Source: Candidatus Giovannonibacteria bacterium (GTDB lineage Bacteria > Patescibacteriota > Minisyncoccia > JACPKW01 > UBA11713). From it: a stretch of 64,000 nt of DNA. The notes under the pieces are model-generated. The model worked only from the letters and a program-made list of their open reading frames with translations. It did no database searches and was not told the DNA's origin. This document shows, piece by piece, positions 1-64,000 of the stretch; positions within the stretch are counted from its first letter, which is position 1, and each line of letters opens with the position of its first letter. The stretch covers positions 2,025 through 66,024 of the forward strand of contig JACPKW010000005.1 in NCBI GenBank assembly GCA_016186825.1. The letters are read 5' to 3'. The position numbers and the translations under genes were made by a program.

Positions 1-747
1 GGCGAAAATATTGCGCAAAAGCGGGTTTGAAAGAAATTGCCCAAGTTTATTTACCAAAGGAATGATCGCTTCCGTGTCGAATTTTTCCGACCAGTCCGCA
101 AATTCAACCGCCCAGAAGCGCTTGACCATATCATCGGTAATATAATCCACGACTTTTTGGCGATATTCCCGGTCCGTCAGCATTGAAATCATTCCGCGCA
201 TTGTCGCGTAGGGATAATCGAGAAGCGCCAAACAAGTAAAACGGAAAACGTGCTCCAGGCGCGGCGTCCAGTTCGCGCCGAACTGCTTTTCCATGACTTC
301 AATCAGGCCCTGCGTCAGCTGATGCTTCATTTCAGGATCAACATTCTGAAGCGGATTGAAAGAAACTGGGAATTTCGTATCGGATGGATCAATCAAAACC
401 ACATCTTTAACGCGCTCTTCAGGAATGAAATGCAAAATTTCTTCAATTACATCGCCATGCGGGTCAATCAGGCAAAGACCTTGCTTGTAAGCGACGTCCT
501 GGCGGATCATCAACTCCAAAAGTTTTGATTTTCCAACTCCTGACTTTCCGACTATATACATATGGCGCCTGCGGTCATGGCGCTTGATTCCAAAAATAAA
601 CCGCTTTTCTTCAAGAGCAGCCACATAATTCGTACGCCCAAAAAACACCACGTCTTTCGGGTCAACCCGCTGATAGACGGGGAGATCCGGCGGCGGCGGG
701 GCGTGGGTAATTATTTGAACTCGTGAGTCTTTTGCTGGACCTGCCAT
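1..747 (-). CDS. P-loop ATPase, VirD4/TraG/DUF87 (HerA-like) conjugation-type family; N-terminal part only, gene continues past window start
   Basis: Minus-strand translation from ATG 747: MAGPAKDSRVQIITH...FGIKRHDRRRHMYIVGKSGVGKSKLLELMIRQDVAYKQGLCLIDPHGD. Walker A GKSGVGKS and an R/H-rich segment before the P-loop are typical of T4SS coupling proteins and DUF87 ATPases. Absent from the ORF track because it runs off the edge. Confidence 0.6.
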   Translation of the reverse strand, partial: MAGPAKDSRVQIITHAPPPPDLPVYQRVDPKDVVFFGRTNYVAALEEKRFIFGIKRHDRRRHMYIVGKSGVGKSKLLELMIRQDVAYKQGLCLIDPHGDVIEEILHFIPEERVKDVVLIDPSDTKFPVSFNPLQNVDPEMKHQLTQGLIEVMEKQFGANWTPRLEHVFRFTCLALLDYPYATMRGMISMLTDREYRQKVVDYITDDMVKRFWAVEFADWSEKFDTEAIIPLVNKLGQFLSNPLLRNIFA

Positions 748-748
748 G

Positions 749-1300
749 TTATAGAACCTCTAACTCCTCCAAAACCCGTTTATATTTTTTCAATAAATTT
801 GCCGCTTCCGGTTTTGAAACTTTAAAACCTGGCGTATGCGCGATGTTATTTCTGATGCGATGCGCCGCGGCCAAGTCCGGAATGGAACTTATTTCAACCG
901 GCTCCAAATTCGTGATGCGCTCCATCATCGTATCTCCCGGAATCCCGATTCGCTTTAAAATGTCATCCACCATACTGTCCGCTTCCAAGACAAAAAGAGA
1001 CGCATCGGAATCAAGGCTAGCCTCAAAACGTCCCATCAAATCTTCCCAACGCTGGCGCGCCAATTTCTCCTGCGGGACTGTCGCAGGCGAATATGTAACC
1101 TTTATTTCGGGGCGATAACGCCAAGCTTTTATCAAAAGCGCAATGCTCGCAACCAAAAAAAACGGAATTAAGATATAGGAAAGCCCTTTCAAAATCATCG
1201 TAAGATTCGCTACAAATCCCCCTTCAGCAAAAAGATTTGAAAAAAAATTCGTCAGGTTGAAAATAAAGTCGCTACCACCAACTGGATCAAATTCATTCAT
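749..1300 (-). CDS. hypothetical small membrane protein (1 TM), operon partner of the ATPase
   Basis: 183-aa ORF. Hydrophobic helix LSYILIPFFLVASIALLIKAW. Its TAA stop sits 1 nt before the ATPase ATG. Confidence 0.5.
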   Translation of the reverse strand: MNEFDPVGGSDFIFNLTNFFSNLFAEGGFVANLTMILKGLSYILIPFFLVASIALLIKAWRYRPEIKVTYSPATVPQEKLARQRWEDLMGRFEASLDSDASLFVLEADSMVDDILKRIGIPGDTMMERITNLEPVEISSIPDLAAAHRIRNNIAHTPGFKVSKPEAANLLKKYKRVLEELEVL

Positions 1301-1304
1301 ATAA

Positions 1305-2606
1305 TTATTTCATTATGCCCGGAAGCCCCCGCTCATCCTTATAAATCGGGAGGCCGGCCGGAGGTCCAATCTTTCGTGACTCAACACGCTTAACTAAAGG
1401 CCCAGTCAAAACCACTGCGCTCGGCAAGTGAAAAATCGTTGCTAATTCTTCTACATTCAAAAGAAAAGATTTGCTCGTAAAAGTTGAGGAAAAAAAATGG
1501 AATGTCAAAAGCTTATACATTGCCTTCTCCGGCGCAAAGTTCCGCTCCCGGTAATTCAAAAGAATTCTCTGCTTGCGGCCCTCAAGAATTCTTTTTGGAA
1601 AAATATGCGGCCAGTCCCAAATCCACGCTTGCGTCCAAGTCAGAGGATTAGACGTAAAAAAATTCATATTCGGAGCGGCGTATTGATAAAACGCAGTGCG
1701 CACTCCACGCTTTGCAAAGTTTACGTTGTAAGTGCTCTGGGGCGCAAAATAGACGAAACGGATTATGACATCAAAGGCCGGTTTAAAACTTTTCGCTTCA
1801 ATCTGCTTTAACTTTTCAGTCTCGCCCGGCGTACGCGGCAAGAAAACTTCGAACATTTCTCCCGCAGGACTCTTCACCGCGGTTTTGGTTTCTTCCCGAT
1901 ATGAAAGCGCGGTTTTTCTGACTAGAGCGGGCCATACAGCCGGGTCCGCTGGACGAGCCAGAATTTGCAACACTACGATTTCATCTTTTTGAAGTTTTGA
2001 TAATACTTCGAGAATTCCTCCAATCGGATCAAGGTTCTGTTCCTCCTCTTTCGCTTCAAACTGCGTGTAAGTCCGAATGGGTAAACCGTCTTCCTTGCCC
2101 AAAATCAGCTCCGTTCCCCAAAGATTATAGCCTCCTTCATACAACTCAAAAGTTGTCTTCGGAATGCGGCTCATATAATCTTCGACTTCCTCCACCTCGA
2201 CATCGGTGTATTGAGCAAAAATGTTTGCACGGACAACTTTGGCATGCCTTGTAGGCATCGTCATGTAAAAATGAATTTCCCCGCCGAAACTTACAATCTC
2301 GAAAGTAAACCATTGGGTAATTTCGCCGTCCCACCATTTTTCGCGCAAGTTTCCCTGAGCATTTCTCAAAGTGGTAATTACAGTCAAAATATGCTCCATG
2401 GCTTTGGGGCTTTTGTTTATTTCTCGGGGAATTTTAATTTCAAAAATAGTAAGCGGTATTGCGTAGCGATATCGAAATTGCCTCCAAGCAAGCCACAAAG
2501 ACAAAGTGAGCCACCCCAAAATAATCGTGGCCCAAAGCCACCAAAGATTTAATAATTCCCTCCCAGCAGCGGAAAGAATTGTAAAAAAATCCTCCATGTC
2601 GAACAC
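1305..2606 (-). CDS. hypothetical membrane protein (433 aa), N-terminal TM pair
   Basis: Long ORF with TM segment WWLWATIILGWLTLSLWLAW. Tightly packed in the same orientation between the sigma-r4 protein and the ATPase operon. Confidence 0.55.
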   Translation of the reverse strand: MFDMEDFFTILSAAGRELLNLWWLWATIILGWLTLSLWLAWRQFRYRYAIPLTIFEIKIPREINKSPKAMEHILTVITTLRNAQGNLREKWWDGEITQWFTFEIVSFGGEIHFYMTMPTRHAKVVRANIFAQYTDVEVEEVEDYMSRIPKTTFELYEGGYNLWGTELILGKEDGLPIRTYTQFEAKEEEQNLDPIGGILEVLSKLQKDEIVVLQILARPADPAVWPALVRKTALSYREETKTAVKSPAGEMFEVFLPRTPGETEKLKQIEAKSFKPAFDVIIRFVYFAPQSTYNVNFAKRGVRTAFYQYAAPNMNFFTSNPLTWTQAWIWDWPHIFPKRILEGRKQRILLNYRERNFAPEKAMYKLLTFHFFSSTFTSKSFLLNVEELATIFHLPSAVVLTGPLVKRVESRKIGPPAGLPIYKDERGLPGIMK

Positions 2607-2608
2607 TT

Positions 2609-3634
2609 TTATACTACCGTATAACGTCCGTCTTCCAAAACTCTAAAATACTTTTTTTGCTGAAGATTTATTTTAATCGTGGACGGCTTCACATAACGCT
2701 CCTTCAATACGCGTTCGATCAATTTATCTTTCGCAAGCGGCCCGGATGAAACAAGAATATTTTTAATTACATCCCTAACGATTCCTGGCTTATAGCCCCA
2801 TTCCTTCAATGCGTAAAGTCCGCGCCCGACTAAAACGAAGCGGTCGTCCTTGATAAGTTCGTTATGCACCGTCTGCACATGCGCTTTCTCGCCAAGGTTT
2901 TTCCTTATTGCCGCCGCAACCTCTGAAAAATGCAAAGGTGAGCCGTGATGGCGCATTACCAAATAAGCGGAATCACGAACTCCGCGCGGAGAAATATGCG
3001 AAGACTCCGAGAGCCCCCACTCTCCTAATTTATTTCTGCCAAGCTTTTTTGAAAGAGAAAGCCAGCTTGTGATTGCAGGCTCCTGCAAATCATGCCCCAA
3101 AGCGCTACGTCCGATTTCAGATATTTTTTCCTTAATTTCTTTTTCGCTAACCGGTTCCTGCTTTTCTTCCAAATGCGAATGCAGGCTCCGCAAAGTCCCA
3201 TGCGCGGCTTCCGCGAGCTCGCGGCTCGTAGTCCAGCGGTGATTAAATTCATCGTCTTCTTTCAGGCGCATGAAATCCCCCGAGAGCGTCAAAAGAAACC
3301 GCACATGATTTTTTTCTCTGGGGTCTTTCGCAAGTGTTGCTAAAAAATTTTCTTCTTCCGCAATTCCGCCGTGCTTTTCAAGCTCATTTTTGAGCTCCTG
3401 AAATACAGACTGATTTTCTTTCATCACCTCGTGCAAGCGGAGCTTGTTTAATGCGTAGGATTCAATCTGCCGTACGCGCTCGCGGGTGATGCCGTATGAA
3501 GATCCGATCGCTTCGAGTGTTTTTCTTTCTTTCGCCTTCCCAATACCAAAACGGCTTTCGAGAACTTCTCGAGCTCGTTTAGGAAGCGTCTGAAGCAAGT
3601 CTTCGCTTATTTTCTGAATATTTATTGAGGGCAT
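2609..3634 (-). CDS. sigma-70 region-4 (HTH) domain protein, putative transcription factor
   Basis: N-terminus GITRERVRQIESYALNKLR matches the sigma-70 region 4.2 HTH signature. 341 aa. Confidence 0.6.
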   Translation of the reverse strand: MPSINIQKISEDLLQTLPKRAREVLESRFGIGKAKERKTLEAIGSSYGITRERVRQIESYALNKLRLHEVMKENQSVFQELKNELEKHGGIAEEENFLATLAKDPREKNHVRFLLTLSGDFMRLKEDDEFNHRWTTSRELAEAAHGTLRSLHSHLEEKQEPVSEKEIKEKISEIGRSALGHDLQEPAITSWLSLSKKLGRNKLGEWGLSESSHISPRGVRDSAYLVMRHHGSPLHFSEVAAAIRKNLGEKAHVQTVHNELIKDDRFVLVGRGLYALKEWGYKPGIVRDVIKNILVSSGPLAKDKLIERVLKERYVKPSTIKINLQQKKYFRVLEDGRYTVV

Positions 3635-3814
3635 TAAACCTCCTTGATCGTTAAAAAATTAATTTTTCCCGCCGTCTAACTCTTCAAACAATCTCTAATT
3701 AAAAACTAAATAAATGACAAAAAAGTTTATCTGGCAAGATCTATTAAAGATACCATATTATGCTAAATAGGTCAATGGGATTAATGGTCTAAAATATGGC
3801 TTAAAATAAGCCTT

Positions 3815-4987
3815 TTAGGCCCCACGAACATCGGAAAGCGCGAAGTCTTCGCTCTTGTGACTAAAACCGGATTCATAACCGTAATTTCGCATGCCCATTA
3901 AAATCCCAAGAGCCCCTAGAAGTATAAAAATATGCGATCCGCCGTAACTCAAGAATGGTAGCGTGATTCCGGTAATGGGAAGGAGCCCCAGATTCATTCC
4001 AACATTCACGATAAAATGGCTCAAGATGAGTAAAAAAAGTCCGACACCGAAATATTTTTCGAAATTCGATTCCCCCGCGAATGCCGCCTTGATAATCCTC
4101 CAAAACAAAACCCCGAAAAGAAAGAATAAAACCCCGACGCCCAAAAACCCCCATTCCTCGGCAAAAGCTGCGAAAATAAAATCGGTTTCGTGCTCTGGTA
4201 AAAACTCGAGACGCGATTGCGTGCCATAGCCGATTCCCCTCCCCATAATTCCACCTGACCCCACTGCAACCATTGATTGCAGCGCGTTATAACCTGACCC
4301 GCGCGGATCTCTTAATGGATTAAGAAATGTCAAAATGCGCGCTTTTTGATACGGAGCTAAAAGATAAAACCAGGCGACAAAAATTATCAAAGCGGCGATC
4401 GCAAGAATAAAAAATAAATGCCGCTTGGAAACACCGGAGACAAGGATCATTCCAAACCAGATTGCGACAAAAATTATTGCCGAGCCAAAGTCAGGCTGAA
4501 GAAAAATAAGTGCCGCGGGAATCGCCGCATAAAGTCCTGAAACAATAATGTGCCGGATGTGCGCGATTTCAATATGCCTGCGCGAAAAATATTTTGAGAG
4601 GACTAAAATCAGAATTAGCTTCATCGGCTCTGCAGGTTCGATTGAAAAAAGCCCGAGGCGAATCCAACTTTCAGCCCCTCTAACCGCGCGCGCAAAAATC
4701 AAGAGTCCGAATAAAATAATAACCCCCGCAAGGTATAGATAAAATAAGAGCCAGCCGTTTCTTAAAATTCTCCAATCGATTGAGCTTGCGAGAAAGAAAA
4801 AAATTAAACCGACTGCAACCCAGATTAACTGCCGAATAAAAAAATAATCCGAGCCTTTGCCCTCTGCATCGGAACCGCCCAGACTTTTCATTGTAATGAG
4901 GCCCGCCAAAAGGAGCGGAACCAGCACTGCGACAAGCACCCAATCCATTTTCCATTTTGCGGGCGAGAAGGCAAAAATTCCCTGCAT
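3815..4987 (-). CDS. SEDS-family peptidoglycan glycosyltransferase (FtsW/RodA)
   Basis: About 10 TM helices. Conserved FtsW/RodA block GTQSRLEFLPEHETDFIFAAFAEEWGFLG. Confidence 0.85.
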   Translation of the reverse strand: MQGIFAFSPAKWKMDWVLVAVLVPLLLAGLITMKSLGGSDAEGKGSDYFFIRQLIWVAVGLIFFFLASSIDWRILRNGWLLFYLYLAGVIILFGLLIFARAVRGAESWIRLGLFSIEPAEPMKLILILVLSKYFSRRHIEIAHIRHIIVSGLYAAIPAALIFLQPDFGSAIIFVAIWFGMILVSGVSKRHLFFILAIAALIIFVAWFYLLAPYQKARILTFLNPLRDPRGSGYNALQSMVAVGSGGIMGRGIGYGTQSRLEFLPEHETDFIFAAFAEEWGFLGVGVLFFLFGVLFWRIIKAAFAGESNFEKYFGVGLFLLILSHFIVNVGMNLGLLPITGITLPFLSYGGSHIFILLGALGILMGMRNYGYESGFSHKSEDFALSDVRGA

Positions 4988-5084
4988 TTCCGGATTATAA
5001 CATATTGAATTTTAGGGCTGACGGAATTAAATGTATGCTATATAATTTTTCCTTGAGAGAACAACACAAAACAACTTAACTCTT

Positions 5085-5840
5085 TTATTTCGTCAAATCT
5101 GCTCGGATTAAAATCTCGATTCTTGAGGGAATTGGGAGAAAAGGACTTCGCCAGGTGAAGAAAACATCTCGGTCGGATTCGCCTTCGATTCTTTCAAGAC
5201 GCGTGGTGCTTACGCCGATCGCGTTTCCGGAAGCATCGAACAAAACCGCAGATAAAAATAAATTTTCAATCGGGAATAAAGCCTGATTGGTCAAAGTTAC
5301 GTTCAGGCGCCCAAAGGGGTCATTCTCGAAGTCTCGTTTTGTTACCAAAATCTGCGGCCGTTGGCGCTCAATTTTTTTCCAGCGTTCTGGGGTTAACTGA
5401 ATTTCTGCGCGTGCGGGCGTGCGCTCAAAAGTTGGAATATCTTTTTCATAAATCAAAGTTTTCTCACCGGGATTCAAAAAAGTGCGCCCGGTTTTTTCCG
5501 CGATTAAAATTCCTTTAGCATCATAAAAAAATATTGTGTAAGACAGGAAGGAAGTTCCTAGCGTCGTATTTGGATTTTCAACCAGGCTCGCGGCTTCGTA
5601 ATGTCCGGAAGAAAGCGGGAAAAAACGCGTCCAATGCTCAACAATTTCTTTTATTTTTGACTGGCAGGGGCTGCAAAGGCCTCCGCAATCAATTTCTTCT
5701 TCATCTTGGTTTAATTTCCCGTCTTTGCATGAAGGAGCAGGCGTAAAACGATAAATCAAAGCTACAGCAATTAAAATTAATATCAAAAGAAGTGCGGAAA
5801 AAAATACGAGCTGTCTTTTTTGGCTCCAAGTAAAAAGCAT
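5085..5840 (-). CDS. hypothetical signal-anchored, secreted protein (CxxC-containing)
   Basis: The track ORF starts at 5909, but the first 23 codons overlap a terminator hairpin. The likely start is ATG 5840 (MLFTWSQKRQLVFFSALLLILILIAVAL, signal anchor). Contains CGGLCSPC. Confidence 0.5.
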   Translation of the reverse strand: MLFTWSQKRQLVFFSALLLILILIAVALIYRFTPAPSCKDGKLNQDEEEIDCGGLCSPCQSKIKEIVEHWTRFFPLSSGHYEAASLVENPNTTLGTSFLSYTIFFYDAKGILIAEKTGRTFLNPGEKTLIYEKDIPTFERTPARAEIQLTPERWKKIERQRPQILVTKRDFENDPFGRLNVTLTNQALFPIENLFLSAVLFDASGNAIGVSTTRLERIEGESDRDVFFTWRSPFLPIPSRIEILIRADLTK

Positions 5841-5855
5841 ATTTAAAGGATAACA

Positions 5856-5894
5856 GAAAAACCGCCGAACCATCGTGGATGAAAACGGCGGTTT
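5856..5894. terminator. bidirectional rho-independent terminator (end of rRNA operon transcript)
   Basis: aaaaccgccg...cggcggtttt: 8-bp GC stem flanked by A-run and T-run. Confidence 0.6.
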
Positions 5895-6200
5895 TGAATT
5901 TGTAGGCAAGGGGGTGAAGCGGGAGAGGAACTCCCGAAATTCCGCAAGATTACGAGAGCGTGCGTTGGGCTACAAACTCTCTTTTGCAAAATTCAAGAAA
6001 CAACATCCCCTTGCCAGTCGAGGTCAGATTAGCTCTGTCAAAAGTTTGAGCGACTTTGTGACAGAAAGCGAAAAAGAGAGACTGTCTCCTTTTTCCCGAC
6101 CCCGAAAACGAACAAAACGTTGAACAGCCGGCCGATAGGCAATCCATCGTATTGTGTGCAGGCAAGCTTAGCGAAGGATATGGGCCAGACTGCTTACGCG

Positions 6201-6272
6201 GCAGACTAAGAGGAGTCGAACCTCTTCTTAGGGGTATGAACCCTGTGCCACGCCACGTGGTTTAGTCTGCCT
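6201..6272 (-). tRNA. tRNA-like gene downstream of 5S, possible CAU anticodon (Met/Ile2); irregular and could be a pseudogene
   Basis: Minus strand has a 7-bp acceptor GGCAGAC/GTCTGCC, a 4-bp D-stem (CCAC/GTGG), an anticodon loop UUCAUAC and T-arm AGAGG-TTCGACT-CCTCT. The register of position 8 and the anticodon stem is imperfect. Confidence 0.4.
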
Positions 6273-6323
6273 TAAAACTCAAGATCAAATTCTCCGAACT
6301 GACGATAATTAAAATTTAAATGC

Positions 6324-6439
6324 TCTGTATCGGCGGCTGCCTACTTTCCCCTTACGAGTATCATCGGCAGTACAGCGTTTTACGACTCTGTTCGGAATGG
6401 GAAGAGGTAGTTCCACTGCCTCAAGCCACCGAAACAGAA
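6324..6439 (-). rRNA. rrf: 5S rRNA
   Basis: Minus strand reads TTCGGTGGC...CCCATTCCGAACAGAGTCGTAAAACGCTGTACTGCCGATGATACTCGTAAGGGGAAAGTAGGCAGCCGCCGA. This matches the 5S core (CCCAUNCCGAAC, GCCGAUGGUAC, AGUAGG) and terminal helix I. Confidence 0.75.
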
Positions 6440-6686
6440 AATCCAAATAAAATAATTTTCGCCAGTTCGGAGAATTTATATCTCCGAAAAAAAATAAAAG
6501 AACGACAATATTTCGATCCGATTTTCCTCCGCTCCGCCAGTTAGCGGATTGCGGAACGAATCACTCAGATCGGAGCGAGCTCGACTTATTAGTACTTCTC
6601 GGCTGAACGCCTTACGGCGCTTACACCTGAAGCCTATCAACGTGGTAATCTTCCACGAGTCTTAACGATTCCTAATCTTGGGGCAT

Positions 6687-6717
<31 letters not shown>

Positions 6718-6797
6718 ACTTAGCGACATAGCTACCCAGCGATGCTCTTGGCAGAACAGCTGGTAGACCAGAGGTCACCTCCTCCCGGTCCTCTCGT

Positions 6798-7584
6798 CAT
6801 GTTTAAACCCCTATTTCTAGGAGCATAGACTATATCTTCATCCCGCTGCATGCATGCAGAGGGAGTCGGCATCTTACCTATAGAAACCTGTCTTTTTATT
6901 TAAAAGACCTTCCAGTTTATATAAGTCTGTCGCGCATGGCGACAAGTCGTTACGGGGTCAAGCCTAAAACTTTTGATAATTCTTCGGATGTTTTCTTCGC
7001 TCGCGACTGATAATTTTCAGTCTGGATCCGAAGTAAGATATCCCGCAATTTATATTTTTGATCATTCTTTAATAAATCAAAATTTTTTCCTTGCAAGATG
7101 CGAGCTGCTTTTAAAATCTCAATTGTCTGAATTCTTTTAAACTTGATGAAAGGCAGCAATGCTTTCAGAACACGCTCGGAACCTCTATATCCATTTATGC
7201 GCAACTCTGTCATTCCATCATTGCGATTGGATAAATACCCTATTCCCAATCTTTTCTGAACCCAGAAAAGCGGTTTCGCGTGCCTCGTATCTTGATAAAA
7301 ACAAATGGTGAACATAAAGCGCCACCCTCTTTTACTATCATTACGATGTTTAATCTGAAGCATAATACTACCATCACCATCAAGAAATCCAGCAATGTAA
7401 GCAAGCTCTTCAGTTTTAAGCCGACTTCCCACGGTATTGTCTTAAAAATTTTCTGGTCCTCAAGTATATCGTACCACATCTAGGACCTTTAGAATGTGGA
7501 TATGCAACCAGAAAATTTATGAAGATTCCACCGTTATAAGCCGAATTTTCAATCCCGATTACTCGGGAAAGTAGCAATTTTTTA
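6798..7584 (-). mobile_element. group I-type intron in 23S rRNA (sarcin-ricin loop region) carrying a LAGLIDADG homing endonuclease gene
   Basis: The exon sequence ...GGGGGGTTCTCCCTAGT is interrupted, then resumes at ACGAGAGGACCGGGAGG. The insert ends in G and follows a U, as group I introns do. It contains ORF 6950-7432. Confidence 0.65.
6950..7432 (-). CDS. LAGLIDADG homing endonuclease (single-motif, I-CreI-like)
   Basis: Motif LAYIAGFLDGDGSI near the N-terminus. 160 aa. Sits inside the 23S insertion in the sense orientation. Confidence 0.8.
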   Translation of the reverse strand: MGSRLKTEELAYIAGFLDGDGSIMLQIKHRNDSKRGWRFMFTICFYQDTRHAKPLFWVQKRLGIGYLSNRNDGMTELRINGYRGSERVLKALLPFIKFKRIQTIEILKAARILQGKNFDLLKNDQKYKLRDILLRIQTENYQSRAKKTSEELSKVLGLTP

Positions 7585-7707
7585 CTAGGGAGAACCCCCC
7601 TCAAGAATCAACGCCTGCAGTAGATAGGAGACCAACCTGTCTCACGACGGTCTGAACCCAGCTCACGTACCTCTTTAATTGGCGAACAGCCAAACCCTTG
7701 GGAGCTC

Positions 7708-8449
7708 ATTTGTCGTTTTCCCGCGTTACTGCGGGTATCAGACTATGCCATCACCATATTTCAATTGTCGCCAATTGAAACTTAGGTGCGAACCGTATTA
7801 TAGATTTTTTAATCTATCTCGCGATGCTCCAAAAAGCATCGCTCAGTCGTTAGAGGAGATATGTTCTTAGATCATTGCCGCAAAATTTTTCCGTCGATTT
7901 TTGGATCGGACGTTAAATTTCGACAATGTATCTGCCAATCGTGCTACGCGCCTCAGATCTCGAAATTCCCTGATGGGAGTTTCTATAATCTTCTGCGCAA
8001 AATCTATTTGCTGTTGTTTCATTCTGGAATAAGGACGAACATAAGAAAGAACTCGCAAGATTTCTTTTTGATCTCTTGTAATCCAATCACATGTTGTCCG
8101 ATTCGTTCGAATTTTTCCACAACCGAGAATCTCGGTCATGCACAAAAGATCTTTTCTGTGCTTTTGCGTTACTTTCAATTCAATACGAACTCGAAAACGA
8201 AACTTTTTCTCATTATGAGGTTCGATGATCGCCATAATGGCGCCATCGCCGTCAATGAGACCAGCAATATATGCACAATCGACTTCAGAACATCTCTTTC
8301 CTACGGCGTTAACCTTCATGAGTATATTATACCTGGGACCTGCAAACTTTGCATATCCCAAGCGTATATTTATGAATAGGCCTTCACCGTTTTGGGCTCG
8401 TTTAATTACTCTGACGTTTCCATCAGAGAGAGAAGTTATGTTTTCTCCA
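7708..8449 (-). mobile_element. second group I-type intron in 23S rRNA (about E. coli position 2500) with a LAGLIDADG homing endonuclease gene
   Basis: The exon CGATGTCGGCTCATCTCATCCTGGGG is interrupted and resumes near ...GAGCTCCCAAGGGTTTGGCTGTTCGCC. The insert contains ORF 7867-8361. Confidence 0.65.
7867..8361 (-). CDS. LAGLIDADG homing endonuclease
   Basis: Motif CAYIAGLIDGDGAIM. 164 aa. Sense orientation inside the 23S intron. Confidence 0.8.
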   Translation of the reverse strand: MGYAKFAGPRYNILMKVNAVGKRCSEVDCAYIAGLIDGDGAIMAIIEPHNEKKFRFRVRIELKVTQKHRKDLLCMTEILGCGKIRTNRTTCDWITRDQKEILRVLSYVRPYSRMKQQQIDFAQKIIETPIREFRDLRRVARLADTLSKFNVRSKNRRKNFAAMI

Positions 8450-10020
8450 CCCCCAGGATGAGATGAGCCGACATCGAGGTGCCGAACTCCGCCGTCGCTG
8501 TGGACGCTCGGGCGGAACTAGCCTGTTATCCCCGGAGTAGCTTTTATCCGTTAATCTTTGGCGCCATCTACTGGCCACCGTCGGTTCACTAGATTCTGCT
8601 TTCGCACCTGCTCGACCTGTCCGTCTCGCAGTTAAGCCGGCTTATCCTCTTACAGGTCCAGCGCGATTTCCATCCGCGCTAAGCCGACCTTAATAAACTC
8701 CTCCGTTACTTTTTAGGAGGATTGCGCCCCACACAAACTGCCCACCAGACACTGTTCCCATCCAGTTTCCCCGCGCTTTTTTCAATTTTCTAAAAAAAGC
8801 GCGGGGTTCTGGATAGGTTAGGACATAAGTCGCCGAAGATGGGTATTTCACTGTTGGCTCCGTCCCGCCCAAAAGCGGGACATCAAAGCCTCCCCACTAT
8901 GCTACGCATCGAAAACTTAAACCCAATATCAAGTTGCAGTAAAGCTTCCGGGGTCTTTTCGTCTAACTGCAGGTAGCCGGCATCTTCACCGGCATCGCAT
9001 TTTCACCGGGCTGCTCCCCGAGACAGTCCCCCAGTCGTTACGCCTTTCGTGCGCGTCGGAACTTACCCGACAAGGAATTGCGCTACCTTAGGACCATTAT
9101 AGTTATGGCCGACATTGACGAGGGCTTCGGACGCTCAGCTGCTCCGCTTACGCTACACAACTTCGCGAATTTACAATTTACAATTTCTAATTTCCAAACA
9201 ATTTTTGAAAATTGAAAATTAATAATTGAAAATTCGGTTGCGAAGCAAAAGCGAAGCAACCGGCTTCGTTAACCTTCTCGCATTGGTCAGGCGTCACCCC
9301 CTATACATCCTCTTACGAGTTCGCAGGGAGCTGTGTTTTTGATAAACAGTCGCCAGGGGTACTTTCGTTGCAGCCGACGCTCCGCATTAGAATTTCCAAT
9401 TTCTAATTCTTCAATTTTCATTGAGTTTCCAATGAATTAATTTCCAAACGTTTGGAAATTGAAAATTGTTACTTGAAAATTCCGATGCGAAGCATCGGCA
9501 GGTCTTATCCCTAAGTTACGACCGCTTTTTTGCCGAGTTCCTTGGGGAGCACTCACTCGTTCGCCTTGGGCTACTCGCCCCACCCACCTGTGTCGGTTTA
9601 CGGTACGGTTTCCTTCAATTAACCTAGAAGTTTTTCTTGGAAGTACGTTTGCGAAGATTTCTCAATCCGAAGAAAAAGATTTTTAAATCGCCTGGAGATG
9701 CCTTGCGGCGCCGGGCGGATTTGCCTGCCCGTCTCCTCGCGACTCAAACACGAATCCAATAACGTGCCTTCGCTACGGCACTCCGTCACTCCATCGAATG
9801 AAGGAAGTCACGGAATATTAACCGTGTGTCCATCACCTGCGGCTTTCGCCATCGGCTTAGGACCGACTAACCCTTGGCTGATAATCATTGCCAAGGAAAC
9901 CTTGGGTTTACGGCGCAGCGGTATTTCACCGCTGTTGTGGTTACTTGTGCCAACATTCTCACTTCTCTGGCGTCCATCCCGGCTCACGCCGTGGACTTCA
10001 CTCGCCAAAGAACGCTCTCC

Positions 10021-10621
10021 TACCAATTAGTGCTTGAATTTTGGAGGGGAATCTCACGACTCCCCTTACATCCTTTCGTTATTTTTTCTTTTTATTGTCT
10101 TTTACGCTGGATTGCGTAGTGAATGAACAGCGCAAGCTTATCAGCACATTCGTATATAACTCTATCGATTTCCCATTCATCCTTGGACGACAATTTTTTA
10201 ATGCCCCGGTTTTTCAACTCTTCGCGAACATCCATGGTCAGCTTGGTATGAATTCCAAGCCGCATTCCATCCAGATTTGGTTTTTCCAACACCATGACCG
10301 TTCTCCTTTCGTTATTTTTTCTTTCCGTTTCTCTTCTCTTGATGCAAGACCAACGTCGCAGTTCGCAAGAATTCACGAGTTAAGCATGGTCTATTCCACC
10401 CATCATCCATCCATGCCCATGTGATTATCTCTGTATGTGCGGAGTGAACGAACCATCTGCGCTTGTACTTTAGCGCGATGCCTTTCAGCATACATCGATC
10501 TTCTTTTGAAAGCCGTCATCATTCGAATATTCCGAGCGATGCGTAATCACGAGAACTTTCGATTCCATTTTCACCTCCAATGAACTAAAAATTTTTTTTC
10601 CAAAATTCAAGCACTAATTCC
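10021..10621 (-). other. intervening sequence (IVS) in 23S helix 45, closed by a perfect 20-bp inverted repeat
   Basis: aattagtgcttgaattttgg (10021-10040) pairs with ccaaaattcaagcactaatt (10602-10621). The 561-nt insert replaces the helix-45 tetraloop between GTACCGAAGGTGAGG and GGTAGGAGAGCGTTC, which is E. coli 23S ~1164-1185, the classic RNase III-processed IVS site. Confidence 0.6.
10092..10376 (-). CDS. IVS-encoded small basic protein (94 aa), candidate 23S-IVS protein
   Basis: Sense-strand ORF entirely inside the helix-45 IVS: MNSCELRRWSCIKRRETERKNNERRTVMVLEK... Function unknown. Confidence 0.35.
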   Translation of the reverse strand: MNSCELRRWSCIKRRETERKNNERRTVMVLEKPNLDGMRLGIHTKLTMDVREELKNRGIKKLSSKDEWEIDRVIYECADKLALFIHYAIQRKRQ

Positions 10622-11496
10622 TCACCTTCGGTACTCTATTTAACCCCGATCATCTGCGGCGCAAGGTCTCTTAGCGAGTGAGCTGTTACGCACTCTTTAA
10701 AGGATGGCTGCTTCTAAGCCAACCTCCTCGATGTTTCAGAAACCTCACCACCTCGCTTGTACTTAATAGAGATTTTGGGACCTTAGATTGAGATTTGGGC
10801 TGTTTCCCTTTCGACCGACGGAGCTTAGCCCCCGTAGTCTGACTACCTGAGTAAACCCGCTGGCATTCGGAGTTTGATTGGTCGTCCGAGATTTCTCCCT
10901 GTGACGACCATCCAGTGCTCTACCTCCAGCGGTTATCTCAAGCGCTAGCCCTAAAGCTATTTCGGAGAGAACCAGCTATTACCAAGTTCGATTAGCTTTT
11001 CACTCCTACCCCCAACTCATCCGATGGCGTTGTACGACCAAACGGTTCGGGCCTCCAGCCGTCTTTCGACGACCTTCGCCCTGGCCAGGGGTAGCTCACC
11101 TGGCTTCGGGTCTATTATTTAATGCATTTAAATCTTAGTTCCGTCCCAATTTTCGAACGGAACTAAAATCTAGTTCGCCCTTTCAGACTCGGTTTCCCTG
11201 CGCGTACGGGCACAAAAGCCCTTACACAAGCAATAAACAATAACTCGTTGGCTCATTCTTCAATAGGCACACCATCACCGCGCACAGCGCGGAAGCACCA
11301 AATAACAAGCACCAAGCTCCAAATAATTTTAAATAACCAATTTTCAATTCTCAAAAAAAATTTGAAACTTGAATTTTGGAATTTGGAATTTATTTGTAAT
11401 TTGGATTTTGGAATTTGGAATTTCCGTGCTATGCACGGCTCTGATTCCTTGTAAGCATATGGTTTCAGGTACTATTTCACCGCCCTCACCGGGCTG

Positions 11497-11534
<38 letters not shown>

Positions 11535-12848
11535 ACTTCGAAAGTATTTAGCCTTAGGAGTGTAGTTCTCCTTGCTTCCTCCGAACCATTCTTTGTTCGA
11601 AGTACTCAAGAAAATCACCGCCACTATATATAAATATACAGGTGCAGGACCCCGCTTTTCAGCAGGGTATCAAGGAGCATAAATCTGTTTTCGCCTACAG
11701 GGCTATTACCTTCTTTGGCGAAGCTTTCCAGCTTTCTTCAGCTAACGAGATTTATTTAATCGGCTCCTTTCCGGCGCTATCCCGCAAACCTCCTGAAATT
11801 CAGAAAGAATGCGGGATGCTCCAGAACGATACAATCTTTCAACCCCAAGCACGTAATCCTTGCGGACTATGTGCTTGGTTTGGGCTTCTCCCTTTTCGCT
11901 CGCCGCTACTAAGGGAATGTTCACATCTCGCTAACGCTCGCTTCAATTATCAATATGCAATTTCTAATTTTCAAAAAATAAATTAATTGAAAATTATTGA
12001 AAATTGCAAAATTGGAAATTAAAAATTTCGAACGTTAGTGAGATATGGTTGTTTTCTTTTCCTCCGGGTACTGAGATGTTTCACTTCCCCGGGTGCGCTC
12101 CGCGCTCTGCACGGAATTTTCAATTTTCAGTTCTCAATTCACAATAAATTTTCAGTGAATTAATTTTCAAACGTTCGAAAATAGGAAATTGATAATTGAA
12201 AATTCCGTGCAAAGCACGGTCTCCGTGGTTTGCACGGAGGGGTTTCCCCATTCGGACATCGTCGGATCAAAGGTTGCTCAACACCTCCCCGACGCTTATC
12301 GCAGTTACGCCACGTCCTTCATCGCCTTTCGAAACCTAGGCATCCACCATACGCCCTTATTTGCCCGCTCCGATCTGAAAGATCCGCCAGAACTTACTTG
12401 GCGAAATCAGATCGAAATATTGTGTCCCGATTCGCAAGTGCTCTTTTTGCGAATCGAGAATCTCCCGATTTTGTTTACAAAATCGGGACTCTTTTTTATT
12501 TAGTTATTTTGCGATTGTTGCCCCATCAGAATGTTGTGTTCCGATGGAGCTACCTGTTTCAATTTTTAAGCTGCATTCACCTACCCGCTTAATTTTGCAC
12601 CTGCAAATTTTGGCGGGTTAGCTACCGGCGTTTGGATTCGCTATTTCACTCATCCAAGCGTCGAGAGCCAATTTCTAACTTTTTATCTAACTTTTTTAAA
12701 CCTCGCCGGGCCTGCCTGCCGGCTGCAGGGACGGGTTCATTAATTAAAAAATCCGCCGTGAAGCGGATTACACATCAAGACTAGGCGTGATTTCATCCGC
12801 TTCTAAAGTTAAGTTTTAATAAAACAAACACCATAAATTGTGCTTTTC

Positions 12849-12876
12849 ATTATATTCCTGGCATACCTAATGTCAA
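12849..12876 (-). promoter_or_regulatory. sigma-70-type promoter of the rRNA operon
   Basis: Minus strand reads TTGACA-16 nt-TATAAT (cTTGACAttaggtatgccaggaaTATAATg). It lies ~480 nt upstream of the 23S 5' end. Confidence 0.6.
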
Positions 12877-13012
12877 GACGTAATTGTTCATAAAATGTTA
12901 AAAACCTCTGCATAAATTCCATTAGAAATTCCCGCGGGGTGTTATTTTTAAGGGGATAAACAAAAACTCCCCTTCGCAGACGCAAAAGGGAATTTTTGCG
13001 AAATTTTAGATC

Positions 13013-13702
13013 TTAACGGCTTGAGATATCTGAACGCAATTTATCCAAAAATCTTGCCGCGGTGTCCTTGCCTCCGAGACCGAACGCGAGACCGAGTGCG
13101 ATGCTCAATGCTCCAATAATTCCCATAAATAATATGTTAACCATTTCGGGAGGAACGATCTGAAGCTTGTTCACAGCTATCAAAATCGCCACGATCCAGA
13201 TTGACCACTTTGAGATCCCGCCTAAAAATCCTGCCGATGGAAGGTTCGCAGCTTTTGCGGAACCTGCAACAACCCGCGCGGTCGTATCCGCAACCAATGC
13301 CGCAATAACCAGAATCAGTGCGGCAACAAAGACATTCGGAAGATAAGCTATGATTGTTCCCTGCAAGAAATTCGTAACATCTCTAAGTTGGAGGATCTCG
13401 AGCGAAGTCGCGAGGAAAACTAAAATGATGAACCATTTTACAAGACCGCCAAGGAATGCGCCCGTGTTCAGCTTGATCCCTGCCCGGTTTAAAGGCTCAT
13501 CCATTCCAACGGCTTCAAGCCCTTTGTCCACTTTAAGAGATTGTACAATCTGATGGACTACTCTGCCCAACGCTGCGGCAATAATCCAACCTATAATAAA
13601 GACAAGTAGAGCCGCAATTAAGCGCGGCACAAAATCTGCCACTCCCAGCCAGAGGTTCTGGAAAGATGCCTTAAAAACATCTGTCCATTCGTTAATAAGC
13701 AT
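13013..13702 (-). CDS. conserved TM-helix-repeat membrane protein (MscS-N-terminal-like family)
   Basis: 229 aa with ~5 TM segments and repeated hydrophobic helix units. No soluble domain. Confidence 0.5.
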   Translation of the reverse strand: MLINEWTDVFKASFQNLWLGVADFVPRLIAALLVFIIGWIIAAALGRVVHQIVQSLKVDKGLEAVGMDEPLNRAGIKLNTGAFLGGLVKWFIILVFLATSLEILQLRDVTNFLQGTIIAYLPNVFVAALILVIAALVADTTARVVAGSAKAANLPSAGFLGGISKWSIWIVAILIAVNKLQIVPPEMVNILFMGIIGALSIALGLAFGLGGKDTAARFLDKLRSDISSR

Positions 13703-13864
13703 AATTTATAAAGTTTTAGCCCTTAACTTATAAATAATAATGATCGAAACCATTATCATTCGACCTTTGGGCCGTAATAGACATAATTATACCATGATTT
13801 AGAACAATTTTCGCGACTATTGTGGATAAGAAAGCGCCGAGGAATCTCTCGCACCCAATCAGCT

Positions 13865-15136
13865 TCAAGGCGCAACTTTAGACAATTCTTCGCTTTTTTG
13901 GATAATCTCTTTAAACTTCCACGCGCTCGGCCTGATATGCCTTTCCATGGTTTTGTAATCAATCTCAACCAAACCAAACCGCGGCCAAAATCCTTTGTCC
14001 CATTCAAAATTATCCAAAAGCGACCAATAGAAATATCCGCGCACATCAATCCCCTCTTGAAGTGCCTTCGAAACCCATTTCAAATGCTCTTTAATAAATT
14101 TTTCGCGATGGATGTCTTTGGCGTCCGCGACCCCGTTTTCGGTTATGTAAATCGGTTTTTTATATTTTCCGATCCGCTTTAAAAGCGGATAAATCCCCTC
14201 CGGATAAATCTCCCAGCCCATATCGCTCGTCCATTTATTTTTATTTTTGATCTTCTGCGGAAATGCGATTTTGAAGTGAAAGTAATATTGTAGAGCATAG
14301 AAATCATGTGTGTCTCCAGTTAATTTCAAAAAATATTCATTCGACCAGTAATTTCTGAACTTTGCAGCCAAAACGGTCAACGGATTTTTTGAATACGGCT
14401 CCACAAAATTCATAATATTCCCAAAACCGACTTCGGCATCCAGATTTACAGAGTGGATCGCGTTGTATGCTTCTATGTGGGCACTTGCCAAAATTTTAAA
14501 GACACGCAATGCAGAAAGAATACTTTTCCTCTGCGGTGGCCAAAGGCCGCGCTTATATGAATTCGCGATCACCGAAGTTGGTTCGTTCAGAGTCATCCAA
14601 AATTTTATTTCTGGCAAGCTTTCAGCCATCTTTTTTGAAAATCTTGAAAAATATTTGGGAAATTCTCTTGACTCCGCTCCGCCTTTATCCCGCATCCACA
14701 AAGGAATGGTCCAGTGCCAAAGGGTTCCAAACGGTTCAAGACCGCGTTCGCGTAAAGCTTTGATTACTTCTCGATAGTGCTCGATTTCTTTTTCGTCGAA
14801 TTTGCCTTCTTCGGGTTCGATTCGCGACCATTCGATTGAAAAACGATGTGCATTATGTCCGAGCGATTTTGCGATATCAAAATCTTCGCGAAAACGGTTG
14901 TAGTGATCACAGGCGCGTCCTGAAATATAATTTTCTTTCTGCAAAGGGCTCGGATAATTTTTTAAATTATAATCCGAAAAGCCTTCTTGCGGCGGATTCA
15001 ATCTTGCGTTTTCAGCTAACCGCAGGGCGTTTTCTTTTTCCCACTCTGTCCAGTCATTATGATTGCCTCCCTCAACCTGATGGGCAGAAGTTGCGCTTCC
15101 CCAAAAAAAATTTTTAGGAAAATTCAATTCTTCCAT
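13865..15136 (-). CDS. glycoside hydrolase family 1 beta-glucosidase
   Basis: NFPKNFFWGSATSAHQVEG, acid/base TLNEP and nucleophile YITENG motifs. Likely start at MEELNF (15136). The track ORF extends to 15178. Confidence 0.85.
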   Translation of the reverse strand: MEELNFPKNFFWGSATSAHQVEGGNHNDWTEWEKENALRLAENARLNPPQEGFSDYNLKNYPSPLQKENYISGRACDHYNRFREDFDIAKSLGHNAHRFSIEWSRIEPEEGKFDEKEIEHYREVIKALRERGLEPFGTLWHWTIPLWMRDKGGAESREFPKYFSRFSKKMAESLPEIKFWMTLNEPTSVIANSYKRGLWPPQRKSILSALRVFKILASAHIEAYNAIHSVNLDAEVGFGNIMNFVEPYSKNPLTVLAAKFRNYWSNEYFLKLTGDTHDFYALQYYFHFKIAFPQKIKNKNKWTSDMGWEIYPEGIYPLLKRIGKYKKPIYITENGVADAKDIHREKFIKEHLKWVSKALQEGIDVRGYFYWSLLDNFEWDKGFWPRFGLVEIDYKTMERHIRPSAWKFKEIIQKSEELSKVAP

Positions 15137-15819
15137 AACATCGCGGCTCCTAGCGCCCCGGCTTTCCTGCCGAGACAAGATTTATAACATTTCACATGCA
15201 ATTTTTTCTCAAGTTTCCTAAAAAATCCTCTTTTATCCATGATTCCTCCGCCGAAAACAACCACATTCGGCTTATATTTCGTTATAATCGGACCCAGCTT
15301 ACGAGCCAAAAACTCCGCAAGCTCGTTATAATCTTTAACATTGCGGATTCTTTGATACTCTTTTTCCCATCTCTCCGGATACTCAAATGCTTTTATTTTT
15401 TTAATCATCCCTTTCTCGCCATAAGCTCGGCCGACCCCAGTGCCAATCGTAAATCCCAAAATCTTGCCCCTTGTTCTCACATGGCGGCTAAGCCGCCATG
15501 TTTCAGAGCGCAAAAAAGCGCGCGCATCATTATCCACTTTTAAAGGCTTATTTAAAAGGAGCGCCGTAAAATCAAAATTTTTCAAGTATTTTATATTAGG
15601 GCTCGATAAAATTCTATTTCCTAAAATTATACCTGCCGCCGCGATCCCTACTCTCTCAACTTTTTTATGCACTGCGAGAGAGGAAACCAAGATCTTAAAT
15701 TTTTTTATAAAATCGGCTTTGTTTTTTGGAGTATTCGTTTCTAAAAAACGAAGAATTTTTTTTCCATTCCAAAAAATTCCCCTAATTTTTGAGCCACCGA
15801 TGTCTAAACCAATTATCAT
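15124..15819 (-). CDS. ROK-family sugar kinase (glucokinase-like)
   Basis: N-terminal IGLDIGGSKIRG and DNDA motif. 231 aa. Confidence 0.7.
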   Translation of the reverse strand: MIIGLDIGGSKIRGIFWNGKKILRFLETNTPKNKADFIKKFKILVSSLAVHKKVERVGIAAAGIILGNRILSSPNIKYLKNFDFTALLLNKPLKVDNDARAFLRSETWRLSRHVRTRGKILGFTIGTGVGRAYGEKGMIKKIKAFEYPERWEKEYQRIRNVKDYNELAEFLARKLGPIITKYKPNVVVFGGGIMDKRGFFRKLEKKLHVKCYKSCLGRKAGALGAAMLWKN

Positions 15820-16835
15820 AAAAATAATTTTTTAGCTTCATCCCAAATTTCGGGATGACCTTGCTTTTTCACCCAATACCACCATTCAACGCCCCAAAGG
15901 TAAAATTCGTCAAAACCGGTCTTTTCGGCATATTCAATACTTTCTCTAAATGTTTTTTCGTTAAAAACGGCAAGCTGTTCATCAAGCGCGAAGCGATCAA
16001 ACTCATAATTTTCATACGGCCCCCATGGTTCGGTTTGCAACTCAATTACAAGCGACTGACGCGGGCCTGAAAAAATTTCGGAGAGCGCTCTTTTAATTCT
16101 AAAAAATTCCGGCGGCAAGGGATAGGTATAGTATCCCACGTTCTTTCTCCAAACCGTGCGGTAAAGCGTGGTTCCAAAAATATCCGCGCGTCTAGCGGCC
16201 CGCGCCCAAAGGGAAAGCTCGCCCGAATCGGTAACTATGACCGGGTGGCGCGAATCCAGCCGGCGCGCTTCGGCCAGCTCTGCATCCAAAAAATCCCCTC
16301 CATAAAGAGGGCAGTCGTTTCCGAAGGGGAGAAAGGGTTCATTTTCTATCTGCCAAGCGTAAAGCGCCGGAAAATCCCGATAGCGTTTTATAACAACTTC
16401 AATAAATTCGAGAAGCTTTTTCTTTTCAAAATCCGCATCTTTTTTTTCTTTAACCCATTGGGGCACATGGCATTCCGGCCAGCGCGGCAACTTGCGCCCT
16501 ACCGCCAAAATGACCTTGGCATTCCTTTTTTCGGCCTCTCTAAGCTCCCAATCTATCTCCTCAAAATTATATTCGTCATCAGCGACTTCAGAGCGATCCC
16601 AAAAAACAGGCAGGCGCAAGTTTCTCGCTTGGAGTTCATCAAGGACCGCTGAAAAAACTTCGCGGCCATCCATGCCAAAACGCTCCGGAATCCAGGAAAC
16701 AAAAGTAACACCAAATAATTTAGGCTCGCGCACCGGAATTTTATACAAGCCCCAAACAACAATCAAAAGCGCCAAGACGAAAAAGATAAGAAAAATTTTT
16801 AAAACCAGCCGGACAAATTTTTTAAAACGTTCCAT
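15816..16835 (-). CDS. membrane-anchored TIM-barrel glycoside hydrolase (GH5/GH113-like)
   Basis: N-terminal TM anchor. Catalytic-type motif YAWQIENEP. 339 aa. Confidence 0.55.
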   Translation of the reverse strand: MERFKKFVRLVLKIFLIFFVLALLIVVWGLYKIPVREPKLFGVTFVSWIPERFGMDGREVFSAVLDELQARNLRLPVFWDRSEVADDEYNFEEIDWELREAEKRNAKVILAVGRKLPRWPECHVPQWVKEKKDADFEKKKLLEFIEVVIKRYRDFPALYAWQIENEPFLPFGNDCPLYGGDFLDAELAEARRLDSRHPVIVTDSGELSLWARAARRADIFGTTLYRTVWRKNVGYYTYPLPPEFFRIKRALSEIFSGPRQSLVIELQTEPWGPYENYEFDRFALDEQLAVFNEKTFRESIEYAEKTGFDEFYLWGVEWWYWVKKQGHPEIWDEAKKLFL

Positions 16836-17742
16836 TGCTTAAAAAAATTAAAAAATAAAGCCCGAGCGAGACCAAAATAATCCCGCTCACTTTTTGGATC
16901 AGAGCTTTGCGATTTAAGGATTCTTTGATGATCTTCGGGAAAAAGATAGAAAACACCGCCGCCAAAACAAATAGGAAAAAATACTGCAGGCCTTGCAAAG
17001 CATTAACTAGAGTCGCCGGCCCGCGAGCAAGCGCGAAAGAAATAAAAAAAGCGCCTGTGGCTCCAAAAATTTTATTCAAGACTACTCCTCCAGAAGCTTT
17101 TGGGCGCCTAATTATCATAGCTGATGAGAAAATGGATTTGCGAAATGCAGTAAAAATTAATAGCGAAATCGCACCGAGGAAAAGCCCAAAGCGCGTCCAA
17201 ATCAAAATATTGAAAAAATTTTCTTCTAAGAACAAAACTTTCATCAAATATATTGAACAAGCGAAAAGAAACGCTGCCAAAATAGAATACGCCACAAAGC
17301 TGCGTGGGACGCTATTTTTTATTTTATTTTCAAAATCCATCGTTAAAACTACGCTGCCCAAAATAAGAAACCCCGCCGCAATAATTTCGAGAGCGCTAAA
17401 GTTCGTTTTTGCTCCGAAACTTTCAAAGCTGAGCAAAATCAGCGGAGTAAAACCGAGCACAACCGGCTGGACCCGGGAAGCGTCGGCATTCAAAAGCGCG
17501 TAAAAAAATACCAGCAGGGCATAAAGCCAAATTATACCAGCCAAAAAACTAATTAAAATTTTACCTAAAGGCAAAAGTGCAAACCCAAATGGGATAAATA
17601 TAAATACACCCAGACTTAAAATCCCCTGCCAGAAAGCGTAGCTCGCCGGACGCGGCAATAATTTTCCTAAAATTATTTTGTCGCCGAGAACCGAAATCGC
17701 CTGAAGCAGATATCCCAAAGCAGCAAAAACAATCCAGTCCAT
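16822..17742 (-). CDS. EamA/DMT-superfamily transporter
   Basis: 306 aa, 10 predicted TM helices in two 5-TM halves. Confidence 0.6.
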   Translation of the reverse strand: MDWIVFAALGYLLQAISVLGDKIILGKLLPRPASYAFWQGILSLGVFIFIPFGFALLPLGKILISFLAGIIWLYALLVFFYALLNADASRVQPVVLGFTPLILLSFESFGAKTNFSALEIIAAGFLILGSVVLTMDFENKIKNSVPRSFVAYSILAAFLFACSIYLMKVLFLEENFFNILIWTRFGLFLGAISLLIFTAFRKSIFSSAMIIRRPKASGGVVLNKIFGATGAFFISFALARGPATLVNALQGLQYFFLFVLAAVFSIFFPKIIKESLNRKALIQKVSGIILVSLGLYFLIFLSNGTF

Positions 17743-17839
17743 ATCTGAATTATAAGCGTTTCAAAGCCATTCAGAGAGGGATTTCTTTATCCAAAAAGCC
17801 CGCGGTTCGGATTCCGAACCGCGGGGCAAAGGGCGTTTT

Positions 17840-18748
17840 TTAGTAGAGCTTGAACTTCAAGTCTGGCCTGCCAAACCTTTGAAGAACCTGCTCAACCGAG
17901 CTCTCAGCGGCCACCCAGAGCTTTCGGGTGTCTGTGGTAAAAGGCCCCACTCCCAAATCCAGAGGCCAAACAATATCTATATTCGCGAGTTTTTCTGCGA
18001 ACTCCACTCCCTCACAGAAATCGCCGTAACGAGCAAGCGCTCTTTTTCGAACACGCTTTGGGAGCCTGAAAAGGGGCATCATCAGCCGCTCGAAAATAGA
18101 AATGTTCTTTGAGAAGTTCGCCGGCACATTCGGCAACACCAAAATATCCGTAGGCTGGAAATGCTCGATTATTTCGCGGACAGGAAAGCAAAATCCGATT
18201 CCCCCGTCAAAATAATCGTTCCCGTTAATACTAACGGGACACTTGCCAAGCGGCGTCGCAGAAGATGCAAAAAGCGATTTTAAAAGAGGAAATTCCTTAG
18301 CATTAATAAATTTGCCTTTTCCCTCTTTATCTGTCACGCCGACAAAAAAATCCGACTTCGAGGCAAGAACCGCTTGTATATCCAGCTTCTTTGCTCCAAA
18401 TAGGGCTGCGCGTTCTGCTAATGAAAAGTCTAAAACCCTCGGGAAGCGCCAGAAGCTGATATAGTTCTCTGATGCAAATTCTTGATAGTAGATCGAAATT
18501 CCCCTTCTGATCTGCTCCTTGCCGGCAAGAAAATAAGCACCCACCCATGCCCCGCCAGAAACTCCTACAACGATATCGAAAACACTCTCGAGGCGGAGTA
18601 GATGTAAAGCATAGCAAGCCGCCGCAGCGCAAACACCGCGATTAGCGCCGCCAAGAATCAATAAAAGTGGCCGGATATAATCGTGATCTTCGCCGCTCGC
18701 CGCCAATTCCGATTTTTTTAATATATTTTCAATGACCAAATTTCCCAC
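17840..18748 (-). CDS. patatin-like phospholipase
   Basis: GGANRG oxyanion motif, GVSGG (GxSxG) nucleophile elbow, and a DGG aspartate dyad. Confidence 0.8.
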   Translation of the reverse strand: MGNLVIENILKKSELAASGEDHDYIRPLLLILGGANRGVCAAAACYALHLLRLESVFDIVVGVSGGAWVGAYFLAGKEQIRRGISIYYQEFASENYISFWRFPRVLDFSLAERAALFGAKKLDIQAVLASKSDFFVGVTDKEGKGKFINAKEFPLLKSLFASSATPLGKCPVSINGNDYFDGGIGFCFPVREIIEHFQPTDILVLPNVPANFSKNISIFERLMMPLFRLPKRVRKRALARYGDFCEGVEFAEKLANIDIVWPLDLGVGPFTTDTRKLWVAAESSVEQVLQRFGRPDLKFKLY

Positions 18749-19047
18749 TTGATTCCTCCTTTCAGCACTTTGTGGAAACTCCTGTGCAGAATACTTGAAT
18801 TAGTCCGAACCGCTTTTGCCAAAAAAGTCCCGCGCGCGCGAAAAATCCTAAATGCGGGGCCTGCCCGCCGAAGCCTTGGCGCAGGCGGGGAGCCGCACGA
18901 ATGACAATTTTTCCGCCACATATTTAAATTTTAGAAGGCGGGATCCCGCTAAAAGCGGTAACAAGTTTTTCCCTGCCTGCAGGCAGGCAGGTTTGGCGGT
19001 TTTGAGCAATTCAGATTTATTTTCATACTAACATGACTTTTCCAACG

Positions 19048-19122
19048 TGGTGCACCTTGTTGGGATTGAACCAACGGCCTTTCCGATGTGAACGGAACGC
19101 TCTACCACTGAGCTAAAGGTGC
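19048..19122 (-). tRNA. tRNA-Val (anticodon CAC), CCA encoded
   Basis: Minus strand GCACCTTTAGCTCAGTGGTAGAGCGTTCCGTTCACATCGGAAAGGCCGTTGGTTCAATCCCAACAAGGTGCACCA. Full cloverleaf with anticodon loop UUCACAU. Confidence 0.85.
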
Positions 19123-19152
19123 ATCAATTTCTAACGAGGTGAATGAATCGAA

Positions 19153-19770
19153 CTACGCGTTCATGCGATCAATCAAAACATCATGATCGTTTTCGAGAAT
19201 TTCAGTTATAAATTTATCGTACATGCCGCAACGATATTTATATTCTTCGGTCGAGAGCAATGCGTAATTCAGTTCTTTCCCCATTTCAGATTCTATCCTG
19301 GAAAGAATTTTTTCCACGGGTCCCTTGCGCGGATTGTCACAGACAATCAAAACGTCGAGCGTGCGCTCGCCCTTGTTTGCGACGAACACGCCTGAAAGAA
19401 TAATCAGCCGAAGTCCTCTGCCAAGCTGTCTAAATCTTCGTAAAAAAAGTTCACGCGAAGCAGAAGGAGCTTCGGAGACCAACGAACGCAGCTGTCTTAT
19501 GTAAGGGAAAAATTTATTGAGCCTGAAGCCGAGCTCTTTTTTCTTTCGAGCTTTTTTGGTTTTTTTGAAAAAAAGTTGGACCTCTTTTGCGCCTTTCGCT
19601 AAAAATCCTATCGATTTCAGAAAATTGATCTCCTTTTTGGATTTGGAGCGCGGCAAGCGCAAAGTTTTTGAAATTTCCTCCAATGTAAAAATTTCCTCCG
19701 GATTCACAAGGAAAAAGCGCATAATTTTGACCCGCCCGCCTGATGTAAAAAGTTTTTCGAGGATATCCAT
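19153..19770 (-). CDS. hypothetical winged-helix-like protein
   Basis: 205 aa, basic. No motif recognised with confidence. Confidence 0.4.
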   Translation of the reverse strand: MDILEKLFTSGGRVKIMRFFLVNPEEIFTLEEISKTLRLPRSKSKKEINFLKSIGFLAKGAKEVQLFFKKTKKARKKKELGFRLNKFFPYIRQLRSLVSEAPSASRELFLRRFRQLGRGLRLIILSGVFVANKGERTLDVLIVCDNPRKGPVEKILSRIESEMGKELNYALLSTEEYKYRCGMYDKFITEILENDHDVLIDRMNA

Positions 19771-19842
19771 GGATAGTCCTTAGTTATTTGTTAATAGTTT
19801 AATATAAACCGGATTAATAAACTATGAACTAAAGACTACAGA

Positions 19843-20220
19843 CTATTTCAGCTCGACTGCCGCTCCCGCAACTTCAAGTTTCTTTTTCAAGTCTTCCGCG
19901 TCTTCTTTCGACAATCCTTCTTTGACGACTTTCGGCGCGGCGTCCGCTAAAGCTTTCGATTCCGCGAGCCCAAGCCCCAGAGCTTCGCGCAAAACTTTAA
20001 TGACCGCAATTTTTTGTCCACCGGCATCTTTTAATTCCACATTGAAAGTGGATTTTTCTTCCGCCGCAACCTCGCCGTTTCCTCCGCCCCCGTTGGCGGC
20101 AACCATCATCGGCATTGCCGCTGAAACCCCGAATTTTTCCTCTATCTTTTTAACGAGGTCCGAAAGTTCAAGCGCTGTGAGCTTTGAAACTTCTTCAACT
20201 ATTTGATCTAAGTTTGCCAT
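19843..20220 (-). CDS. rplL: 50S ribosomal protein L7/L12
   Basis: [32 protein letters not shown]...Gly/Ala hinge...[15 protein letters not shown]. Confidence 0.95.
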
Positions 20221-20266
20221 TTTAGTTTAAATAATTAGATAGTTAAATGGTATTAAATAGTTCGAC

Positions 20267-20758
20267 CTATTTTTTTTCTAATGTTTTCCCAATTTCATTT
20301 AAGGCTCGCGCCAAGCCCGCAACCGGCTGCGACAGCATAAATGCAAGCTGACTTAACAAAATCTCGCGGGAAGGAATAGCTGAAAGTCGTCCGATAACAC
20401 CCGCATCAACAAAATTATTTTCATATAGCCCCCCCACAATTTTTAATTCTTTATTTTCTCTGATAAATTTCGAAATGACTTGAGGCGGCACTATCACGTC
20501 CTGATAGCCGCTGACAATTCCGATCTCCCCTTCAAAGCTCGGCGAATTTTTCAGACCGAGCGCTTCGAAAGCTCTTTTTAAAAGTGTTTTTTTAACAACT
20601 TTGTATTTCGAGCCTATCTTTCTAAGTTCTTTTCTTAACTTTCTTTGTTTTACAACCGAAAGGCCGTGGAAATTCACAAAAACCAAAATCGAAGCTTTTT
20701 CGAAAAGGTCTTTCATTTCACTTACCAATGATTCTTTTTTTGAACGTGTTTGTGTCAT
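20267..20758 (-). CDS. rplJ: 50S ribosomal protein L10
   Basis: Typical L10 N-terminus (ILVFVNFHGLSVVKQRKLRKELRK). Immediately upstream of rplL. Confidence 0.9.
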   Translation of the reverse strand: MTQTRSKKESLVSEMKDLFEKASILVFVNFHGLSVVKQRKLRKELRKIGSKYKVVKKTLLKRAFEALGLKNSPSFEGEIGIVSGYQDVIVPPQVISKFIRENKELKIVGGLYENNFVDAGVIGRLSAIPSREILLSQLAFMLSQPVAGLARALNEIGKTLEKK

Positions 20759-20928
20759 TATTTGTTACACTTTGAATTCCCTATGGGCAATTATTATAAA
20801 AAATCGCGGCCTAAAAAGCCGCTTTCAAAACCTACACAGGATTTAGGGTGTTCCGACCTGTCTTCTACGGCTTTGATTTAAAATAACAAAATGTTATATT
20901 TATGTCAAATCTAATTTAGGAGGTGCGG

Positions 20929-21216
20929 ATGAAGCATAACATCCGGATGCTTAGGCGAAGTGAGGAGGTGGGCTTCGAGTGCCTTCGATGCAATGACTTT
21001 TTTCTCCCTGAAAATGAGTGGGAAGAAAAAAATCTCAGAGTCGTAAGGCGTCGAGCAGGCAAAACGAGATGCAATTATAAGGAAATCCGGCGAGAACTCC
21101 GAGGCTTGCCGGCTCCGACGGCAGACGTCGTCGGATTCAAAAAGAAAAGCGTGCCATTTGTAATGAAACCGCGGCTTAAAAGGTACAGCGTACCTACTAT
21201 GCCTTTCTACAAATAG
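20929..21216 (+). CDS. small basic Cys-containing hypothetical protein (95 aa)
   Basis: Perfect SD AGGAGG 5 nt before ATG 20929, and a rho-independent terminator right after the stop. Higher GC than neighbours. Opposite orientation to all flanking genes. Confidence 0.45.
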   Translation: MKHNIRMLRRSEEVGFECLRCNDFFLPENEWEEKNLRVVRRRAGKTRCNYKEIRRELRGLPAPTADVVGFKKKSVPFVMKPRLKRYSVPTMPFYK

Positions 21217-21257
21217 ATCTCCCGCCAAGCTCAACAACTTCGAAAGTTGAGTTTGAA

Positions 21258-21295
21258 AAAAGAGGAGTGCCACCATGGCCTCCTCTTTTCTATTA
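21258..21295 (+). terminator. rho-independent terminator
   Basis: agaggagtgccaccatggcctcctc hairpin followed by a T-run. Confidence 0.55.
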
Positions 21296-21335
21296 ACAAA
21301 AAAAACCGGGGCCTGAAATGAATCAGGCTCCGGCG
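21296..21335 (-). terminator. rho-independent terminator
   Basis: Minus strand ccggagcctgattcatttcaggccccgg followed by T8. Confidence 0.6.
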
Positions 21336-21353
21336 TGAAAGCTGATGTAAAAG

Positions 21354-21614
21354 CTAGCGGGAAAGCCCGCGCACACAGCGATAAACGCCGTCAAGAACCT
21401 CGGGGTCATCCAGCTCTCCAAACCAATCCGTTACCGGAGTGCGCATCAGCTTCCTCCACAGTAGATTATGAAATTCTCCCTCCGCAATACACGACATTTC
21501 TGGAAGCGCGCCAGAAAAACCGACTAAGCCGGCTTTTTTTCTTTCGGCTTCCACGAAAGCTCGGATCGTGGCGATCTTTTCATCTTCATCCGCGTTTTCT
21601 TGTTGCAAGAACAT
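21354..21614 (-). CDS. hypothetical small protein (86 aa)
   Basis: ORF between the rsmE stop and the minus-strand terminator. Acidic. Confidence 0.35.
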   Translation of the reverse strand: MFLQQENADEDEKIATIRAFVEAERKKAGLVGFSGALPEMSCIAEGEFHNLLWRKLMRTPVTDWFGELDDPEVLDGVYRCVRGLSR

Positions 21615-21642
21615 CCCGCCCTCCTTTCTCTTTAATAAAAAA

Positions 21643-22356
21643 TTAAACCAGAAACGCCGAAGCTACAAGCGCGGCTGTCTCGCCGCGAAGAACTGTTTTA
21701 CATAGAAAGACGCTCTGGAATCCGCTCTCTTTCATTTCAGCAATTTCATTCTCACTAAACCCTCCCTCGGGACCAATAAAAATGGCCATCTGCGGAGTTT
21801 TTAAAACTTCGGAGATATGTTTTTTTGAATTTTGATCCGCGATAATTCCCTTGAAACGTTCATTTTGTACAAATTCAAGCGCGTTTTTAAAATCCATCAC
21901 TTCGTGAATTTCCGGAATTATGGCTCGGCCTGACTGTTCAACGGCTTCTTTAATAATTTTCTCCGCACGCTCTCTATTAAAATCTTTTTTGACCGAGCGC
22001 TCTGACAGGATAGGATAAAATTTAAAAACGCCTAGCTCTGTTGCCTTTTGAAAAACCAATTCCATCTTGTCTTTTTTCAAATTCGATTGGAATAAATGAA
22101 TTTTTCTTTCGGGTTCGCATTTATTTGGAATTTTTTCCAGAATCACCGCTTTTTTTCCATCAAATGCGGCGATGAAATCAAAACCTGAACCGTCAATAAG
22201 AATAATTTTGTCCCCGGCTTTAGAACGTAATATTGTTTTCAGCTGGCGCAAAACATCCTCCGGAAGATCAAGAGATGATTTATTGCTTAGCGCATCACCA
22301 ATAAAAAAACGGCGGCTCGATTTTATTTTGGGAAACTCAAAATTAGAGTTTTTCAT
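21643..22356 (-). CDS. rsmE: 16S rRNA (uracil1498-N3)-methyltransferase RsmE family
   Basis: 237 aa with C-terminal IGPEGGFSENE motif typical of RsmE (SPOUT fold). Confidence 0.65.
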   Translation of the reverse strand: MKNSNFEFPKIKSSRRFFIGDALSNKSSLDLPEDVLRQLKTILRSKAGDKIILIDGSGFDFIAAFDGKKAVILEKIPNKCEPERKIHLFQSNLKKDKMELVFQKATELGVFKFYPILSERSVKKDFNRERAEKIIKEAVEQSGRAIIPEIHEVMDFKNALEFVQNERFKGIIADQNSKKHISEVLKTPQMAIFIGPEGGFSENEIAEMKESGFQSVFLCKTVLRGETAALVASAFLV

Positions 22357-23066
22357 CTGTTAGACAAAATTATTACAAATTCGCCGCGCGCACGCTCTCC
22401 AGAAAAGTGGCTCCGTGCATCTTGAACTTTTCCCCTCCAAATTTCCTCATGCATTTTTGTAAGTTCGCGGCCCACATTGAGCCAACCTTCAGGACAATTT
22501 TTTTCGAGCTCTAAAAAAGCTTTTTCGACTCGATGCGGTGATTCAAAAAAAATTACGGGCATCTCTGACTCTGAAATTTTTTTAAAAAAAGTTTGCCGCC
22601 CTTTTTTGCGCGGCGGGAATCCCGAAAAAATAAACTCTGAAAGATCAACATCACTTGCAGAAATTATCGCAGAAAGCGCTGACGGGCCAGGAATGGGAAT
22701 TATTCTGACGGTTGAGTCGTCAAATAGCTTAGTTGTTGAGTTGGTTTTCGAATTATCAAACCATTCCACTATTTTGCGATTTAACCAACGACCGGGATCT
22801 GAAATCCCGGGAGTTCCAGCGTCAGTTACGAGAGCAATATTCGTCCCCTTAGTTAATTCTGCCCGAATTTTGTCAAACATCTGATGTTTGACATTTTCAT
22901 CAAAACGCCAGACAAGTTTGGATATATCGTAGTGCGATAACAATTTTTTTGTAACGCGCGTGTCTTCCGCCAAAATCAAATCAGCGCTTTTTAAAATTTC
23001 TAAAGCGCGAAGCGTAATATCTTTTAGATTGCCGATCGGGGTCGCAACAATATATAAATTTCCCAT
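22353..23066 (-). CDS. rsmI: 16S rRNA (cytidine1402-2'-O)-methyltransferase RsmI
   Basis: N-terminal LYIVATPIGNLKDITLRALEIL...AEDTR tetrapyrrole-methylase-fold signature. Confidence 0.75.
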   Translation of the reverse strand: MGNLYIVATPIGNLKDITLRALEILKSADLILAEDTRVTKKLLSHYDISKLVWRFDENVKHQMFDKIRAELTKGTNIALVTDAGTPGISDPGRWLNRKIVEWFDNSKTNSTTKLFDDSTVRIIPIPGPSALSAIISASDVDLSEFIFSGFPPRKKGRQTFFKKISESEMPVIFFESPHRVEKAFLELEKNCPEGWLNVGRELTKMHEEIWRGKVQDARSHFSGERARGEFVIILSNR

Positions 23067-23117
23067 GAATGGTTTATATCATGCTTTAACAATTTATTCA
23101 CTAACGAATAAGTCGCT

Positions 23118-23813
23118 CTATCTCCAGTTAGGCAAGTTAAAAGCTGACGGGCAAATATTATTCAACGGGCAAATCGAACATCTTGGTTTTTTTGCTTCGC
23201 AAATATTCCGTCCGTGCTCAATAATTAAATACGTAAACTTAAACCACCAGCTCTTTGGGAATAACTTCATTAAATCCTTTTCGATTTTCACGGGATCGGA
23301 AAATTTTGTGACCCCGAGCCTCTGGGAAATTCTCATCACATGCGTATCCACCGCAATTCCGTCCACAACGCCATAAGCGTTCCCCAAAATTACATTCGCG
23401 CTTTTCCTGGCGACACCAGGAAGTGTTACTGCTTCAGCCATTGTCTTTGGAAATTGCCCGCCAAATTTTGATTCAACCAATTTCGCCATCGCGATAATAT
23501 TTTTCGCTTTTGCTCTATAAAAACCGGTGGATTTTATTTCCATTTCAAAAATTTTCTGATCTGCGCTCGCAAAATGTTTAACAGTCTTATATTTTTTGAA
23601 AAGTGATGCTGTAACCTCGTTAACTTTTTTATCCGTGCACTGCGCGGATAAAATTACCGCGACCGCAAGCTGAACGGGACTATCATAATTTAGGGCAATT
23701 TTTGCGTCCGGAAATATCTTTGAAAGCCGCTTAAAAGTATCTGCCGCGCGCTTTCTTTTCTGAACATCATTTTCACACGCTAAATCATCTTTAGTAAATT
23801 TCGTGCCGATCAT
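23118..23813 (-). CDS. nth: endonuclease III (Nth)
   Basis: HhH-GPD block LPGVARKSANVIL and [4Fe-4S] cluster CEAKKPRCSICPLNNICP. Confidence 0.85.
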   Translation of the reverse strand: MIGTKFTKDDLACENDVQKRKRAADTFKRLSKIFPDAKIALNYDSPVQLAVAVILSAQCTDKKVNEVTASLFKKYKTVKHFASADQKIFEMEIKSTGFYRAKAKNIIAMAKLVESKFGGQFPKTMAEAVTLPGVARKSANVILGNAYGVVDGIAVDTHVMRISQRLGVTKFSDPVKIEKDLMKLFPKSWWFKFTYLIIEHGRNICEAKKPRCSICPLNNICPSAFNLPNWR

Positions 23814-23988
23814 TTGAAATGTTTTCTAGAATTTAATACTCCCAAATAAGCGAGCAGAATAACCAGCGCTAAAAAATAAAGTGAGTGGTCCGGAAGTTTA
23901 TAAAAAACAGAAGCCGCTCCTACAACCAGTATGGCTATTATAAAAAATATGAGCAGAGTTGTTTCAAGCTTCATTCAGATATTCTAAA

Positions 23989-24678
23989 TTACCATTTTTT
24001 TTCGGGCAACGGAGATGTTTTGATGAAACTCCGCCAATTCCCCGAATTAAGTTTTCTTATATCAACCGCGTCTTCCAGTAGATAGCCGCCGACCGATGTT
24101 CTTTTAAGTTGGGTTAAAAACGCCCCCGTTTGAAGCATTTTTCCAAGATCCCGAGCGATTGCCCGGATATAAGTCCCCGAACTCACTTCGAGCTCAAGAG
24201 ATAATAAAGGAAATTTATACCAAGCGGTTTCAATTTTAAACACTTCGACTTCGCGCGGCAGAAGGTCGGGGTCAATTCCTTTGCGCGCAAGCTCATATGC
24301 CTTTTTTCCGCCTCTTTTTATCGCTGAAAATTTCGGCGGAATCTGAGATATTTTTCCCCTAAATTTCTCGAGCGCCCCTTCAACATCTTCTCGCAACGGA
24401 ATGGCAAACTCTCTGGTTTCAACAATTTTACCTGTTATATCGTCACTATCAGATTCAAAGCCGAGCCTTAAGACTGCCTCATAAGTCTTCGGAAGCTTCA
24501 AAAAATTTTCGGACTTTTTTGTGAATGCGCCGACAAGAAGTATTAAAAGGCCCTCGGCAAAAGGATCCAGAGTGCCTGCGTGCCCGACCTCGGAAATTCC
24601 GGAAATAGCTCTAAAATCCTCCACGATATCATGCGAAGTGGGACCTGTCGGTTTATTAATTAATATGAATCCGTCCAT
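23989..24678 (-). CDS. truB: tRNA pseudouridine(55) synthase TruB
   Basis: GFILINKPTGPTSHDIV...GHAGTLDP catalytic Asp motif. Confidence 0.85.
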   Translation of the reverse strand: MDGFILINKPTGPTSHDIVEDFRAISGISEVGHAGTLDPFAEGLLILLVGAFTKKSENFLKLPKTYEAVLRLGFESDSDDITGKIVETREFAIPLREDVEGALEKFRGKISQIPPKFSAIKRGGKKAYELARKGIDPDLLPREVEVFKIETAWYKFPLLSLELEVSSGTYIRAIARDLGKMLQTGAFLTQLKRTSVGGYLLEDAVDIRKLNSGNWRSFIKTSPLPEKKW

Positions 24679-24719
24679 GACAATTTAATCCGCGCGTGCG
24701 AATCAAATTGAAGATATAT

Positions 24720-24929
24720 TTAAGACGAAATGTTTGAATGAGGCGTCCTGAAACCAATGAAAGCGATGACTAAAGTCGTAATCATCGCAATCAATAAAAT
24801 ATTTTCAACCGAAATGTCATCTCGCGACCAAATCGCGATGGCCGAACCGAGCCATACTCCAATGATTGCAATCGAGACCCAGGGGTATTTCATGAATTTA
24901 TTCGAATGATTCCATAATACCAGAGACAC
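24720..24929 (-). CDS. hypothetical small membrane protein
   Basis: 69 aa, two hydrophobic helices. Weak call. Confidence 0.25.
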   Translation of the reverse strand: MSLVLWNHSNKFMKYPWVSIAIIGVWLGSAIAIWSRDDISVENILLIAMITTLVIAFIGFRTPHSNISS

Positions 24930-26400
24930 GCTCGACCAGCAATTCTTTATCTATGGATTTTATTTCATCATCGGTTGCTTTAAGAATGGCAGCCCATTCG
25001 TCGCTGATCCCTGTTTTCATGAAGTAAGGGAGCTCGTCAGGCGCATTTTCAATTTCGCGGAATTTCTCCGCATAGATTCTGAAAAAATCATTCAATGCGG
25101 CAGGAATATTAAATTCCGGGACCAATTCCAACCCGATCACATCAATACTTAAAAAAGTTCGAGCGAATAAAACGCTCTGGTCCGGCATTTTTATCCCGGA
25201 ACGCTCCGCCAAGAGCAGCAACTCCATAAATTTGTGCATGGGGCTTTTGTCATGAATTCTGCCGCCTGCGCGCGAAGCTTCATGCCAGCGATGAATCAGC
25301 TCCTTAAGACCTACTTTTATTTTCTTCAAAAAAATTTTTTTTATGAACTGAATCCGCATCCAGTGCTGGGGATAGTTCTTCCGCGCTTCCGCGAGCGTTT
25401 CCAAAAGAGGAGTCCGAACCATATCCAAGAAAGTCGCGACCGTCAGATCCAAGTTTTCCTCCACCACCGCTTTCAAAAATTTGCCTAGCTTTTTTCGGTC
25501 GGAAACATTGATATCAGCCGCGATTCCCATGTCAACGAAAGCCAGTTCGCCGGAATTGAGAATCAAAATATTTGCAGGATGAGGATCGGCATGGAAAAAA
25601 CCATCGAACAAAAACGAGTAAAGTTCGAAAAATATTGCGTCTCTAAAAAATTTATGCCCGTTCGGCAACTCTGCTTTTGTTTTATAATACGATTTAAGGG
25701 TGCGGCCATCGAGAAACTCCATTACTAAAATTCTCCGCGTTGTATATTCTGGATAAACTTTCGGAATGCGGACGGGAAGTTTATTGTTTAAAACCTGCTC
25801 GCCCAAACGCACCATATGTTCAGCTTCTTTGACATAGTCGAGCTCGCGTTCGGTCCAATGGATAAACTCTCGGACGATTTTCACAGGATCCACCGATTTA
25901 ACAATCCCGCTTTTCTTAATCGCCCAGCCAAGGAATGAAAAAAAACGCGCATCAGCGTAAAAATCCTCTGCAACAAAAGGACGCTGAATTTTTACCGCCA
26001 CCCGCTCGCCTTCCGGCAAATAGGCTTCGTGAACCTGCCCGAAGGAGGCGGCCGCGATAGGAATTCTGTTAAATTCTCTGAAAATTTCCTCCGGCTTTTT
26101 CCCGAATTCGTCCAAAAAAATGCCTTCTAGCAGACTGTCGTCAATCGGCGGGACTTCATCGAGCAAGCCTAGTAGCTCTCTGCAATATTCTTCAGGAAAA
26201 TAATCGGGCCTGACTGCCGCAAGCTGGCCGAATTTTAAAAAACTCCCCCCGAGCTCTTCTAATATTTTTCTAAGCTCGGCGGGGGAGATATAATTCATTT
26301 CGCCTCCTAAAAATTTATGCTTCAAAAGTTTGAGGCCGTGATCGATTCCAACTTCAAAAATAATGAAATAACGCTCCAGCGCGCGAAAAATTCTCCGCAT
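24898..26400 (-). CDS. ABC1/UbiB-family atypical protein kinase
   Basis: ASFGQVHEAYLPEGERVAVKIQRP lysine motif and HADPHPANI catalytic loop. Confidence 0.8.
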   Translation of the reverse strand: MRRIFRALERYFIIFEVGIDHGLKLLKHKFLGGEMNYISPAELRKILEELGGSFLKFGQLAAVRPDYFPEEYCRELLGLLDEVPPIDDSLLEGIFLDEFGKKPEEIFREFNRIPIAAASFGQVHEAYLPEGERVAVKIQRPFVAEDFYADARFFSFLGWAIKKSGIVKSVDPVKIVREFIHWTERELDYVKEAEHMVRLGEQVLNNKLPVRIPKVYPEYTTRRILVMEFLDGRTLKSYYKTKAELPNGHKFFRDAIFFELYSFLFDGFFHADPHPANILILNSGELAFVDMGIAADINVSDRKKLGKFLKAVVEENLDLTVATFLDMVRTPLLETLAEARKNYPQHWMRIQFIKKIFLKKIKVGLKELIHRWHEASRAGGRIHDKSPMHKFMELLLLAERSGIKMPDQSVLFARTFLSIDVIGLELVPEFNIPAALNDFFRIYAEKFREIENAPDELPYFMKTGISDEWAAILKATDDEIKSIDKELLVERVSGIMESFE

Positions 26401-26660
26401 TGCATTAGGAAATCCTTGGCGTGCGAAAACCTAAAATAGACAAAACTATCGTTCCGAAAGCTGCGATCGAAAAAACGTATTCGGGGCTAGAACGAGGCTT
26501 TAGGGCAACAATCCAGGCTGATAACAGCCAGATTGAGCAAATTGCAATTGAGATCCAAATATATCTCATATAATCATTATACCAAAAAAAATAGAAAAAA
26601 TCAAGGAGGCGAGGTTGCAGACATGCTGGAGTTGAGACGTTCTAGCTTATCTATTCTGAT

Positions 26661-27422
26661 TCAGGGGTGAGGAATTTCTTTTAAAAACTTGTCAGTTAAA
26701 GCAGAGTTGTAAGCATAGTTTTTCCCGTCCCACACGTACACAGCGCCTTCCCAAGACCACCTTCCCTCTATATCGGTGTAGCCGTCTAAATCAAGAATCA
26801 CTTTTTTTCCCGCTTCTTCCATTACTCGAAAAACTTCAGCGTTTCTGACTGAAGCCCCGTCTTGAAAAACTGCTGGTCGCATTGAGCCGTTTTTTTCTTT
26901 CAGCGTTACCCAATTTATTTTTCCGCTTGCGAAAGAAAGAATTCCAAACGTACCGGTATAAGCTCCGTAACTTTTCAGGTCAATTATGATCTCCCTTTCT
27001 CCGTCCGAGTTTAAATCCTGCAAATCGCTTACCTCCGGGGTTTCCTCGGATGTAAAATCATACTCTGCGGCTGAAACAGAAAAATCGAAAATTTCGGAGA
27101 GGCCTTTCGTGCGGTCCCTAGCATCAGCCAAAACCGCGTAAGGTTTTTTTGCGGCAAAACTCGTCAGAAAAATTTCATTATGCCCGTCGCCGTTGATATC
27201 GAGTTCTTTTTCTTTCAAATTATCCTTTGGAAATTTCGCGAGGGAATATTCGGAAGGCTGCTCGATCGTTTGATTCTTTTTTTCTGCAGGAGAGCTGAAG
27301 TAGTTTTTTATCTTGGCAAAATATCCGGAAAGTTCGGCGCGATAAGCAAACGCAACCAATCCTAAAAGAATTAAGATGATGAGCCATAAAACCGCATTCG
27401 ATTTTCGCCGTCTCCATGGCAT
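26661..27422 (-). CDS. hypothetical signal-anchored protein with DINGDGHNE (Ca-binding-like) motif
   Basis: N-terminal TM anchor. 253 aa. No confident family. Confidence 0.45.
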   Translation of the reverse strand: MPWRRRKSNAVLWLIILILLGLVAFAYRAELSGYFAKIKNYFSSPAEKKNQTIEQPSEYSLAKFPKDNLKEKELDINGDGHNEIFLTSFAAKKPYAVLADARDRTKGLSEIFDFSVSAAEYDFTSEETPEVSDLQDLNSDGEREIIIDLKSYGAYTGTFGILSFASGKINWVTLKEKNGSMRPAVFQDGASVRNAEVFRVMEEAGKKVILDLDGYTDIEGRWSWEGAVYVWDGKNYAYNSALTDKFLKEIPHP

Positions 27423-27468
27423 GTTTTTATATTATAACATCAACTCTGCTATTTATTTTCAACTTAAT

Positions 27469-27497
27469 TTGACATTGGTTTTCTATCCGCATAGCTT
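27469..27497 (+). promoter_or_regulatory. candidate promoter for the RT-associated ncRNA
   Basis: TTGACA-17 nt-TAGCTT. The -10 element is weak. Confidence 0.3.
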
Positions 27498-27499
27498 AG

Positions 27500-27815
27500 T
27501 ATTAGCAGGACCTTTTGAGGGCGTCATGCCTCCTAAGGCAGCCCGCGATGGAGCTTCCTCGTCGGGTGTTGGTTAGGCTTTCATGTTTGCGGAGCTCCCG
27601 TGGATGTTGACTCTTTTTTCGGCGGTTTTTTCGAACCGGGGAGATTCCCCCCGCCCCGCTTGAAGAGTTCGTTTTTGCGGCGTCTCTGCTTACGTCGGCC
27701 TTTGAAGTCGCTGTTAGGGACTTCCCCTCCCAAAGAAACCCTCAATTATGACGTTCAAGTAGTTCATGCCTGCTAAAAGAGACGCGCGAGAATACTTCTC
27801 GCGCGTCTCGAAACT
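27500..27815 (+). ncRNA. GC-rich structured non-coding RNA immediately upstream of the reverse transcriptase (retron msr-msd-like or DRT-type template RNA candidate)
   Basis: No credible ORF. GC-rich in an AT-rich genome. Many local hairpins, including a perfect 13-bp stem gagacgcgcgaga/tctcgcgcgtctc 10 nt before the RT RBS. 8-bp direct repeats tcatgcct lie exactly 240 nt apart. Confidence 0.45.
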
Positions 27816-29081
27816 TTGAACATTAAAAAACTTAGAAAGGAGGATACAAACTTGCAGCAGCCATCTTTAGGAATACAAAGTTTGGTCGAGAAAACCCTTG
27901 GGAAACTGGCGCTGGAAGAAACAGCGCGGCTGATTGGTGTCGATGTGAGCGATTTGGTAAAAGCCCTTGAAATCGCGAAAAGCAGTGACGGATATCGCCA
28001 CAAGAAGATTCTTAAAAAACGCGGGAAAGGATATCGTCGCATAGATGTGCCGCACAAGGATCTCAAGTGGGTTCAGCGCGCCTGCCACATCAACCTTTTA
28101 CTGCGCCATTTCAAGCCAACGCCAATCTGCCATTCATTCGTAGGACGGCGCTTTGAAAAGGATTCACTCCACTGGATATTTGGGCGAAGCGTAATTTCAG
28201 GAGCGTGGGCGCATTTAGGAGTTCCGCCCGACGAAGAGCCGGACCCAAAGAGCAACTCAATTAATTGGAGGAAGCCGCGATCCCAACTTGCGATAGATTT
28301 CAAAGACGCTTTTCCAAGCGTTTCGCGGACAAGGATTAAAGAAATCTTGCAGAAATTACTCGAGCAAACAGGGAAATATCAAGCTGGGGCCGATATCATT
28401 GCTGAAATCCTGGTTGACCTTACAACTTGGAACGGCGTCTTACCTCAAGGAGCGCCGACCTCGCCTGTTCTTTTCAATCTCGCCTGCAGAGATCTAGATG
28501 AAATTCTCATCGGCGAATTTTCAGATGAAGAACAAAAGAGCAGAATCAAGATCACTCGGTTCTGCGACGATATCTCGGTTACGCGGCTCTCAAAAAAAAT
28601 CGGGTTAAAGACTAGGGGAAAGATCGAGCGGCTGATTCATAAGAACGGATTCCAGATCAACGAAGAAAAAACCGTGCACTGGCAGGATTCCCATCATGTT
28701 TTGCGGATCAATAGCATTAATCTTGATCCGATTAATCGGCGCGTTTTTCTTCCCCGCGAAACTATCGAGCGCTTCAGGTACCTGCTTTACAGATCGTGGC
28801 AGGAACTTGAAGAAAGTTTCTCATGGTGGCTCGTGCTCGGAAGAGACTCGGATAATACAATCAAGTATTTTCTAAATCAGGCGGCATACGGTAGAATCGC
28901 CGGAATTGTCGGCTATTGCCGAATGATTTATAAAGAAGACTCCGAGATGCCGCTTAGACTCTTTAGTTGGAATCCCGATTTAAGCGGCTATTGGGATCAG
29001 GAACGCTTTGAGCAGATTTTCGCGGATATCAGTAAAGGGTCGCTTATTCAGGATCTTGAAGATCATCTGCACTATTTCTAA
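27816..29081 (+). CDS. stand-alone reverse transcriptase (retron or defence-associated RT-like; not DGR-type)
   Basis: RT motifs 0-7 are present: KKRGKGYRRIDVPHKDLKWVQRA (motif 0/1), IDFKDAFPSV (2), LPQGAPTSPVLFNL (QGxxxSP, 4), RFCDDISV (YxDD, 5), FQINEEKT (6). Start could be ATG 27816 or TTG 27852, which lies after the AGGAGG RBS. Confidence 0.8.
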   Translation: MNIKKLRKEDTNLQQPSLGIQSLVEKTLGKLALEETARLIGVDVSDLVKALEIAKSSDGYRHKKILKKRGKGYRRIDVPHKDLKWVQRACHINLLLRHFKPTPICHSFVGRRFEKDSLHWIFGRSVISGAWAHLGVPPDEEPDPKSNSINWRKPRSQLAIDFKDAFPSVSRTRIKEILQKLLEQTGKYQAGADIIAEILVDLTTWNGVLPQGAPTSPVLFNLACRDLDEILIGEFSDEEQKSRIKITRFCDDISVTRLSKKIGLKTRGKIERLIHKNGFQINEEKTVHWQDSHHVLRINSINLDPINRRVFLPRETIERFRYLLYRSWQELEESFSWWLVLGRDSDNTIKYFLNQAAYGRIAGIVGYCRMIYKEDSEMPLRLFSWNPDLSGYWDQERFEQIFADISKGSLIQDLEDHLHYF

Positions 29082-29082
29082 A

Positions 29083-29135
29083 CCGCCGACTCGGAACTTA
29101 TCGCACTTTGCGAACCGAATCGGCGGCTTTTTTTA
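29083..29135 (+). terminator. rho-independent terminator after the RT gene
   Basis: ccgccgactcgg...ccgaatcggcgg stem followed by T7. Confidence 0.6.
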
Positions 29136-29235
29136 TGAAAACTGACTTTAGCGCGTTTAAGTTGTATTATTTATAAGTCAAAACTCTTGAAGTTCTGTTG
29201 AGGATTTCAAACGTTATTAAATTAATCAAAAAAAT

Positions 29236-29829
29236 ATGTTCAAAGTTGATTCCCCTTTCCCGAGTTTTTCGCTTGAGATTTATAACGCCGAGAAAGGCAA
29301 ACAAGAAAAAATTTCGAACGAGACTTTTAATAGCAAATGGCTCATTCTTTTTTTCTATCCGGGCGATTTTACTTTTGTCTGCCCTACCGAGCTCGTTGAT
29401 ATGAACGCGCGCATCAATGAATTCAAAAAATCGGGCGCGGAAGTCATAGGAATTTCCACGGATTCCGTTTATTCGCATAAGGCCTGGATTGAGGCGGAAG
29501 AACAGCTTAAAGAATTAAAATATTCGCTTGCTTCAGACCACAATGGAAATATGTCACGCGCGCTTGATATTTATGAAGAAACCGACGGAACAGCCCAGCG
29601 CGCCTGCTTTATTATTGATCCTGACGGAATGCTTCGCGCGGCCGACATTGTTTCCGATCCAATTGGGCGCTCCGCGGGAGAAATTTTACGAAAATTGAAA
29701 GCGTTGAAATTTGTTCGCGAAAATCCTGGAAAAGTCTGCCCCGCTTCCTGGGACGAAGGTTTGCCTGTCATAACAAAATCCATGGAACTCTCCGGAAAAG
29801 TTTTGGACGAGCTTGAGAAAAATAAATAA
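29236..29829 (+). CDS. 2-Cys peroxiredoxin (AhpC/TSA family)
   Basis: FFYPGDFTFVCPTEL peroxidatic-Cys motif. Confidence 0.85.
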   Translation: MFKVDSPFPSFSLEIYNAEKGKQEKISNETFNSKWLILFFYPGDFTFVCPTELVDMNARINEFKKSGAEVIGISTDSVYSHKAWIEAEEQLKELKYSLASDHNGNMSRALDIYEETDGTAQRACFIIDPDGMLRAADIVSDPIGRSAGEILRKLKALKFVRENPGKVCPASWDEGLPVITKSMELSGKVLDELEKNK

Positions 29830-29842
29830 AAAAGATCAAAAA

Positions 29843-29873
29843 TCAAAAATCCCCGGCGCCGGGGATTTTTGAT
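29843..29873. terminator. bidirectional rho-independent terminator between convergent genes
   Basis: aaaaatccccggcgccggggattttt. Confidence 0.7.
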
Positions 29874-29890
29874 TTGAGAATCAAGTTTAA

Positions 29891-30247
29891 CTAGAACTCT
29901 CTGCGGCCATAGCCGCCGCCACCTCCACGGGATCCGAAACCTCCGCCTCCACCGCTGCGTCCGCCGCGAAAACCGCCTTCGCGTCTCGGGGGCCGCTCGG
30001 TCATTGGGCGAGCTTCTTTCACAACCAAGGTGCGTCCGTCGAGTTCTTTGCCATCGAGCATTTCGACAGCTTTGTCAGCTTCCTCATCGGAAGACATCTC
30101 AACGAAACCAAATCCGCGGGAACGTCCGGACATCCGGTCCATTACCACTTGAGCGGACTCAACCTGACCGCACTGCGCAAAGTGATCTTTGAGCTGGGCG
30201 TCAGTTGTGCCGTAGGAAAGGCTTCCTACATACAATTTCTTTGCCAT
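29891..30247 (-). CDS. RRM-domain RNA-binding protein with Gly/Arg-rich tail
   Basis: RNP-2 LYVGSL and RNP-1 RGFGFVEM motifs. C-terminal GGRSGGGGGFGSRGGGGGYG tail. Confidence 0.85.
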   Translation of the reverse strand: MAKKLYVGSLSYGTTDAQLKDHFAQCGQVESAQVVMDRMSGRSRGFGFVEMSSDEEADKAVEMLDGKELDGRTLVVKEARPMTERPPRREGGFRGGRSGGGGGFGSRGGGGGYGRREF

Positions 30248-30376
30248 TTGACTTAGATTAATACTGGTAACTTTTCGTAGGAAGACCTATCCCAATTTTT
30301 GAGAATGCCTACAAAACAAGTTTATATTATCATGTTATCTTAAAAAAGTCAAAATAACCTGATAAAATAAGAAACT

Positions 30377-31087
30377 ATGGCCGAAGCGCGAATAATAGTG
30401 CTAACCCCTACTTATAACGAAAGCGAAAATATTGAAAATCTTATAAAAAGAGTGTTTGGCCTCTCTATTCCCAATCTGAAAATGATTGTGGTCGACGATA
30501 ACTCGCCGGACGGCACAGCTGAGATAGTGAGAAAATATATTGAAATTTACCCGATCGAATTAATTTGCCGCGAAAAAAAACAAGGGCTCGGCCCGGCATA
30601 TGTCGAAGGTTTTAAGAAAGCGCTTTCGGACAGACCAGCGTTTATTATTCAAATGGATGCAGATCTTTCGCACGATCCCGGCCTCATTCCAGATTTGCTC
30701 GTCAAAATTAAAACCCACGATGTCGTACTCGGATCCCGCTACATAGAGGGAGGAAAAATTGAGAATTGGGATAGATTTAGAATGCTCGTGAGCTCGCTCG
30801 GAAATTTGTACGCGCGGACGGTTTTGGATGTTCCAATCAGAGATCTGACAAGCGGGTATAAATGCTGGCGGCCGGAAGCGCTCCGGAAGATCAACTTGGA
30901 ATCGCTTTCATCCCTCGGTTATAATTTTCAAATCGAGACTATTTACCGCGCTTACATGAATAAATCAAAAATTTGCGAGATCCCGATTGTATTTCGAGAA
31001 AGAAAGCTTGGCAGATCGAAATTTAATTTACCAATTATGGTCGAGAGTTTTTTTAAAGTTCTAGTTCTGCGTCTTCGTGAAAAATAA
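30377..31087 (+). CDS. GT2 glycosyltransferase (polyprenol-phosphate mannose/glucose synthase-like)
   Basis: IVLTPTYNESENI, VVDDNSPDGT and DADLSHDP (DxD) motifs. Confidence 0.8.
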   Translation: MAEARIIVLTPTYNESENIENLIKRVFGLSIPNLKMIVVDDNSPDGTAEIVRKYIEIYPIELICREKKQGLGPAYVEGFKKALSDRPAFIIQMDADLSHDPGLIPDLLVKIKTHDVVLGSRYIEGGKIENWDRFRMLVSSLGNLYARTVLDVPIRDLTSGYKCWRPEALRKINLESLSSLGYNFQIETIYRAYMNKSKICEIPIVFRERKLGRSKFNLPIMVESFFKVLVLRLREK

Positions 31088-32876
31088 AAAATATCTCATT
31101 CTCGCGATTCTTCTTGCGGGCGCGGTGATCCGCTTTTATGGAATATCCCGCGGCGATCCGCTTAACGACGAAATCTTTTATGGGCTCCGCGCGATCGGTC
31201 CGATGGACTTTGACGGCGCGGAAGCGCAAACTACTCCGCTTGAATGGCTCGACCCCGCTCGTGTTGAAAGAAGCTGCGGCGGCGCGAACGAAACGCAGAT
31301 AAACGCTCGAAAACTTCCAGAATCTCTTGAGAAAAAAATTTGCGCGATGAAAGCATCCGGAGAGTATAAGGGAATACCCTGGTGGACAAAATTTTCATTT
31401 CACGACCATCCCCCGCTCGTTTTCTGGATTCAGCATGTTTCCGTTTCCCTCTTGGGAGAAAATAATTTTGGAATGCGCCTTCCTTCCGCACTTTTTGGAT
31501 TGGCTTCAATCTATCTTCTTTATTTGATCGCGAGGCGGCTCTATGGAATGAATACTGCGCTCATCGCCGCGGCCTTTCTTGCGCTTACCGTAAACAGTAT
31601 TTTTGTCTCTAGAGTCGGCCTGCAGGAAGTTTTTGTTATTTTTTTTATGCTGCTTTCAAGTTATTTTTTCCTCCGCGCGCTCGAAAAAATAAATTGGCTT
31701 TTTTTATCAGCCGGCGCTCTCGGGCTTGCGCTTCTTGCAAAATATACGGCAATAATTCTCATCCCAATTTTTCTCGCTTATTTAATGCTGAAAAAACGCG
31801 ATTATTTCAGATCATGGCAGCTCTGGGTTTCAATTTTTATTACAGTTTTTATTTTAAGCCCCGTAATAATCTATAACATCGGGCTTTATCGGGTGGCTGG
31901 TCATTTTGATTTCCAGCTTTCGTATATGCTCGGCGGGAAACCTGAAGTCTGGCCAGTCCAGCCCGGAAAAGAAATTGGCTCTATTGCAAATCGGCTCCGT
32001 GAATATCTGCCGAATCTTCGAGACGCAAACTCTTGGCTCTTTCTTTCAATTACTTTTTTGGGATTCATTGGATTTTTCAAAAGCCTCTTCAAAACTTCAA
32101 AAGAAACATTCACTCGCCATTTCTTTCTCATTATTTCAACCGTCTTTCTTGCGCTTTTTATTATTGTGATCGGACCTTCTTACCGCTTTCTCTCAATGTT
32201 TACTCCTTATTTCGCGCTCACAGCAGCACTCGTTATTGCATGGTTGTTTAAAAAAATTCCTGCGAATTATAAAAAACTTTCTCTGATAATCTTCGGATTA
32301 ATCATATTTTTTGAAACCGCTTATTCGGTAAACAGCCAAATATTATATTCGCCATACTTGCGCGAGCACTGGGCATTTTCTTCCCTGCGATATGAAAATT
32401 ATGACTGGGGCTACAACGAACTCTCCGATTATTTAACCGCAGAGCTTAGGGGCAAAAGGCCGCTCGTGGTTTTCGAGCCGCTTTATAGGTTTCTCGAAGA
32501 TAAACGCGACCTAGCAATAATAGAAGGCGAAAAAAATGGTCTAGAGCCGGTTCCAGTATTGATTGTCTATGACGCAAATATTCATGCCGCAGGACAAATT
32601 TGGGTTTTGGACAGATTGCATATTTACCACGCCTGGCCTGTAATTTCAACTGAAACTTATTTCGCATTTCTGCAAAAAGAAGGATATGATTTTTTCAATC
32701 GGGCGGGATTTAAAAAATTTTATTATATAAGCCCCGTGAATGTGCCGTTAAAACCGAAGGCGAAATTGAAAGAATTGGGTCCGAAATTCGAGGAAGCTTT
32801 AAAAACAAAAATTGAGCCGACCATTATCAGAAATCATAGCGGCAGTGAGGCTTTCAGAATTTATAAATTTTATTAG
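31077..32876 (+). CDS. GT-C family polyprenol-phosphate-dependent glycosyltransferase (PMT/ArnT-like)
   Basis: 599 aa, >10 TM helices. Overlaps and co-oriented with the GT2 gene. Confidence 0.6.
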   Translation: MKNKKYLILAILLAGAVIRFYGISRGDPLNDEIFYGLRAIGPMDFDGAEAQTTPLEWLDPARVERSCGGANETQINARKLPESLEKKICAMKASGEYKGIPWWTKFSFHDHPPLVFWIQHVSVSLLGENNFGMRLPSALFGLASIYLLYLIARRLYGMNTALIAAAFLALTVNSIFVSRVGLQEVFVIFFMLLSSYFFLRALEKINWLFLSAGALGLALLAKYTAIILIPIFLAYLMLKKRDYFRSWQLWVSIFITVFILSPVIIYNIGLYRVAGHFDFQLSYMLGGKPEVWPVQPGKEIGSIANRLREYLPNLRDANSWLFLSITFLGFIGFFKSLFKTSKETFTRHFFLIISTVFLALFIIVIGPSYRFLSMFTPYFALTAALVIAWLFKKIPANYKKLSLIIFGLIIFFETAYSVNSQILYSPYLREHWAFSSLRYENYDWGYNELSDYLTAELRGKRPLVVFEPLYRFLEDKRDLAIIEGEKNGLEPVPVLIVYDANIHAAGQIWVLDRLHIYHAWPVISTETYFAFLQKEGYDFFNRAGFKKFYYISPVNVPLKPKAKLKELGPKFEEALKTKIEPTIIRNHSGSEAFRIYKFY

Positions 32877-32890
32877 ACGGGTAAATTATG

Positions 32891-34258
32891 TTATTTATTA
32901 CCTTTCTCAATTAACTCTTCGACCTTATGTTTGGCTTCTACGAGAAGTTCTTTTGCTTTTTTACGGGCTTCGTGAGATTGGCGCACTAAATCAGCAATTT
33001 TTTGTTGAACCGGTTTTGGTAAAATTGGAATATAAAAACTTTTAACTTGTGTATCAGAAATTTTAGGTTGTGCAGTTTGGCTCATTTCTTTTTCAAATTG
33101 CAATTTGCCAACAATTGATTGCAAAACAAGTGTTAAATATTCTGATATTAAAAAGTTTCTATCTTTAATAGAGAACATCGCAGTATTATTCGATATAAAA
33201 GCATCATTGAATTCATCACTAATGTTGGTAAGAGTGCCCACACTGCCAATAGACGCAAATATGATATCTCCGGTTTTAATCCTCGTTTCATTCTTAGGTT
33301 GAAAATTTTTGATATAAACAAGCTTAGATCTTTCGAGTCGTCCTGATGAAAAGTCTCCACCTCGTATATAAGGTGTTCCATTTTCATCGTCATAAAATCT
33401 TGGATTGATCAAAGAACCACGTTTAACTGATGCAATTTCGGAAAGTTTTTTAACATCTGATTTTTTTCTTATTTGGTTTAGCATTTGTTCATATTTCGGT
33501 TGAAAATACTCCGCATCCATTCGGTTTGCAGATTTGATTTCAGAAAAGTTAACAACGCTCCACAATTTTTCTTCGTTCTCAAAGTCTTTTAATCCCAATT
33601 CTTCCAAAAGTAATGTTTCCGCCTGGGAATATATAAATTTAGACTTCTCGAATTCATGCCATGACCAATTAGATAAATCACGAATCTTTTCTTGTGTCGT
33701 TATAGGCAAAACGGAAATTCTCATCAGCTTTAGTTCTTCTGCATTCACATTTGCTTGATTAACCGCCCGCCGAGTATATTTTCTGATCTGCCTTAACCCG
33801 TAAGAAGAATTTAGAAAAATGTTTAAATAGTCCGCTAAAATTTCTCCGCCTGATTTTACTCTTAAGCGTATTAAATAAGAAGCAAAAACTGATTTTAAAC
33901 TATCCAATTTATAAATACCGGTTCTACCTACAAATTCTTCCGAATTCACTCGATTAAAAAAGACGTCGTCTTTTTTAATCGCAAATTGGTTAAAAATTGA
34001 TTTTGGAATATCAGCAAAGCGGATATCGTCATTAAAAAGAAAACCATAATCAATATTATCCATTTTGAAAATTGGATAACCTTTTTTCTCGTCATTCATG
34101 GCTTGCGAAAGTCCATATTGGCATAACTCTAAAACTTCGCCAATAGGCACCCAATTTCCTTTTGTAAAATCAATAAAATACTCCCGCTGATAATATTCCG
34201 CATCCAGCCGATGCGCGCCCTCAAGTTGAGATTTTTGGATGACGGAAAAAACTGCCAT
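32891..34258 (-). CDS. restriction-modification specificity (S/B) subunit with two target-recognition domains
   Basis: HsdS-like two-TRD organisation with coiled-coil ends. Likely start MAVFSVIQKS at 34258, one nt after the upstream stop. The track ORF extends to 34321. Confidence 0.7.
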   Translation of the reverse strand: MAVFSVIQKSQLEGAHRLDAEYYQREYFIDFTKGNWVPIGEVLELCQYGLSQAMNDEKKGYPIFKMDNIDYGFLFNDDIRFADIPKSIFNQFAIKKDDVFFNRVNSEEFVGRTGIYKLDSLKSVFASYLIRLRVKSGGEILADYLNIFLNSSYGLRQIRKYTRRAVNQANVNAEELKLMRISVLPITTQEKIRDLSNWSWHEFEKSKFIYSQAETLLLEELGLKDFENEEKLWSVVNFSEIKSANRMDAEYFQPKYEQMLNQIRKKSDVKKLSEIASVKRGSLINPRFYDDENGTPYIRGGDFSSGRLERSKLVYIKNFQPKNETRIKTGDIIFASIGSVGTLTNISDEFNDAFISNNTAMFSIKDRNFLISEYLTLVLQSIVGKLQFEKEMSQTAQPKISDTQVKSFYIPILPKPVQQKIADLVRQSHEARKKAKELLVEAKHKVEELIEKGNK

Positions 34259-34259
34259 A

Positions 34260-34889
34260 TTATTCTCTAGTTTCAAAGTATTTAAAAGTCTCCGCCATCT
34301 CTTTTTTAATGTATGATCCAAAGCTGTCGATCCTGAAGTTAAATCCTTCCATAGTTTTACGAGTTTTTATACGCTGCATTTCAAATTTAATTTGACATAA
34401 AAATTCAAGTAGAAAATCCCGCAGGCGTTTTTCGCTAATGCGCGCTTCTGTGAATTTCTTCTCAAACTCCTCGGAAACGAAATAGCCCGTTTCTCCCCTG
34501 TGTCCAACAATAACGTGACGCCACTCTGATATAAGATCAAAATCTTTTTTTATAGTTACAAATTTTTCTTCAAGCCAAATTAAAAGATTGGGGTGAGTTA
34601 AATTTTGAGCGACATCCCACACATTAAAAACGCTATATTTTCGATCAAATAATTTGAATAATTGCAAGACAACAAAATTCTCAAGCGCCACGTGTGAAAA
34701 AGAAATTACAGAATTTCCGAAACCTGTTTTTATACCTCTGTCGTGTCTAAATTTCCACATTGCATCAGCTATAATGCGCGCATGAATTACTTGTTCGACC
34801 AATTCAGAAAAACGAGAATATAATTTTTCTTGATCACGAAATATTTCGTTTTTTCTTTGTTTTACCTCTTCTTTAATTTGAGTATTCAT
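34260..34889 (-). CDS. hypothetical protein embedded between the RM A and S subunits; possible HEPN-like (RxxxxxH) protein
   Basis: 209 aa. Contains RHVIVGH (Rx5H). Translationally coupled to the S subunit. Confidence 0.4.
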   Translation of the reverse strand: MNTQIKEEVKQRKNEIFRDQEKLYSRFSELVEQVIHARIIADAMWKFRHDRGIKTGFGNSVISFSHVALENFVVLQLFKLFDRKYSVFNVWDVAQNLTHPNLLIWLEEKFVTIKKDFDLISEWRHVIVGHRGETGYFVSEEFEKKFTEARISEKRLRDFLLEFLCQIKFEMQRIKTRKTMEGFNFRIDSFGSYIKKEMAETFKYFETRE

Positions 34890-35042
34890 ACGGTTTAAAT
34901 ATTATTTATTTTCATCAGGCCAAAAAGATTTTGCCCAATATCTAACGTTGCTGAAATCTACAAAAACAAAAATGTTTCCATACTTTTCGGGATTAAATAG
35001 ATAATAGTTTCTTCTAAAGTCGTCTAAGCCATCCATAATCTG

Positions 35043-37013
35043 TCAGAAATTAAATTTCCGCTCGTTTGCAAATTTCTTAAATCCGTCCGCAATTTCATCC
35101 AAATCGTGGTCTAAAACTTTTCGGCCTTTTGGGTCATGAACATAATTTCCATTCGCGTCTTTTTTGTAAATGTAATCCCCGGAGTTGTCTTTGCCGCCCT
35201 TTTTAGAAACTGCCATAAAAATTGGATAATCTTTTTGCGGCTCGTTGCCATTACCCCATTTCTGTAAAAATAAAACTGATGTTTTAGTTCCGGTATGAGG
35301 CTTGAAAGTATTTCCGTGCAACCCGACGACCGCTAAAATGCGCGCTTTATCAAATAGATATGCGCGCACGTTTTCCATATTGGTATTATTCAAAACACCT
35401 TGCGGTAAAACTATTGCCATTCGACCGCCCGGGCGAATCAAATCAAGCGCGCGTTCGATAAAAAGAATATGCCGCTCAATTTTATTTACAAGTTTATTTT
35501 TCTTTTTTGCTAAATTGTATTGGCGCATAAGCCCTGAATCCTTTATTTCTCCCGCAAAAGGCGGATTCGTTAGTAATACATCAAAATTCATATAATGAAA
35601 TGTTTTTCGGTTTTCTGAATTATCAGTGCCGCTTTTTAAATCCAGAAGTCGTGTTTGGAGTTTTGAGCGCGCATCGAGCATTTGGGAATCTTCGCCCTGC
35701 CATTCGCGCGGATCGAGAGAATTTAATTTAAACATGTGCGATCTGCCATCGCCCGCGATTAACATTAGAGCTCGAGACACTTTTGAAATTTCTTCAGCAA
35801 AATCAATTCCCCAAATATATTCTTTGGCATACTCCTGCATAGCTTCGTCTGTTCCATTTAAGTGATTATCTTTTACCCAATACATGGTGTTTATCAAAAA
35901 ACCTCCCGAGCCTGCCGCTGGATCAATTACATATTCGTCTTCTTTTGGATCGAGCATTTTTACAGCCATATTTATTACATGGCGCGGAGTAAAATACTGC
36001 CCCTTTTTCCCTTTTGCTACCTCGGGAATGAGATATTCAAAAGCTTCATCGATTATAGAAAGATCGGACCCAAAAAGACGCGCCTTTTCCAATTCACCAA
36101 CTACAATCGAAAGGTGCTCCGCTGAAAGATTTATATTTTCTTGTTCGTAAAACGTTCCAGGCCATCTTTTTATGGCTTTTTTAAAAAGATCGTTAATTGT
36201 TGAATAGGTTTTAGATGGATCGCGATATTTGCGGAAAAAAACTTCTTTATCAGCTCGATGCAATTTTGCTTCTTGTTCATCGTATAATTTCGCGTAAATT
36301 AATTTAAAAACTTCTGTAAAAACATCAACGCCAGCATTTGCAAGCACAAGCTCCTCCATCGATTCGATTACGTCTTTAAGATTTACTTTTGTTGTCGTGT
36401 ACTCAAAATAGGTTTTCTTCGCTTCGAGCAGATCATCAATTGTTTGGCCTTCCGCGGGGATTTCCGGCAAGGTATCATCAAATTCTTTAGGATATGGCCT
36501 GTACAATATTGTTTTTTTAAAGCCATTCGACCAGACGCCGATTTCAGAACCTTCAGAATTTAGATAACTTTTGAGCTGATCGATTCCTTTTTCTTCGGTG
36601 GGACTTTTTACTTCGACGATTATATAAGGTGTTATGCCGTCTTTTTTAAAAACAACAATATCTGCGGCTTTTGCATGAATTTCTCGACCGAAATGAATAC
36701 TCCTCTCCGTTTCCATTCGTTCAAAAGGATAACCGTAATGCTTATTCAACTTATAGAGCCAAAGCTGGCGCACAATTTCCTCGGGCTTCGATGTTTCTTT
36801 TTTAGCATCGAAAATAAAACGCGACTTGCCTGTTTTCAAATCTTTTAGAGAATAACGGTCTTTTTCTTCTTCCGTGATCTGCAGAATATCGTTAATGTCG
36901 ATATTCTCAAATTCTTTCAGACCAAAAGCTATATCAGAATTTTTAAAAATTTTTCCAATTATTTCTTCCGTTCGAGTTGGTTTCTTTGTTGGCATTATTT
37001 TACTGGTTTCCAA
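35043..37013 (-). CDS. BcgI-like Type IIB RM subunit A: N-terminal PD-(D/E)XK (HsdR_N-type) nuclease fused to gamma-class N6-adenine DNA methyltransferase
   Basis: N-terminal ADIVVFKKDGITPYIIVEVKSP (D...EVK nuclease motif). MTase motif I VIDPAAGSGGFL and motif IV NPPFAG. 656 aa. No separate HsdR nearby. Confidence 0.65.
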   Translation of the reverse strand: METSKIMPTKKPTRTEEIIGKIFKNSDIAFGLKEFENIDINDILQITEEEKDRYSLKDLKTGKSRFIFDAKKETSKPEEIVRQLWLYKLNKHYGYPFERMETERSIHFGREIHAKAADIVVFKKDGITPYIIVEVKSPTEEKGIDQLKSYLNSEGSEIGVWSNGFKKTILYRPYPKEFDDTLPEIPAEGQTIDDLLEAKKTYFEYTTTKVNLKDVIESMEELVLANAGVDVFTEVFKLIYAKLYDEQEAKLHRADKEVFFRKYRDPSKTYSTINDLFKKAIKRWPGTFYEQENINLSAEHLSIVVGELEKARLFGSDLSIIDEAFEYLIPEVAKGKKGQYFTPRHVINMAVKMLDPKEDEYVIDPAAGSGGFLINTMYWVKDNHLNGTDEAMQEYAKEYIWGIDFAEEISKVSRALMLIAGDGRSHMFKLNSLDPREWQGEDSQMLDARSKLQTRLLDLKSGTDNSENRKTFHYMNFDVLLTNPPFAGEIKDSGLMRQYNLAKKKNKLVNKIERHILFIERALDLIRPGGRMAIVLPQGVLNNTNMENVRAYLFDKARILAVVGLHGNTFKPHTGTKTSVLFLQKWGNGNEPQKDYPIFMAVSKKGGKDNSGDYIYKKDANGNYVHDPKGRKVLDHDLDEIADGFKKFANERKFNF

Positions 37014-37630
37014 TAGCCGTTTTTAAAAACAGACACTACTTTTCCTTTTAATTCGACCTCATCTGTAAATGGGATAATATCGTACTTTGGATTTTCTGGT
37101 TTTAGATAAACATATGGAGGCGTATCTTCGGACATAAACCTCTTTATTGTGCTACTATCTCCAATTTGCGCATAAACAATTTCGTTATTAACAAATTCTT
37201 TTTTTGTCTGGACTAAAACAGCATCGCCGTCATCAATTCCGGCATTTATCATGGAATCTCCTGAAATTTTTAGAATGAAAATTTCCTCATTTAGTTTGGA
37301 AACATTTTCTGATAAAGTCTGCCATTCGCCCGAGAGCTCGATCGAATGAATGGGGGTTCCTGCGCTTGAATATCCAACAAAGGGGACTAGAGGAGGCGCC
37401 CCAAGAACATCATAAGCCAGAGGTAAAAGGGCAATGCTACGCGCCCCTTCGTTTCTTCTTATGTATTTGCCAGATTTTAGTTTTTCAAGAAGGTCAATTA
37501 TAGACTGATTAGAGGAAACACCAATATTTTCACGCATTTCTTCAAATGTGGGAGCATATCCAGAGGATTGAATATAGTTATAAATTATCTCCAAAAGCTG
37601 TTTTTGCCTTGCAGTTATGGCTTTTTTCAT
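36995..37630 (-). CDS. LexA-like repressor (HTH + S24 peptidase)
   Basis: N-terminal HTH. LKISGDSMINAGIDDGDAVLV S24 Ser/Lys dyad region. Overlaps the start of the RM A gene by 19 nt. Confidence 0.75.
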   Translation of the reverse strand: MKKAITARQKQLLEIIYNYIQSSGYAPTFEEMRENIGVSSNQSIIDLLEKLKSGKYIRRNEGARSIALLPLAYDVLGAPPLVPFVGYSSAGTPIHSIELSGEWQTLSENVSKLNEEIFILKISGDSMINAGIDDGDAVLVQTKKEFVNNEIVYAQIGDSSTIKRFMSEDTPPYVYLKPENPKYDIIPFTDEVELKGKVVSVFKNGYWKPVK

Positions 37631-37775
37631 AAAAATAGTATAACCCGACTATTTGCTCTGGAAAAGTTCGTGCTGTGGACAACTAGCCGTAAACTGGCTT
37701 ATCTCGGAAGGTTTTTGAGATAAAAAGAGCGGGCCGCGATCGCGGGCCTTCTCTTTGCTAGCAAAATCTTCAATC

Positions 37776-38225
37776 TCATAGCTGATATAGTCCCGAAAAA
37801 TCTGCATAAAGAGGCACAACCTCCAAGCCTTCTGCTAGATTTTTTTCTTTCAGGTATTTTTCAGTAATATCTTTTGCGCGGATGAGTTCACTTTCATAAA
37901 AAGCTCTCTCTTCCTCTGGATTTTCGAAAGTCTTCCCGTATGCGCCGCAGTTTGCGTGCGTCATCAAAAAAACATGCGGCGGATGATGAAGCCTGATTGA
38001 CTTCGCAATCTGACGCAGGACATAGTCCCGATCAGTCAGCTCTTCAGGCGTTGCAATGTCTTTCGCGCCGCCTGCAATCACAATGGGGTCGCGTTTCAAA
38101 TACCCTCCGTCAACTATAAACTCTTTCAAAAGCTTGCCGGAAAAGCGGTGATCGAAACACCACACCATGCAAGCTTTCGCTGTATAATGCCCGCCGTCTA
38201 TTTTGAGATTGATTATCTGTTTCAT
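37776..38225 (-). CDS. hypothetical protein
   Basis: 149 aa. No confident family. Confidence 0.4.
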   Translation of the reverse strand: MKQIINLKIDGGHYTAKACMVWCFDHRFSGKLLKEFIVDGGYLKRDPIVIAGGAKDIATPEELTDRDYVLRQIAKSIRLHHPPHVFLMTHANCGAYGKTFENPEEERAFYESELIRAKDITEKYLKEKNLAEGLEVVPLYADFSGLYQL

Positions 38226-38296
38226 GCTATGGTATGCCCCTCCTCCACGTTCGGTCTCGAGATAAGTTATCAGAACATAAAAAATAATTCAACAAC

Positions 38297-38533
38297 TCAA
38301 TCCACAAGCACGCTCAAATTATTTTCAGATAATTCCAAAAACCCAGAATTTATCTGAAAATTTTCTTTCGAGCCGTCAGATTTTGTAATTACAGCTGTGC
38401 CCTTTTTCAACAAAGTCACAATCGGCAGATGATTATCAAGCACGGTAATTTCGCCGCTTTGCGTTTTCACATTGAAAGCCTTAATCGAACCTTCAAATTC
38501 TTTTCCTTTTAAAGATAAAATTGTGAGTTTCAT
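38297..38533 (-). CDS. atpC: F1 ATP synthase epsilon subunit (short, beta-sandwich only)
   Basis: KLTILSLKGKEFEGSIKAFNVKTQSGEITVLDNHLP. Last gene of the atp operon. Confidence 0.75.
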   Translation of the reverse strand: MKLTILSLKGKEFEGSIKAFNVKTQSGEITVLDNHLPIVTLLKKGTAVITKSDGSKENFQINSGFLELSENNLSVLVD

Positions 38534-38572
38534 ATTACAAGGACGGCACGGCGAGTTTCCCTGATAGCCATA

Positions 38573-40883
<2,311 letters not shown>

Positions 40884-40936
40884 ATGTATTTAAGTAAAGA
40901 GGATTTGCGGCGGTGTTTATTGAAGAAACTAACATT

Positions 40937-42469
40937 CTATTTAAAAATATTTTTAAAATCTTCAATCGCCATTTTTAAATTAGCTTCCGTTTTTTCATCG
41001 AGATCGCGGCTCGAGAGAATCGCATCAAGAACTTCTTTTGCGTGCAATTTTTTTAGGTAATCAAGAAAGTTTTCTTCGAAAACTTTCAATCTTGAAAGCT
41101 CAACATCATCCAGATAGCCGCTAATCGCGCAAAAAAGAATTGCGGTCTGATTTTCGAAAGAAACCGGAGCTAAATCAACCTGCTTCAAAACTTCGGTCAA
41201 AACTTCGCCTCTTCTGATTTTTTTTCGCGTGCTTTCATCGAGATCTGACGAAAACTGCACGAAAGCCTGAAGTTCGCGAAATCCGGCAAGCTCTAGGCGC
41301 AAGCGCGAAGCCACTTTTTTCATCGCTTTCGTCTGCGCGGAAGAACCAACACGCGAAACAGAAAGGCCCGCATTGATAGCGGGGCGGATTCCTTTGTAAA
41401 AAAGGCCTGACTCCAGATAAATTTGACCATCGGTGATTGAAATAACATTAGTCGGAATATAAGCGGAAACATCGCCAAGTTTCGTCTCAATAATCGGAAG
41501 CGCCGTAAGCGATCCACCTCCCTTTTCTTTGCTCAATTTGGCGGAACGCTCAAGCAAACGCGCATGCAGGTAAAAAATATCTCCGGGATATGCCTCGCGG
41601 CCCGGGGGACGGCGCAAAAGAAGAGATAATTGCCGGTAGGCATCGGCGTGCTTCGAAAGATCATCGTAAATAATAAGAGCTTCCTGGCCGTTATCCATAA
41701 AATATTCGCCGATTGCCGTTCCCGAAAAAGGCGCCAAATATTGAAGCGGCGCAGGCGCAGAGGCGGGCGCAGAAACAATAATTGTGTGCGAGAGCGCCCC
41801 TGAATCTTCTAAAATTTTAATCATTCTTCTGATCTTTGAATTTTTTTGTCCGATCGCAACATAAATAGAGATCACAGGTTTGGAATCCGAATCTTTTTTC
41901 TGATTTAAAATAGCGTCAATCGCCAAAGCAGTCTTGCCAGTCTGGCGGTCTCCAATAATAAGTTCGCGCTGTCCCCGCCCGATCGGAATCATCGCGTCGA
42001 TCGCTTTTATCCCGGTATGTAAAGGATAATTCACCGATTCGCGGTCAAGCACGGAAGGCGCTTTTCTTTCCAAAAAATAATCAGCGGCATTTTCCGGGTC
42101 TTTGAATATAACTCCTTTTCCGTCTAAAGAATTGCCCAACGGATCGATAACTCGCCCGAGGAGCTCTTTGCCAACTTTTATTGATAATACTTTGCCAGTT
42201 TTTCTAACACGGTCTCCCGGACGAATCTGGTCGAAATCGCCGAGTATAACCGCACCGATAAAATTTTCTTCAAGGTTGAAGGCAAGCGCGGCCAGATTTT
42301 CTGTTTCGGTTTCGATCGTGATTAATTCCTGGGAAAGCACTTTTTTCAAGCCTGAAATTTTAGCGATGCCGTCGCCTGCCTCGATTATCGTCCCAACATT
42401 TTCAAACCGCGCGTCATCTTTGAAGCCGGCGATTTCTTTTTTTAATTTTTCAATTATTTCGTATGCCAT
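40937..42469 (-). CDS. atpA: F1 ATP synthase alpha subunit
   Basis: GDRQTGKTA Walker A. 510 aa. Confidence 0.95.
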   Translation of the reverse strand: MAYEIIEKLKKEIAGFKDDARFENVGTIIEAGDGIAKISGLKKVLSQELITIETETENLAALAFNLEENFIGAVILGDFDQIRPGDRVRKTGKVLSIKVGKELLGRVIDPLGNSLDGKGVIFKDPENAADYFLERKAPSVLDRESVNYPLHTGIKAIDAMIPIGRGQRELIIGDRQTGKTALAIDAILNQKKDSDSKPVISIYVAIGQKNSKIRRMIKILEDSGALSHTIIVSAPASAPAPLQYLAPFSGTAIGEYFMDNGQEALIIYDDLSKHADAYRQLSLLLRRPPGREAYPGDIFYLHARLLERSAKLSKEKGGGSLTALPIIETKLGDVSAYIPTNVISITDGQIYLESGLFYKGIRPAINAGLSVSRVGSSAQTKAMKKVASRLRLELAGFRELQAFVQFSSDLDESTRKKIRRGEVLTEVLKQVDLAPVSFENQTAILFCAISGYLDDVELSRLKVFEENFLDYLKKLHAKEVLDAILSSRDLDEKTEANLKMAIEDFKNIFK

Positions 42470-42849
42470 TATTTATTTTGAAAAAGTTTTCTTACCTTTC
42501 TCTCAAAAGAGTTGTCAAGTTCCAGTTCCGAATCGATCTGAATTCTTGTTCCCGCGACAAGGCGCGGATTAATTTTATAATCAATTAAATCTTTTTTGCT
42601 TGCGAATTTAGCGAAGCTTCTCGCATTACCGAGCGCCTCTTTGCGCGCAACTTCAACTCTGATGAATTTTCCTCCTTCTTCCTGAACCTTGATCCGCTTA
42701 AAGGCTTCAATAATTTTTTCGGCTCCATTCGCATCGCCATTTTTTTGAAGCGTCTCTTTGAACCTTTTCAGCAATTCATCCGCATTGTGCATGTCTTCTT
42801 TCAAAACTTGATTGAGAGCAGTGGCATAAATTTCCGGTGTATATCTCAT
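42469..42849 (-). CDS. atpH: ATP synthase delta (OSCP) subunit, short form
   Basis: Position between atpF and atpA. 126 aa. Confidence 0.65.
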   Translation of the reverse strand: MRYTPEIYATALNQVLKEDMHNADELLKRFKETLQKNGDANGAEKIIEAFKRIKVQEEGGKFIRVEVARKEALGNARSFAKFASKKDLIDYKINPRLVAGTRIQIDSELELDNSFERKVRKLFQNK

Positions 42850-43349
42850 GCTTTCTTCCCTAAAAACTCAAGCGCCCGCCCAATAAGATTTTCGTCGACC
42901 TGCCGCGGGGAAAGCTCAACGGTTTTTATCAGAGCTTCTTTAATCAAATGTTCCGCTTCTTTTTTTACATTATCCAGTTCTTCCGTCCGCTTCTTTTTTG
43001 CAACTTCAGAAGCTTCTTTGAGAATACCTTCAGCTTTCTTTTCGGAAACTGTTACTATTGCAACCGCTTTTTTTGCGGCTTCTTTTTCTGAAAGTGTTAT
43101 AATTTCAAGCGCTTTTTTTTCCGCTTCGGAAAGTTTTTCCTTTTTCACATCATCAATTTCTTTCAAGATCCGGTCAGCTTCTTCGGCGCCTTTAAGGCCG
43201 AACTCAATCCGCTTTTTTCTTTCCTCAACTATTTTCAAAAGCGGACGGTAAACAAAAACCGTAAGGACGGTAAGAATAATCAAAAAATTAACTCCTTGCG
43301 CGAGGAGAAGTTTCCAATTAACTCCAAGTTGTGAAAAAAGTGAACTCAT
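42846..43349 (-). CDS. atpF: ATP synthase Fo subunit b
   Basis: N-terminal TM helix plus long charged coiled coil. Confidence 0.8.
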   Translation of the reverse strand: MSSLFSQLGVNWKLLLAQGVNFLIILTVLTVFVYRPLLKIVEERKKRIEFGLKGAEEADRILKEIDDVKKEKLSEAEKKALEIITLSEKEAAKKAVAIVTVSEKKAEGILKEASEVAKKKRTEELDNVKKEAEHLIKEALIKTVELSPRQVDENLIGRALEFLGKKA

Positions 43350-43407
43350 TTCTTAATTCAATATACGTTGAGTATATTTTTAATAATTGGAGGGGGAGCT
43401 AACTAAA

Positions 43408-43638
43408 TTACTCGACGAATTTCAAGATGAGTGAGACAACTAGCGCGTAAATCGCTATGGCTTCCGCAAACGCGATTGCCAACACCATCGCAGTCTGAAT
43501 TTTAGGCGCGGCTTCTGGATTTCGTCCAATTGCGTCTGCGCCTTTTGACCCGATCATCGCGATTGCTATCGCAGGCGCAATCGTGCCAACGCCCATCACG
43601 AGCGCGATGGCTAGAAACTTTACTGCTTCTGCTTCCAT
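43408..43638 (-). CDS. atpE: ATP synthase Fo subunit c
   Basis: 76-aa two-helix hairpin with conserved carboxylate (AFAEAIAIYA). Confidence 0.9.
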   Translation of the reverse strand: MEAEAVKFLAIALVMGVGTIAPAIAIAMIGSKGADAIGRNPEAAPKIQTAMVLAIAFAEAIAIYALVVSLILKFVE

Positions 43639-43671
43639 ATTTTTATATTTTATTTAATAATTTATGACCTT

Positions 43672-44400
43672 TTAATGCGCGGGTTCCTGAACTGCCATGG
43701 CAATAAAAACCAGCGTCAACATGGAAAAAATAAACGCCTGAATGAACCCGACGAAAAGTTCAAGCGCCAAAAACGGTAAAGGCAAAAAATAAGGGACCAG
43801 AAATCCGACAATTGTCAGAAGAACTTCTCCCGCAAAGACGTTTCCAAAAAGCCTGAAGGAGAATGAGATAATTTTAACGAATTCTGAGATAAATTCAAGA
43901 ATGCCGACAAAAGAATTGATCGGACTTTTTACCGTAAAGAATTTTGAAAAATGCTTTGTAAGACCGATCGCGCCAATCCCCAGAAGGTTTACGGATAAAA
44001 TTGAAATAATTCCAAGCGCAATTGTGAAATTAAGATCGCTCGCTGGCGAGCGCAGGAGCGGAGCGGGATGGACGGAAAGGAAATTTATAGCCCCGACCCC
44101 CGGCAAAAGGCCAAGCCAATTTGAAAGCATTATAAAAATAAAAATCGTTGCAATAATCGGCAGATATTTTTCAGAAATTTGCCGCGAGGGTAAAACTGAA
44201 TCCATTAAACTTAGAAGTTCATCCAAAATGAATTCAAAAAATCCCTGGAATTTTCCCGGGATCATTCTAAGCTGCCTTTTCAGCAAGAAAGCCAGGGCCA
44301 AAATTATTAATGCCGAGATGACAGCCAAAACCAATGCATTTGTTACCGGGAAACCCCAGATTTCAAAAAGTTTTTCAGCCTTTATTGAAATTTCCGCCAT
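43672..44400 (-). CDS. atpB: ATP synthase Fo subunit a
   Basis: Conserved Arg helix region (SFSFRLFGNVFAGE). Confidence 0.9.
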   Translation of the reverse strand: MAEISIKAEKLFEIWGFPVTNALVLAVISALIILALAFLLKRQLRMIPGKFQGFFEFILDELLSLMDSVLPSRQISEKYLPIIATIFIFIMLSNWLGLLPGVGAINFLSVHPAPLLRSPASDLNFTIALGIISILSVNLLGIGAIGLTKHFSKFFTVKSPINSFVGILEFISEFVKIISFSFRLFGNVFAGEVLLTIVGFLVPYFLPLPFLALELFVGFIQAFIFSMLTLVFIAMAVQEPAH

Positions 44401-44710
44401 AAGTTTTCCAGTTTAGCATTTTTTATTGACCTTGAAAACTTTTTTAATAATCCACAGGATTGACCCCAAAATAAAAATGCATTAAGTTGAAATTGAGCTG
44501 ATGGTTCCAATTCGGCTGAAGAGAAAGGAGATGATCCAAATTTTTAATCACGTCTTTTCTTCAGTCGAAAATAATGAATTGAAAGGAGGTCGAAAATATG
44601 ACCGCAACGGTTAATCCCTTATGACTGGGGCAGAAAAAAGCAAGGGATTAACCTTCACCTAAAACGTAGCGCCCTCTTGGGCGCGAATAATGAAAGGGGC
44701 GACCTTCTTG

Positions 44711-44753
44711 CGGGGAGCCCTTTTTTTATTAAAAATCGGAAGGAGTTTACACC
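44711..44753 (-). terminator. rho-independent terminator
   Basis: Minus strand aatcggaaggggtgtaaactccttccgatt followed by a T-rich run. Confidence 0.55.
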
Positions 44754-44777
44754 CCTTCCGATTGCGAACTCGGCTTT

Positions 44778-45302
44778 CTATTGTCCACCTTCCTCCTCTT
44801 TTTCTTTCTTTTTCTCCGGCAAATCAGGAGTGAGCTTCACCGCGAATTCACGCTTGGTGATGTGCTTTGCGCCGTTTTGATATTCGCTCTCTACAATCAA
44901 GACGAAACTCTCAACTCCTGATTTTTCCAGAATTTCCTTTCCGAATCTAATCCGCACTAGAATTCTCCCGGATTTTTTTGTTGCAAACGACCGTGTCAAA
45001 CCTTCCCAGCTCTTTAAACCGTCGAAACTATTAATCTCCTCAAGTCTGGATCTGGTATCAGGTTTGGCGCTGAAATTTGTTCCCCGGACAAACACATCAA
45101 CAGCGTGTTTTATTTTTCCAATGAAACCCGGCGGCAAAAAGACAGAAACTCTGTAGCTCATCGCGCTCGAGGCTTCAATAAGCGCCTCGGCTCCCCTTTC
45201 TGAAGAAGAAAAAAAAATCGGCCGGGTTGTAACCCTTAAGTCGTCGGCATGAACTTTAGGTGTAAAAAACACCAGCATAAAAACTAAAAGGAACATTTTC
45301 AT
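44778..45302 (-). CDS. hypothetical secreted protein (signal peptide)
   Basis: MKMFLLVFMLVFFTPKVHA signal. 174 aa. Confidence 0.5.
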   Translation of the reverse strand: MKMFLLVFMLVFFTPKVHADDLRVTTRPIFFSSSERGAEALIEASSAMSYRVSVFLPPGFIGKIKHAVDVFVRGTNFSAKPDTRSRLEEINSFDGLKSWEGLTRSFATKKSGRILVRIRFGKEILEKSGVESFVLIVESEYQNGAKHITKREFAVKLTPDLPEKKKEKEEEGGQ

Positions 45303-45371
45303 AAATCCTCCCCAATTTAAGATTCTGAATTCTTAGCACAAAATTTTGAAACTTAATAGGATGTCGATATA

Positions 45372-46613
45372 CTACTCATATCTTAAAGCCTCGATCGGAC
45401 TTTTTCGCGAAGCTTGGCGCGCGGGATAAATTCCAAAAACTAAACCAATCGCACCTGACACCGAAAGGCCCAAAACCGCAGCGTAAATCGGAAAAACAAA
45501 TTCCCAAGACATTGCAAGAACTCTCGTAAGAATAACCGAAACGCCAAAGGAAAAAAGTGCGCCTAGAACAATCCCGATTATGCCGCCGATGGCAGTTAAA
45601 ATTATCGCTTCAAGCAAAAACTGGACAAGAATGTCTCGCTCTGTCGCGCCTAAAGATTTACGAAGCCCTATCTCCCGGGTCCGCTCCGTTACAGAAACGA
45701 GCATGATATTCATAATTCCAATTCCCCCAACCACGAGCGAAATCGCGGCGATTGAAACTAAAAGTAAAGTCAAAATGCTTGTAATGACATTCAAACGCGA
45801 AGCCAAATCGGCCGGGGTCTCAACAAAAAAATCATCTTTGGAAGGATCGGTAATCCCGTGCGAATTTCTCAAAGTTATCGTAATGTCCCTGACAGTTTCG
45901 CTCAAATGCTCCTCCGAATCCGCTTCGGCAATAAAGCGGTGAAAAAATTTTATTCCAAAAATATCCTGCTGGGCAGTGGTATAAGGCACAATCGCTATTT
46001 CGTCAAAATTAAAAAATGAAACCTGTCCTTTTTTCGGCAGAATCCCGATAACTCGGAAATTTTTCCCCTTAATTTTAATTTTTTCCCCAAGCGCCTCCGA
46101 CTCCCCGAAAAGCTCTTCTTTAACCTTCGATCCGATCACCGCAACGTCGGCGCGTGAGCGGACTTCATTTTCAGAAAAGAACGCGCCCTCTTCAGGAACT
46201 AAATCGAATATCTTTGAAATTAAATCCGAAGCCCCGAAAATCGTCAGCCGGTATGTTTCCGAACCGTAAGATCCGGACTCGCCTCCAAACACAATTGGCA
46301 TAACTTCGCCCAAAGTGGGAACATTCTCTTTCCGTTTTAGCGCTTCGAAATCTTTTTCTTTCAGCGAGTCGCTCATCAATTGCGAAACATCGGATGGCCC
46401 TGTCGGTTCGCGTCCGGGCACAACCGCGATAGTTTTTGATCCTAAACCTTGAATCTGATTCAAAATCAAATTTTGCGCTCCGCTCCCGATCGACATCACA
46501 AGAATGATTGCTGTAATTCCAATTACAATCCCCAAAATCGTAAGCAGGGATCGCGATTTATGGGTTTTGAGTCCCGAGACTGCGGTTTTTAAACTGTGTT
46601 TAAATTTAATCAT
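45372..46613 (-). CDS. ABC transporter permease, FtsX/MacB-like
   Basis: N-terminal TM, large periplasmic domain, C-terminal 3 TM. Coupled to the ATPase gene. Confidence 0.8.
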   Translation of the reverse strand: MIKFKHSLKTAVSGLKTHKSRSLLTILGIVIGITAIILVMSIGSGAQNLILNQIQGLGSKTIAVVPGREPTGPSDVSQLMSDSLKEKDFEALKRKENVPTLGEVMPIVFGGESGSYGSETYRLTIFGASDLISKIFDLVPEEGAFFSENEVRSRADVAVIGSKVKEELFGESEALGEKIKIKGKNFRVIGILPKKGQVSFFNFDEIAIVPYTTAQQDIFGIKFFHRFIAEADSEEHLSETVRDITITLRNSHGITDPSKDDFFVETPADLASRLNVITSILTLLLVSIAAISLVVGGIGIMNIMLVSVTERTREIGLRKSLGATERDILVQFLLEAIILTAIGGIIGIVLGALFSFGVSVILTRVLAMSWEFVFPIYAAVLGLSVSGAIGLVFGIYPARQASRKSPIEALRYE

Positions 46614-47326
46614 TTGAAAAATTTATTTGGGACGTGGCGATGTTCCACTTTTTCATCGGACTCAATCTTGCCGTCAAGAATATGCAATATGCGCTCTGCG
46701 TGGCGCGCGGTATAAGTTTCGTGCGTTATTAGAACCACCGTCTTATTTTCTTCTTCATTCAGCTTGCGAATCGTTTCCATCACAAGCTCTCCGGATTTTG
46801 AATCCAGATTCCCGGTAGGCTCATCAGCAAAAATAATTTGAGGATTTGTAACCAGCGCGCGCGCGATTGCAGCACGCTGTTTTTCTCCGCCTGAAAGCCG
46901 CGAGGCCTCCTGATCTTTGCGATGCATAAGGCCAACCGCCTGAATCGCGCCCTCGGCAATCCCATTCCACTCTGCCTCCGGAATCCTAGAATACAATAAT
47001 GGAAGCTTTACATTTTCAAGCACGCTCGAGCGCCCGAGCAGGTTAAAAGCCTGAAAAACAAATCCCATTTTTTCGTTTCTGACGCGCGCAATTTCAGACA
47101 TGCCGTAATCATCAAATGTTTTTCCGTCAAAAAAATAATCGCCTGACGTATGCCGGTCGAGAAATCCCAAAATATGAAGCAGAGTTGACTTCCCAGAACC
47201 CGATGGCCCCATTACAGCCACAAACTCTCCGGTTTCAATGGAAAAAGAAAGCCCACGAAGCACCGGAATTTCCAAATCATCCGTGTAATAGGTTTTTTTA
47301 AGATTTTTTACTTCGATCAGGGGCAT
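46610..47326 (-). CDS. ABC transporter ATP-binding protein (MacB/LolD-like)
   Basis: Walker A GPSGSGKST and signature LSGGEKQRAAIARAL. Confidence 0.9.
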   Translation of the reverse strand: MPLIEVKNLKKTYYTDDLEIPVLRGLSFSIETGEFVAVMGPSGSGKSTLLHILGFLDRHTSGDYFFDGKTFDDYGMSEIARVRNEKMGFVFQAFNLLGRSSVLENVKLPLLYSRIPEAEWNGIAEGAIQAVGLMHRKDQEASRLSGGEKQRAAIARALVTNPQIIFADEPTGNLDSKSGELVMETIRKLNEEENKTVVLITHETYTARHAERILHILDGKIESDEKVEHRHVPNKFFK

Positions 47327-47327
47327 C

Positions 47328-48884
47328 TTAAATCCCCGCAGTTACGATTTTATCTCCTTCTTTAACGCCAGAAAGAATTTCTATCTCACCGTTTGCCGCG
47401 AGCCCTGTTCGAACCTCTATTTCCCTGATGTCATTTTTTTCACCTTCCAAAATTTTTACGAATTTTTTGCCATCTCGCGCGATAACTGCCCGCTGGGGAA
47501 TTTTTATAACATTTTCGCGTCGGTCCGTTGAAATATCAATATTTGCCGTCATTCCGGATTTAACTCTTTCGTCTTTTTTTGAAAACTGCAGCGTAACCTT
47601 ATAAGTAGAGACGCCCTCCAGCACGGTCTCAGCAGGATCAATTTTTGAAACTTTTGCTTCAAATTCAATATCGCTGCCATAAGCATCAAGCGTCACCTTG
47701 GCAGAATCAAAAAGCTCGATTTTCGCAATATCCGCCTCTGGGATATTGGCCTCAATTTCAAATTCCGAATCTGAAATAACCGAAAGCACCGAGGCATTCG
47801 CCGCGACAATCTCCCCAACTTTCGCATTTTTTTTCGTAACCACTCCTGAAAGCGGGGCGTAAAGATATGAGTCATTTAAAGCGGCTTCGGCGCTTTCAAC
47901 GCTTGCCCGGTAGGAAGCAACGCGAGCTTTAGCGCCGGCAATTTCTTCCGGAATAGTTCCGGCCTTTTTAAGTACGAGCTGTTGAGTTGCTAAAGCCAAA
48001 CTCGATTCGCTTGTCCGCACATCCTCTTCGGAAGTCGCAAGACCGGAAATTGCGCTATTCACGTTGGTGCGCGCAGTCGCGACATCGGTCCGATAACTGT
48101 CGATCGTAGTCTGCGTGAGGCTCGGGGTTGCAGTCAGGCTGTTTGCGAAGGCAGAAGCTTTATCAAGAAAATTTTTTACCGAATTCAGGTTATCGGCAGA
48201 AATTTTGGAAAGCTCAAAGGCATTATCATCATTCAAAGTCTTCAATTTTTCTTGCCAGTTTACAAGCAAGATTTCAATATTAAGCCTGCCGGTTTCCAAG
48301 TCAATCTCTAACTGCGGATTGGATGACGAAAAATTAACGCTGGGACTCGCGCTTCGGGGGTTCGTAAAAAATTGGTCAACTTTATGACGAACCGCGTCAT
48401 CTGAATTGGTGTAAGAACTCATTATAGAATTTCGAAGCGCTTTTTTGGAATCTTCCAGAGCAACGCGGGCATTTTGAACTTTCACTTCCTCAACCTGGAT
48501 TTCTTCAGGCCTTGTTCCCTTTTCAAGTTCTTCAAGTTTGGCCATTTCCACCAGCAAATTCGCTTTTGCGCCATCAAGCGCAGCAACCAAATCTCTGTTT
48601 TCAAGCTGGGCAAGACGCGCTCCGGCAAATACCAGTGAGCCCACCGCAGTAAAAATTCCAGAAACTTTTCCCGACTTTTTAAAAGCGAGATCGACGCTTT
48701 CCGACGGCTGAACTTTTCCTGTCACGCTAATTTCCTGCACCAAATCGCCTCGTTCGGCCAAAACCGTGCGGATTTCAACTTTTTCTTTCCGGAAAAAAGC
48801 GAAATACGCCGCGCCTCCGATTAAAAAAATAATCAAAAGCGACCAAAAAAGATGGTTCCTGATTGCGTTTACGATTTTCGTCAT
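47328..48884 (-). CDS. HlyD/MacA-type periplasmic adaptor (membrane fusion protein)
   Basis: N-terminal TM anchor, long coiled coil, beta-barrel/lipoyl-like repeats. Confidence 0.7.
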   Translation of the reverse strand: MTKIVNAIRNHLFWSLLIIFLIGGAAYFAFFRKEKVEIRTVLAERGDLVQEISVTGKVQPSESVDLAFKKSGKVSGIFTAVGSLVFAGARLAQLENRDLVAALDGAKANLLVEMAKLEELEKGTRPEEIQVEEVKVQNARVALEDSKKALRNSIMSSYTNSDDAVRHKVDQFFTNPRSASPSVNFSSSNPQLEIDLETGRLNIEILLVNWQEKLKTLNDDNAFELSKISADNLNSVKNFLDKASAFANSLTATPSLTQTTIDSYRTDVATARTNVNSAISGLATSEEDVRTSESSLALATQQLVLKKAGTIPEEIAGAKARVASYRASVESAEAALNDSYLYAPLSGVVTKKNAKVGEIVAANASVLSVISDSEFEIEANIPEADIAKIELFDSAKVTLDAYGSDIEFEAKVSKIDPAETVLEGVSTYKVTLQFSKKDERVKSGMTANIDISTDRRENVIKIPQRAVIARDGKKFVKILEGEKNDIREIEVRTGLAANGEIEILSGVKEGDKIVTAGI

Positions 48885-49050
48885 GAAATTATGGAAATTA
48901 TATCATATTTTGCACTTGGAGTTAGCAGGCCGGTAATGTGCTTGCACATTACCGCCCGCTTATTGACGTATAAGCATCTTAATGTAATATACTCATTGAA
49001 CAGTGCGCGAAATTGAATTCCATAATAAAGGAGCAAAAAGGAGGACGCGA

Positions 49051-49608
49051 ATGAACAAGCAGGATTTGGAAAGATCCGGGCAATATGAGAAGTTCGTCTT
49101 GGTAGAATTGCCAAAAAGTGCCGAAATAAGAGAAGCTTTCGACCAAGCAAGCCGTGGGGAAAAGAAAGTAGATCTTGTGACAAAAGGTTTCCGCCCAATG
49201 TTCAGCAGAGCTTATCCTTTTAATTTCAACGAGGTCTGGATTGAAGGATACAGAGAAGCGATACCAGTTCCAACCATATGCTGTCTGGCAGGAGCGGATC
49301 CGGGTTTAGTGCAGGAAGCATACTTTCATTTTCGAGAGACCGAGCTGCTGCGCTACGGACTCCGGGAGGGCTTGCGGGAGCTGCATAAAGAAATTGCGCA
49401 CGCAAAACGTCAGATCGTGACCAATTTGCTTCCGTTTCCGCAGATTACGTGGCTGCGGCAGGAAGGCACTGGGGAGACGCATCTCGTGGAAGTGGTGGAA
49501 AAGAATCCTCCTTTTCTTAGCGAGGAGGAAATACGGCGTGCTTGTGAGCAGGGGATGAAGGCATGGAAATCTATTGACCGGCACCTGCGCAAGAAGTATC
49601 GTCGCTAG
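49051..49608 (+). CDS. hypothetical protein in GC-rich islet
   Basis: Strong SD AAGGAGG before ATG 49051. GC well above flanks. Terminator downstream. Confidence 0.45.
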   Translation: MNKQDLERSGQYEKFVLVELPKSAEIREAFDQASRGEKKVDLVTKGFRPMFSRAYPFNFNEVWIEGYREAIPVPTICCLAGADPGLVQEAYFHFRETELLRYGLREGLRELHKEIAHAKRQIVTNLLPFPQITWLRQEGTGETHLVEVVEKNPPFLSEEEIRRACEQGMKAWKSIDRHLRKKYRR

Positions 49609-49628
49609 TTTACAAGTCAACAACTAAT

Positions 49629-49668
49629 TTTAAGTCCTGCCAGCATACCGTGTGGCAGGACTTTTTTT
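49629..49668 (+). terminator. rho-independent terminator
   Basis: agtcctgccagcataccgtgtggcaggact + T7. Confidence 0.7.
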
Positions 49669-49899
49669 ATCTAAAAAAGACCGCCTCTTTAGGTGCAGTC
49701 AATTCACGCGAAATGCGTAGCAATCCTTACGCACCCTTTTCTCCATAGAGAATAAGGCCTTGATTAGTTTTCGTAGCGATTTTATATCCCCTTCAAGCCC
49801 TTTTAAAAAACCAGTTTGACTAAAGCGCGGTTTTAATGCTAAGAAGAGAGTGTCAACCAAACTAACTCTTAGATTATCAAAACTAATATAAGCAAAAAT

Positions 49900-51120
49900 A
49901 TGCGCATTTTAAAAAAGACCCAGTCTATGTTTGGGGTTTTAGCTTTGAGTTTTAATTTTATGATTCCTGCCTCACTACCGGCTCTAGATTTTAATGCCGA
50001 TGCATTCGACGAAATTAGAGAAATGGGAAAAAGAAAAATTATCGTTTTTAAAGAAAATACCACGGCTGAAGAGCGCGAAAAAATTTCAGCGCTGATTTTA
50101 GCAAAACGGATTAAAAAACTGGAAGGAATCGTTAATGCGGACGTTGCTTTGAATTTAAATCCCAAAGAACTGGCGGCGCTTGCGTTGAATCCCAAAGTCG
50201 CGAGAATTGAAGATGACGCGATAGCTACAATTTCTGCGGTAAAATCGAAAGCTGCAATCAAGGCTTCGCAAATCATCCCCTGGGGGATTGACCGAATTGA
50301 CGCGGAAAAAGTTTGGCCTGCTGGAAACAGCGCAAACCCCGTTAAGGTCGGAATTGTAGATACTGGAATTTCATCCTCGCACCCGGATTTGAAAACCAAC
50401 ATTAAAGGCGGAATAAACACGATCAGGCCATGGAAAAGCTGGAATGATGATAACGGCCACGGTTCGCATGTCGCAGGCATCGTTGCTGCTTTGAACAACA
50501 CAGTGGGAGTAGTCGGCGCCGCACCCCAAGCAGATCTCTATTCCATAAAGGTGCTAAGCGCAAACGGGTCGGGGTGGTTTTCAGATATCATTGAAGGAAT
50601 AGACTGGGCAGTCGCAAATAAAATGCAGGTCATAAATATGAGCCTCGGATCTTCAAGCGATGTGCAGTCGTTCCATGACGCGATCAAACGCGCTAAAAAT
50701 GCGGGGATTGTAATTGTTGCCGCCGCTGGAAATGACTACGGAGGAAAGGTTAATTATCCTGCTGCTTATCCCGAAGTAATTGCGGTTTCAGCGACTGATC
50801 AAGCGAATGCCTTTGCCGATTATTCATCAAAAGGGCCAGAAGTAGACCTTTCCGCTCCAGGATCATCAATTTATTCGACGTATAAAGGATCGGGTTATGC
50901 AACGCTTTCTGGAACTTCAATGGCATCGCCTCACGTAGCCGGTGCTGCTCTGCTCGTATTAAATACTGCTCCGAGCTCTTACGACATTGATGGCGACGGT
51001 AAATGGGATCCCGATGAAGTCAAACAGAAATTGCAGGATACGGCGACTGATCTCGGCAGCAGCGGATACGATAGTTCGTTCGGCTCCGGCCTTGTTAACG
51101 CATACGCCGCAACGCAATAG
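49900..51120 (+). CDS. subtilisin-like serine protease (S8) with N-terminal propeptide
   Basis: Catalytic D (VGIVDTGI), H (HGSHVAGI) and S (GTSMASPHVAG). Confidence 0.9.
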   Translation: MRILKKTQSMFGVLALSFNFMIPASLPALDFNADAFDEIREMGKRKIIVFKENTTAEEREKISALILAKRIKKLEGIVNADVALNLNPKELAALALNPKVARIEDDAIATISAVKSKAAIKASQIIPWGIDRIDAEKVWPAGNSANPVKVGIVDTGISSSHPDLKTNIKGGINTIRPWKSWNDDNGHGSHVAGIVAALNNTVGVVGAAPQADLYSIKVLSANGSGWFSDIIEGIDWAVANKMQVINMSLGSSSDVQSFHDAIKRAKNAGIVIVAAAGNDYGGKVNYPAAYPEVIAVSATDQANAFADYSSKGPEVDLSAPGSSIYSTYKGSGYATLSGTSMASPHVAGAALLVLNTAPSSYDIDGDGKWDPDEVKQKLQDTATDLGSSGYDSSFGSGLVNAYAATQ

Positions 51121-51127
51121 AAATTAA

Positions 51128-51170
51128 GACAAAAGAAAAAATTCCCCTCCAGGGGATTTTTTCTTTTGTC
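51128..51170. terminator. bidirectional terminator (long palindrome)
   Basis: gacaaaagaaaaaattcccctccaggggattttttcttttgtc. Confidence 0.7.
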
Positions 51171-51177
51171 TTAATAA

Positions 51178-52143
51178 TTATGGCTGTAAAATATCTTCTG
51201 TCCGGCCGTTGATTGAAATCGACACGCTTTTAACTGTTGGAAATTGTTTTAAAGTCTCTGTTATCTGCGACCTGATCGCGGCGACTCTGCAGGAGCCTCC
51301 AACCTGATATTCCATCTGCTCATCAAAATCAACTTTTGCAACTCCATTTTCTATCAAAAGCCATTGAATCAAAACACCGTCATTAATGCTCGAGAAATAT
51401 CCCGCTTCTTTTTCGGAAAGTGTGGGTCCGCGAAGCAACTGTTCAAGCGCGGCGCGTCCCACTGCCGTTGTTTTCGGAATTTCGCGCTCCACGGCAAAAA
51501 CTTTATTGCAGTCATTCACTTGCGGATCTTCCTTGTTGTTTCCGAAAAAAACTTTCACTTTCACTTTTTCGGCTGAATTTTGATTAGTTTGCTCGCTGGC
51601 ATTTTCAAAAATCACGGGGATCACAAGCTGATCATCGTTTTCCGGCTTACCCGAAGGATTATCTTTATTGAGAATAATTTTCCCGGGACCAGGATTTCTG
51701 AATCTAAAGTCGACAACCTCCCGAAAAGGCACAAAGTTTTCCGTCATCCATTCACTTTTGGCCTGCACTATGCCCGAACGCTCCACATTGCCTGTAGAAT
51801 CCTCCAGCCTGAAGGGAAAGCTGGCTTCAAAATACCAATAACCTCGCGCTTCGCCTTCAAGCACAAAGGGGCTTTTTACGACCTGGTTCGGCCGCGGCGA
51901 TGTAACACGTATTAAATCCTGCTTCTCTATTGCATTTCCAATATCTTCGCTGAATGTTTTTCCGTCAGGAGTGCGGCACTGGCGGGGATAACTTTCCATC
52001 ACCGGATAACCGCGTGCTGTGCATTCGTTAAAATTATTTACCGCAACCGGATTTAAATTTCCGCGCGTTACAAAATACCAGATCCCAACGAGAACCGCAA
52101 TTATTATAAGTATCCCAATTAAAATCCACGTAAGATTTCTCAT
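51178..52143 (-). CDS. GerMN-domain membrane-anchored protein
   Basis: N-terminal TM. C-terminal GerMN-like region (FSSINDGVLIQWLLIENGVAKVDF). Confidence 0.5.
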   Translation of the reverse strand: MRNLTWILIGILIIIAVLVGIWYFVTRGNLNPVAVNNFNECTARGYPVMESYPRQCRTPDGKTFSEDIGNAIEKQDLIRVTSPRPNQVVKSPFVLEGEARGYWYFEASFPFRLEDSTGNVERSGIVQAKSEWMTENFVPFREVVDFRFRNPGPGKIILNKDNPSGKPENDDQLVIPVIFENASEQTNQNSAEKVKVKVFFGNNKEDPQVNDCNKVFAVEREIPKTTAVGRAALEQLLRGPTLSEKEAGYFSSINDGVLIQWLLIENGVAKVDFDEQMEYQVGGSCRVAAIRSQITETLKQFPTVKSVSISINGRTEDILQP

Positions 52144-52167
52144 AATTTTATTATATAATTTTAAGTT

Positions 52168-53349
52168 TTATTCCGTAACCTTTGTTTCAGATTCGCTTGA
52201 TGTAGACATGTTCGGCTTTTCGCTTTCTGCAGGGGTTCCAGTTCCAGTGCCGAGCACTTCACCTCCAACAGTTATATCGCTTTTATCCGCACCGTCTTCA
52301 TGATCATCCAAACCACTGTCGGTTGAAGATGCATTTTCCGGCGTTGAAGTGGCAGTCAAGCTTAAATCCAAGCTCAATTCATTTTGAATCTGGATTTTTT
52401 GCTTCGGATCTTCCGCTTTCAAAATGGCAGTCTGCGAAAGGGAAAATGCTTTGGAGTAATCCCCCGCTTCAAGCGATGCTTTTCCTGAAGCAAAATCCCA
52501 TTTTGCATCTTCCAGCACTTTTTCCAGCTTTTTTGAGCTGCGGGGGTCCAGATTATCTTTGGATCTTTTGATGATCCGGTTTACTTCCTCTATTTTATTT
52601 CCCGCGGCCTGCACAATGCCCTCCGCATTTTTTTTAGCAAGGTTTCTGTCTCCGGAAATATTGTTTTTCATTTCCGTCCGCGCGAGTTTTACATTCGAAA
52701 GAATTAATTTAACGTCGGAAATGATTTTTTGAACTTCTTTCAGGGAATTTTCGTCGGAAGCCACTTTAGCAAGCGCTTCTTTATGCGCGACAAGTCCGGA
52801 TTCGAAGCGTGCGTTAAGATCTGCCGCAACGCTCAATTTGTTTTTGTCCCTAAGTTCGGCAATTTTGTTTTTGGATTTTAAAGCATGGTCTAAAAATTTT
52901 ACCTGAAGTTCCTGTATAACTTTCTCGGTGATTCTTCCTTTCTTTGCGAGCTTCTCGGCTTCATCTAGCCGGCGAATGGCAAGCTCTGCCTCCAGATCCG
53001 CACCGGCTTCCGCGCTAAATACAAAAAAACTCCGCGCATCTTCGGATGCGATTTTTACCGGATACAAAACATCACCCGGAACCGCTTTTTGAGCAGCCAC
53101 TGAAATTCCAACCCCAAAAAATAAAACCAAAATTGCAAAAACCGGAGACCAAACATAAGCTTTAGAGCCTTTAGAAAAAAATGTCTGCCAAAAACCATAT
53201 TCCACCGCTTGGATCGGCAAATCAACTTCCGTTTCGGCGCCGGATCTTTTCACATAAAAAAGCATGAGTTCCCTCACACGGGCTTTCTCATGTCCAGGCA
53301 ATTTTATTTTTTTCGCTTCTTCAAATATTTGTTCTAAATCTTTTTTCAT
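52168..53349 (-). CDS. putative anti-sigma factor (single-pass membrane, coiled-coil ectodomain)
   Basis: Overlaps the stop of the ECF sigma gene. One TM helix. Long charged helical C-terminal region. Confidence 0.45.
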   Translation of the reverse strand: MKKDLEQIFEEAKKIKLPGHEKARVRELMLFYVKRSGAETEVDLPIQAVEYGFWQTFFSKGSKAYVWSPVFAILVLFFGVGISVAAQKAVPGDVLYPVKIASEDARSFFVFSAEAGADLEAELAIRRLDEAEKLAKKGRITEKVIQELQVKFLDHALKSKNKIAELRDKNKLSVAADLNARFESGLVAHKEALAKVASDENSLKEVQKIISDVKLILSNVKLARTEMKNNISGDRNLAKKNAEGIVQAAGNKIEEVNRIIKRSKDNLDPRSSKKLEKVLEDAKWDFASGKASLEAGDYSKAFSLSQTAILKAEDPKQKIQIQNELSLDLSLTATSTPENASSTDSGLDDHEDGADKSDITVGGEVLGTGTGTPAESEKPNMSTSSESETKVTE

Positions 53350-53882
53350 TTTACTCCTCCATTTTCAGCGATATCGCGCATTTTTCTTAGGCCGCGATGC
53401 AATCTGACCGAGATTGCGTTTTCGCTTTCCTTCAATATAAAAGCGATATCTTTGACCGGCAGGTCATCAAGATATCTCATTATGATCACTTCCCGTGATT
53501 TTTCGTCCACTTTCTCTAAGAGGTGAATCATTTCGCGCGAGGCCGCTCTTAATTCCATGTCTCCCGGCGCACCGGCGCTTGGATCAAAACCTTTGGTCGC
53601 AAGTTCGTCCAAGGAGGCCTCTTTTTTCTTACGGACAAAATCTACGATAAGATTATTCGCCACACGATAGAGAAAAGCCCGCAGATTTTCGACTTCCGTG
53701 CCACCGGATAAATATTTCCAGGTTTTAACAAAAGACTCCTGCATCAAATCTTTCGCCCGTTCATAATCGCGCAGACGGAAATAGCAATGCCGAAAAATAG
53801 CATCGGCAAAACTATCGTACGCCATAGCGAACCGCTTTTCCATTTCTTCTTTTGAGGGCTTCATAAACAAGACGACAAGCAA
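53346..53882 (-). CDS. ECF-type sigma-70 factor
   Basis: Region 2 (ESFVKTWKYL) and region 4 (VIIMRYLDDLPVKDIAFILKESENAISVRLHRGLRKMR). Confidence 0.8.
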   Translation of the reverse strand: MLVVLFMKPSKEEMEKRFAMAYDSFADAIFRHCYFRLRDYERAKDLMQESFVKTWKYLSGGTEVENLRAFLYRVANNLIVDFVRKKKEASLDELATKGFDPSAGAPGDMELRAASREMIHLLEKVDEKSREVIIMRYLDDLPVKDIAFILKESENAISVRLHRGLRKMRDIAENGGVK

Positions 53883-54059
53883 GGGTCATTCTTACCCTTT
53901 GGGCTAGACAGTATCATATAATTTAACATCTAAAAAAGGAAATTGGGAGACAAAACAAAATACTGTCTAAGATTCGCCCGCCAGCGAGGAGGAAACAGAA
54001 CGAGTCCCGTCGCTGGCGGGACGAGTGGTTTTCAAAAGAGAGCTTGGGGAGCGAGTTTC

Positions 54060-54506
54060 CTATTTTTCTATTTTCTCCGAAATTTTTTGCAAAATTTCCT
54101 CGTGATTTTCTAAGTGCAGAAGAATAGCTTCGATTTCACGTTCCGCTTTCATGTTGATTTCATATTCATGTTCCGATCTCAACTGCGAATACTTGCCCTG
54201 TAAATTCTGTCCGATCATGATGAGCGGCAATAGCATCAGCTGAATCAGATTAGAAATAAATAGCCACAAGACGAAGGCCGGGAAGGGATCAAAACGAAAA
54301 TCTTCCGGAGAAAATAAGTTCCATCCAATCCAGAAAACTGTCCAAAAAAGTATAATAAGGAAAAAACCCATTGTGCCAATGTGGTTCGTAACATAAACCG
54401 CAAAACGTTCAAGTGCGCTTAGCCCTGCATGGTGTTCTCTCGCGATATTCCGGACAGGCGGGCGCAGATTCTTGAGTTCTTCTAGCGAAAAGACTTTTCT
54501 AGTCAT
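54060..54506 (-). CDS. DUF1003-like small membrane protein
   Basis: 148 aa, two TM helices, charged termini. Confidence 0.45.
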   Translation of the reverse strand: MTRKVFSLEELKNLRPPVRNIAREHHAGLSALERFAVYVTNHIGTMGFFLIILFWTVFWIGWNLFSPEDFRFDPFPAFVLWLFISNLIQLMLLPLIMIGQNLQGKYSQLRSEHEYEINMKAEREIEAILLHLENHEEILQKISEKIEK

Positions 54507-54572
54507 ACTATTTAATAATACAACCTAATCAAGTCCTTGAAAAAGCATATTTAAGATGCGAGAATCAAATTT

Positions 54573-55214
54573 ATGAGAACGGTCTTTATTTTAACTTTTA
54601 TCTTAATAATTTTATTAATAGCTCTCGTAGGTTATTGGGTTTTAAAAGGAACTGAACCAAAAAATATTATGAATCCCGAAAAAAATCAAAATAATCTATC
54701 CGCCGCCAAAAATCCCGTGGCAACTTTGGAAACAACGAAGGGCGTAATCAAAATTGAACTTTTCATAGACAAAACTCCGATCACGGCGGGCAATTTCGTA
54801 AAGCTCGCAAAATCCGGCTTCTATGACGGAATAAAATTTCACCGCGTGATAAAAGATTTTATGATTCAATCGGGCGACCCGAATTCAAAAGAAAGCGATG
54901 CGTCAAAATATGGCCTCGGGGGTCCGGGCTATAATATTCAGGATGAATTCGTCTCTGGCCTTTCGAACGTGCGGGGAACAATTTCGATGGCAAATATCGG
55001 ACAGCCAAACACAGGAGGAAGCCAGTTTTTTATAAATCTGGTTGATAATACCGGACTTGATTTTGACAAGCCGCCTTTGACTTCCCGCCATCCCGTATTT
55101 GGAAAAGTCATCGAAGGAATGGATGTCGTTGATGCGATCGCAAATTCCAAAACCAATGCAAGCGACCTCCCCACTGAACCGGTGATCATAAATAAAATAG
55201 CCATCACAGAATAA
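54573..55214 (+). CDS. cyclophilin-type peptidyl-prolyl cis-trans isomerase
   Basis: GFYDGIKFHRVIKDFMIQSGDP. N-terminal signal anchor. Confidence 0.9.
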   Translation: MRTVFILTFILIILLIALVGYWVLKGTEPKNIMNPEKNQNNLSAAKNPVATLETTKGVIKIELFIDKTPITAGNFVKLAKSGFYDGIKFHRVIKDFMIQSGDPNSKESDASKYGLGGPGYNIQDEFVSGLSNVRGTISMANIGQPNTGGSQFFINLVDNTGLDFDKPPLTSRHPVFGKVIEGMDVVDAIANSKTNASDLPTEPVIINKIAITE

Positions 55215-55503
55215 GTTCCCCTACAATTTTGACTTTTTTTGTAATGCCTGATATACGGGCCTTTTTATTTTCGTTACGAATTCTTTACGAAAATCATCTA
55301 TTCAATGCCCCAAACTCAGTTTGGGGCATTAGGGAGGCTAAATTTGACAAGAGTGGCTACTCATTGTGTTGATATTGACTTTCTGGCCCAGATACGCTAT
55401 TATAGATGCCGTCATATGCTACCGCCTAAATAAGGCGGTTTTACATTGGGGGTAAGGCATATGACAGTCGAAAATTGGCCTATATTAAGGAATTTACGAA
55501 ATA

Positions 55504-55911
55504 ATGGCTTATCTCTATATTCTGACGATTGGTTTAATGCTCTTTGTTCCTCAAATCGGCCATGATGCCTATTCACCGAAGGTACAAGAAACCCTTCTTG
55601 GCGAAAATGCGCTGATTACGGGATCGACCATAGCATCAAACCACTCAACTCTTCCGCCGGTCCTTTCGAAGATCGCTTCATGCGAATCTGGCGGAAACCA
55701 TTACGACAAAAATGGTAAAGTCCTAAAAGGGTTGGTCAACTCAAAAGACATCGGAAAATACCAGATCAACTCTGAATACTGGAAAAAGGAAGCCGAGGCT
55801 CTGGGCTTCGACCTTTATACCGAGGAAGGCAATGAAGCCATGGCGCTCGCGATCTATGAAAAGCATGGAACCTGGCCCTGGGAACCTTCGCGAAACTGCT
55901 GGGATAAATAA
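55504..55911 (+). CDS. transglycosylase-like (Rpf/SLT-type) secreted protein
   Basis: IASCESGGNHYD motif typical of the transglycosylase-like domain. Signal peptide. Confidence 0.55.
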   Translation: MAYLYILTIGLMLFVPQIGHDAYSPKVQETLLGENALITGSTIASNHSTLPPVLSKIASCESGGNHYDKNGKVLKGLVNSKDIGKYQINSEYWKKEAEALGFDLYTEEGNEAMALAIYEKHGTWPWEPSRNCWDK

Positions 55912-55993
55912 TAAATTGCAAATCGAAACAAAAACCGTCCGCGTTATGCGGGCGGTTTTTGTTTCTAAGTATGAGCGCAAAAATATTAACTCG

Positions 55994-56434
55994 CTAAGAT
56001 CTCGTATATAGTCCGACCATTTCCGCATGGGCGATAATATGCCCTTCCATTGCTTTTTCTACATCTTCTTTAGAAACTTTTTCATCGAGATCCAGTTTGC
56101 AATCGAGCGCGTAAAGCTTGAAAAAATACCGGTGCGTGCCAGAGGGCGGACAAGGACCGCCATAGCCATTCGTGCGAAAACTTGTTACCCCCTCGACTGC
56201 TCCATGCGGCACGGAATTTTCTGGAATTTCCGCCGTATCAGGTCGAATATTAAAAACGACCCAATGTATCCAAACGCCAGCGCGCGCATCCGGATCGTCC
56301 ACAATTAAAGCAAGGCTCTGCGCGTTTGCAGACACATTTGAAAACGACAACGGTGGGCTGATGTTATCGCCGTCACAAGTATATTTGGACTGCATCAAAG
56401 CATTAGCGCCAAAAGCCGAGCTTGAGATTTGCAT
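55994..56434 (-). CDS. PEBP/YbhB-family protein
   Basis: DDPDA...GVWIHWVVFNI...GYGGPCPPSGTHRYFFKLYALD. Confidence 0.8.
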   Translation of the reverse strand: MQISSSAFGANALMQSKYTCDGDNISPPLSFSNVSANAQSLALIVDDPDARAGVWIHWVVFNIRPDTAEIPENSVPHGAVEGVTSFRTNGYGGPCPPSGTHRYFFKLYALDCKLDLDEKVSKEDVEKAMEGHIIAHAEMVGLYTRS

Positions 56435-56466
56435 AAAAATAAAACTAACTTTAATTTATGATAGTT

Positions 56467-56793
56467 TTAAAAAAACTTCATAAAATGGAGAATAAAAAAA
56501 CCGGTGAGCGCAATTGATCCCAGAATCGCAGACCAAATTGCCCAAACTATTGCGCGCCCCGCGCTTTTTTCATTTAAATTCTGCGCGAACGCATAAAAAA
56601 TCATAAGTCCTAAGAAATACACAATGAGCGATCCGTAGCTTTTAGTAACCCAATGGTGCCCCGACAAACTTTTTAAATAACCTTTGAGCGGGACGGAAAA
56701 TTCCGCCCAAATCGTAATAACAGTCACAAAAACAATAGTAAGCGATGCGGCAACTGCTGAAGCATAAACTAATTTTTGTCCTTTGGAATTCAT
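56467..56793 (-). CDS. hypothetical membrane protein
   Basis: 108 aa, 3 TM. Confidence 0.4.
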   Translation of the reverse strand: MNSKGQKLVYASAVAASLTIVFVTVITIWAEFSVPLKGYLKSLSGHHWVTKSYGSLIVYFLGLMIFYAFAQNLNEKSAGRAIVWAIWSAILGSIALTGFFILHFMKFF

Positions 56794-56794
56794 A

Positions 56795-57277
56795 TCAGCC
56801 CCACCTCGCCGCCGATGAAATTATAAAACCCATAGCGCCGATAAAAAGTCCGAGCACTGCTATGAAAAGCGACAAATAAATTACTTGCCGCCTGATTCCG
56901 CTTTGCTCGAAAATATCTTTGCCCGCAAAAACCGCAAAAAGAGCCGTGAGCGCGAGCGGAATTATAAAAAGAAAAATATGCTCCTTTGCCTCCATTGAAA
57001 CCGCATGCGCCCATGGCGCTGACCCCGCGAGAATAATCGGTTTTACAAAACTTCCGTAATTGACTACATAATAGTAACCCCCCGCAAGCCAGCTTAAAGA
57101 AAACCCGATAACTCCGAGAATTGCGGCGAATCGAGCGCGCGAGCCTGTTCCATGCCCCGCGATTGCTTCTCCCGCAAGCCACAAAAAAGCGTCAATCCCG
57201 ACAATTGCCATCCCAAGATGAATTCCGATCAAAACCGGTTTTGCCGTAATTAAGGAAAAAATATCAGGCATATGCAT
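56795..57277 (-). CDS. hypothetical membrane protein
   Basis: 160 aa, 4-5 TM. Adjacent to and coupled with the previous gene. Confidence 0.45.
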   Translation of the reverse strand: MHMPDIFSLITAKPVLIGIHLGMAIVGIDAFLWLAGEAIAGHGTGSRARFAAILGVIGFSLSWLAGGYYYVVNYGSFVKPIILAGSAPWAHAVSMEAKEHIFLFIIPLALTALFAVFAGKDIFEQSGIRRQVIYLSLFIAVLGLFIGAMGFIISSAARWG

Positions 57278-57384
57278 CTATTCTAACGCCTACTCGCGCT
57301 AGATAGAGTGGACAAACACCCTTTAATACTTTTTAAAAACAAAACCATTGCAGGTGAACGGACGTTTACTTATAATGAACCAAT

Positions 57385-57954
57385 ATGCCAAGCGATAAAT
57401 ACTTAGAAAAAATTATAAATTTCTATAAAGAAAGGAAGCGAATGCCGAGTTACAGCGAAATTGCGCGCTTAGCCGGTTTTGGCTCCAAAAACGCCGCCTA
57501 TAAACTCGTACAAAAACTGCTTGATGAAAATATTCTCGAAAAAGATTCCTCGGGAAAACTCCTTCCCGGACGCGCTTTTAATTCCGTTAGGGTTTTGGGA
57601 ACAGTTGAAGCAGGCTGGCCTTCCCCCGCCGAAGAAGAGCTTTTGGATACGATGACGCTCGATGAATTTTTGATCGCAAACAAAGAAGCTACTTATATGC
57701 TCACCGTGAAAGGCGATTCCATGAAAGATGCGGGAATAATTTCTGGCGATCTTGTTTTGGTGGAGCGCGGCAAGCAGGCAAAGGACGGAGATATAGTAAT
57801 CGCGGAGGTGGACGGAGAATGGACGATGAAATATTTCCGAAAGCGCGGAAGTAAAATTTTTCTCGAGCCCGCAAATCAAAAATTTTCAAAAATTTTTCCG
57901 AAGGAAACGTTAAAAATTGCCGCCATCGTAAAAGCGGTAATTCGAAAATATTAA
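57385..57954 (+). CDS. LexA/UmuD-like S24 peptidase with N-terminal HTH
   Basis: VKGDSMKDAGIISGDLVLVE...K motif. 189 aa. Directly upstream of a Y-family polymerase. Confidence 0.8.
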   Translation: MPSDKYLEKIINFYKERKRMPSYSEIARLAGFGSKNAAYKLVQKLLDENILEKDSSGKLLPGRAFNSVRVLGTVEAGWPSPAEEELLDTMTLDEFLIANKEATYMLTVKGDSMKDAGIISGDLVLVERGKQAKDGDIVIAEVDGEWTMKYFRKRGSKIFLEPANQKFSKIFPKETLKIAAIVKAVIRKY

Positions 57955-57955
57955 A

Positions 57956-59269
57956 ATGCGCTCTCCTTTGATTTTGAGCTCTTTCCCCCGCGCTATCCTC
58001 CATATAGACGGAGACGCTTTTTTCGCGGCCTCTGAACAAGCGAGAAATCCGAAACTGAAAGGAAGGCCCGTTATCACCGGAAAAGAGCGCGGGATCGTGG
58101 CCTCCATGAGCTATGAAGCGAAAGCGCGGGGTGTTACGCGCGCGATGCGCCTTTTTGAAGTTAAAAAAATTTGTCCGGATGCGGTAATACTCCCCTCCGA
58201 CTACGAAACCTACAGCATTTTATCAAAAAGGCTCTTTAATATCGTAAGAAGATACACTCCGGATGTGGAAGAATACGGGATTGATGAATGCTTTGCGGAT
58301 ATCACGGGATTAAGGCGCCCGTTTAGAATGTCTTATCATGATATCGCGGAAAAAATTAAAAAAGAATTGGATTCGGAACTGGGTTTTACTTTTTCGATAG
58401 GCCTCGCTCCAAACAAAGTGCTCGCAAAAATTGCGTCAAAGTGGGCAAAACCTTCCGGACTCACCGCTATTCCGGGGCGCCTCATCCATATTTATCTAGA
58501 AGAGCTCGCGGTAGAAAAAGTATGGGGCATCGGTCCGCAAACCACTGCATTTCTGGCGCATCACGGCATTAAAACCGCGCTTGATTTCGCGCTTCGAAAA
58601 GAGCCTTGGATCAGAAAAAATTTATCAAAGCCATTTTTTGAGATCTGGCAGGAATTAAACGGCAACTTCGTTTTGAATTTAGACACTTCGGAAAAAACCA
58701 GCTATCAATCGATTTCAAAAGTAAAAACTTTCTCCCCCGCTTCAAACGACCGCGCTTTTGTTTTTGCCCAGCTTTCAAAAAATATCGAAAACGCCTGCAT
58801 GAAAGCGCGGCGCTACAAGCTTGCCGCAAACGGTGCGGCGCTTTTTTTGCGGCAGGAAAATTTCGAATGCCGCGGGATGGAAATAAAATTCAGCCGCAAA
58901 ACCGCGTTTGCGCACGAAATAATAAACCTCGCCAAATCTTCTTTTGAAGATATTTTTAATCCAAAAATTTTATACCGCTCGACTGGAGTCGTCCTTTTAA
59001 AGCTGGAGGAAGAAAATGAAATGCAGCTCGATCTTTTTGGCCGCGAGCTTCTCGCTCAAAAAATGACAAAAATTTATGAAAGCATAGACGCTATTCGCAA
59101 TAAATACGGCAAACACACCGTCTTTTTCGGCTCGAGCTTCCAGGCAAACAAATTTTCCCAGCATTTGGGCGAACGCGGCGTTGTCCCGCAAAGAAAACAA
59201 AATCTCCTGAAGGGCGAAACCGCCCGCAAACGCCTCGCAATTCCCGTCTTCTTGGGAAAGATTTCTTAA
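57956..59269 (+). CDS. Y-family (DinB/UmuC-type) translesion DNA polymerase
   Basis: ILHIDGDAFFAASEQ catalytic motif. 437 aa. Start 2 nt after the upstream stop. Confidence 0.85.
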   Translation: MRSPLILSSFPRAILHIDGDAFFAASEQARNPKLKGRPVITGKERGIVASMSYEAKARGVTRAMRLFEVKKICPDAVILPSDYETYSILSKRLFNIVRRYTPDVEEYGIDECFADITGLRRPFRMSYHDIAEKIKKELDSELGFTFSIGLAPNKVLAKIASKWAKPSGLTAIPGRLIHIYLEELAVEKVWGIGPQTTAFLAHHGIKTALDFALRKEPWIRKNLSKPFFEIWQELNGNFVLNLDTSEKTSYQSISKVKTFSPASNDRAFVFAQLSKNIENACMKARRYKLAANGAALFLRQENFECRGMEIKFSRKTAFAHEIINLAKSSFEDIFNPKILYRSTGVVLLKLEEENEMQLDLFGRELLAQKMTKIYESIDAIRNKYGKHTVFFGSSFQANKFSQHLGERGVVPQRKQNLLKGETARKRLAIPVFLGKIS

Positions 59270-59435
59270 TTCAAAGATGACGAACTGTATATTTTCAAAA
59301 ATCAGGAAATTACGAAAAGAGCCGACCTGGAAGCTTTTTTCAAACTCGCAAGTTTCGTTGCAAACAACATCGTGCCAAAATAATCCGTCTTGCGCCCGCT
59401 GTGAAAGCCATGAAAGAGACAATAACGCGGCGGTC

Positions 59436-60680
59436 CTAACGGATTCCTGTATCGCAGCTCACCTGGATTTCTGTAATTTTTTCAGTCTCTACTTTAAATG
59501 TAGGCGAAATGCAATATGGAAAAACCTTATCCGAAGGAATCGAACGGATTGCATATTCTCCGGGAGCAATTTCTGCGAAAAATTCCCCTTTCGAATCAGA
59601 TTTAATTTCTTTAATTAAGTTCCACTCATTCGGTGTGGTAATTCCGAGCTTTGTTTCAAACGGCCTGTCCGGACACTCTTCCCCTTCGCGAACCACCGGG
59701 CACAAAGGCCCGAGAAAAACTTTTCCCTTAATGCCGGTTTTTCCTTCATTAGGATCCCGAAAGCGAATGCTATTTACAATATCGCCGATAATCATATCCA
59801 AATTGAACATTTCTTGCTCAGATTTGCATTTTTTCACGATCGTCTGATCGGCATAGTTCTCACAATTAGGAAATCTCAAAGCAAAAGTCATTCTCATTAA
59901 TTTTCCATCTAAAGAAAAGACGTAGGCGTATTCGGTATAGGCGCTCCCTGCCGCAGCTCCCATACTTTCCTCGATGCAATAATTTACATTCCCAATTTTT
60001 TTCTCGGAAGTTTTTGCATCAGGAAGACCGTTCGAATTTTTTGCCTCTCCGGGCTTACACGAATAAATTCCTGTTTTTATTTCAATTTTTGGAGGCCATT
60101 CGTGCCCGCCTACATATTCTGTTTCAAATTTTTCGGGATACATAAAATCAAAGCCTCCCGGATCTTTGACGGTTTTTAAATTCGGATCCATATATGAGCC
60201 AACGGAAACAGCGGAAATTAAAAATTTCTCTCCGAGTTTATCTACCGTGAATTCGGCAGACCTTTTTGCGGCAATGCCGCCAGACGTTACCTCCATGCTC
60301 GTGACTTCAATAATTTCTCCCTTCACTTCATAACTAGTATCTGAAATTTTCTTTATTTCGGAAATTTCGATTCTTTCCGGCCAGGGGCTTGAAGTCTGCC
60401 TCCCTAGCGCGCTAGCCGGATCTTCTTCCCATTTTTTCATCAGCTCCGGCGTAATAAAATCACTGTAATTTTCCTGAATGCTTTTTACATAAATTTCCCG
60501 AGGCGCCAACCTCGTAACCTTTTTCAGAGCTCCTCCGAAATTTGAAACAAGCGCGCGAATTTCAGCTTCGCTCGTATCAGATTTAATTTCTCTGGGTTGT
60601 TTTAGCCAAATATAAACTGAGCTTCCCGCCGCAAGAAGAATCAACAGCACCGATAATTTTGCAAATAGATTTTTGCTCAT
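59436..60680 (-). CDS. hypothetical secreted/anchored protein
   Basis: 414 aa, signal anchor. Confidence 0.5.
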   Translation of the reverse strand: MSKNLFAKLSVLLILLAAGSSVYIWLKQPREIKSDTSEAEIRALVSNFGGALKKVTRLAPREIYVKSIQENYSDFITPELMKKWEEDPASALGRQTSSPWPERIEISEIKKISDTSYEVKGEIIEVTSMEVTSGGIAAKRSAEFTVDKLGEKFLISAVSVGSYMDPNLKTVKDPGGFDFMYPEKFETEYVGGHEWPPKIEIKTGIYSCKPGEAKNSNGLPDAKTSEKKIGNVNYCIEESMGAAAGSAYTEYAYVFSLDGKLMRMTFALRFPNCENYADQTIVKKCKSEQEMFNLDMIIGDIVNSIRFRDPNEGKTGIKGKVFLGPLCPVVREGEECPDRPFETKLGITTPNEWNLIKEIKSDSKGEFFAEIAPGEYAIRSIPSDKVFPYCISPTFKVETEKITEIQVSCDTGIR

Positions 60681-60741
60681 GTTTTCATTTTAACACTTCT
60701 TCCAAATACTTCGATTCTATTAAAATTAGTTATAAAGAAAT

Positions 60742-60780
60742 AGAAAAAGCCCGAGAAGGTCTGATGACCCCTCGGGCTCG
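60742..60780 (-). terminator. rho-independent terminator
   Basis: Minus strand cgagcccgaggggtcatcagaccttctcgggc + T-run. Confidence 0.6.
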
Positions 60781-60801
60781 TTACTAAGGGTGGCGCCGTC
60801 T

Positions 60802-61374
60802 TCAGTTCATAATCTTCCGGCATTCCACCCAAAAAATTTTGGCGCCTGTATAATTGACGAGAGCGATTCGGGCGTATTTCGGAGATTGTTTTGCCTCTGC
60901 TTTGGAAATATGCCTAATCACCCGATATAACTCCCCCTCATAATCAAAGAAACTTCCGATCTCCGGATATTCGGCGCGAGGCATAACTTCAATCGTCCTC
61001 CCCAGCTGGTTGAATCGATAACTGATCGCAGCCAAATAATTGGCTCCGAAAAAATTCCGATCTCGCTCGGAAAAAGCGTCGATCATTTTATCCAGAGCCG
61101 GGATTGTCATAAGCACCAAAGCCGCCCTTCTGAAAAATATATCCCTCGTGCGCTCGTCCGCTGATTCGCACTCTGCGATTTTTTTTGCAGCTTTTTCGCG
61201 TTCAGTTAAAACAGCAGTTCTGGCTGAAAGACATGTCAACTTTGAAACGTCGTCGATTCCGGAGAGAGCTAGGCGCCAATCCTCTGAGCTGAACCGCTCA
61301 AAGACTTCATTTTGCTTTAAAACAACTTCAGGGTATTTTTCCATTTGATCACCCCCATACCAAAAAAATCTCAC
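60802..61374 (-). CDS. hypothetical protein
   Basis: 190 aa. Probable start at MEKYPEVV. Confidence 0.4.
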   Translation of the reverse strand: MRFFWYGGDQMEKYPEVVLKQNEVFERFSSEDWRLALSGIDDVSKLTCLSARTAVLTEREKAAKKIAECESADERTRDIFFRRAALVLMTIPALDKMIDAFSERDRNFFGANYLAAISYRFNQLGRTIEVMPRAEYPEIGSFFDYEGELYRVIRHISKAEAKQSPKYARIALVNYTGAKIFWVECRKIMN

Positions 61375-61570
61375 TTTCAGATTATCTGATAATAATTAAA
61401 AAACAAGGGGCCGGGTATTCATAAGAATTCCCGACCCCGCCAAAAGGACACGTTTAGAAGATTGCAAACCGTAAGGCAAATTGATTCTGGTCTGCATTTT
61501 CATGCCCACCGGCGCGCCGGTAAGCAGTGTAGGACTTAATAAAATTCTCCCACTCTTTCAAATGTCGTGC

Positions 61571-62161
61571 TTAACTCATTTTAATCAAAAAACTTTTAAA
61601 CTCATCCATTTTTGTGGGATTTAATTTGGCGTCCAGAAGTTTAAGCTTCAATTCTGCATCATAAAAATCTTCTGTGAAAATTAAATTAATAAATTCTTCA
61701 AATGAGAATTCTTTTATTTCAATTTTTTCTCCCGCTTCCAACTTTTGCTCCTGAACTTTTCGGCACTTCCTTGCAATATACGTATAAATTGCCCATTCAA
61801 TTTTGCTCATGGGCTGGATAGAATCAAAGAGTTCCCATTCTTCTGAAATATATCCAGACTCCTCCAACAATTCGCGCTTTGCCGCCTTAAGCGGGCTCTC
61901 GCCCTCATCTACCATCCCTCCAAAAAGACCAAAATTAATCATTTTCTTCCCCGGTTGTTCCTGGCGGCTGACTAAAATATTTCCATTCTCAAGTACAGGA
62001 ATAATAACAACCGTATCGGGACGCTTTAATTTTTCGAAAATGGCTTTTGAGCCATCGAAAAGTTCCTGTTCCCATTGGTAAACATCAAAAATAATTCCCT
62101 TAAAAACTCGCTTTGCATTTTCTGGAAGCGGCTGTTTCGACTCCGGACGTTTTATTTCCAT
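61571..62161 (-). CDS. NUDIX hydrolase
   Basis: Nudix box GGMVDEGESPLKAAKRELLEESG. Confidence 0.85.
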   Translation of the reverse strand: MEIKRPESKQPLPENAKRVFKGIIFDVYQWEQELFDGSKAIFEKLKRPDTVVIIPVLENGNILVSRQEQPGKKMINFGLFGGMVDEGESPLKAAKRELLEESGYISEEWELFDSIQPMSKIEWAIYTYIARKCRKVQEQKLEAGEKIEIKEFSFEEFINLIFTEDFYDAELKLKLLDAKLNPTKMDEFKSFLIKMS

Positions 62162-62320
62162 AATTAAAATGTAAATGATTATTCCCTAAAAATGAATGAG
62201 CGGCCAACTCGATGCTCCATATAATCTCCCCTCTCGGCTTATGCTCATCAAGTATTTTTAGCAATCTTTCAGCCGCAATTTCAGAAAAAAGAGCTAACTT
62301 ACGCTTCTCATCTTTTGCAC

Positions 62321-62623
62321 TTATTTTTTCCGGAAACTCCAATGGCGATGTTCGATATAAACGATCCTCCACCAGCACCTTCCGAGCAAGTAACCGCCGA
62401 TCAATCCCGCCGCGAGCAATAGCGCCTGAAGCCAAAGAGGCAACACACAGTAACCAAAACCGAACGCTGTTTGATTTTCAAGCTGAATCCCGTTCGAAAG
62501 CGCGTATTTTATGTAAAAAATTTCAATAACCGCGTGCGCAATGAAGCTCAACAATAATCCGAGCAAGGTTGAAGCAATTAAATAAATTGTTCTTTTCATT
62601 TTAATCCGTGAGTTCCTGCGCAA
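62321..62623 (-). CDS. hypothetical small membrane protein
   Basis: 100 aa, two TM. Overlaps an alternative-frame ORF (62100-62435), so uncertain. Confidence 0.3.
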   Translation of the reverse strand: MRRNSRIKMKRTIYLIASTLLGLLLSFIAHAVIEIFYIKYALSNGIQLENQTAFGFGYCVLPLWLQALLLAAGLIGGYLLGRCWWRIVYIEHRHWSFRKK

Positions 62624-63329
62624 TTCTAAGCATACCTACGGAATCAAGATTAATTCGCTTTTGAAGCCAGTTACAGCGATAACAATTTTCTTTGAATCCT
62701 AAATAAGGCCCGTTCAAAAGCACAATAATTTCTTTAATTTTTTTCTGAAACCCCTCGAGATCGATTGCAACTTCATCCGGATGAAACAAGAGTTTCATCG
62801 AAAGCGAGGGATCTTTCCTATCCTTTGTATAGTAGTGGAGCAGATAAGCCTTGTTCGCCACTTTGTAACCTTTCTTCAGAAACATATACGCATAAGCCGC
62901 GAGTTGGAGACGATAATATTTTTGCTTATCGTCTTTTGGCGGATCGCCGGATGATTTGTAGTCCGCGATAACGAACTCTTCTTTGTCGTTTACAAAAAGC
63001 TCGTCAATTTTCCCTTCGAGCATGTAACCCAATTTAGGATCTATACATTGAAGCGCAGTCTTGTTGTTACGCCATTCTTCCAATTGTTTTAAATCGGGAA
63101 ATAATTTTATTCCTTTTATTCTCTTAGCGAGCTCCGGCGGTAAGTCTCCAGCTTTTCGAAATTTGTCGTAGCGGCTTTTCAAGCGCGAGTCCATCGCGTC
63201 GTTCAATCGAAGCGGCAAAGTGAAAGGATGCCTTCCAATATTGTTTTCAGCCCAAAAACAAGCCTTGCAATCCTCAAAGCTATAGAGCCCACTCGGGCTC
63301 AATTTCCATAATCCTTCGCGCGACTTCAT
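62601..63329 (-). CDS. PD-(D/E)XK nuclease, Cas4/RecB-like with Cys cluster
   Basis: EGKIDELF...IADYKSSG...YRLQLAAYAYMF (D-E-K motifs). N-terminal CKAC and C-terminal CYRC. Confidence 0.55.
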   Translation of the reverse strand: MKSREGLWKLSPSGLYSFEDCKACFWAENNIGRHPFTLPLRLNDAMDSRLKSRYDKFRKAGDLPPELAKRIKGIKLFPDLKQLEEWRNNKTALQCIDPKLGYMLEGKIDELFVNDKEEFVIADYKSSGDPPKDDKQKYYRLQLAAYAYMFLKKGYKVANKAYLLHYYTKDRKDPSLSMKLLFHPDEVAIDLEGFQKKIKEIIVLLNGPYLGFKENCYRCNWLQKRINLDSVGMLRIAQELTD

Positions 63330-63448
63330 CCTTAGGATTATCCCACCAATTTCAGAAATTAAGAGTGGACTACATTTAAGACGGGCGCCGCCTTTTGGGC
63401 GAAACGCCTGTTTTTCTCAGTTAACAGCCGCATGTTTTTTGTTCCATA

Positions 63449-63832
63449 TTAGCGCTTCCAAATTTTGTCCTCGGGACCAAAGTCAAGTTGGTATTCTGGG
63501 ATGCCAAGCGAAAGGCCGTACTCTTTCGCTTTTTTATAGACCTCGGGATTACCCAAATCCACCCGAAACTTTTTCCCTCGATAAATGATAAAATGGTATT
63601 TTTCATTTTTAAAATCCGCATACCACGCATCTTCGAGACTTTGGCAGATCTTCTCTGCAATTTCTTCAGCCTTATTTTCTGGAATCTCAAATGTATGCAA
63701 TGTCCATTGCTTAAGATGCGGCGTATGATGCGCTTCAGTTACAGCCTCGACTTTTGTATCCAAAATTGACATCTTTTTCAAGACATCCTTATTTTCCAAA
63801 CTTTCTTCAATTACTACCCCCCTATAATTCAT
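63449..63832 (-). CDS. hypothetical protein
   Basis: 127 aa, acidic. Confidence 0.35.
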   Translation of the reverse strand: MNYRGVVIEESLENKDVLKKMSILDTKVEAVTEAHHTPHLKQWTLHTFEIPENKAEEIAEKICQSLEDAWYADFKNEKYHFIIYRGKKFRVDLGNPEVYKKAKEYGLSLGIPEYQLDFGPEDKIWKR

Positions 63833-64000
63833 AATATTTTAAACACTTTTAATCATTCTAATATTCTTGATTCTCCGGCCCCGGACTCATCGCGCCAAGC
63901 AGATGAATCAAAGCTACAGTCAAAAATTCGGGAATGTATTCCATAAATAAATTTTATTTATAAACTAAAAAATCGTCGAGACCGGCTTGGTTTAAGTCCC

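Follow-up and report, generated by a model that had tools for sequence, protein, structure and literature searches.

The 23S rRNA gene in the window, i.e. the whole 64,000-nucleotide stretch of the Candidatus Giovannonibacteria contig that was analysed here, is interrupted by a group I intron that splits the sarcin–ricin loop (SRL) and that carries the gene of an I-CreI-type LAGLIDADG protein. Few universally conserved rRNA sequences are as long as the SRL, which is indispensable for the activation of elongation-factor GTPases, and an intron located in this loop must be excised precisely for a working ribosome. We consider it highly probable (about 0.9) that the element is a mobile self-splicing intron, which would be removed by the standard two-step guanosine-initiated pathway and whose endonuclease would drive homing into intron-less SRL DNA. 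It represents the insertion site 23IS14 (position 2657), which has been catalogued for bacteria of the candidate phyla radiation (CPR) by Tsurumaki, Sato, Saito & Kanai (2024, J Bacteriol; PMC11270868), and both the existence and the frequency of this site were thus published in 2024. New in the present study are a secondary structure backed by covariation, the exact splice sites, the finding that the ORF is built into helix P6 and the kinship with the introns at site L2593.

Rfam identified a 23S rRNA gene on the minus strand of the window (approximately 12356..6568), with the 5S rRNA gene (6433..6328) and then a tRNA-Met gene downstream of it. The 23S exons match the LSU model over the whole length of the gene, and for annotation purposes the gene proves intact if two LAGLIDADG introns and further insertions are taken into account. 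The sequence quoted in the first-pass annotation of this DNA is the reverse complement of the window. The intron and its exons are arranged as follows.

6798..7583, minus strand: complete group I intron of 786 nt at site L2656 (3′ of E. coli U2656), with the same boundaries in homologous loci.
7584..7625, minus strand: 5′ exon, comprising the 5′ strand of helix 95 and the 5′ part of the SRL and ending in ...CUCCCUAGU, with U2656 at 7584 (LSU covariance-model alignment and sequence).
6760..6797, minus strand: 3′ exon, comprising ACGAGAGGACC (A2657 onward) and the 3′ strand of helix 95, GGGAG (LSU covariance-model alignment and sequence), with positions +1 to +11 invariant in 73 loci.

Reading along the minus strand, the 5′ exon terminates in ...GAGGGGGGUUCUCCCUAGU (CCCUAGU) with its last U at 7584, the insert begins with AAAAAAUUGCUAC and ends with ...UUUAAACAUG, and the 3′ exon opens at 6797 with ACGAGAGGACCGGGAGG. 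When the exons are joined, UAGU|ACGAGAGGACC closed by CUCCC/GGGAG is obtained, which is a normal helix 95 with its SRL. The bacterial LSU covariance model aligned both flanks (E = 1.5e-73) and left a 793-nt unaligned block in the loop of helix 95, with ...UGAGGGGGGUUCUCCCUAGU on one flank of the block and GGGAGGAGGUGACCUCUGG... on the other. The universal loop AGUACGAGAGGA is taken by us to be E. coli 2654–2665, following the established numbering in which A2660 is the ricin target and the sarcin cut occurs after G2661, and this numbering agrees with the 26-position offset in the Rfam model; the insert is therefore located between U2656 and A2657, and the splitting of the SRL at this point is confirmed. 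The first-pass annotation had proposed an insertion between the U and the A of AGUACG, at roughly U2656/A2657, and this proposal is upheld by the LSU alignment of both flanks together with the junctions of the homologous loci; in the structure-aware 23S alignment the junction stays within the SRL and does not move to 2593 or 2610. It had also given the insert as 6798–7584, of which 6798 is indeed the last base of the intron, whereas 7584 is the exon U and lies one base too far.

The insert is confirmed as a group I intron. It possesses a terminal guanosine (omega-G), a U·G pair marking its 5′ splice site, P9.0, the core helices P3–P8 including the P3/P7 pseudoknot, and J8/7. Its elements, counted where indicated among 66 homologous introns, are listed below.

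7572..7587, minus strand: P1, exon UAGU and intron AA with UUGCUA, and with the wobble U(7584)·G(7575) at the 5′ splice site (U·G in 66/66, G-C in 66/66).
7553..7568, minus strand: P2 hairpin UCCCGA-GUAA-UCGGGA, with a GNRA loop, 5/6 pairs compensatory and 99% canonical.
7540..7544, minus strand: P3 5′ strand UCGGC, pairing with 6870..6866; 4/5 pairs compensatory, also predicted by RNAalifold.
7529..7534, minus strand: P4 5′ strand ACGGUG, invariant, pairing with UACCGU 7436..7431 in 66/66.
7439..7526, minus strand: P5 AUCUU/AAGAC with A-rich J4/5 and J5/4, enclosing a P5a/P5b extension (7518..7446) with invariant CUUGAGGACC.
7431..7436, minus strand: P4 3′ strand UACCGU, overlapping bases 1 and 2 of the GUG start codon.
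7421..7430, minus strand: P6 5′ strand GGG-AA-GUCGG, codons 1–4 of the ORF, pairing with 6961..6954; one pair changes from C-G to U-A.
6954..6961, minus strand: P6 3′ strand UUGAC-CCC, the last codons of the ORF, partner of the P6 5′ strand.
6945..6953, minus strand: J6/7 and P7 5′ strand GUA-A(C)GACU, containing the stop codon UAA; invariant in 66 sequences and in the L2593 relatives.
6929..6943, minus strand: P7.1-like hairpin GUCGC-CAUGC-GCGAC, 4/4 counted pairs compensatory.
6876..6926, minus strand: P7.2-like extended hairpin, 5/5 counted pairs compensatory, differing in length between homologs.
6866..6870, minus strand: P3 3′ strand GCCGA, long-range partner of UCGGC (covariation, RNAalifold).
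6842..6863, minus strand: P8 hairpin CCCUCUGCA-UGCA-UGCAGCGGG, with two basal pairs 97% canonical and a variable upper part.
6827..6841, minus strand: J8/7 (AUGAAGAUAU) and P7 3′ strand AGUCU; GAAGAUAUAGUCU is almost invariant, and Rfam RF00028 matches well only here.
6799..6826, minus strand: P9.0, AUG 6826..6824 with CAU 6801..6799, 3/3 pairs compensatory, pairing the three bases just before the terminal G.
6808..6823, minus strand: P9 hairpin CUCCUA-GAAA-UAGGGG, inside P9.0, with a GNRA loop and 5/6 pairs compensatory.
6798, minus strand: terminal guanosine (omega-G) at the 3′ splice site; G before ACGAGAGGACC in 79/79 loci and in the window.

GCUA serves as the internal guide sequence in P1, and the pairs flanking the U·G wobble are present in 65–66 of the 66 homologs; the exon pairing in P1 amounts to 4 bp only, and P10 comprises 1–2 bp at best. 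Covariation in P5 takes the form of U-A, C-G and G·U pairs, and its first pair alternates between A·C and G·U. The P7 sequence, which is invariant (n = 66), permits an A-U pair, a bulged C and then the pairs G(6948)-C(6828), A-U, C-G and U-A (putative guanosine site), with a pairing potential between GACU and AGUC of 100%, and the J8/7 sequence GAAGAUAU is invariant across the intron homologs. The P6 hairpin is also present, without an ORF, in the L2593 relatives. Some of the homologous loci contain an extra GNRA-capped stem in the loop of P1.

Support for these pairings was obtained from an anchored alignment of 66 distinct homologous introns from which the interior of the ORF had been deleted. 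Over the 61 modelled pairs, 95.2% of the cells are canonical in this alignment, which is biased toward conserved helices by being anchored on conserved blocks, compared with 33–48% when the partners were slid by 1–3 columns and 83.7 ± 0.3% in column shuffles. Compensatory double changes were found for 30 pairs versus 7–21 in the slid controls, with most of the covariation in P2, P3, P7.1, P7.2, P9.0 and P9, while P4, P7 and most of P6 are invariant and yield no covariation for or against them. RNAalifold, applied to the same alignment, independently recovered P1, P2, P3, P4, part of P5 and P9. The first-pass annotation had noted that the insert follows a U and ends in G, as in group I introns, and had pointed to its folding as a check; the former holds in all cases (U·G in 66/66; terminal G in 79/79 loci and the window), and folding yields the P1–P9 elements with covariation across the 66 homologs.

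The Rfam group I model RF00028 scores 29.1 bits here (E = 3.7e-5 in a 1.26-kb search) and thereby misses the gathering score of 50; in eight homologous loci it scores 25.7–37.1 bits, which is also under the gathering score. The match is convincing only at the J8/7–P7–P9 end and the 480-nt ORF in P6 is penalized, and the sub-threshold score is a failure of model coverage and no sign of a missing feature. The overall layout is of the IA type as described for L2593 introns, with a short P2, a short P5 and P7.1/P7.2-like hairpins between P7 and the 3′ strand of P3; these two hairpins are assigned as P7.1 and P7.2 because the 5′ strand of P7 is GACU 6948..6945. A different assignment, with P6 as AAGUCG/CGACUU and P7 as AGACU (6928..6924), leaves hairpins unexplained in J6/7 and J7/3, and it was rejected in view of the ORF-less L2593 relatives, which retain GGG...CCC and CCCCGUAACGACU, of the C-G to U-A double change that backs GUC/GAC in P6, and of the invariant GACU 6948..6945, which pairs fully with the AGUC of the J8/7–P7 block. 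A P5 composed of UCUUCA/UGAGGA was likewise rejected: its variable positions do not track the invariant partner, whereas AUCUU/AAGAC covaries.

The protein encoded by the intron occupies the loop of P6.

6950..7432, minus strand: homing endonuclease ORF, 160 aa, GTG start, I-CreI-type with a single LAGLIDADG motif, filling the P6 loop.

The motif LAYIAGFLDGDGSI forms residues 10–23 of the 160-residue product, which matches Pfam PF00961 (LAGLIDADG_1) with an E value of 4e-9 (37.7 bits, with a cutoff of 23.1) and, among PDB sequences, I-CvuI, I-CreI and I-MsoI with E values of 1e-13 to 1e-8. It is 31% identical to I-CreI over 108 residues, with D20 contained in GFLDGDGS and with Q47 and K98/K99 aligned with Q47 and K98 of I-CreI; Asp20, Gln47 and Lys98/99 are invariant in 24 family members. 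The AF2 model (pLDDT 87.9) matches the fold of one I-CreI subunit (alpha-beta-beta-alpha-beta-beta-alpha), and Foldseek gave an E value of around 3e-13 against I-CreI chains, with TM scores of 0.80–0.84 over around 154 columns. The Pfam match and the I-CreI fold of the model agree with the first-pass annotation, in which an I-CreI-like single-motif LAGLIDADG protein had been recognized. The product probably acts as a homodimer. The exon sequence at the insertion site is palindromic at five of its seven innermost base pairs, which is compatible with a homodimer and no proof of it.

The ends of the ORF are part of the ribozyme. The end of P4 and the 5′ strand of P6 are provided by codons 1–4 (GUG GGA AGU CGG) and the 3′ strand of P6 by the last codons (UUG ACC CCG), and the stop codon UAA is located in J6/7 and the first pair of P7; the ORF-end nucleotides that form P4, P6 and J6/7–P7 are invariant. 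Since the start lies in P4/P6 and the stop in J6/7–P7, ribozyme folding and ORF translation should be mutually exclusive, and we infer that the folded ribozyme hides the start codon and that splicing and translation compete. At this locus, no Shine–Dalgarno-like sequence was found upstream of the GTG start, which makes it uncertain whether the endonuclease is expressed.

Maturases are known among LAGLIDADG proteins, and the ribozyme could have decayed or become dependent on protein, in which case it would be unable to self-splice and would require a host factor or, as a maturase, its own LAGLIDADG protein. Such a dependence would be in keeping with the shortness of P1 and P10 and with the close protein–RNA co-evolution indicated by ORF codons that make up P6 and by start and stop codons that lie in P4 and J6/7–P7. 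However, none of the core helices and joining regions is disrupted, their conservation extends over very divergent hosts, and the ORF-less L2593 relatives keep the same core, and we therefore regard protein dependence as unlikely.

In the self-splicing pathway that we favour, the guide GCUA and the exon UAGU would pair in the pre-rRNA to form P1, as in the standard group I pathway. An external guanosine positioned at the G-C pair of P7 would attack after U2656, P9.0 would then place the terminal G (6798) in the same guanosine site, and the freed U2656 would attack at G|A2657, by which the exons would be ligated and UAGUACGAGAGGACC restored. Because it is this ligation that restores UAGUACGAGAGGACC, the loop needed by the elongation factors would form only after splicing. 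The 160-residue protein would cut intron-less SRL DNA at YTAGT|ACGAGAGGACC (within TTCTCCCTAGTACGAGAGGACCGGGAG), and repair of the break from an intron-bearing copy would constitute homing. As SRL formation has to await removal of the intron and the first splicing step depends on free guanosine or GTP, splicing might further be imagined as a control point at which activation of the large subunit is coupled to the supply of guanosine nucleotides or to a late assembly step, a role that we consider quite doubtful. The CPR hosts to which such a control would apply are very small, host-dependent bacteria.

One A is shared at the junction, and the sequence alone fits either U2656|A2657 or A2657|C2658. 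With the latter junction, one base further 3′, the intron would read AAAAAU...CAUGA; the shared A is unplaceable from the sequence alone, the covariance-model alignment left UAGUA in the exon, and the label 'position 2657' in the published catalogue (PMC11270868) would also fit. The LSU model wrongly put the real CGAGAGGACC inside the unaligned block, and the junction was for this reason set by hand and from 79 homologous loci. A terminal G and, at the 5′ splice site, a U·G pair are characteristic of group I introns. Against the shifted junction, U(7584)·G(7575) is present in 66/66 introns, a G directly precedes ACGAGAGG, and with it the shared A, in 79/79 loci, and the three bases that directly precede this G are paired in P9.0. 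The junction U2656|A2657 is thus favoured by the invariant G before the shared A and by the invariant U·G of P1, and the shifted junction is very unlikely.

Many bacteria are known to contain intervening sequences (IVSs) of the RNase III type in helices 25 and 45, and a single break in the SRL backbone, that made by alpha-sarcin after G2661, inactivates ribosomes. If the insert were an IVS, it would be cut out by an RNase III-like enzyme and left unligated, giving a fragmented 23S rRNA. An unligated break four bases from the alpha-sarcin cut is unlikely to be tolerated, and the site is in helix 95, the SRL, and not in helix 25 or 45. The insert also has no long terminal stem, as its ends pair into P1 and P9.0 and not mutually, and its group I core, with the U·G 5′ splice site, P9.0 and the terminal G, is conserved and covarying. 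These observations outweigh the Rfam group I score under the gathering threshold and the occurrence in CPR 23S genes of short insertions that are no introns and are presumed to be IVSs (PMC11270868), and make an IVS highly improbable. That the intron stems from an assembly artefact or from an rRNA pseudogene, and lies outside a functional copy, is barely conceivable, even for a genome of the uncultured type and with metagenome contigs that often break or misjoin at rRNA genes, given exons that align along the whole gene followed by 5S rRNA and tRNA-Met, the same arrangement in 79 independently assembled genomes and, according to PMC11270868, the usual presence of one 23S copy per CPR genome.

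The preferred reading, a self-splicing group I intron between U2656 and A2657, extends to many other genomes. A search with the endonuclease protein returned 2940 clusters at E ≤ 1e-5, around 120 of which show 57–79% identity at equal length, those with names being from CPR bacteria. A genome scan with one genome per species gave more than 599 matching stretches, at least 521 of which were confirmed. Among those listed, 80 loci were considered, 78 of them with CPR or generic labels (for most of the 80, Patescibacteria or CPR metagenome-assembled genome) and the remaining two labelled WS2 (L002) and Gammaproteobacteria (L031). The junction G|ACGAGAGGACC is found approximately 115–350 nt past the ORF in 79 of the 80 fetched loci, with the 80th ending before the junction, and every readable 5′ junction has the form YUAGU|A...UGCUAC. 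Exon positions −4 to +11 are invariant in the homologous loci and positions −5 to −11 vary; the nearest 23S exon, with 90% identity, is that of another Ca. Giovannonibacteria genome (L047). The same element is therefore present at the same site in many CPR genomes. The endonuclease would target the DNA of nearly every bacterium, and the occurrence of this target in nearly every bacterium would partly explain the broad spread in the CPR.

Focusing on the relation to the catalogued site, the 2024 study describes 14 frequent insertion sites in 348 CPR 23S genes, with LAGLIDADG_1 proteins mainly at positions 1917, 1931, 1952, 2593, 2604 and 2657, corresponding to 23IS6–8 and 23IS12–14, and with group I introns contained in 23IS6–14; those of 23IS14, among others, are described there as previously unreported in other bacteria (PMC11270868). 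The same study reports that CPR rRNA insertions are missing from transcripts, and the enzyme tested in it, I-ShaI, belongs to 23IS7 (PMC11270868). The element of the window agrees with 23IS14 in the gene, in the position within the one-base ambiguity, in the combination of a group-I-like RNA with a LAGLIDADG_1 ORF and in the CPR host; for 23IS14, by contrast, the accessible part of the paper gives a position and a protein family, without a secondary structure, a mention of the SRL or a biochemical test (PMC11270868). As far as the searchable literature goes, the site is unreported outside CPR bacteria, and our literature search found no paper that links the sarcin–ricin loop with an rRNA intron. 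The remark in the first-pass annotation that an SRL insertion would be unusual is an overstatement: within the CPR the insertion is common, as seen from the at least 521 confirmed stretches and from its catalogue entry as 23IS14.

The bacterial sites known earlier were L1917, L1931, L1951 and L2593 (Haugen et al., 2007; PMC1995217), and the L2593 introns are characterized by a short P2 and a P7.1/P7.2 extension (PMC1995217). Two of the homologous loci, L024 and L068, also carry ORF-less L2593 introns, of 291 and 287 nt, in the same 23S gene as the SRL intron. The blocks UUGC(G/U)AC, CUAAUAACGGUGGAAUC, AUACCGUGGGAAG, CCCCGUAACGACU and GGAUGAAGAUAUAGUCU are common to these L2593 introns and the L2656 introns, and the core identity between the two groups is 58–70%, compared with 60–67% for L2656 introns among themselves; the two introns of locus L068 are 70% identical. 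The guide sequences, GCUAC at L2656 and GCGAC at L2593, are one base apart, and the corresponding exon ends are UAGU and UCGU. In view of the shared blocks, and of cores as alike as the L2656 cores are mutually, the L2656 introns and the CPR L2593 introns appear, as judged from their sequences, to belong to one ribozyme lineage.

The layout is shared with the L2593/I-CreI-family introns in general (Chlamydomonas Cr.LSU with I-CreI, I-CvuI and I-MsoI; cyanobacterial introns, PMC1995217; the CPR introns of L024 and L068), all of which have an ORF or its remnant in P6; the 5′ exons at both sites end in GU, and the endonuclease shares with I-CreI the identity and the modelled fold given above. However, the L2656 site is located 63 nt downstream, in domain VI, whereas L2593 is located in the peptidyl-transferase region, the DNA targets must differ (YTAGT|ACGAGAGGACC for L2656 and CGTCGT|GAGACAG for L2593) and both of the CPR L2593 copies compared are without an ORF. 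The introns at L1917, L1931 and L1951 (Thermotoga, Simkania, Coxiella and Synechococcus; PMC1995217) likewise carry a LAGLIDADG gene of around 160 codons at a highly conserved rRNA site, and the ends of their ORFs extend into core helices, but they are of IC1-like or other subgroups and occupy sites in domain IV, with none in the SRL (PMC1995217).

Derivation of the SRL intron from the L2593/I-CreI lineage, through a one-base change of the guide sequence and retargeting of the endonuclease, also fits the evidence. If this is true, the result would be a naturally occurring enzyme with a target that ranks among the most conserved DNA sequences of cellular life, and the structure model together with the L2593 link provides testable material for the site-switching of introns and for a possible SRL-specific meganuclease. 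In the L2593 intron of L068, a 12-codon remnant, MGSR...LTP followed by a stop, can still be read in the P6 hairpin.

The 23S rRNA gene that carries the 786-nt group I intron in the sarcin-ricin loop (the SRL intron) contains a second intron, the hairpin loop of helix 91 (about E. coli 2530-2535) being its location.

7706..8444, minus strand: second intron, 739 nt
7867..8361, minus strand: LAGLIDADG_1 ORF of the second intron, 164 aa

The 3' part of this intron resembles that of the SRL intron, with CUAACGACU past the stop codon, AUGGCAUAGUCUGA, a P9 hairpin and the terminus ...AAAUG|A. The Rfam group I score is only 22 bits, and the final base of the 5' exon is G (GUGGAG) instead of U, an ending that would not be typical of a group I intron.

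Across its 5' two-thirds (8998..12356, minus strand), the 23S gene exceeds the model length by about 1.3 kb and contains long hairpin-like inserts, for example at 12097-12221, 9136-9263 and 9371-9505, which produced spurious miRNA-precursor matches. These inserts are probably non-intron expansions or intervening sequences. The same region includes one short reading frame, for which no Pfam match was found.

10092..10376: ORF of 94 aa

Downstream, the gene order is 23S, 5S and tRNA-Met(CAU) (region 6200..6433); since no 16S rRNA gene was detected in the whole 64-kb window, the rRNA genes are apparently not linked.

Among the 80 loci from other genomes that encode relatives of the SRL-intron endonuclease, many matches are labelled Candidatus Saccharibacteria (for example among L003, L014, L045, L046 and L049), and the table also has one WS2 label and one Gammaproteobacteria label. 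Introns are almost absent from Saccharibacteria rRNA genes according to the 2024 survey (Tsurumaki et al., 2024; PMC11270868), and the host labels may be a product of automated binning.

[quoted passage not shown]

L024:994-1284: ORF-less group I intron at L2593, 291 nt
L068:976-1262: ORF-less group I intron at L2593, 287 nt

Both share the core of the SRL intron, and the guide sequence differs by one base. In L068, identity between the L2593 and SRL introns is 70%, and a 12-codon remnant, MGSRPPAGGLTP*, is retained at L2593. These features suggest loss of the ORF and, possibly, recent transfer between the two sites. Most related genomes (for example L004, L016, L034 and L060) have yet another intron upstream of GAGACAG, with a 3' junction (...G|CGUGAGACAG) three bases 5' of the classical L2593 site and a different 3' core (…AUAGUCCAAUGCA…).

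Within the P5 extension of the SRL intron (7446..7518, minus strand, and homologs), CUUGAGGACC is invariant. The long forms of the extension present GGUCC in a hairpin loop, and the short forms lack this hairpin; judged by its complementarity to GGACC, GGUCC may engage in a tertiary or alternative pairing.

Follow-up and report, generated by a model that had tools for sequence, protein, structure and literature searches.

A gene-bearing helix-45 insert in a CPR 23S rRNA gene looks like a portable hairpin-capped cassette

[quoted passage not shown] Insertions occur in 82% of CPR 23S genes; those at the helix-25 and helix-45 sites (23IS2 and 23IS4) were interpreted as probable RNase III-type intervening sequences (IVSs), long insertions (500-1,000 bp) other than introns were given as of 'unknown function', and the ORFs catalogued were only those with Pfam domains, namely LAGLIDADG, GIY-YIG, and 23S_rRNA_IVP (PMC11270868). 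According to that survey, CPR rRNA insertions are gone from transcripts (Brown et al., cited in PMC11270868), including many that fit no intron model (PMC11270868). In Coxiella burnetii, an ORF-bearing helix-45 IVS of 428 nt is closed by a 28-bp stem and its excision by RNase III has been demonstrated; this IVS is regarded as selfish and horizontally spread, and its weak Shine-Dalgarno (SD) site is lost on cleavage (PMC4990558).

Here we describe an insert in the 23S rRNA gene of a Candidatus Giovannonibacteria bacterium, a CPR member, within a window of 64 kb, that is, the whole stretch of DNA that was analysed. The insert resembles the IVSs of Coxiella, Leptospira, and Salmonella in its location at the tip of helix 45, its long terminal stem (21 bp here, 28 bp in Coxiella), and a sense ORF in the loop. 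Its size is likewise several hundred nt (595 nt here, 428-444 nt there; PMC4990558). Its cargo consists of two unrelated orphan families instead of S23p/PF05635. Unlike the situation in Coxiella, strong SD sites are situated well inside the stem. Its ends also differ from those of the known helix-45 IVSs in that they are conserved in sequence and recur inside group I introns, and excision is expected here by analogy with the demonstrated cases. The CPR host, the heavily interrupted 23S gene, and the helix-25- and helix-45-type sites are all as in the CPR survey, whereas both protein families and the common cassette ends are not described there (PMC11270868). Thus, ORF-bearing helix-45 IVSs and interrupted CPR 23S genes are known already, and what is new are the two non-S23p orphan protein families, the conserved cassette ends, and the link between the IVS site and intron-loop ORFs. 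In our best explanation, which we regard as probable but well short of certain, positions 10025-10619 are an ORF-bearing helix-45 IVS that represents one copy of a small family of hairpin-capped gene cassettes absent from annotation, presumably released by RNase III and exchangeable.

The host gene and the helix-45 insert

The 23S rRNA gene lies on the minus strand, where the Rfam model LSU_rRNA_bacteria matched 8998-12356, 8531-8952, and 6568-8540. Rfam also placed a 5S rRNA at 6328-6433 and detected no 16S within the 64-kb window. The proteins encoded nearby correspond to NCBI entries MBI2610079.1, MBI2610073.1, and MBI2610088.1 of Candidatus Giovannonibacteria bacterium, on a contig of 138,753 bp. 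At least 16 insertions relative to E. coli rrlH were revealed by MAFFT, and rRNA insertions are common in the Candidatus Giovannonibacteria host. Many of the insertions in the window 23S are AU-rich hairpins of 40-140 nt that look like expansion segments. Inverted repeats in the window form long processing stems that flank the 23S and 5S, which is consistent with an RNase III-type maturation. The features of the gene and of the frame of the insert are as follows.

23S rRNA gene, host of the insert: 6568..12356, minus strand; about 5.8 kb, delimited by Rfam and by MAFFT and blastn against E. coli rrlH
5' arm of the closing stem: 10599..10619, minus strand; AAUUAGUGCUUGAAUUUUGGA, the outer part of which extends helix 45 and the inner part of which, GUGCUUGAAUUUUGGA, is the conserved cassette end
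Direct repeat, copy 1: 10304..10324, minus strand; AAAGAAAAAAUAACGAAAGGA, comprising the last codons and stop of gene 1 and most of the ribosome-binding site of ORF A; 21 of 21 nt identical to copy 2
Direct repeat, copy 2: 10071..10091, minus strand; directly after the stop codon of ORF A
3' hairpin: 10046..10065, minus strand; GGGGAGUC-GUGA-GAUUCCCC, its loop of the GNRA type, lying directly against the 3' arm
3' arm of the closing stem: 10025..10045, minus strand; UCCAAAAUUCAAGCACUAAUU, of which CCCUCCAAAAUUCA is kept in all three cassettes described below
14-nt exact copy of the arm, UUCCAAAAUUCAAG in the rRNA sense: 11368..11381, minus strand; within a 139-nt AU-rich hairpin inserted at helix 25

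A sequence-only reading of this DNA had proposed that a 561-nt insert, closed by a perfect 20-bp stem, replaces the helix-45 loop. The location was confirmed by two methods in agreement: in the Rfam LSU model, the insertion falls in the hairpin loop of positions 1205-1218, and MAFFT against K-12 rrlH placed 573 inserted nt (window 10036-10608) after E. coli 1174, in the helix-45 loop. The inverted repeat is real and perfect, though it measures 21 bp rather than 20 (10025-10045 and 10599-10619), and the proposed length was about right, with 553 nt between the arms and 595 nt including them. The stem was retained in both the MFE and the centroid folds, and the MFE of the insert has a z-score of -3.55. 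A perfect inverted repeat of 21 bp and a z-score of this size are beyond chance.

With 573 nt relative to E. coli, the insert belongs among the CPR rRNA insertion sequences, defined as insertions of at least 100 bp (Tsurumaki et al. 2024). It also shows structural attributes of an RNase III-type IVS, namely the location in the helix-45 terminal loop, complementary termini of at least about 20 bp, and a self-splicing core that is lacking: when the insert was scanned alone at E <= 10, no group I or II intron signature and no Rfam family below E = 2 was obtained, and the catalytic core of RF00028 (P3-P9) was not found in 10021-10621. Neither an internal promoter nor a terminator was found in the insert. 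The two copies of the 21-nt direct repeat bracket a unit of 233 nt that consists of ORF A and one repeat, and this is the sole duplication in the insert. The insert is flanked by complementary strands of the host stem, not by direct repeats, and a target-site duplication is not evident.

Exact copies of the 11-mer of the arm occur three times in the 64-kb window, all of them within 23S insertions. As a separate observation, ORF-less AU-rich hairpins of the same 23S have the 14-nt arm motif in common with the insert. Look-ups by the products of overlapping ORFs did not find the helix-45 insert again in independent assemblies. Logan contigs of the same strain were 100% identical up to 12065-12332 and then broke in the AU-rich 23S insertions. 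The strain is present at 100% identity in the SRR121134xx series.

Two small genes within the insert

The insert had been noted to contain one sense ORF of 94 codons. It contains a second gene, gene 1, which that reading had missed and which fills the 5' half of the insert upstream of ORF A.

SD site of gene 1: 10571..10578, minus strand; GGAGGUGA, 2 nt before the ATG of gene 1 (GGAGG in the related locus L016, GGAGGTGA in the related locus L001)
Gene 1, family of 85 aa: 10312..10568, minus strand; ATG at 10568; comprises ORF B (27 codons) and ORF C (59 codons)
N-terminal extension of ORF A: 10296..10376, minus strand; 27 codons overlapping the 3' end of gene 1, with no SD before the GTG
ORF A core: 10092..10295, minus strand; 67 codons and stop, ATG at 10295, preceded by AAAGGAG (10303-10309) with a 7-nt spacer

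The 94-codon ORF (10092-10376, GTG start, pI 9.8) is on the minus strand like the 23S gene and is thus in the rRNA sense, as had been stated. The gene itself, however, is the 67-aa core starting from the ATG at 10295, which is preceded by the ribosome-binding signal that the sequence-only reading had asked for. The codon-usage score was 0.218 for the core and -0.245 for the extension, compared with 0.296 +/- 0.104 for the genes of this genome, and an exhaustive search found no homology for the extension. By these comparisons, the N-terminal extension is probably untranslated. The exhaustive HMMER search covered 1.84 billion cluster representatives standing for ~15 billion proteins, and the sole true relative detected was P0001, a protein of 86 aa (E 2.2e-11) with 48% identity to residues 30-93 of the 94-aa ORF, the only residues to which it aligns. 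Two further candidates, P0002 and P0003, were rejected: they are tandem-repeat proteins in which 6-7 repeated weak matches inflate the scores. A word-index search with the 94-aa ORF among 5.8 billion clusters yielded no homologue. ORF A is present neither in the NCBI annotation nor in the collection of 15 billion proteins. Gene callers seldom call ORFs inside rRNA, and such ORFs are therefore under-sampled in protein databases.

Over the 63 codons aligned between ORF A and P0001, the DNA is 53% identical, with identities of 56, 75, and 30% at the first, second, and third codon positions, pS is 0.99 (saturated), and dN is 0.42. This pattern points to selection on the ORF A protein. Together with the homology to P0001, it bears out the proposal of a protein gene embedded in the rRNA gene in the rRNA sense. 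The basic character attributed to the product holds for the 94-aa ORF, but it is not a conserved property; the pI of the window ORF A is 9.2 and that of P0001 is 4.9. The peptide MVLEKPNLDGMR... is predicted from the insert.

AlphaFold2 predicted ORF A as a hairpin of two long helices (residues 8-29 and 37-66) with a mean pLDDT of 90.7, and on this model the hairpin is likely to pair into a dimeric four-helix bundle. S23p/PF05635 is a single-chain four-helix bundle of ~115-130 aa. The two predicted products differ from it, ORF A being a 67-aa two-helix hairpin and gene 1 a beta-alpha-beta-beta protein. Membership in the 23S-IVS protein family, which had been suggested as a comparison, was not borne out, as Pfam gave no PF05635/S23p match at E <= 10. 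More generally, ORF A (as 94 or 67 aa) and P0001 had no Pfam match even at E <= 10, ORF A had no match in NCBIfam, PHROGs, or PADLOC, and Foldseek searches of PDB and BFVD with ORF A gave no significant match. Two assignments were tried and rejected. ORF A as a MazG-like NTP-pyrophosphatase hairpin (DxxE...ExxD) had no Pfam match, the Foldseek match to YpjD was at E 9.4 with TM 0.35, and in the model the acidic motifs were offset by ~8 residues. The reading of ORF A as the remnant of a LAGLIDADG protein was based on a match to the I-OnuI PDB profile at E 0.16 made of two ~6-bit stretches, and the model is all-helical.

Gene 1 is frameshifted. It spans 257 nt compared with 258 nt for the intact gene, and a 1-nt deletion around 10490/10491 separates ORF B from ORF C; the 27-codon ORF B overlaps the ATG of the 59-codon ORF C in the other frame. 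When the two parts were fused, the translation matched P0007, a protein of 85 aa, with E 1.3e-15, 53% identity, and 100% coverage. Between gene 1 and P0007, dN/dS was 0.25 at a dS of 1.42; it was 0.12 for codons 1-46, and the middle section was unconstrained. Gene 1 was thus a selected gene until recently, unless the deletion is an assembly error. By these substitution patterns, both cargo genes evolved under constraint at the protein level.

Gene 1 and P0007 gave no match in Pfam (E <= 10), NCBIfam, PADLOC, PHROG, or the PDB sequences. The AF2 model of gene 1 is a beta-alpha-beta-beta fold (pLDDT 74.5) with a weak resemblance to nucleic-acid-binding folds of the Alba, uS10, and uL22 type, the best E being 0.014. 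The idea that gene 1 is half of a '2H' phosphoesterase with an invariant HxS was dropped, as profile and fold support were absent. The upstream half of the insert was also considered as a degenerate copy of ORF A, to which it has no similarity, and an antisense ORF of 127 aa (10041-10424, plus strand) was discarded because it belongs to no family, has a low coding score, and is not on record.

Strong SD sites are unusual in this genome: an SD-like motif precedes the candidate start in 15 of 44 ORFs and in 7 of 44 controls. Since SD motifs are not general in the genome, the GGAGG of the insert could be structural.

Shared ends in introns of other 23S genes

Both relatives are encoded within introns of other 23S genes. 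The P0001 locus, L001, is a groundwater contig of 1,282 nt (ENA ERZ1292640, 'Hain_H43_02um') in which a 23S gene is interrupted by a group I intron (RF00028, 63 bits) containing the ORF A homologue; the ORF fills the P8 loop, the stem between the P7/P3' and P7' strands. P0007 is found at two loci, L016 and L017, on contigs of other assemblies that are 99.4% identical. In L016, it is located in an intron of ~600 nt after E. coli 2593 of the 23S gene (RF00028, 35 bits), where it precedes the J6/7-P7 element CCGUAGAGACUAUACG and occupies the tip of a P6-type stem.

The arms TGAATTTTGGA/TCCAAAATTCA bracket both homologues, together with the GGAGG site and the 3' hairpin. In all three loci the order is the same. 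The 5' arm, ..(Y)UGAAUUUUGGA, is separated from GGAGG(UGA) by 10-21 nt rich in A/U; one or two genes come next, and behind them a stable hairpin directly abuts the 3' arm, CCCUCCAAAAUUCA(R)... The inner 11-16 bp of the closing stem are of fixed sequence (..UGAAUUUUGGA / UCCAAAAUUCA..). The stem beyond this core is host sequence, from helix 45, P6, or P8, which is wholly different among the hosts and still paired, so that the inverted repeat lengthens the host helix in each of the three loops. In each of the three hosts the stem measures 20-21 bp, with 96.8% of the cells paired, six compensatory pairs, and 11 invariant pairs. Since the same ends bracket genes at helix 45, P6, and P8, they define a module that occupies three terminal loops with no homology to one another. 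The module has the look of a portable cassette rather than of a one-off insertion.

When the window was compared with L016, 16 of 16 nt were identical in each arm apart from one G-C to G-U change, and the hairpin GGGGAGUCG(UG/CA)AGAUUCCCC was identical at 18 of 20 nt, with the GNRA loop changed from GUGA to GCAA; blastn aligned the 3'-hairpin region at 86% over 59 nt. The window and L001 have 11 of 11 nt of the arms, GGAGGTGA, and CCCTCCAAAATTCA in common, whereas the synonymous sites of the cargo are saturated; where the window has the 3' hairpin, L001 has a GC hairpin of 12 bp. The alignments indicate that the cassette ends are far better conserved than the cargo.

The cargo varies while the ends stay constant: gene 1 alone in L016, ORF A alone in L001, and both in the window. 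In L016 the unit with ORF A is lacking and gene 1 is directly followed by the 3' hairpin; relative to it, the window has an addition of 233 nt behind gene 1 that consists of ORF A and the second copy of the 21-nt repeat. A stretch homologous to repeat copy 1 also comes after gene 1 in L016. This comparison suggests that ORF A was acquired downstream of gene 1 together with a duplication of 21 nt.

The same variation bears on whether gene 1 and ORF A form an addiction module similar to toxin-antitoxin systems, which would keep the insert in a single-copy rRNA gene. Two small co-oriented genes 16 nt apart on a selfish-looking element invite this explanation. In contrast to a type II toxin-antitoxin pair, each gene occurs singly in the other cassettes (L001 and L016) and matches no known toxin-antitoxin or defence family (Pfam, NCBIfam, and PADLOC), and in the window gene 1 is frameshifted while ORF A is intact. 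We therefore consider an addiction module very improbable.

The three loci also bear on a more trivial explanation, in which ORF A is a non-coding chance ORF or the insert is a chimeric join at the inverted repeat. It would account for the absence of the ORF from the NCBI annotation and from the 15-billion-protein collection, and short-read assemblies of the strain do break in AU-rich rRNA insertions. Against it are the match to P0001 at E 2.2e-11, the identity of 30% at third compared with 75% at second codon positions, and the same succession of arm, SD, gene, hairpin, and arm, in the same orientation, in three independently assembled metagenome contigs. This explanation is already largely refuted, and we give it scarcely any weight.

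The known independent cassette loci number three: the window, L001, and L016 with its near-copy L017. No further cassettes came from profile scans that covered 185,579 species genomes, JGI metagenomes, and IMG/VR, or from tblastn of GenBank phages. Scans with single proteins gave no match in the species-genome and metagenome contigs, and profile scans with ORF A of genome, metagenome, and viral contigs returned only the known ENA contig. Six IMG/VR sequences matching a pattern of arm plus SD were rejected as chance matches because none has the 3' arm.

Proposed release from the rRNA and possible mobility

The insert has no promoter of its own and would be transcribed within the pre-23S rRNA. 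RNase III would then cut the 21-bp duplex, in the way known for IVSs at helix 45 in Coxiella, Salmonella, and Leptospira, which would remove the insert from the ribosome and leave the 23S rRNA in two pieces at helix 45. Both SD sites are at least 21 nt inside the stem and would thus be kept on the freed RNA. This small RNA would also retain the 3' hairpin, which may be protective, and ORF A could be translated from it.

We weighed this release against two other fates of the insert. It may stay in the mature 23S as a long extension of helix 45, that is, as a retained expansion segment, with any translation of the ORFs taking place on rRNA precursors. Helix 45 lies exposed to solvent and accommodates insertions, and the AU-rich hairpins of 40-140 nt in the same 23S resemble expansion segments. 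However, the insert of 595 nt with its SD-led genes and perfect 21-bp duplex resembles proven RNase III IVSs (PMC4990558), CPR rRNA insertions are removed from transcripts according to Brown et al. (cited in PMC11270868), and the same cassette is located in introns, which are removed anyway. Retention is thus unlikely in our view.

Alternatively, the insert may be excised and the two 23S halves joined again through an unrecognised mechanism, either self-splicing or dependent on protein, leaving the rRNA unfragmented. The relatives of the cassette do live in group I introns. Moreover, many CPR insertions that match no intron model are absent from transcripts (PMC11270868). Splicing is at odds with the lack of any group I or II signal at E <= 10 in the insert alone and with the ends, which pair as a plain helix lacking exon pairing of the P1/P10 type. 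We know of no bulge-helix-bulge ligation pathway in bacteria, which also speaks against splicing. On balance, a spliced element is distinctly improbable.

Our preferred reading is release by RNase III. This enzyme needs no fixed sequence of 11-16 nt, and processing alone thus leaves the conservation of the ends unexplained. The constancy of the ends favours either a partner that recognises their sequence or a function in the movement or exchange of the cassette. The cassette may spread or be exchanged between the loops of RNA genes via its sequence-specific ends. As a best guess, the small proteins are nucleic-acid binders that work for the cassette rather than for the ribosome.

A bolder possibility, to which we give tentative credence and somewhat less than an even chance, is that hairpin-capped cassettes are a new class of mobile elements that colonise the terminal loops of CPR rRNA helices and of group I intron stems. 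In such a class, the 11-16-bp ends would be recognised by a dedicated machinery, possibly including the encoded small proteins, and the cargo, whether gene 1, ORF A, or both, could be swapped. Transcription from the rRNA promoter and an RNase III-type release would make the host RNA an expression vehicle, and the ORF-less AU-rich hairpins of the 23S would be non-autonomous derivatives. Among the MITE-like or palindromic mobile elements of rRNA genes are mitochondrial GC clusters and double-hairpin elements. The cassette appears similar to them in its conserved terminal inverted repeats, which have an identical core of 11-16 bp at helix 45, P6, and P8, and in its use of non-homologous sites that tolerate hairpins. 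It differs from them in having protein genes that look expressed, and neither a transposase nor a target-site duplication was identified. The insert also encodes no recombinase or recognisable nuclease.

For CPR rRNA genes, the locus shows that a defined module can lie behind a non-intron insertion listed as of 'unknown function'. Its ends are conserved between hosts and between types of host RNA, and it has selected genes that annotation pipelines leave uncalled. Such inserts also break short-read assemblies and rRNA-based surveys of CPR organisms. The two orphan families of small proteins are open to experiment through their possible binding to the conserved duplex. Should the cassette prove mobile, it would be a second route by which cargo enters rRNA genes and introns, independent of LAGLIDADG homing, and would link the classical helix-45 IVSs mechanistically to intron-borne ORFs.

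The intron cassettes can be compared with homing-endonuclease genes in intron loops. As with these genes, the ORF is at the tip of P6 or P8, the ribozyme core is undisturbed, and the ORF behaves as an independent invader. In contrast to homing-endonuclease genes, the cassette proteins are of 67 and 85 aa with no endonuclease motif and no Pfam match, and the cassette has its own conserved inverted repeat and 3' hairpin and is also present intron-free in an rRNA helix. No LAGLIDADG, GIY-YIG, HNH, His-Cys, or PD-(D/E)xK domain was found in the insert proteins (Pfam, NCBIfam, and PHROG). LAGLIDADG introns were described at E. coli 2593 and 2657, and CPR introns at 2593 usually bear LAGLIDADG genes (PMC11270868). 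The L016 cassette thus occupies the usual site of a LAGLIDADG gene. The window 23S has no intron at E. coli 2593. It contains two group-I-like introns, after E. coli ~2532 and 2657, each with a single-domain LAGLIDADG ORF, and both ORFs score normally in Pfam.

Direct repeat and Shine–Dalgarno sequences of the cassette genes

ORF A, the 67-codon reading frame in the stem-closed cassette at the helix-45 tip, is flanked on both sides by a perfect 21-nt direct repeat (10071-10091 and 10304-10324). The repeat consists of the end of gene 1, the frameshifted gene of an 85-aa family in the same cassette, together with the Shine–Dalgarno (SD) sequence, and it looks like a scar left when ORF A was added behind gene 1. 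Among 44 long ORFs of the window, SD motifs were weakly enriched upstream of the candidate starts (15/44, versus 7/44 in the interior control), which makes the strong SDs of both cassette genes conspicuous.

AU-rich hairpins and cassette-arm copies in the 23S gene

An 11-mer of the cassette arm occurs in three exact copies in the 64-kb window, all three of which lie inside 23S insertions. A longer exact copy and a family of AU-rich hairpins were located in the same gene.

11368-11381, 14 nt identical to the cassette arm (plus strand, CTTGAATTTTGGAA), within the helix-25 insertion
12105-12177, 11922-12046, 11299-11437, 9380-9487 and 9156-9258, AU-rich, near-perfect hairpin insertions in several 23S helices

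The hairpins follow the pattern GGAAUUUUCAAUU... / ...AAUUGAAAAUUCC, with fold z-scores of -3.5 to -11.7, and they caused spurious matches to plant miRNAs in Rfam. They may be relatives of the cassette that have no ORF, or else plain expansion segments. The window strain was present at 100% identity in at least five sequencing runs (Logan contigs L005-L009, SRR12113390-SRR12113428), and every one of these contigs stops at window 12065-12332, within AU-rich insertions in the 5' part of 23S, indicating that these insertions break short-read assemblies.

Layout of the rRNA genes

The 23S and 5S genes are each enclosed by long complementary flanks, which are classical precursor processing stems.

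6505-6580 with 12363-12423, flanks of 23S, with complementarity of 83% over 24 nt and 95% over 20 nt
6287-6311 with 6453-6477, flanks of 5S, with complementarity of 92% over 25 nt
6200-6269, tRNA-Met, directly after the 5S gene

Since no 16S rRNA gene was found within the 64-kb window that holds the 23S–5S pair, the rRNA genes are unlinked.

Introns and insertions in this and other 23S genes

Towards its 3' end, the 23S gene contains two group-I-like introns with weak Rfam intron scores (29 and 22 bits, respectively), each with a single-domain LAGLIDADG ORF.

6798-7582, minus strand, intron after E. coli position 2657
6950-7432, minus strand, its LAGLIDADG ORF (Pfam E 4e-09)
7707-8444, minus strand, intron after E. 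coli position about 2532
7867-8361, minus strand, its LAGLIDADG ORF (Pfam E 2e-11)

In L016, the contig carrying a gene 1 homologue, the intron at E. coli position 2593 has a 22-bp near-perfect hairpin (111-169) at its 5' splice site. The exon end is paired there with its own inverted copy, a P1-type pairing of unusual length. In L001 (805-960 and 1148-1282), the groundwater contig with the ORF A homologue, domain V of the 23S rRNA also has a 168-nt insertion, and a LAGLIDADG ORF (..LIGSILGDG..) begins in another insert further downstream. One 23S copy of E. coli Nissle 1917 (NZ_CP007799.1; L003 781-4050) has an annotated length of 3,270 nt rather than 2,904 nt, suggesting that it carries an insertion.

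Follow-up and report, generated by a model that had tools for sequence, protein, structure and literature searches.

A stand-alone reverse transcriptase (RT) gene and a structured non-coding RNA (ncRNA) encoded directly 5' of it, both on the + strand of the window (the whole 64,000-nucleotide stretch of Candidatus Giovannonibacteria DNA analysed here), form what we consider, with modest confidence, to be a two-component, effector-less retron-like retroelement. In the mechanism that we propose, a ncRNA of ~280 nt would be transcribed from its own promoter, and its 5' arm a1 (27502-27509) would pair with a2 (27769-27776), ~260 nt further on, to close a multi-hairpin fold. Most transcripts would probably end by attenuation at a hairpin at 27779-27809, and read-through would yield a smaller amount of RT mRNA. 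The RT would then bind its cognate RNA and make a small cDNA from a portion of it, in the way that retron RTs use msr-msd, and the RT-RNA-cDNA complex would be the functional entity. Most plausibly it would serve as a phage sensor or defence module, with an effector that is encoded elsewhere or dispensable; a domesticated role is the alternative.

Current understanding treats retrons as toxin-antitoxin-like defence systems of three parts, and what effector-less 'orphan' retrons do is recognised as an open question (PMC7736814). The family described here offers a clean natural case: a minimal RT with its ncRNA, kept intact under strong genome streamlining at syntenic housekeeping sites, with an empty site for comparison. 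Should the unit make cDNA, it could reveal how an RT-msDNA complex acts when no dedicated toxin is present, and it would supply retron-based DNA production tools with a compact and divergent RT-ncRNA pair. Retron biology would then also reach the Candidate Phyla Radiation (CPR), where the RTs reported are mostly those of DGRs (PMC8632793).

The reverse transcriptase and its family

The RT gene can be read from two TTG codons. The longer form (27816-29081, 421 aa; GenBank MBI2610075.1) is the ORF in which an earlier, sequence-only reading of this DNA had recognised a full RT motif set, and all of the motifs quoted there were found in it; the RT carries QGAPTSP. The TTG at 27852 is the better start, lying 8 nt past a ribosome-binding site, AAGGAGG, read from the sequence at 27837-27843, and the resulting 409-aa form (27852-29081; P0001) is the version reported by gene callers. 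In the homologous loci inspected, AAGGAGG likewise stands shortly 5' of the RT start. RVT_1 (9e-17) is the sole Pfam domain, in keeping with the proposal that maturase and endonuclease domains are missing. The protein is laid out as a two-helix N-terminal extension, fingers, palm, thumb and a disordered C-terminal tail, and neither Pfam nor the AF2 model (pLDDT 84, pTM 0.81) gave any effector, maturase, X or endonuclease (En) domain. An intrinsic terminator follows the gene, as had been proposed (29083-29134; stem 29083-29126 with a U-run, -23.1 kcal/mol, z = -4.9), and the equivalent hairpin in loci L098 and L099 shows a compensatory A-U to G-C change.

Sequence profiles and predicted fold both place the RT among retron RTs and apart from the RTs of group II introns, DGRs and DRT2. 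Searched against RT clade models, as the sequence-only reading had advised, it finds retron models first both in PADLOC, where retron RT models account for each of its best 25 matches (top score 127.6 bits), and in NCBIfam, where the three top matches are retron models and retron St85 (retron_St85_RT) scores 107 bits against a cut-off of 235. The group II RT model TIGR04416 scores 36.7 bits (cut-off 300) and the Drt2 model NF041746 25.4 bits (cut-off 390). None of the curated retron type or family cut-offs is reached, and the RT scores roughly equidistantly from retron types II-A, III-A, XI, XII and XIII. Against the PDB, the family profile matched Ec86 (9e-35), Ec67 (4e-29) and Kva2 (3.5e-25), with GsI-IIC at 9e-14 and DRT2 absent from its matches at E <= 0.001. 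Foldseek with the AF2 model likewise placed retron RTs in all of the top 16 PDB positions, with DRT9 24th, a DGR RT 25th and DRT2 (structure 9c0i) 28th. The RT had been described as retron- or DRT-like; profiles and fold bear out the first half of that description, whereas a Drt2 score of 25 bits against 390 and a rank of 28 speak against the DRT2 half.

The RT family is tiny and undescribed. An exhaustive search returned about 17 relatives at 50% clustering, all of them stand-alone proteins; 17 clusters scored above 300 bits among 1.84 billion representatives, and the next score was 223. The named relatives are Parcubacteria. A scan of the genome collection with the full family alignment was dominated by the generic LPQGAPTSP motif and gave only retron RTs of 24-35% identity. 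The ORF is intact in 18 of 18 members at 33-53% identity, no member of the 18 departs from the motif 3 Asp or the motif 5 xDD, and family-specific insertions (ICHSF...GRS and LGVPPD...WRxPRS) are present. NAxxH occurs in 13 of the 18 (GAxxH in four, AAxxH in one) and [VI]TG in 15; the window copy deviates at these hallmarks, with GAWAH for NAxxH, INS for VTG and FCDD for YxDD. The RT combines retron affinity with intact catalytic residues. A phage origin was rejected, as no family member was found in IMG/VR.

The upstream RNA and its closing stem

A GC-rich non-coding stretch of ~330 nt precedes the RT. Several features that had been noted there held on closer analysis: GC content falls from 0.51-0.565 at 27500-27799 to 0.36 at 27300-27499 on one side and 0.35-0.36 at 29100-29399 on the other, matching the reported contrast with AT-rich flanks; 27423-27851 holds no credible ORF, consistent with the ~300 nt said to be free of ORFs, and the short ORFs there meet stops in every frame in homologous loci; and the dense hairpins are reflected in a predicted fold of 27495-27815 at -129.5 kcal/mol (z = -4.9), a stability reached by 0 of 100 shuffles. 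A putative sigma-70-type promoter, read from the sequence, spans 27470-27498 (TTGACA 27470-27475, 17 nt, TAGCTT 27493-27498), with a predicted transcript start a few nt 5' of the a1 arm. The earlier promoter call stands as regards position, since TTGACx/TTGCAA-17-TAnnTT recurs 7-19 nt 5' of the a1 core in six homologous loci (L001, L003, L004, L093, L098 and L099), but it fails a generic consensus scan, which did not flag the promoter because the -10 box is weak.

The a1-like 5' arm (TTAGCAGG, 27502-27509) contains a family core, (G/A)CAGG, that is conserved in nine of nine loci, and it forms a perfect 8-nt inverted repeat with the a2-like 3' arm (CCTGCTAA, 27769-27776). Across the loci, (G/A)CAGG pairs with a CCTG(C/U) that lies 200-306 nt further 3', or 537 nt in the one locus that carries an insertion, and the a1/a2 stem closes the minimum-free-energy (MFE) fold in the window and in every other locus, in L093 via the second of three CCTGC sites. 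A global MAFFT alignment of the upstream regions misaligned the anchors, and anchored mini-constructs with per-helix folding were used instead. In the a1/a2 construct 79.8% of cells were paired, against 31-48% with the partner slid, the pair counts being somewhat inflated because a2 was picked by complementarity where several CCTGC sites occur. The covariation score was 0.369, compared with 0.189 for shuffled alignments, and none of 500 shuffles reached it; the flanking pairs covary, and a core G-C pair becomes A-U in L098 and L099.

Between the ncRNA and the RT lies a terminator- or attenuator-like element (27779-27820), in which a perfect, GC-rich 14-bp hairpin (arms 27779-27792 and 27796-27809) is followed by GAAACUUUGAAC (-26.4 kcal/mol, z = -6.3). 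The perfect stem had been seen before, but as 13 bp ending 10 nt before the ribosome-binding site; it has 14 bp and ends 27 nt before it. An equivalent strong hairpin with an (A/U)(A/U)C-U-run follows a2 in eight of nine loci. These hairpins differ in sequence to the point of being unrelated and have predicted energies of -22 to -35 kcal/mol; the gap from a2 is 3-8 nt in most loci and about 23 nt in L093. The order of promoter, a1/a2 stem, strong hairpin with U-run, AAGGAGG and RT start is common to nine loci, and comparison of the loci shows the predicted closing stem, post-a2 hairpin and promoter layout to be conserved, with covariation. A terminator-like hairpin between ncRNA and RT falls outside the usual description of retrons; its presence hints at control of the RNA:RT ratio from within the unit, which is a testable prediction. 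Antisense pairing of 27812-27823 with the first 12 nt of the AhpC ORF downstream was also considered; it is not conserved and is therefore probably due to chance.

The ncRNA body between the arms (27510-27768, 259 nt) is GC-rich and A-poor, with many hairpins. An inner long-range helix is predicted between TTGAGGG (27515-27521) and CCCTCAA (27739-27745), and 27576-27700 can form a long imperfect hairpin (-49.2 kcal/mol, z = -1.9). The family motif TGCTTACGTCGGCC lies at 27687-27700, and a covariance model of the leave-one-out kind, from which the window was withheld, matches 27682-27705 at 10.3 bits; as the E value is 0.006 within the 421-nt region and 1.2 window-wide, the internal homology of the window ncRNA to the family is weak. 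Hairpin C with its UGCUnACGCCGGC motif was recognised in seven loci by per-sequence folds, loop-length differences putting the partners out of register in alignment A7, and nothing in about 0.85 Mb of sequence from other retron loci matched it significantly. A placement of hairpin C at 27583-27607 in the window was rejected, the leave-one-out model weakly picking 27682-27705 instead. Interior MFE shapes differ among loci: several hairpins are predicted, and no one long msd stem is conserved. No invariant unpaired G follows a1 in the aligned loci; the invariant GG of CAGG lies inside the helix, followed by covarying pairs, so that the sequences give no sign of canonical 2'-OH branch priming. 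Three canonical retron features, the branching G, the single long msd hairpin and the effector, are not evident; their lack counts against the retron-like reading, as do the hairpin between ncRNA and RT, the window copy's deviations at the hallmark motifs and its weak internal RNA homology.

Rfam searches at relaxed thresholds, covering the window and four homologous loci, gave nothing relevant among its models, including those for group II introns, riboswitches and leaders. The covariance-model comparison that had been suggested for this region yields no known RNA. All relatives that have upstream sequence nevertheless keep a conserved, structured RNA unit there. With the RT below the curated cut-offs and the RNA free of Rfam matches, the initial description of a stand-alone RT with a cis-encoded ncRNA, perhaps of an undescribed family, still fits.

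Genomic setting and inheritance

The upstream neighbour encodes a 253-aa hypothetical protein on the - strand and is divergent from the unit, as the sequence-only reading had it, but the downstream AhpC gene, also taken to be divergent, is co-directional. Neighbours across the loci (AhpC, SufS, L21, UvrA, NusA, LeuRS and RmuC) are housekeeping genes that differ from locus to locus, and hence no effector gene is conserved next to the RT across the loci compared, which agrees with the adjacent effector reported as missing. In L100, from a related genome, the same flanking synteny surrounds an empty site. No transposon-like ends or target-site duplications were found around the unit, which, because it has its own putative promoter and two predicted terminators, is self-contained.

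Judged by pairwise identities, the divergence of the RT (45, 42, 42, 43, 42 and 87%) tracks that of the adjacent hypothetical protein (45, 40, 40, 39, 41 and 88%), and it appears that the unit has been passed on at fixed positions in the chromosome, amid housekeeping genes. Codon comparison places the RT under purifying selection: identities between L098 and L099 at the three codon positions are 0.93, 0.94 and 0.76. Between the same two loci, identity is 80% over the ncRNA (82-100% within the first 120 nt), against 70% at four-fold degenerate sites.

Relation to known systems and alternative explanations

The unit shares with retrons (msr-msd) a retron-clade RT, with NAxxH and VTG in most members but not in the window copy, an ncRNA gene directly 5' of the RT on the same strand, an a1/a2-type inverted repeat that joins the 5' and 3' ends of the ncRNA, and an inter-arm RNA of 200-306 nt, comparable to that of large retrons. 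It departs from them in an RT below all curated retron model cut-offs, in the lack of a conserved unpaired branching G after a1 and of one conserved long msd hairpin, in the terminator-like hairpin between ncRNA and RT, in having neither an effector gene nor a fused effector domain, in its CPR Parcubacteria hosts where these are named, and in a housekeeping-gene setting as opposed to a defence island or prophage. In the figures that PMC8632793 relays from Mestre 2020 (PMC7736814), about 75% of retrons have an effector and about 25% lack one, so that an effector is typical but not strictly defining; 'orphan retrons' are those without an associated effector (PMC7736814). Type XIII or myxobacterial retrons are vertically inherited (Mestre et al. 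2020, PMC7736814), and the unit, too, is apparently inherited with its host lineage. A bolder and more doubtful version of our reading is that the family is a candidate retron lineage, unclassified and effectively a new type, long kept at fixed sites in ultra-small CPR bacteria, in which the RT-ncRNA-cDNA complex itself might be the end product, with a non-defence role or effector-free immunity and perhaps non-canonical priming.

Two other groups come close in outline. UG38, a small group of UG/Abi class 2 RTs, has been reported from CPR genomes only (PMC9226505); like the present family it comprises rare stand-alone RTs, with no added domains, from metagenome bins of Parcubacteria and other CPR bacteria. 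It falls within the UG/Abi radiation, whereas the family here is retron-type, an affinity that argues against UG38 membership, the two being set apart by description only (PMC9226505). Certain retron RT lineages that keep NAxxH and VTG resemble the family in having no fused effector, and type XI models are among the best PADLOC matches. In the part of their description available, these lineages encode separate accessory proteins no more than two genes away from the RT, and the two that are treated in detail comprise Bacillota and Bacteroidota members; the family here, by contrast, has no conserved accessory gene and scores no better with type XI than with several other types.

DRT2 (UG2) is a single-gene defence RT whose upstream ncRNA gives rise to a concatemeric cDNA encoding Neo. 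It, too, pairs one RT gene with a structured upstream ncRNA of a few hundred nt and no protein effector, and a stem brings the putative template ends together. We regard it as unlikely, though worth weighing, that the present unit is a self-contained RT-ncRNA defence acting in the DRT2/DRT9 manner, by unbranched copying that runs as a rolling circle or jumps templates across the a1/a2 junction, with the cDNA or the gene so made as the effector. A single gene with an upstream ncRNA and no conserved partner gene, a stem joining the two ends of the enclosed RNA and the lack of an evident canonical branching G would all suit such a system, as would an a1-a2 spacing that is a multiple of 3 in seven of nine loci (p about 0.01-0.02, post hoc) and the few stop codons on both strands. 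The scarcity of stops, however, is accounted for by the A-poor composition. Every one of the six frames between a1 and a2 is interrupted by stops in the window, L098 and L099; frames that stay open elsewhere differ from locus to locus in strand and frame; and, in a further difference from DRT2, no stop-free frame through the RNA is conserved. A Neo-like or any other coding reading of the ncRNA was accordingly rejected, with all frames stopped in three loci and the rest inconsistent. Moreover, the RT is far nearer to retrons than to DRT2 or DRT9, and outside the UG/Abi clade (Drt2 at 25 bits against 390; DRT9 24th and DRT2 28th in Foldseek).

The succession of promoter, long-range-stem domain, terminator-like hairpin with U-run, ribosome-binding site and gene is also the classic layout of an attenuating leader or riboswitch, and the upstream RNA might be only a cis-regulatory (attenuator or protein-binding) leader of an RT that uses other templates. 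We hold this to be improbable: the RNA accompanies no RT family but this one and diverges in step with it, the adjacent ncRNA is template or scaffold in retron and DRT systems (PMC8632793), and no Rfam riboswitch or leader model matched. Nor was a conserved antiterminator pairing with a2 found; an 8-nt complement of 27680-27687 with 27778-27785 has no clear counterpart in other loci. The chance that the unit is a group II intron fragment or a DGR RT is negligible, resemblance being limited to generic RT similarity (TIGR04416 at 36.7 against 300; a DGR RT at Foldseek rank 25). Maturase, X and En domains are absent, Pfam giving RVT_1 only, no group II intron RNA model in Rfam matched, no TR/VR-like repeats occur in 27380-29260 (the unit and its immediate flanks), and retron RTs score much higher; the sequence-only reading had set aside both possibilities as well. 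Decay of a retron after loss of its effector, leaving a non-functional remnant, would account for the missing effector, for the substitutions of the window copy in NAxxH, VTG and the Y of YxDD, and for the loss of the element in L100. It is nevertheless a very improbable explanation: the ORF is intact in all 18 members with the catalytic Asp invariant, the RT bears a strong signature of purifying selection, the ncRNA and terminator carry compensatory changes, and the whole promoter-to-terminator unit is kept where the neighbouring hypothetical protein is only about 40% identical.

The reverse transcriptase and its affinities

The reverse transcriptase (RT) ORF claimed by the sequence-only reading is real: it spans 27816-29081 on the + strand and encodes 421 aa from a TTG start, and the same 421-aa form is deposited as GenBank entry MBI2610075.1, whose source is a metagenome bin of Candidatus Giovannonibacteria. 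A ribosome-binding AAGGAGG (27837-27843, +) is followed 8 nt later by a TTG at 27852, a start that yields a 409-aa RT, the length also found in independent gene calls (P0001). Every RT motif quoted in that reading was found in the ORF, and neither a maturase nor an endonuclease domain accompanies them, again as claimed. The sole Pfam match is RVT_1 (9e-17). In a confident AlphaFold model built from the family alignment (pLDDT 84, pTM 0.81), the RT core and thumb are preceded by an N-terminal extension of two helices and followed by a disordered C-terminal tail, with no effector, maturase or nuclease domain. The expected terminator 3' of the RT is a good intrinsic one (29083-29126 plus U-run, +).

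Profile searches against RT clade models put retron models first. In PADLOC, the 25 best matches of the window RT are retron RT models, headed by RT-TIR_XII (127.6 bits) and then types XI, II-A, I-C, III-A and XIII; among NCBIfam models, all scoring under their curated cut-offs, retron St85 reaches 107 bits, group II RT/maturase 36.7 and Drt2 25.4. When a profile of 18 family members (the window RT and its close relatives) was searched against PDB sequences, Ec86 (9e-35), Ec67 (4e-29) and Kva2 (3.5e-25) were matched far better than the group II RT GsI-IIC (9e-14) or DRT9 (7e-6), and DRT2 was not listed. By structure, retron RTs take the first 16 places in a Foldseek search of the PDB with the RT model, followed in order by group II RT, DRT9, DGR, G2L4 and DRT2. 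All 18 members match retron types II-A, XI, III-A, XII and XIII about equally (best E-values near 1e-45), and ordinary retron RTs used as an outgroup reach 260-390 bits with these models. On these scores, the family is placed as a divergent branch within or beside the retron radiation, outside any defined type. In P0069 and P0007 (717-719 aa), the nearest outgroup proteins, PADLOC model matches place a tandem pair of retron-type RT domains at about residues 34-342 and 390-697.

Among 5.8 billion proteins, a word-indexed search returned only six close relatives (38-43% identity). When 1.84 billion cluster representatives were searched exhaustively with an HMM, 17 clusters scored above 300 bits, the scores then dropping to 223, 191 and 175 bits; IMG/VR holds no family member. 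The proteins are all stand-alone (346-477 aa). Named hosts are Candidatus Giovannonibacteria (two) and Candidatus Sungbacteria, the remaining members coming from metagenome assemblies, some from aquifer or groundwater. The family is marked by an insertion within motif 2a (ICHSF ... GRSIVSNAxAH) and by a second conserved insert ahead of motif 3 (LGVPPD ... WRxPRS). The retron signatures NAxxH and [VI]TG are present in 13/18 and 15/18 members, the window RT deviating at both (GAWAH and INS) and carrying FCDD in place of the family's Y(A/V)DD; the catalytic aspartates are conserved in every member. The C-terminal tail of many members is partly acidic and modelled with low confidence, with ...GY, GYRxx or GYNQF at its terminus, and that of the window RT (residues 393-409) terminates in HLHYF; a role of the tail as docking motif for a partner protein, or as source of a priming tyrosine, is pure speculation. 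In the literature searched, no description of retrons in CPR, Patescibacteria or Parcubacteria was found, and the one RT group named there as specific to CPR is UG38, which belongs to the UG/Abi radiation (PMC9226505); the retron affinity of the window family argues against identity with UG38 as described.

The upstream RNA

No credible ORF occurs in the 430 nt that separate the RT start from the divergent upstream gene (26661-27422, -), in agreement with the ORF-free stretch described earlier. The GC content of this strongly A-poor stretch also exceeds that of its AT-rich flanks as reported (0.51-0.565 vs about 0.36), and 27495-27815 has a predicted fold of -129.5 kcal/mol (z = -4.9). The perfect stem is there on the + strand, but inverted-repeat analysis and folding give it 14 bp (27779-27792 with 27796-27809), not 13.

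Nine loci with upstream sequence were compared: the window and the related loci L001, L003, L004, L005, L091, L093, L098 and L099. A promoter-like element (TTGACx/TTGCAA, 17 nt, TAnnTT) is found in seven, L005 being a poorer fit and L091 outside this comparison. The core (G/A)CAGG lies 7-19 nt past this element, CCTG(C/U) 200-306 nt beyond that core (537 nt in the insertion-bearing L091), and a strong hairpin with a U-run shortly thereafter (missing in L091); AAGGAGG and the RT start complete the layout. The two cores pair, and the helix is 2-5 pairs longer, with extra pairs specific to each locus: TTA/TAA in the window (arms a1, 27502-27509, and a2, 27769-27776), TC/GA in L001, CC/GG in L003 and L004, and AA..C/G..TT in L005, with a G-C to A-U switch within the core in L098 and L099. 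In an ungapped construct of both arms, for which, among several CCTGC sites in L003, L004 and L093, the one able to pair and located just before the hairpin was chosen, a choice that favours pairing, standard pairs fill 79.8% of cells vs 31-48% with the partner slid by 1-3 columns, both sides change in 7 of 11 pairs, and the covariation score is 0.369 vs 0.189 +/- 0.044 in shuffles (reached by 0/500). The a1/a2 stem closes the minimum-free-energy fold of each RNA. The hairpin past a2 (-22 to -35 kcal/mol, z = -3.9 to -6.3) is unrelated in sequence between distant loci and is followed by (A/U)(A/U)C and the U-run. In L091 (Candidatus Sungbacteria, GCA_016196165.1; 5393-6295), a 17-bp perfect hairpin between two ~26-nt direct repeats in the ncRNA region looks like a small insertion.

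Seven loci have in common an internal 9-10-bp hairpin with the consensus CCUUGCGG-AUAU-CCGCAAGG, then (G)UUUGCUnACGCCGGC; a covariance model of this module found nothing significant in about 0.85 Mb from 80 unrelated retron loci (best E = 0.21). The member that diverges most is the window. A manual placement of the hairpin at 27583-27607 was rejected, as a covariance model built without the window did not recover it; the best ncRNA match of that model was TGCTTACGTCGGCC (27687-27700, 10.3 bits), with E = 0.006 within the 421-nt region, but 1.2 window-wide. The stretch 27576-27700 can fold as one long imperfect hairpin (-49 kcal/mol, z = -1.9), and predicted RNA shapes vary among loci. Owing to these divergent shapes and the weak window match to the internal module, the predicted fold is settled only at a1/a2 and the flanking elements.

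Selection was compared on one closely related pair, L098 and L099. Their RT codon positions 1, 2 and 3 are 93%, 94% and 76% identical and their four-fold degenerate sites 70%; the ncRNA is 80% identical overall, with 100% in its nucleotides 1-40 and 82% in nucleotides 41-120. These identities indicate constraint on the RT protein and on the 5' part of the ncRNA. Compensatory substitutions between the two occur in variable-part stems and both terminators.

Just past the ncRNA hairpin, 12 nt at 27812-27823 (AACTTTGAACAT) are perfectly complementary to the AhpC ORF start (29236-29247). Antisense pairing between them was dropped because the match is unconserved (6 nt in L001, 7 nt in L099, only a common AT-rich 10-mer in L098); the complementarity is probably chance.

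Neighbourhood and inheritance

Upstream genes in the window all lie on the - strand (HhH-GPD glycosylase, TruB, ABC1 kinase and a 253-aa hypothetical), and downstream are AhpC (+), an RRM protein (-), and GT2 and PMT glycosyltransferases. The divergent orientation given earlier for the flanking genes is thus right for the upstream neighbour but not for AhpC, which shares the RT strand. Two small hydrophobic ORFs (26405-26569, 54 aa; 24720-24929, 69 aa; both -) lie beside the ABC1 kinase and TruB genes; since L001 has called ORFs of 54 and 57 aa at corresponding positions, both may encode genuine small membrane proteins. A type I restriction-modification cluster (32891-37630) begins 3.8 kb downstream of the RT, with four housekeeping genes between, and includes an HsdS specificity subunit (32891-34321, -) and a 656-aa HSDR_N + N6_Mtase/Eco57I-type methylase protein (35043-37013, -).

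No protein gene consistently adjoins the RT across loci, which bears out the claim that an adjacent effector is lacking. AhpC is the same-strand downstream neighbour in the window, L001, L097/L098 and L099. In L091/L092, L093 and L094 this place is taken by a SufS-like cysteine desulfurase, accompanied by the remaining suf operon, and in L003, L004, L005 and L095 by ribosomal protein L21, UvrA, NusA and LeuRS, respectively. No direct or inverted repeats were found flanking the unit. A related genome stretch, L100 (GCA_023266875.1), has the gene order of the window (PMT, GT2, 159-aa hypothetical, RRM, AhpC, RT-adjacent hypothetical), with an aminotransferase beyond PMT in place of the restriction-modification cluster; at its empty site (4922-5000), AhpC and the conserved hypothetical are divergent and 79 nt apart, with no RT-ncRNA unit. 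The RT is also absent in L102, beside its copy of the RT-adjacent hypothetical gene. The 1.7-kb unit is therefore accessory.

Pairwise RT identities in the AhpC group are 45, 42, 42, 43, 42 and 87%, and those of the adjacent fast-evolving hypothetical protein 45, 40, 40, 39, 41 and 88%, a pattern that fits long co-inheritance at this site with loss in some lineages. The SufS group is less regular (L093-L094, RT 85% and SufS 78%; L091-L093, RT 44% and SufS 73%), and some exchange or re-insertion may have occurred there. Downstream in L091 (10341-15507), the suf operon contains an inserted pair of genes, the last encoding an AbiEii-domain protein, and SufB has two inteins.

Nature of the unit, and an interrupted rRNA gene

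With an RT that matches retron RTs best and an upstream RNA conserved in nine loci, the initial proposal of a retron- or DRT-like RT with its own ncRNA is supported. The RT clade and the cis-encoded, co-evolving, end-paired RNA, taken with established retron biology (PMC8632793, PMC7736814), suggest that the unit (promoter, a1/a2-closed ncRNA, hairpin with U-run, RT gene and terminator) is most likely a two-part retron-like element. On this reading, ncRNA would be produced in excess and mostly terminated at 27779-27820; read-through past this point would yield the RT, which would bind its own ncRNA and copy part of it into cDNA. Unlike canonical retrons, the family has no invariant unpaired G after a1 but an invariant GG inside the helix, shows no evident single conserved msd hairpin, places a terminator-like hairpin between RNA and RT, and is without an effector. 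An associated gene is missing in about a quarter of catalogued retrons (PMC8632793), and orphan retrons are acknowledged as unexplained (PMC7736814).

The main rival is an effector-free system in the style of DRT2/DRT9. The unit architecture fits such a system, as does the spacing of the a1 and a2 cores (27505 and 27769 in the window), which is divisible by three in 7/9 loci (264, 267, 282, 297, 537, 306 and 306; exceptions 211 and 217; post hoc binomial p about 0.01-0.02); yet the RT phylogeny is at odds with it, and the window and eight related loci have no conserved open reading frame to account for the spacing. It is less likely that the end-paired RNA is a pure cis-regulatory leader, that the unit, with its apparently constrained RT, is a decaying relic, or that the RT, for which group II and DGR enzymes rank behind retron RTs in structural matches, belongs to a group II intron or DGR. 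As a retron-like element, the unit is best described, from sequence comparison, as representing a new and very small lineage of effector-less retron-like RT-ncRNA elements associated with CPR, and is not a categorically new system. The window family would extend retron-type elements to Parcubacteria, and the unit offers a clean natural test case for the role of effector-less retrons.

Elsewhere in the window (6200-12356, -), the Rfam LSU model reveals an interrupted 23S rRNA gene. One segment (8998-12356, -) takes 3359 nt to cover model positions 15-2044, about 1.3 kb above expected, and another (8531-8952, -) covers positions 2090-2472, the last ~450 positions being unreported in the match; a 5S rRNA (6328-6433, -) and a tRNA-Met (6200-6269, -) lie in the same region. 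This arrangement suggests that the 23S rRNA carries insertions or introns, which are common in CPR bacteria.

Follow-up and report, generated by a model that had tools for sequence, protein, structure and literature searches.

Why would a LexA-type repressor stand at the head of a restriction-modification operon? The question is raised by a locus of Candidatus Giovannonibacteria bacterium, a small-genome Candidate Phyla Radiation (CPR) bacterium (assembly GCA_016186825.1, contig JACPKW010000005.1), of which we analysed forward-strand positions 2,025-66,024, a stretch of 64,000 nt hereafter called the window. The module occupies 32891-37630 on the minus strand. Its existence was confirmed: the four minus-strand open reading frames (ORFs) that an initial annotation had placed there are all real and have the positions it gave them. 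In operon order, the genes are:

36995..37630, minus strand: lexA (LexA-1), 211 aa, with a winged-helix DNA-binding domain and an S24 self-cleaving domain; first gene of the operon
35043..36995, minus strand: RM subunit, 650 aa; start codon set by homologs, domains from Pfam and PADLOC
34902..35036, minus strand: remnant of an NYN-domain (RNase-type) gene, 44 codons, ended by TAA
34260..34889, minus strand: 209-aa cargo gene, read as a divergent AbiU2-type HEPN; R124-x5-H130 motif, all-alpha bundle
32891..34258, minus strand: S (specificity) subunit, 455 aa from its ATG, with two target-recognition domains (TRDs)

The lexA and RM genes overlap by one nucleotide (TAATG, stop codon of lexA and start codon of RM) and not by the 19 nt claimed before. 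The 1-nt junction described for the 209-aa ORF holds on the side of S (a T at 34259), but not on the side of RM, from which 153 nt including the gene remnant separate it. A terminator scan called no minus-strand terminators within the operon. Internal promoters may nonetheless act within this AT-rich operon, since promoter-like matches inside it were at chance level in the promoter scan.

The longest RM reading frame spans 35043-37013, and homologs fix the start at the ATG at 36995: all of them begin with MPTKKP, which corresponds to this codon, and the protein therefore has 650 aa. Pfam domains and motifs agree with the nuclease-methyltransferase fusion proposed earlier, whose length is to be corrected from 656 aa. 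The protein consists of an N-terminal PD-(D/E)XK nuclease, a helical connector, a gamma-class N6-adenine methyltransferase and a C-terminal helix, and its longest frame matches HSDR_N_2 (residues 77-186, E 2.6e-21), N6_Mtase (320-652, E 7.6e-37) and Eco57I. Motifs I (DPAAGSGGFL, 358-367) and IV (NPPF, 477-480) are invariant wherever homologs cover them (23 of 24, the remaining one being truncated there). The closest relative of solved structure is RM.BsaXI (E 1.6e-28 with a single sequence, 7.4e-39 with a profile), whereas no Type I M subunit matches better than E 1e-21. In BsaXI, mutagenesis showed that the catalytic residues E73, D90, E105 and K107 are essential for cleavage (PMC11997821). 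They align to E97, D112, E128 and K130 of the RM subunit, all four invariant in 24 homologs, so that a domain devoid of nuclease residues, which the initial annotation had named as a refutation, was not what we found. For the RM subunit, AF2 gave a model of too low quality for use. For the S subunit, Pfam matched Methylase_S twice and many PADLOC Specificity_I models also matched, in agreement with the HsdS-like, two-TRD protein described before. Its gene lies 3' of that for the enzyme in all related loci of sufficient length.

Two other accounts of this enzyme have to be weighed. An ordinary Type I system, with HsdR encoded elsewhere in the genome, would suit the HsdS type of the S subunit and the top PADLOC model for RM, which is named 'MTase_I' (577 bits, full length). 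We regard it as very improbable, because the 64-kb window contains no ORF longer than 656 aa, and hence none of HsdR size, and helicase-like genes were found neither within 5 kb at any of 21 related loci nor adjoining more distant or plasmid relatives. An intact nuclease domain on the methyltransferase is moreover the Type IIB solution, and the nearest solved relative is of Type IIB. The earlier assignment as Type IIB-like rather than Type I is thus supported at the level of sequence, with BsaXI as the top match, its catalytic residues kept and no full HsdR beside the module in the window or at the 21 related loci. Alternatively, RM and S could form a methyltransferase for epigenetic marking, with the nuclease-like domain inactive or otherwise used and no restriction taking place. 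Public records do label the RM protein 'N-6 DNA methylase', and its conservation (73-84% identity to the window protein, 59-93% pairwise among relatives) is unusually high for a defence gene and could suit a housekeeping role. The invariance of the four cleavage residues argues against this account, as do the S subunits, which share just 21-57% identity among related loci, as pressure for new specificities predicts, and the defence-type effectors embedded as cargo; we consider it improbable.

The gap between RM and S is a hypervariable slot that holds 33 ORFs of about 30 unrelated families across relatives, including DUF4145/HEPN, HEPN_RiboL-PSP, HEPN_Cthe2314, NYN, Trypsin_2 (protease) and DUF3800, and its content is replaced wholesale between close relatives. 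In the window, the 44-codon ORF lies just upstream of the 209-aa ORF and in frame with it, a single TAA dividing them. It shares 77% identity over 39 aa with the N-terminus of a 220-aa NYN gene in the slot of a related locus (L060), and DNA homology to that full gene ends at the TAA. Judging from this homology, the window retains the stump of an earlier NYN occupant of the slot. The 209-aa ORF itself gave no above-threshold match in Pfam, NCBIfam or PADLOC, and its family is tiny (9 matches; 19 clusters among 1.84 billion representatives). Of 16 family members, 13 nevertheless match Pfam HEPN_AbiU2, with E values down to 4.3e-9, although the window protein itself reaches just E 0.01 and 15.7 bits, below the cutoff of 26.8; the R124-x5-H130 motif is conserved in the family, and the AF2 model is helical (pLDDT 81.8). 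The protein, previously listed as unknown, is now read on the basis of these family matches as a divergent AbiU2-type HEPN and is a candidate abortive-infection RNase. Its homologs also adjoin a Type IIG enzyme and a LexA-methyltransferase fusion.

LexA-1 matches Pfam LexA_DNA_bind and Peptidase_S24 and, at 141.7 bits, exceeds the cutoff (110.95) of TIGR00498, the lexA equivalog of NCBIfam. It belongs to a tight clade (55-74% identity; next LexAs at most 41%). At the predicted cleavage site A90-G91, G91 is invariant in 24 homologs, as are S126 and K163, and the A90 position is Ala in 23 of the 24. Upstream of its gene, we identified the following elements:

37637..37664, minus strand: putative sigma-70-type operon promoter, from the promoter scan
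37644..37661, minus strand: putative LexA operator CCAGAGCAAATAGTCGGG, an imperfect palindrome filling the -35/-10 spacer, from a 26-region alignment and a PWM
37674..37682, minus strand: DnaA-box-like element TTGTCCACA, about 52 nt 5' of the lexA ATG; consensus in relatives GTTATCCACAG
37731..37748, minus strand: GC-rich hairpin GGCCCGCGATCGCGGCCC with a T-run behind it (37722-37726), read from the sequence

The putative promoter combines a -35 TTTCCA (37664-37659), weak in the promoter scan, with a 16-nt spacer and a -10 TATACT (37642-37637); relatives have a clearer TTGAC...TATAAT at the equivalent position. The family consensus of the putative operator is CC(C/A)GA(C/A)-N6-GTCGGG, with the perfect palindrome CCCGACTAWATAGTCGGG in several relatives and a degenerate left half in the window (CCAGAG vs CCCGAC). 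The operator PWM, trained on the genome set and checked on 43 independent metagenome loci, gave a single match about 33 nt 5' of the lexA ATG in 40 of them. The PWM found no other site above 20 bits elsewhere in the 64-kb window and no second site of at least 20 bits in 850 kb of related sequence, which consists of neighbourhoods only. Further upstream, the hairpin did not register in a consensus terminator scan. It probably ends transcription of the preceding 149-aa gene, which would insulate the lexA promoter. As a separate observation, TTATNCACA, with at most one mismatch, occurs in 25 of 28 lexA upstream regions, against a background of 9.4% of 130-nt windows. This DnaA-box-like element lies between about -52 and -57 in most regions, with extremes of -44 and -82, and accompanies lexA regardless of the RM type downstream; it has no role in the model proposed below.

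The order lexA-RM-S is conserved across Patescibacteria, and the arrangement is not due to chance, since it recurs in dozens of independent loci. We found lexA immediately upstream in 25 of 25 loci retrieved through the enzyme at an identity of at least 62%, and it was absent in all of the roughly 27 loci with an enzyme identity of 53% or less. Three LexA proteins chosen independently of the enzyme all showed lexA, RM, optional cargo and S. When metagenomes were scanned for LexA, 30 of 36 loci had this enzyme next to it, five another methyltransferase or RM system and one (L109) none, and a methyltransferase-motif ORF followed lexA in 0 of 21 non-CPR lexA loci. The gaps between lexA and RM are typically a few to about 17 nt in relatives. 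In one relative (L009), LexA and S24 domains are fused to a methyltransferase, and an MvaI/BcnI nuclease is encoded next to the fusion. Pairwise identities of LexA and RM are weakly correlated (Spearman 0.18), and therefore the genes do not simply travel together; lexA may stay in place while RM cassettes downstream of it are swapped. Because the tight same-strand linkage, the operator and the self-cleavage residues are all conserved, LexA control of restriction is supported, as far as comparative data can indicate.

The same observations could also mean that LexA-1 is the general SOS repressor and that restriction systems lie in its operon simply because they insert preferentially downstream of lexA, restriction being one regulon member among many. 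This would accord with the weak correlation of identities, with a lexA and promoter that stay constant above at least four methyltransferase or RM types, with the locus L109, where lexA stands without an RM system, and with flanking genes that are of housekeeping rather than mobile-element type. LexA-1 also scores higher on the LexA equivalog model than a second LexA paralog at 57.4 kb of the window, which passes TIGR00498 as well and is 29% identical to LexA-1. It is this second LexA, however, that has a canonical-looking recognition helix, lies behind a Cheo-like box and is coupled to a classic type of SOS gene, a Y-family polymerase, and the operator of LexA-1 was found just at its own promoter, a weak point being that the 850 kb cover neighbourhoods only. 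We therefore consider a general SOS role unlikely, although it deserves serious attention. Since the window also encodes this second LexA, which is coupled to the polymerase and has an operator of another kind, LexA-1 most likely represents a paralog devoted to the restriction operon.

We favour, with moderate confidence, the view that the genes form a Type IIB-like restriction operon that represses itself and is induced by DNA damage, with a single promoter upstream of lexA. A LexA-1 dimer on the palindrome between -35 and -10 would keep expression of the operon low and self-limiting. DNA damage, or the DNA ends and single-stranded DNA of a phage attack, would activate RecA, which in turn would promote the predicted self-cleavage of LexA-1 at A90-G91 through S126 and K163 and so derepress the operon. 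RM and S would assemble into a BcgI/BsaXI-like (RM)2S complex devoid of an ATP-driven motor, in which S would recognise a bipartite site, the methyltransferase domains would mark host adenines and the N-terminal PD-(D/E)XK domains would cleave unmarked DNA near the site. The AbiU2-type HEPN in the slot, likely an RNase, would be co-induced and add a further layer of defence, a suicidal one. The layout shared by nearly all relatives examined suggests damage-switched anti-phage restriction.

Among known systems, the Type IIB enzymes BcgI and BsaXI likewise join a PD-(D/E)XK nuclease and a gamma-class N6A methyltransferase in one polypeptide and use a separate two-TRD HsdS-like subunit and no translocase. 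The BcgI A subunit (637 aa) is near the window RM in size. To our knowledge, neither an operon-heading LexA gene nor a cargo slot between RM and S has been described for BcgI or BsaXI. In sequence, the module is just distantly related to these enzymes, the nuclease domain aligning at 18.8 bits. The RM protein of BsaXI is larger, at 916 aa, and has additional 'knob' and paddle elements (PMC11997821). With Type I systems, the module shares a methyltransferase core and S homologous to HsdM and HsdS, and a bipartite recognition site is expected, but it lacks HsdR and carries the nuclease domain fused to the methyltransferase. The top NCBIfam matches are to components of MADS, the methylation-associated defence system, namely MAD2 (methyltransferase, 320 bits) and MAD5 (S subunit, 120 bits), although far under the curated cutoffs of 720 and 400, and the window contains none of the other mad genes. 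RM relatives of about 920 aa at 48-50% identity lie in MADS-like islands with four further conserved genes and no LexA.

An anticodon-nuclease gene, PrrC, is embedded in the Type I RM locus EcoprrI. The window similarly has a HEPN-type gene (its family matching AbiU2, Pfam PF18734) inside an RM operon, and the slots of relatives hold DUF4145, RiboL-PSP, Cthe_2314 HEPN and NYN genes; unlike in these Type I loci, the slot lies between RM and S of a Type IIB-like system. Known restriction regulators include C-proteins and methyltransferases with an N-terminal HTH (e.g. SsoII-type). Here too, a small repressor is first in the RM operon or fused to it and has a putative operator at its own promoter, the LexA-methyltransferase fusion of L009 being a parallel to the HTH fusions (for the transcriptional control of restriction systems, see the review PMC3874152). 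In contrast to C-proteins, the regulator in the window is a LexA whose self-cleaving S24 domain is intact, from which we predict that it responds to DNA damage rather than to gene dosage or post-transfer timing; since nuclease and methyltransferase share one polypeptide, the C-protein logic of delaying restriction would not apply. Damage-gated toxin and defence modules include LexA-repressed colicins and CapH/CapP-type control of CBASS. SOS-induced toxins such as SymE (PMC1891008) are a further comparison. In these modules, as proposed here, a cleavable repressor ties a potentially self-harming function to DNA damage. The unit that would be controlled in the window is instead a restriction enzyme with a variable Abi-type gene, and whereas the linkage in damage-gated modules is sporadic, that of lexA to RM is near-universal in one bacterial radiation.

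The four ORFs that the initial annotation had described on the minus strand at 32891-37630 are present as claimed, so the observation is real. In order, they encode a LexA-like repressor (LexA-1), a nuclease-methyltransferase fusion (hereafter the enzyme, encoded by the RM gene), a 209-aa protein and an HsdS-like specificity subunit (S). Identical 209-aa, 650-aa and 211-aa proteins in public records lead to Candidatus Giovannonibacteria (Patescibacteria/CPR), and the operon is AT-richer than its flanks (GC 0.34-0.38, compared with 0.43 for the window). Two of the gene boundaries had to be corrected. The N-terminus MPTKKP is found in 24/24 RM homologs and matches the ATG at 36995, giving a protein of 650 aa; the 19-nt overlap previously reported between lexA and the RM gene arose because an upstream TTG had been taken as the RM start, and the two genes actually share one base (TAATG). 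A 1-nt junction (TAA, T, ATG) does exist between the 209-aa ORF and S, but the RM gene and the 209-aa ORF are separated by 153 nt. This interval contains an additional short ORF:

34902-35036, minus strand: 44-codon ORF within the 153 nt after the RM gene, in frame with the 209-aa gene, with one TAA between them

In a related locus (L060) the same slot contains a complete 220-aa NYN-domain gene, with whose N-terminus the 44-codon peptide shares 77% identity; the DNA homology stops at the TAA. The ORF is the stump of an earlier occupant of the slot. We found no terminator on the minus strand within the operon, and the whole operon is probably read as a single transcript.

The association between lexA and the enzyme goes far beyond chance. 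In an enzyme-based scan restricted to one genome per species (54 loci), lexA was found directly upstream and on the same strand in 25/25 loci with an enzyme identity of at least 62% and available upstream sequence. All of them are Patescibacteria-type MAGs, from many classes, with LexA identities of 55-71% and lexA-to-enzyme gaps that typically range from a few to ~17 nt. No adjacent lexA was found in the ~27 loci from other phyla with an enzyme identity of 53% or less. Likewise, three LexAs picked independently of the enzyme, from Ryanbacteria, Roizmanbacteria and Levybacteria, all head an RM operon (3/3), composed of lexA, a gene for a 646-652-aa HSDR_N_2/N6_Mtase protein, at most one cargo gene, and S. 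A metagenome scan based on the LexA alignment was bimodal: 43 loci showed 55-68% identity, and all others fell at or below 41%. Genome and metagenome loci may share organisms, so the counts are not fully independent. Among the 36 high-identity loci with sufficient downstream sequence, the enzyme family was next to lexA in 30 and a different methyltransferase in five (L078, L086, L096, L102 and L113), which have the same lexA clade, promoter and operator; the remaining one (L109) shows no methyltransferase next to lexA and carries a UDG gene on the opposite strand. As a control, a same-strand downstream ORF with methyltransferase motif IV was found in 0/21 low-identity (non-CPR) lexA loci. These conservation counts led us to reject chance adjacency, and shared synteny was also rejected as an explanation because the flanking genes, which are housekeeping genes, differ between loci.

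At least four RM types follow the RM-linked LexA. The alternatives comprise an N6_N4_Mtase with a TdeIII-type nuclease, a second nuclease-like N6_Mtase with a short S, and an Eco57I-type methyltransferase. In one case LexA is fused to the methyltransferase: the 620-aa product at L009 4189-7457 combines a LexA DNA-binding domain, S24 and an N6_N4 methyltransferase, keeps the A-G site and the GNSM and KKF motifs, and adjoins an MvaI/BcnI-type nuclease. LexA and enzyme divergence are weakly correlated (Spearman 0.18), which suggests that RM cassettes may have been swapped downstream of a resident lexA.

The 130 nt preceding lexA have a conserved layout, consisting of the DnaA-box-like GTTATCCACAG, a -35 element (TTGAC), a palindrome and TATAAT. 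The palindrome is imperfect, CC(C/A)GA(C/A)-N6-GTCGGG, with a perfect version, CCCGACTAWATAGTCGGG, in several loci. It fills the spacer between the -35 and -10 elements, is conserved in about 65 loci and represents a putative LexA operator. The copies found in the window are as follows:

37682-37674, minus strand: DnaA-box-like element TTGTCCACA
37661-37644, minus strand: putative operator CCAGAGCAAATAGTCGGG
37642-37637, minus strand: -10 element TATACT

An operator PWM trained on the genome set gave a single match, ~33 nt upstream of the lexA start codon, in 40 of the 43 independent metagenome loci; neither the window nor 850 kb of neighbourhood sequence contained a second operator of at least 20 bits. 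Classical Gram-positive SOS boxes (CGAAC-N4-GTTCG) had fewer matches in the window than expected by chance, and a loose palindrome search of the window was at chance. In a Roizmanbacteria locus (L071-L073, 1944-6001), a 1316-aa, intein-containing UvrD-helicase/PDDEXK_1 (AddA-like) gene diverges from lexA across a common promoter region, and there the LexA operator could also govern this DNA-end-processing gene.

The DnaA-like motif TTATNCACA, allowing up to one mismatch, is present in 25/28 upstream regions versus 9.4% of background windows. It lies most often ~52-57 nt upstream of the lexA start codon, in either orientation and at the same position in comparison loci L012-L120, and the L009 fusion has it in its promoter region too (6821-6830). 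Over the whole window, the number of DnaA boxes was at chance. A DnaA-box cluster at 13.0-14.0 kb was dropped, as it is surrounded by unrelated genes.

The 211-aa LexA-1 contains LexA_DNA_bind and Peptidase_S24 domains and scores 141.7 bits against TIGR00498 (cutoff 110.95). G91, S126 and K163 are invariant in its homologs, and A90 is Ala in 23/24 and Gly in one; these residues are the cleavage site and Ser/Lys dyad equivalent to A84-G85, S119 and K156 of E. coli LexA. Where the canonical recognition helix would sit, members of the RM-linked clade invariably have SNQS. LexA-1 would repress its own expression by binding the operator, with cleavage and induction triggered by RecA. The window encodes a second LexA paralog, LexA-2:

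57355-57368, plus strand: Cheo-like palindrome TGAACGGACGTTTA, abutting TATAAT (57371-57376)
57385-57954, plus strand: LexA-2, 189 aa, TIGR00498 121.3 bits, above cutoff
57956-59269, plus strand: Y-family (Pol IV/UmuC-like) polymerase, stop/start-coupled to LexA-2 (TAAAATG)

LexA-2 is only 29% identical to LexA-1. Its putative recognition helix, GSKNAAYKL, looks canonical when set against E. coli LexA, and TGAACGGACGTTTA in its promoter resembles the Gram-positive GAAC-N4-GTTC box. None of the fetched loci contained LexA-2 or polymerase homologs close enough for comparison. Since a second LexA heads the polymerase gene and the PWM finds a single site, the evidence favours a LexA-1 dedicated to regulating its own operon. 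The alternative, that LexA-1 acts as a global SOS repressor, retains substantial weight, because the operator scans covered neighbourhoods only. For a shared-operator test we also looked for recA in the fetched loci, where it occurred only in one non-CPR locus.

The proposed nuclease-methyltransferase fusion was borne out by profile searches of the large protein, which returned HSDR_N_2 (residues 77-186 of the 656-aa ORF, E 2.6e-21), N6_Mtase (E 7.6e-37) and Eco57I. Gamma-class motifs I (DPAAGSGGFL) and IV (NPPF) are invariant in the 23/23 RM homologs covering them. In the same way, two Methylase_S stretches in the 455-aa protein agree with an HsdS-like subunit with two TRDs, and all related loci whose sequence extends far enough have the S gene downstream of the enzyme. 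The closest relative with a solved structure is the Type IIB enzyme RM.BsaXI (E 1.6e-28 with the single sequence, 7.4e-39 with the family profile), to which the nuclease domain aligns separately (18.8 bits). With the profile, the next-best chains were a stand-alone adenine methyltransferase and Type I M subunits (3.4e-21 or weaker), the Type I M subunits scoring 1e-21 or weaker and aligning over the methyltransferase core only. The catalytic residues of BsaXI, E73, D90, E105 and K107, are shared by Type IIB enzymes in general (PMC11997821). HMMER aligns them with E97, D112, E128 and K130 of the window's enzyme, all four invariant in 24/24 homologs, so the nuclease residues are retained.

The absence of HsdR also held across the 64-kb window and the locus neighbourhoods. 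No ORF in the window exceeds 656 aa, and no HsdR lies beside 21 related loci, in which large ORFs within 5 kb were, by inspection, transporters, RpoB, ClpB-like proteins, PBP1 and tRNA synthetases; none was found near more distant relatives or the Klebsiella plasmid copy. This differs from Type I RM systems, in which HsdR is encoded with hsdM and hsdS. The best PADLOC model is labelled 'MTase_I' (577 bits). The best NCBIfam match of the enzyme is MAD2 (320 bits, cutoff 720), and the S-subunit equivalog MAD5 scores 120 against a cutoff of 400; besides both falling below their cutoffs, the partner mad genes of MADS systems are absent next to the module and from the window as a whole. We therefore agree with the initial annotation in preferring Type IIB over Type I, and file the enzyme as Type IIB-like on the basis of its architecture and its closest characterised relative, with double-sided cleavage as a prediction. 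An AF2 model of the RM subunit (20 sequences, 75-84% identity) was set aside, with a pLDDT of 45.6. No relative of the enzyme was found in the viral_contigs scan, and thus there is no sign of a phage-borne module. Relatives of ~920 aa with 48-50% identity (L045, L047, L048, L051 and L057) are followed by S and a set of ~347-, 212-, 663- and 508-aa genes that is conserved among them; these islands, which span 6-9 kb downstream of the enzyme gene and occur in non-CPR phyla without LexA, look MADS-type.

The gap between the RM and S genes varies from 11 to 2750 nt in 24 related loci and holds 0-4 genes on the same strand. The 33 slot ORFs fall into about 30 unrelated clusters and match the Pfam families DUF4145 (two), HEPN_RiboL-PSP, HEPN_Cthe2314, NYN (three), DUF3800 (two), Trypsin_2 (two), DUF2806, DUF6602 and CHAP, with a confident Pfam match missing for about 60% of the slot genes scanned. 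This variety marks the gap as a hypervariable cargo slot, enriched in abortive-infection-type effectors.

The current occupant, the 209-aa ORF, had been described as unknown, and indeed no Pfam, NCBIfam or PADLOC model matches it above threshold, nor did its family match PHROGs. At the family level, however, a link to HEPN_AbiU2 (PF18734) emerged: 13/16 family members match this model (best E 4.3e-9), while the window protein itself reaches E 0.01 and 15.7 bits against a gathering threshold of 26.8, so that its link is transitive only. The family is tiny, with nine word-indexed matches and 19 clusters among 1.84 billion representatives. It keeps a W-R-x5-H motif, and here R124-x5-H130 satisfies R-x4-6-H; H130 is invariant, and R124 is retained in all but two members. 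The AF2 model of the protein is an all-alpha bundle (pLDDT 81.8). We conclude with moderate confidence that it is a divergent AbiU2-type HEPN protein and likely an RNase effector, and we infer RNase and abortive-infection functions for the HEPN cargo. A slot protein of locus L021 with a similar RHxxVGH motif was also considered as a relative, but hhalign was not significant. Homologs of the 209-aa protein were found in the RM-to-S slot of L065, divergently transcribed from the LexA-methyltransferase fusion of L009, and 4 nt downstream of a Type IIG-like enzyme of 905 aa (L001 5280-10395); one homolog context lacks an RM system. In L001, a PemK-type toxin and an S24-domain protein of 251 aa, in which no HTH was detected, are encoded ~0.7 kb further on.

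Elsewhere in the window, a 421-aa retron-type reverse transcriptase (RVT_1) is encoded 4 kb from the operon (27816-29081, plus strand). It matches the NCBIfam retron St85 and TIR-RT models and the PADLOC retron RT models, in each case scoring under the family cutoff, and is a candidate further defence gene. In the rRNA region (6328-12356, minus strand), the 23S match is split into 8998-12356 (model positions 15-2044) and 8531-8952 (2090-2472), with ~1.3 kb of extra sequence inside the first piece, and model positions 2473-2925 had no match before the 5S rRNA (6328-6433). These features suggest that the 23S rRNA gene may contain large insertions or introns.

Several features are established by the sequence and its comparison with relatives: the gene order, the tight junctions, the conserved promoter and putative operator, the intact catalytic residues of the nuclease, the methyltransferase and LexA, the absence of HsdR nearby, the cargo turnover and the second LexA paralog. 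Taken together, they allow a model to be proposed. The enzyme and S would form an (RM)2S complex cutting beside a bipartite site independently of ATP. RecA-activating DNA could arise either from basal restriction of incoming DNA or from failed restriction followed by phage replication; repression would then be lifted, and both the enzyme and a costly effector would rise. Extended to the whole radiation, we put forward tentatively, as a serious possibility rather than the expected outcome, that a CPR-wide dedicated LexA paralog, mainly or solely heading RM operons, makes restriction and rotating abortive-infection-type effectors damage-inducible. Three observations are not explained by the model: the DnaA-like box, which may be an input tying the cassette to replication, the weak correlation of LexA and enzyme divergence, and a catalytic subunit conserved to an unusual degree (59-93% pairwise).

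CPR bacteria have tiny genomes and represent a large, mostly uncultured share of bacterial diversity. Published surveys find few CRISPR systems in them, and the regulation of defence there is largely obscure. If the dedicated-LexA reading is true, the operon would be a radiation-wide 'SOS-gated immunity' cassette, in which a damage-cleavable LexA placed over an enzyme and a swappable suicide-type effector provides a simple rule for inducible innate immunity. In addition, the RM-to-S slot could be mined for new defence effectors, and the enzyme family, whose catalytic subunits are 73-84% identical while the S subunits diverge, could yield new Type IIB specificities.

With respect to known systems, a LexA-headed RM operon across the radiation, with cargo slot and fusions, was absent from the searchable literature, a coverage that does not include a 2017 study of Patescibacteria. 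In that study, Sanchez-Osuna, Barbe and Erill (Environ Microbiol 2017) reportedly analysed the LexA network of this group, and what is described here for the lexA operon may in part have been published already. Taken singly, the enzyme type, the presence of HEPN genes within RM loci and the control of RM operons by a repressor are known; their combination under LexA would, if the model is true, extend RM regulation past C-proteins.
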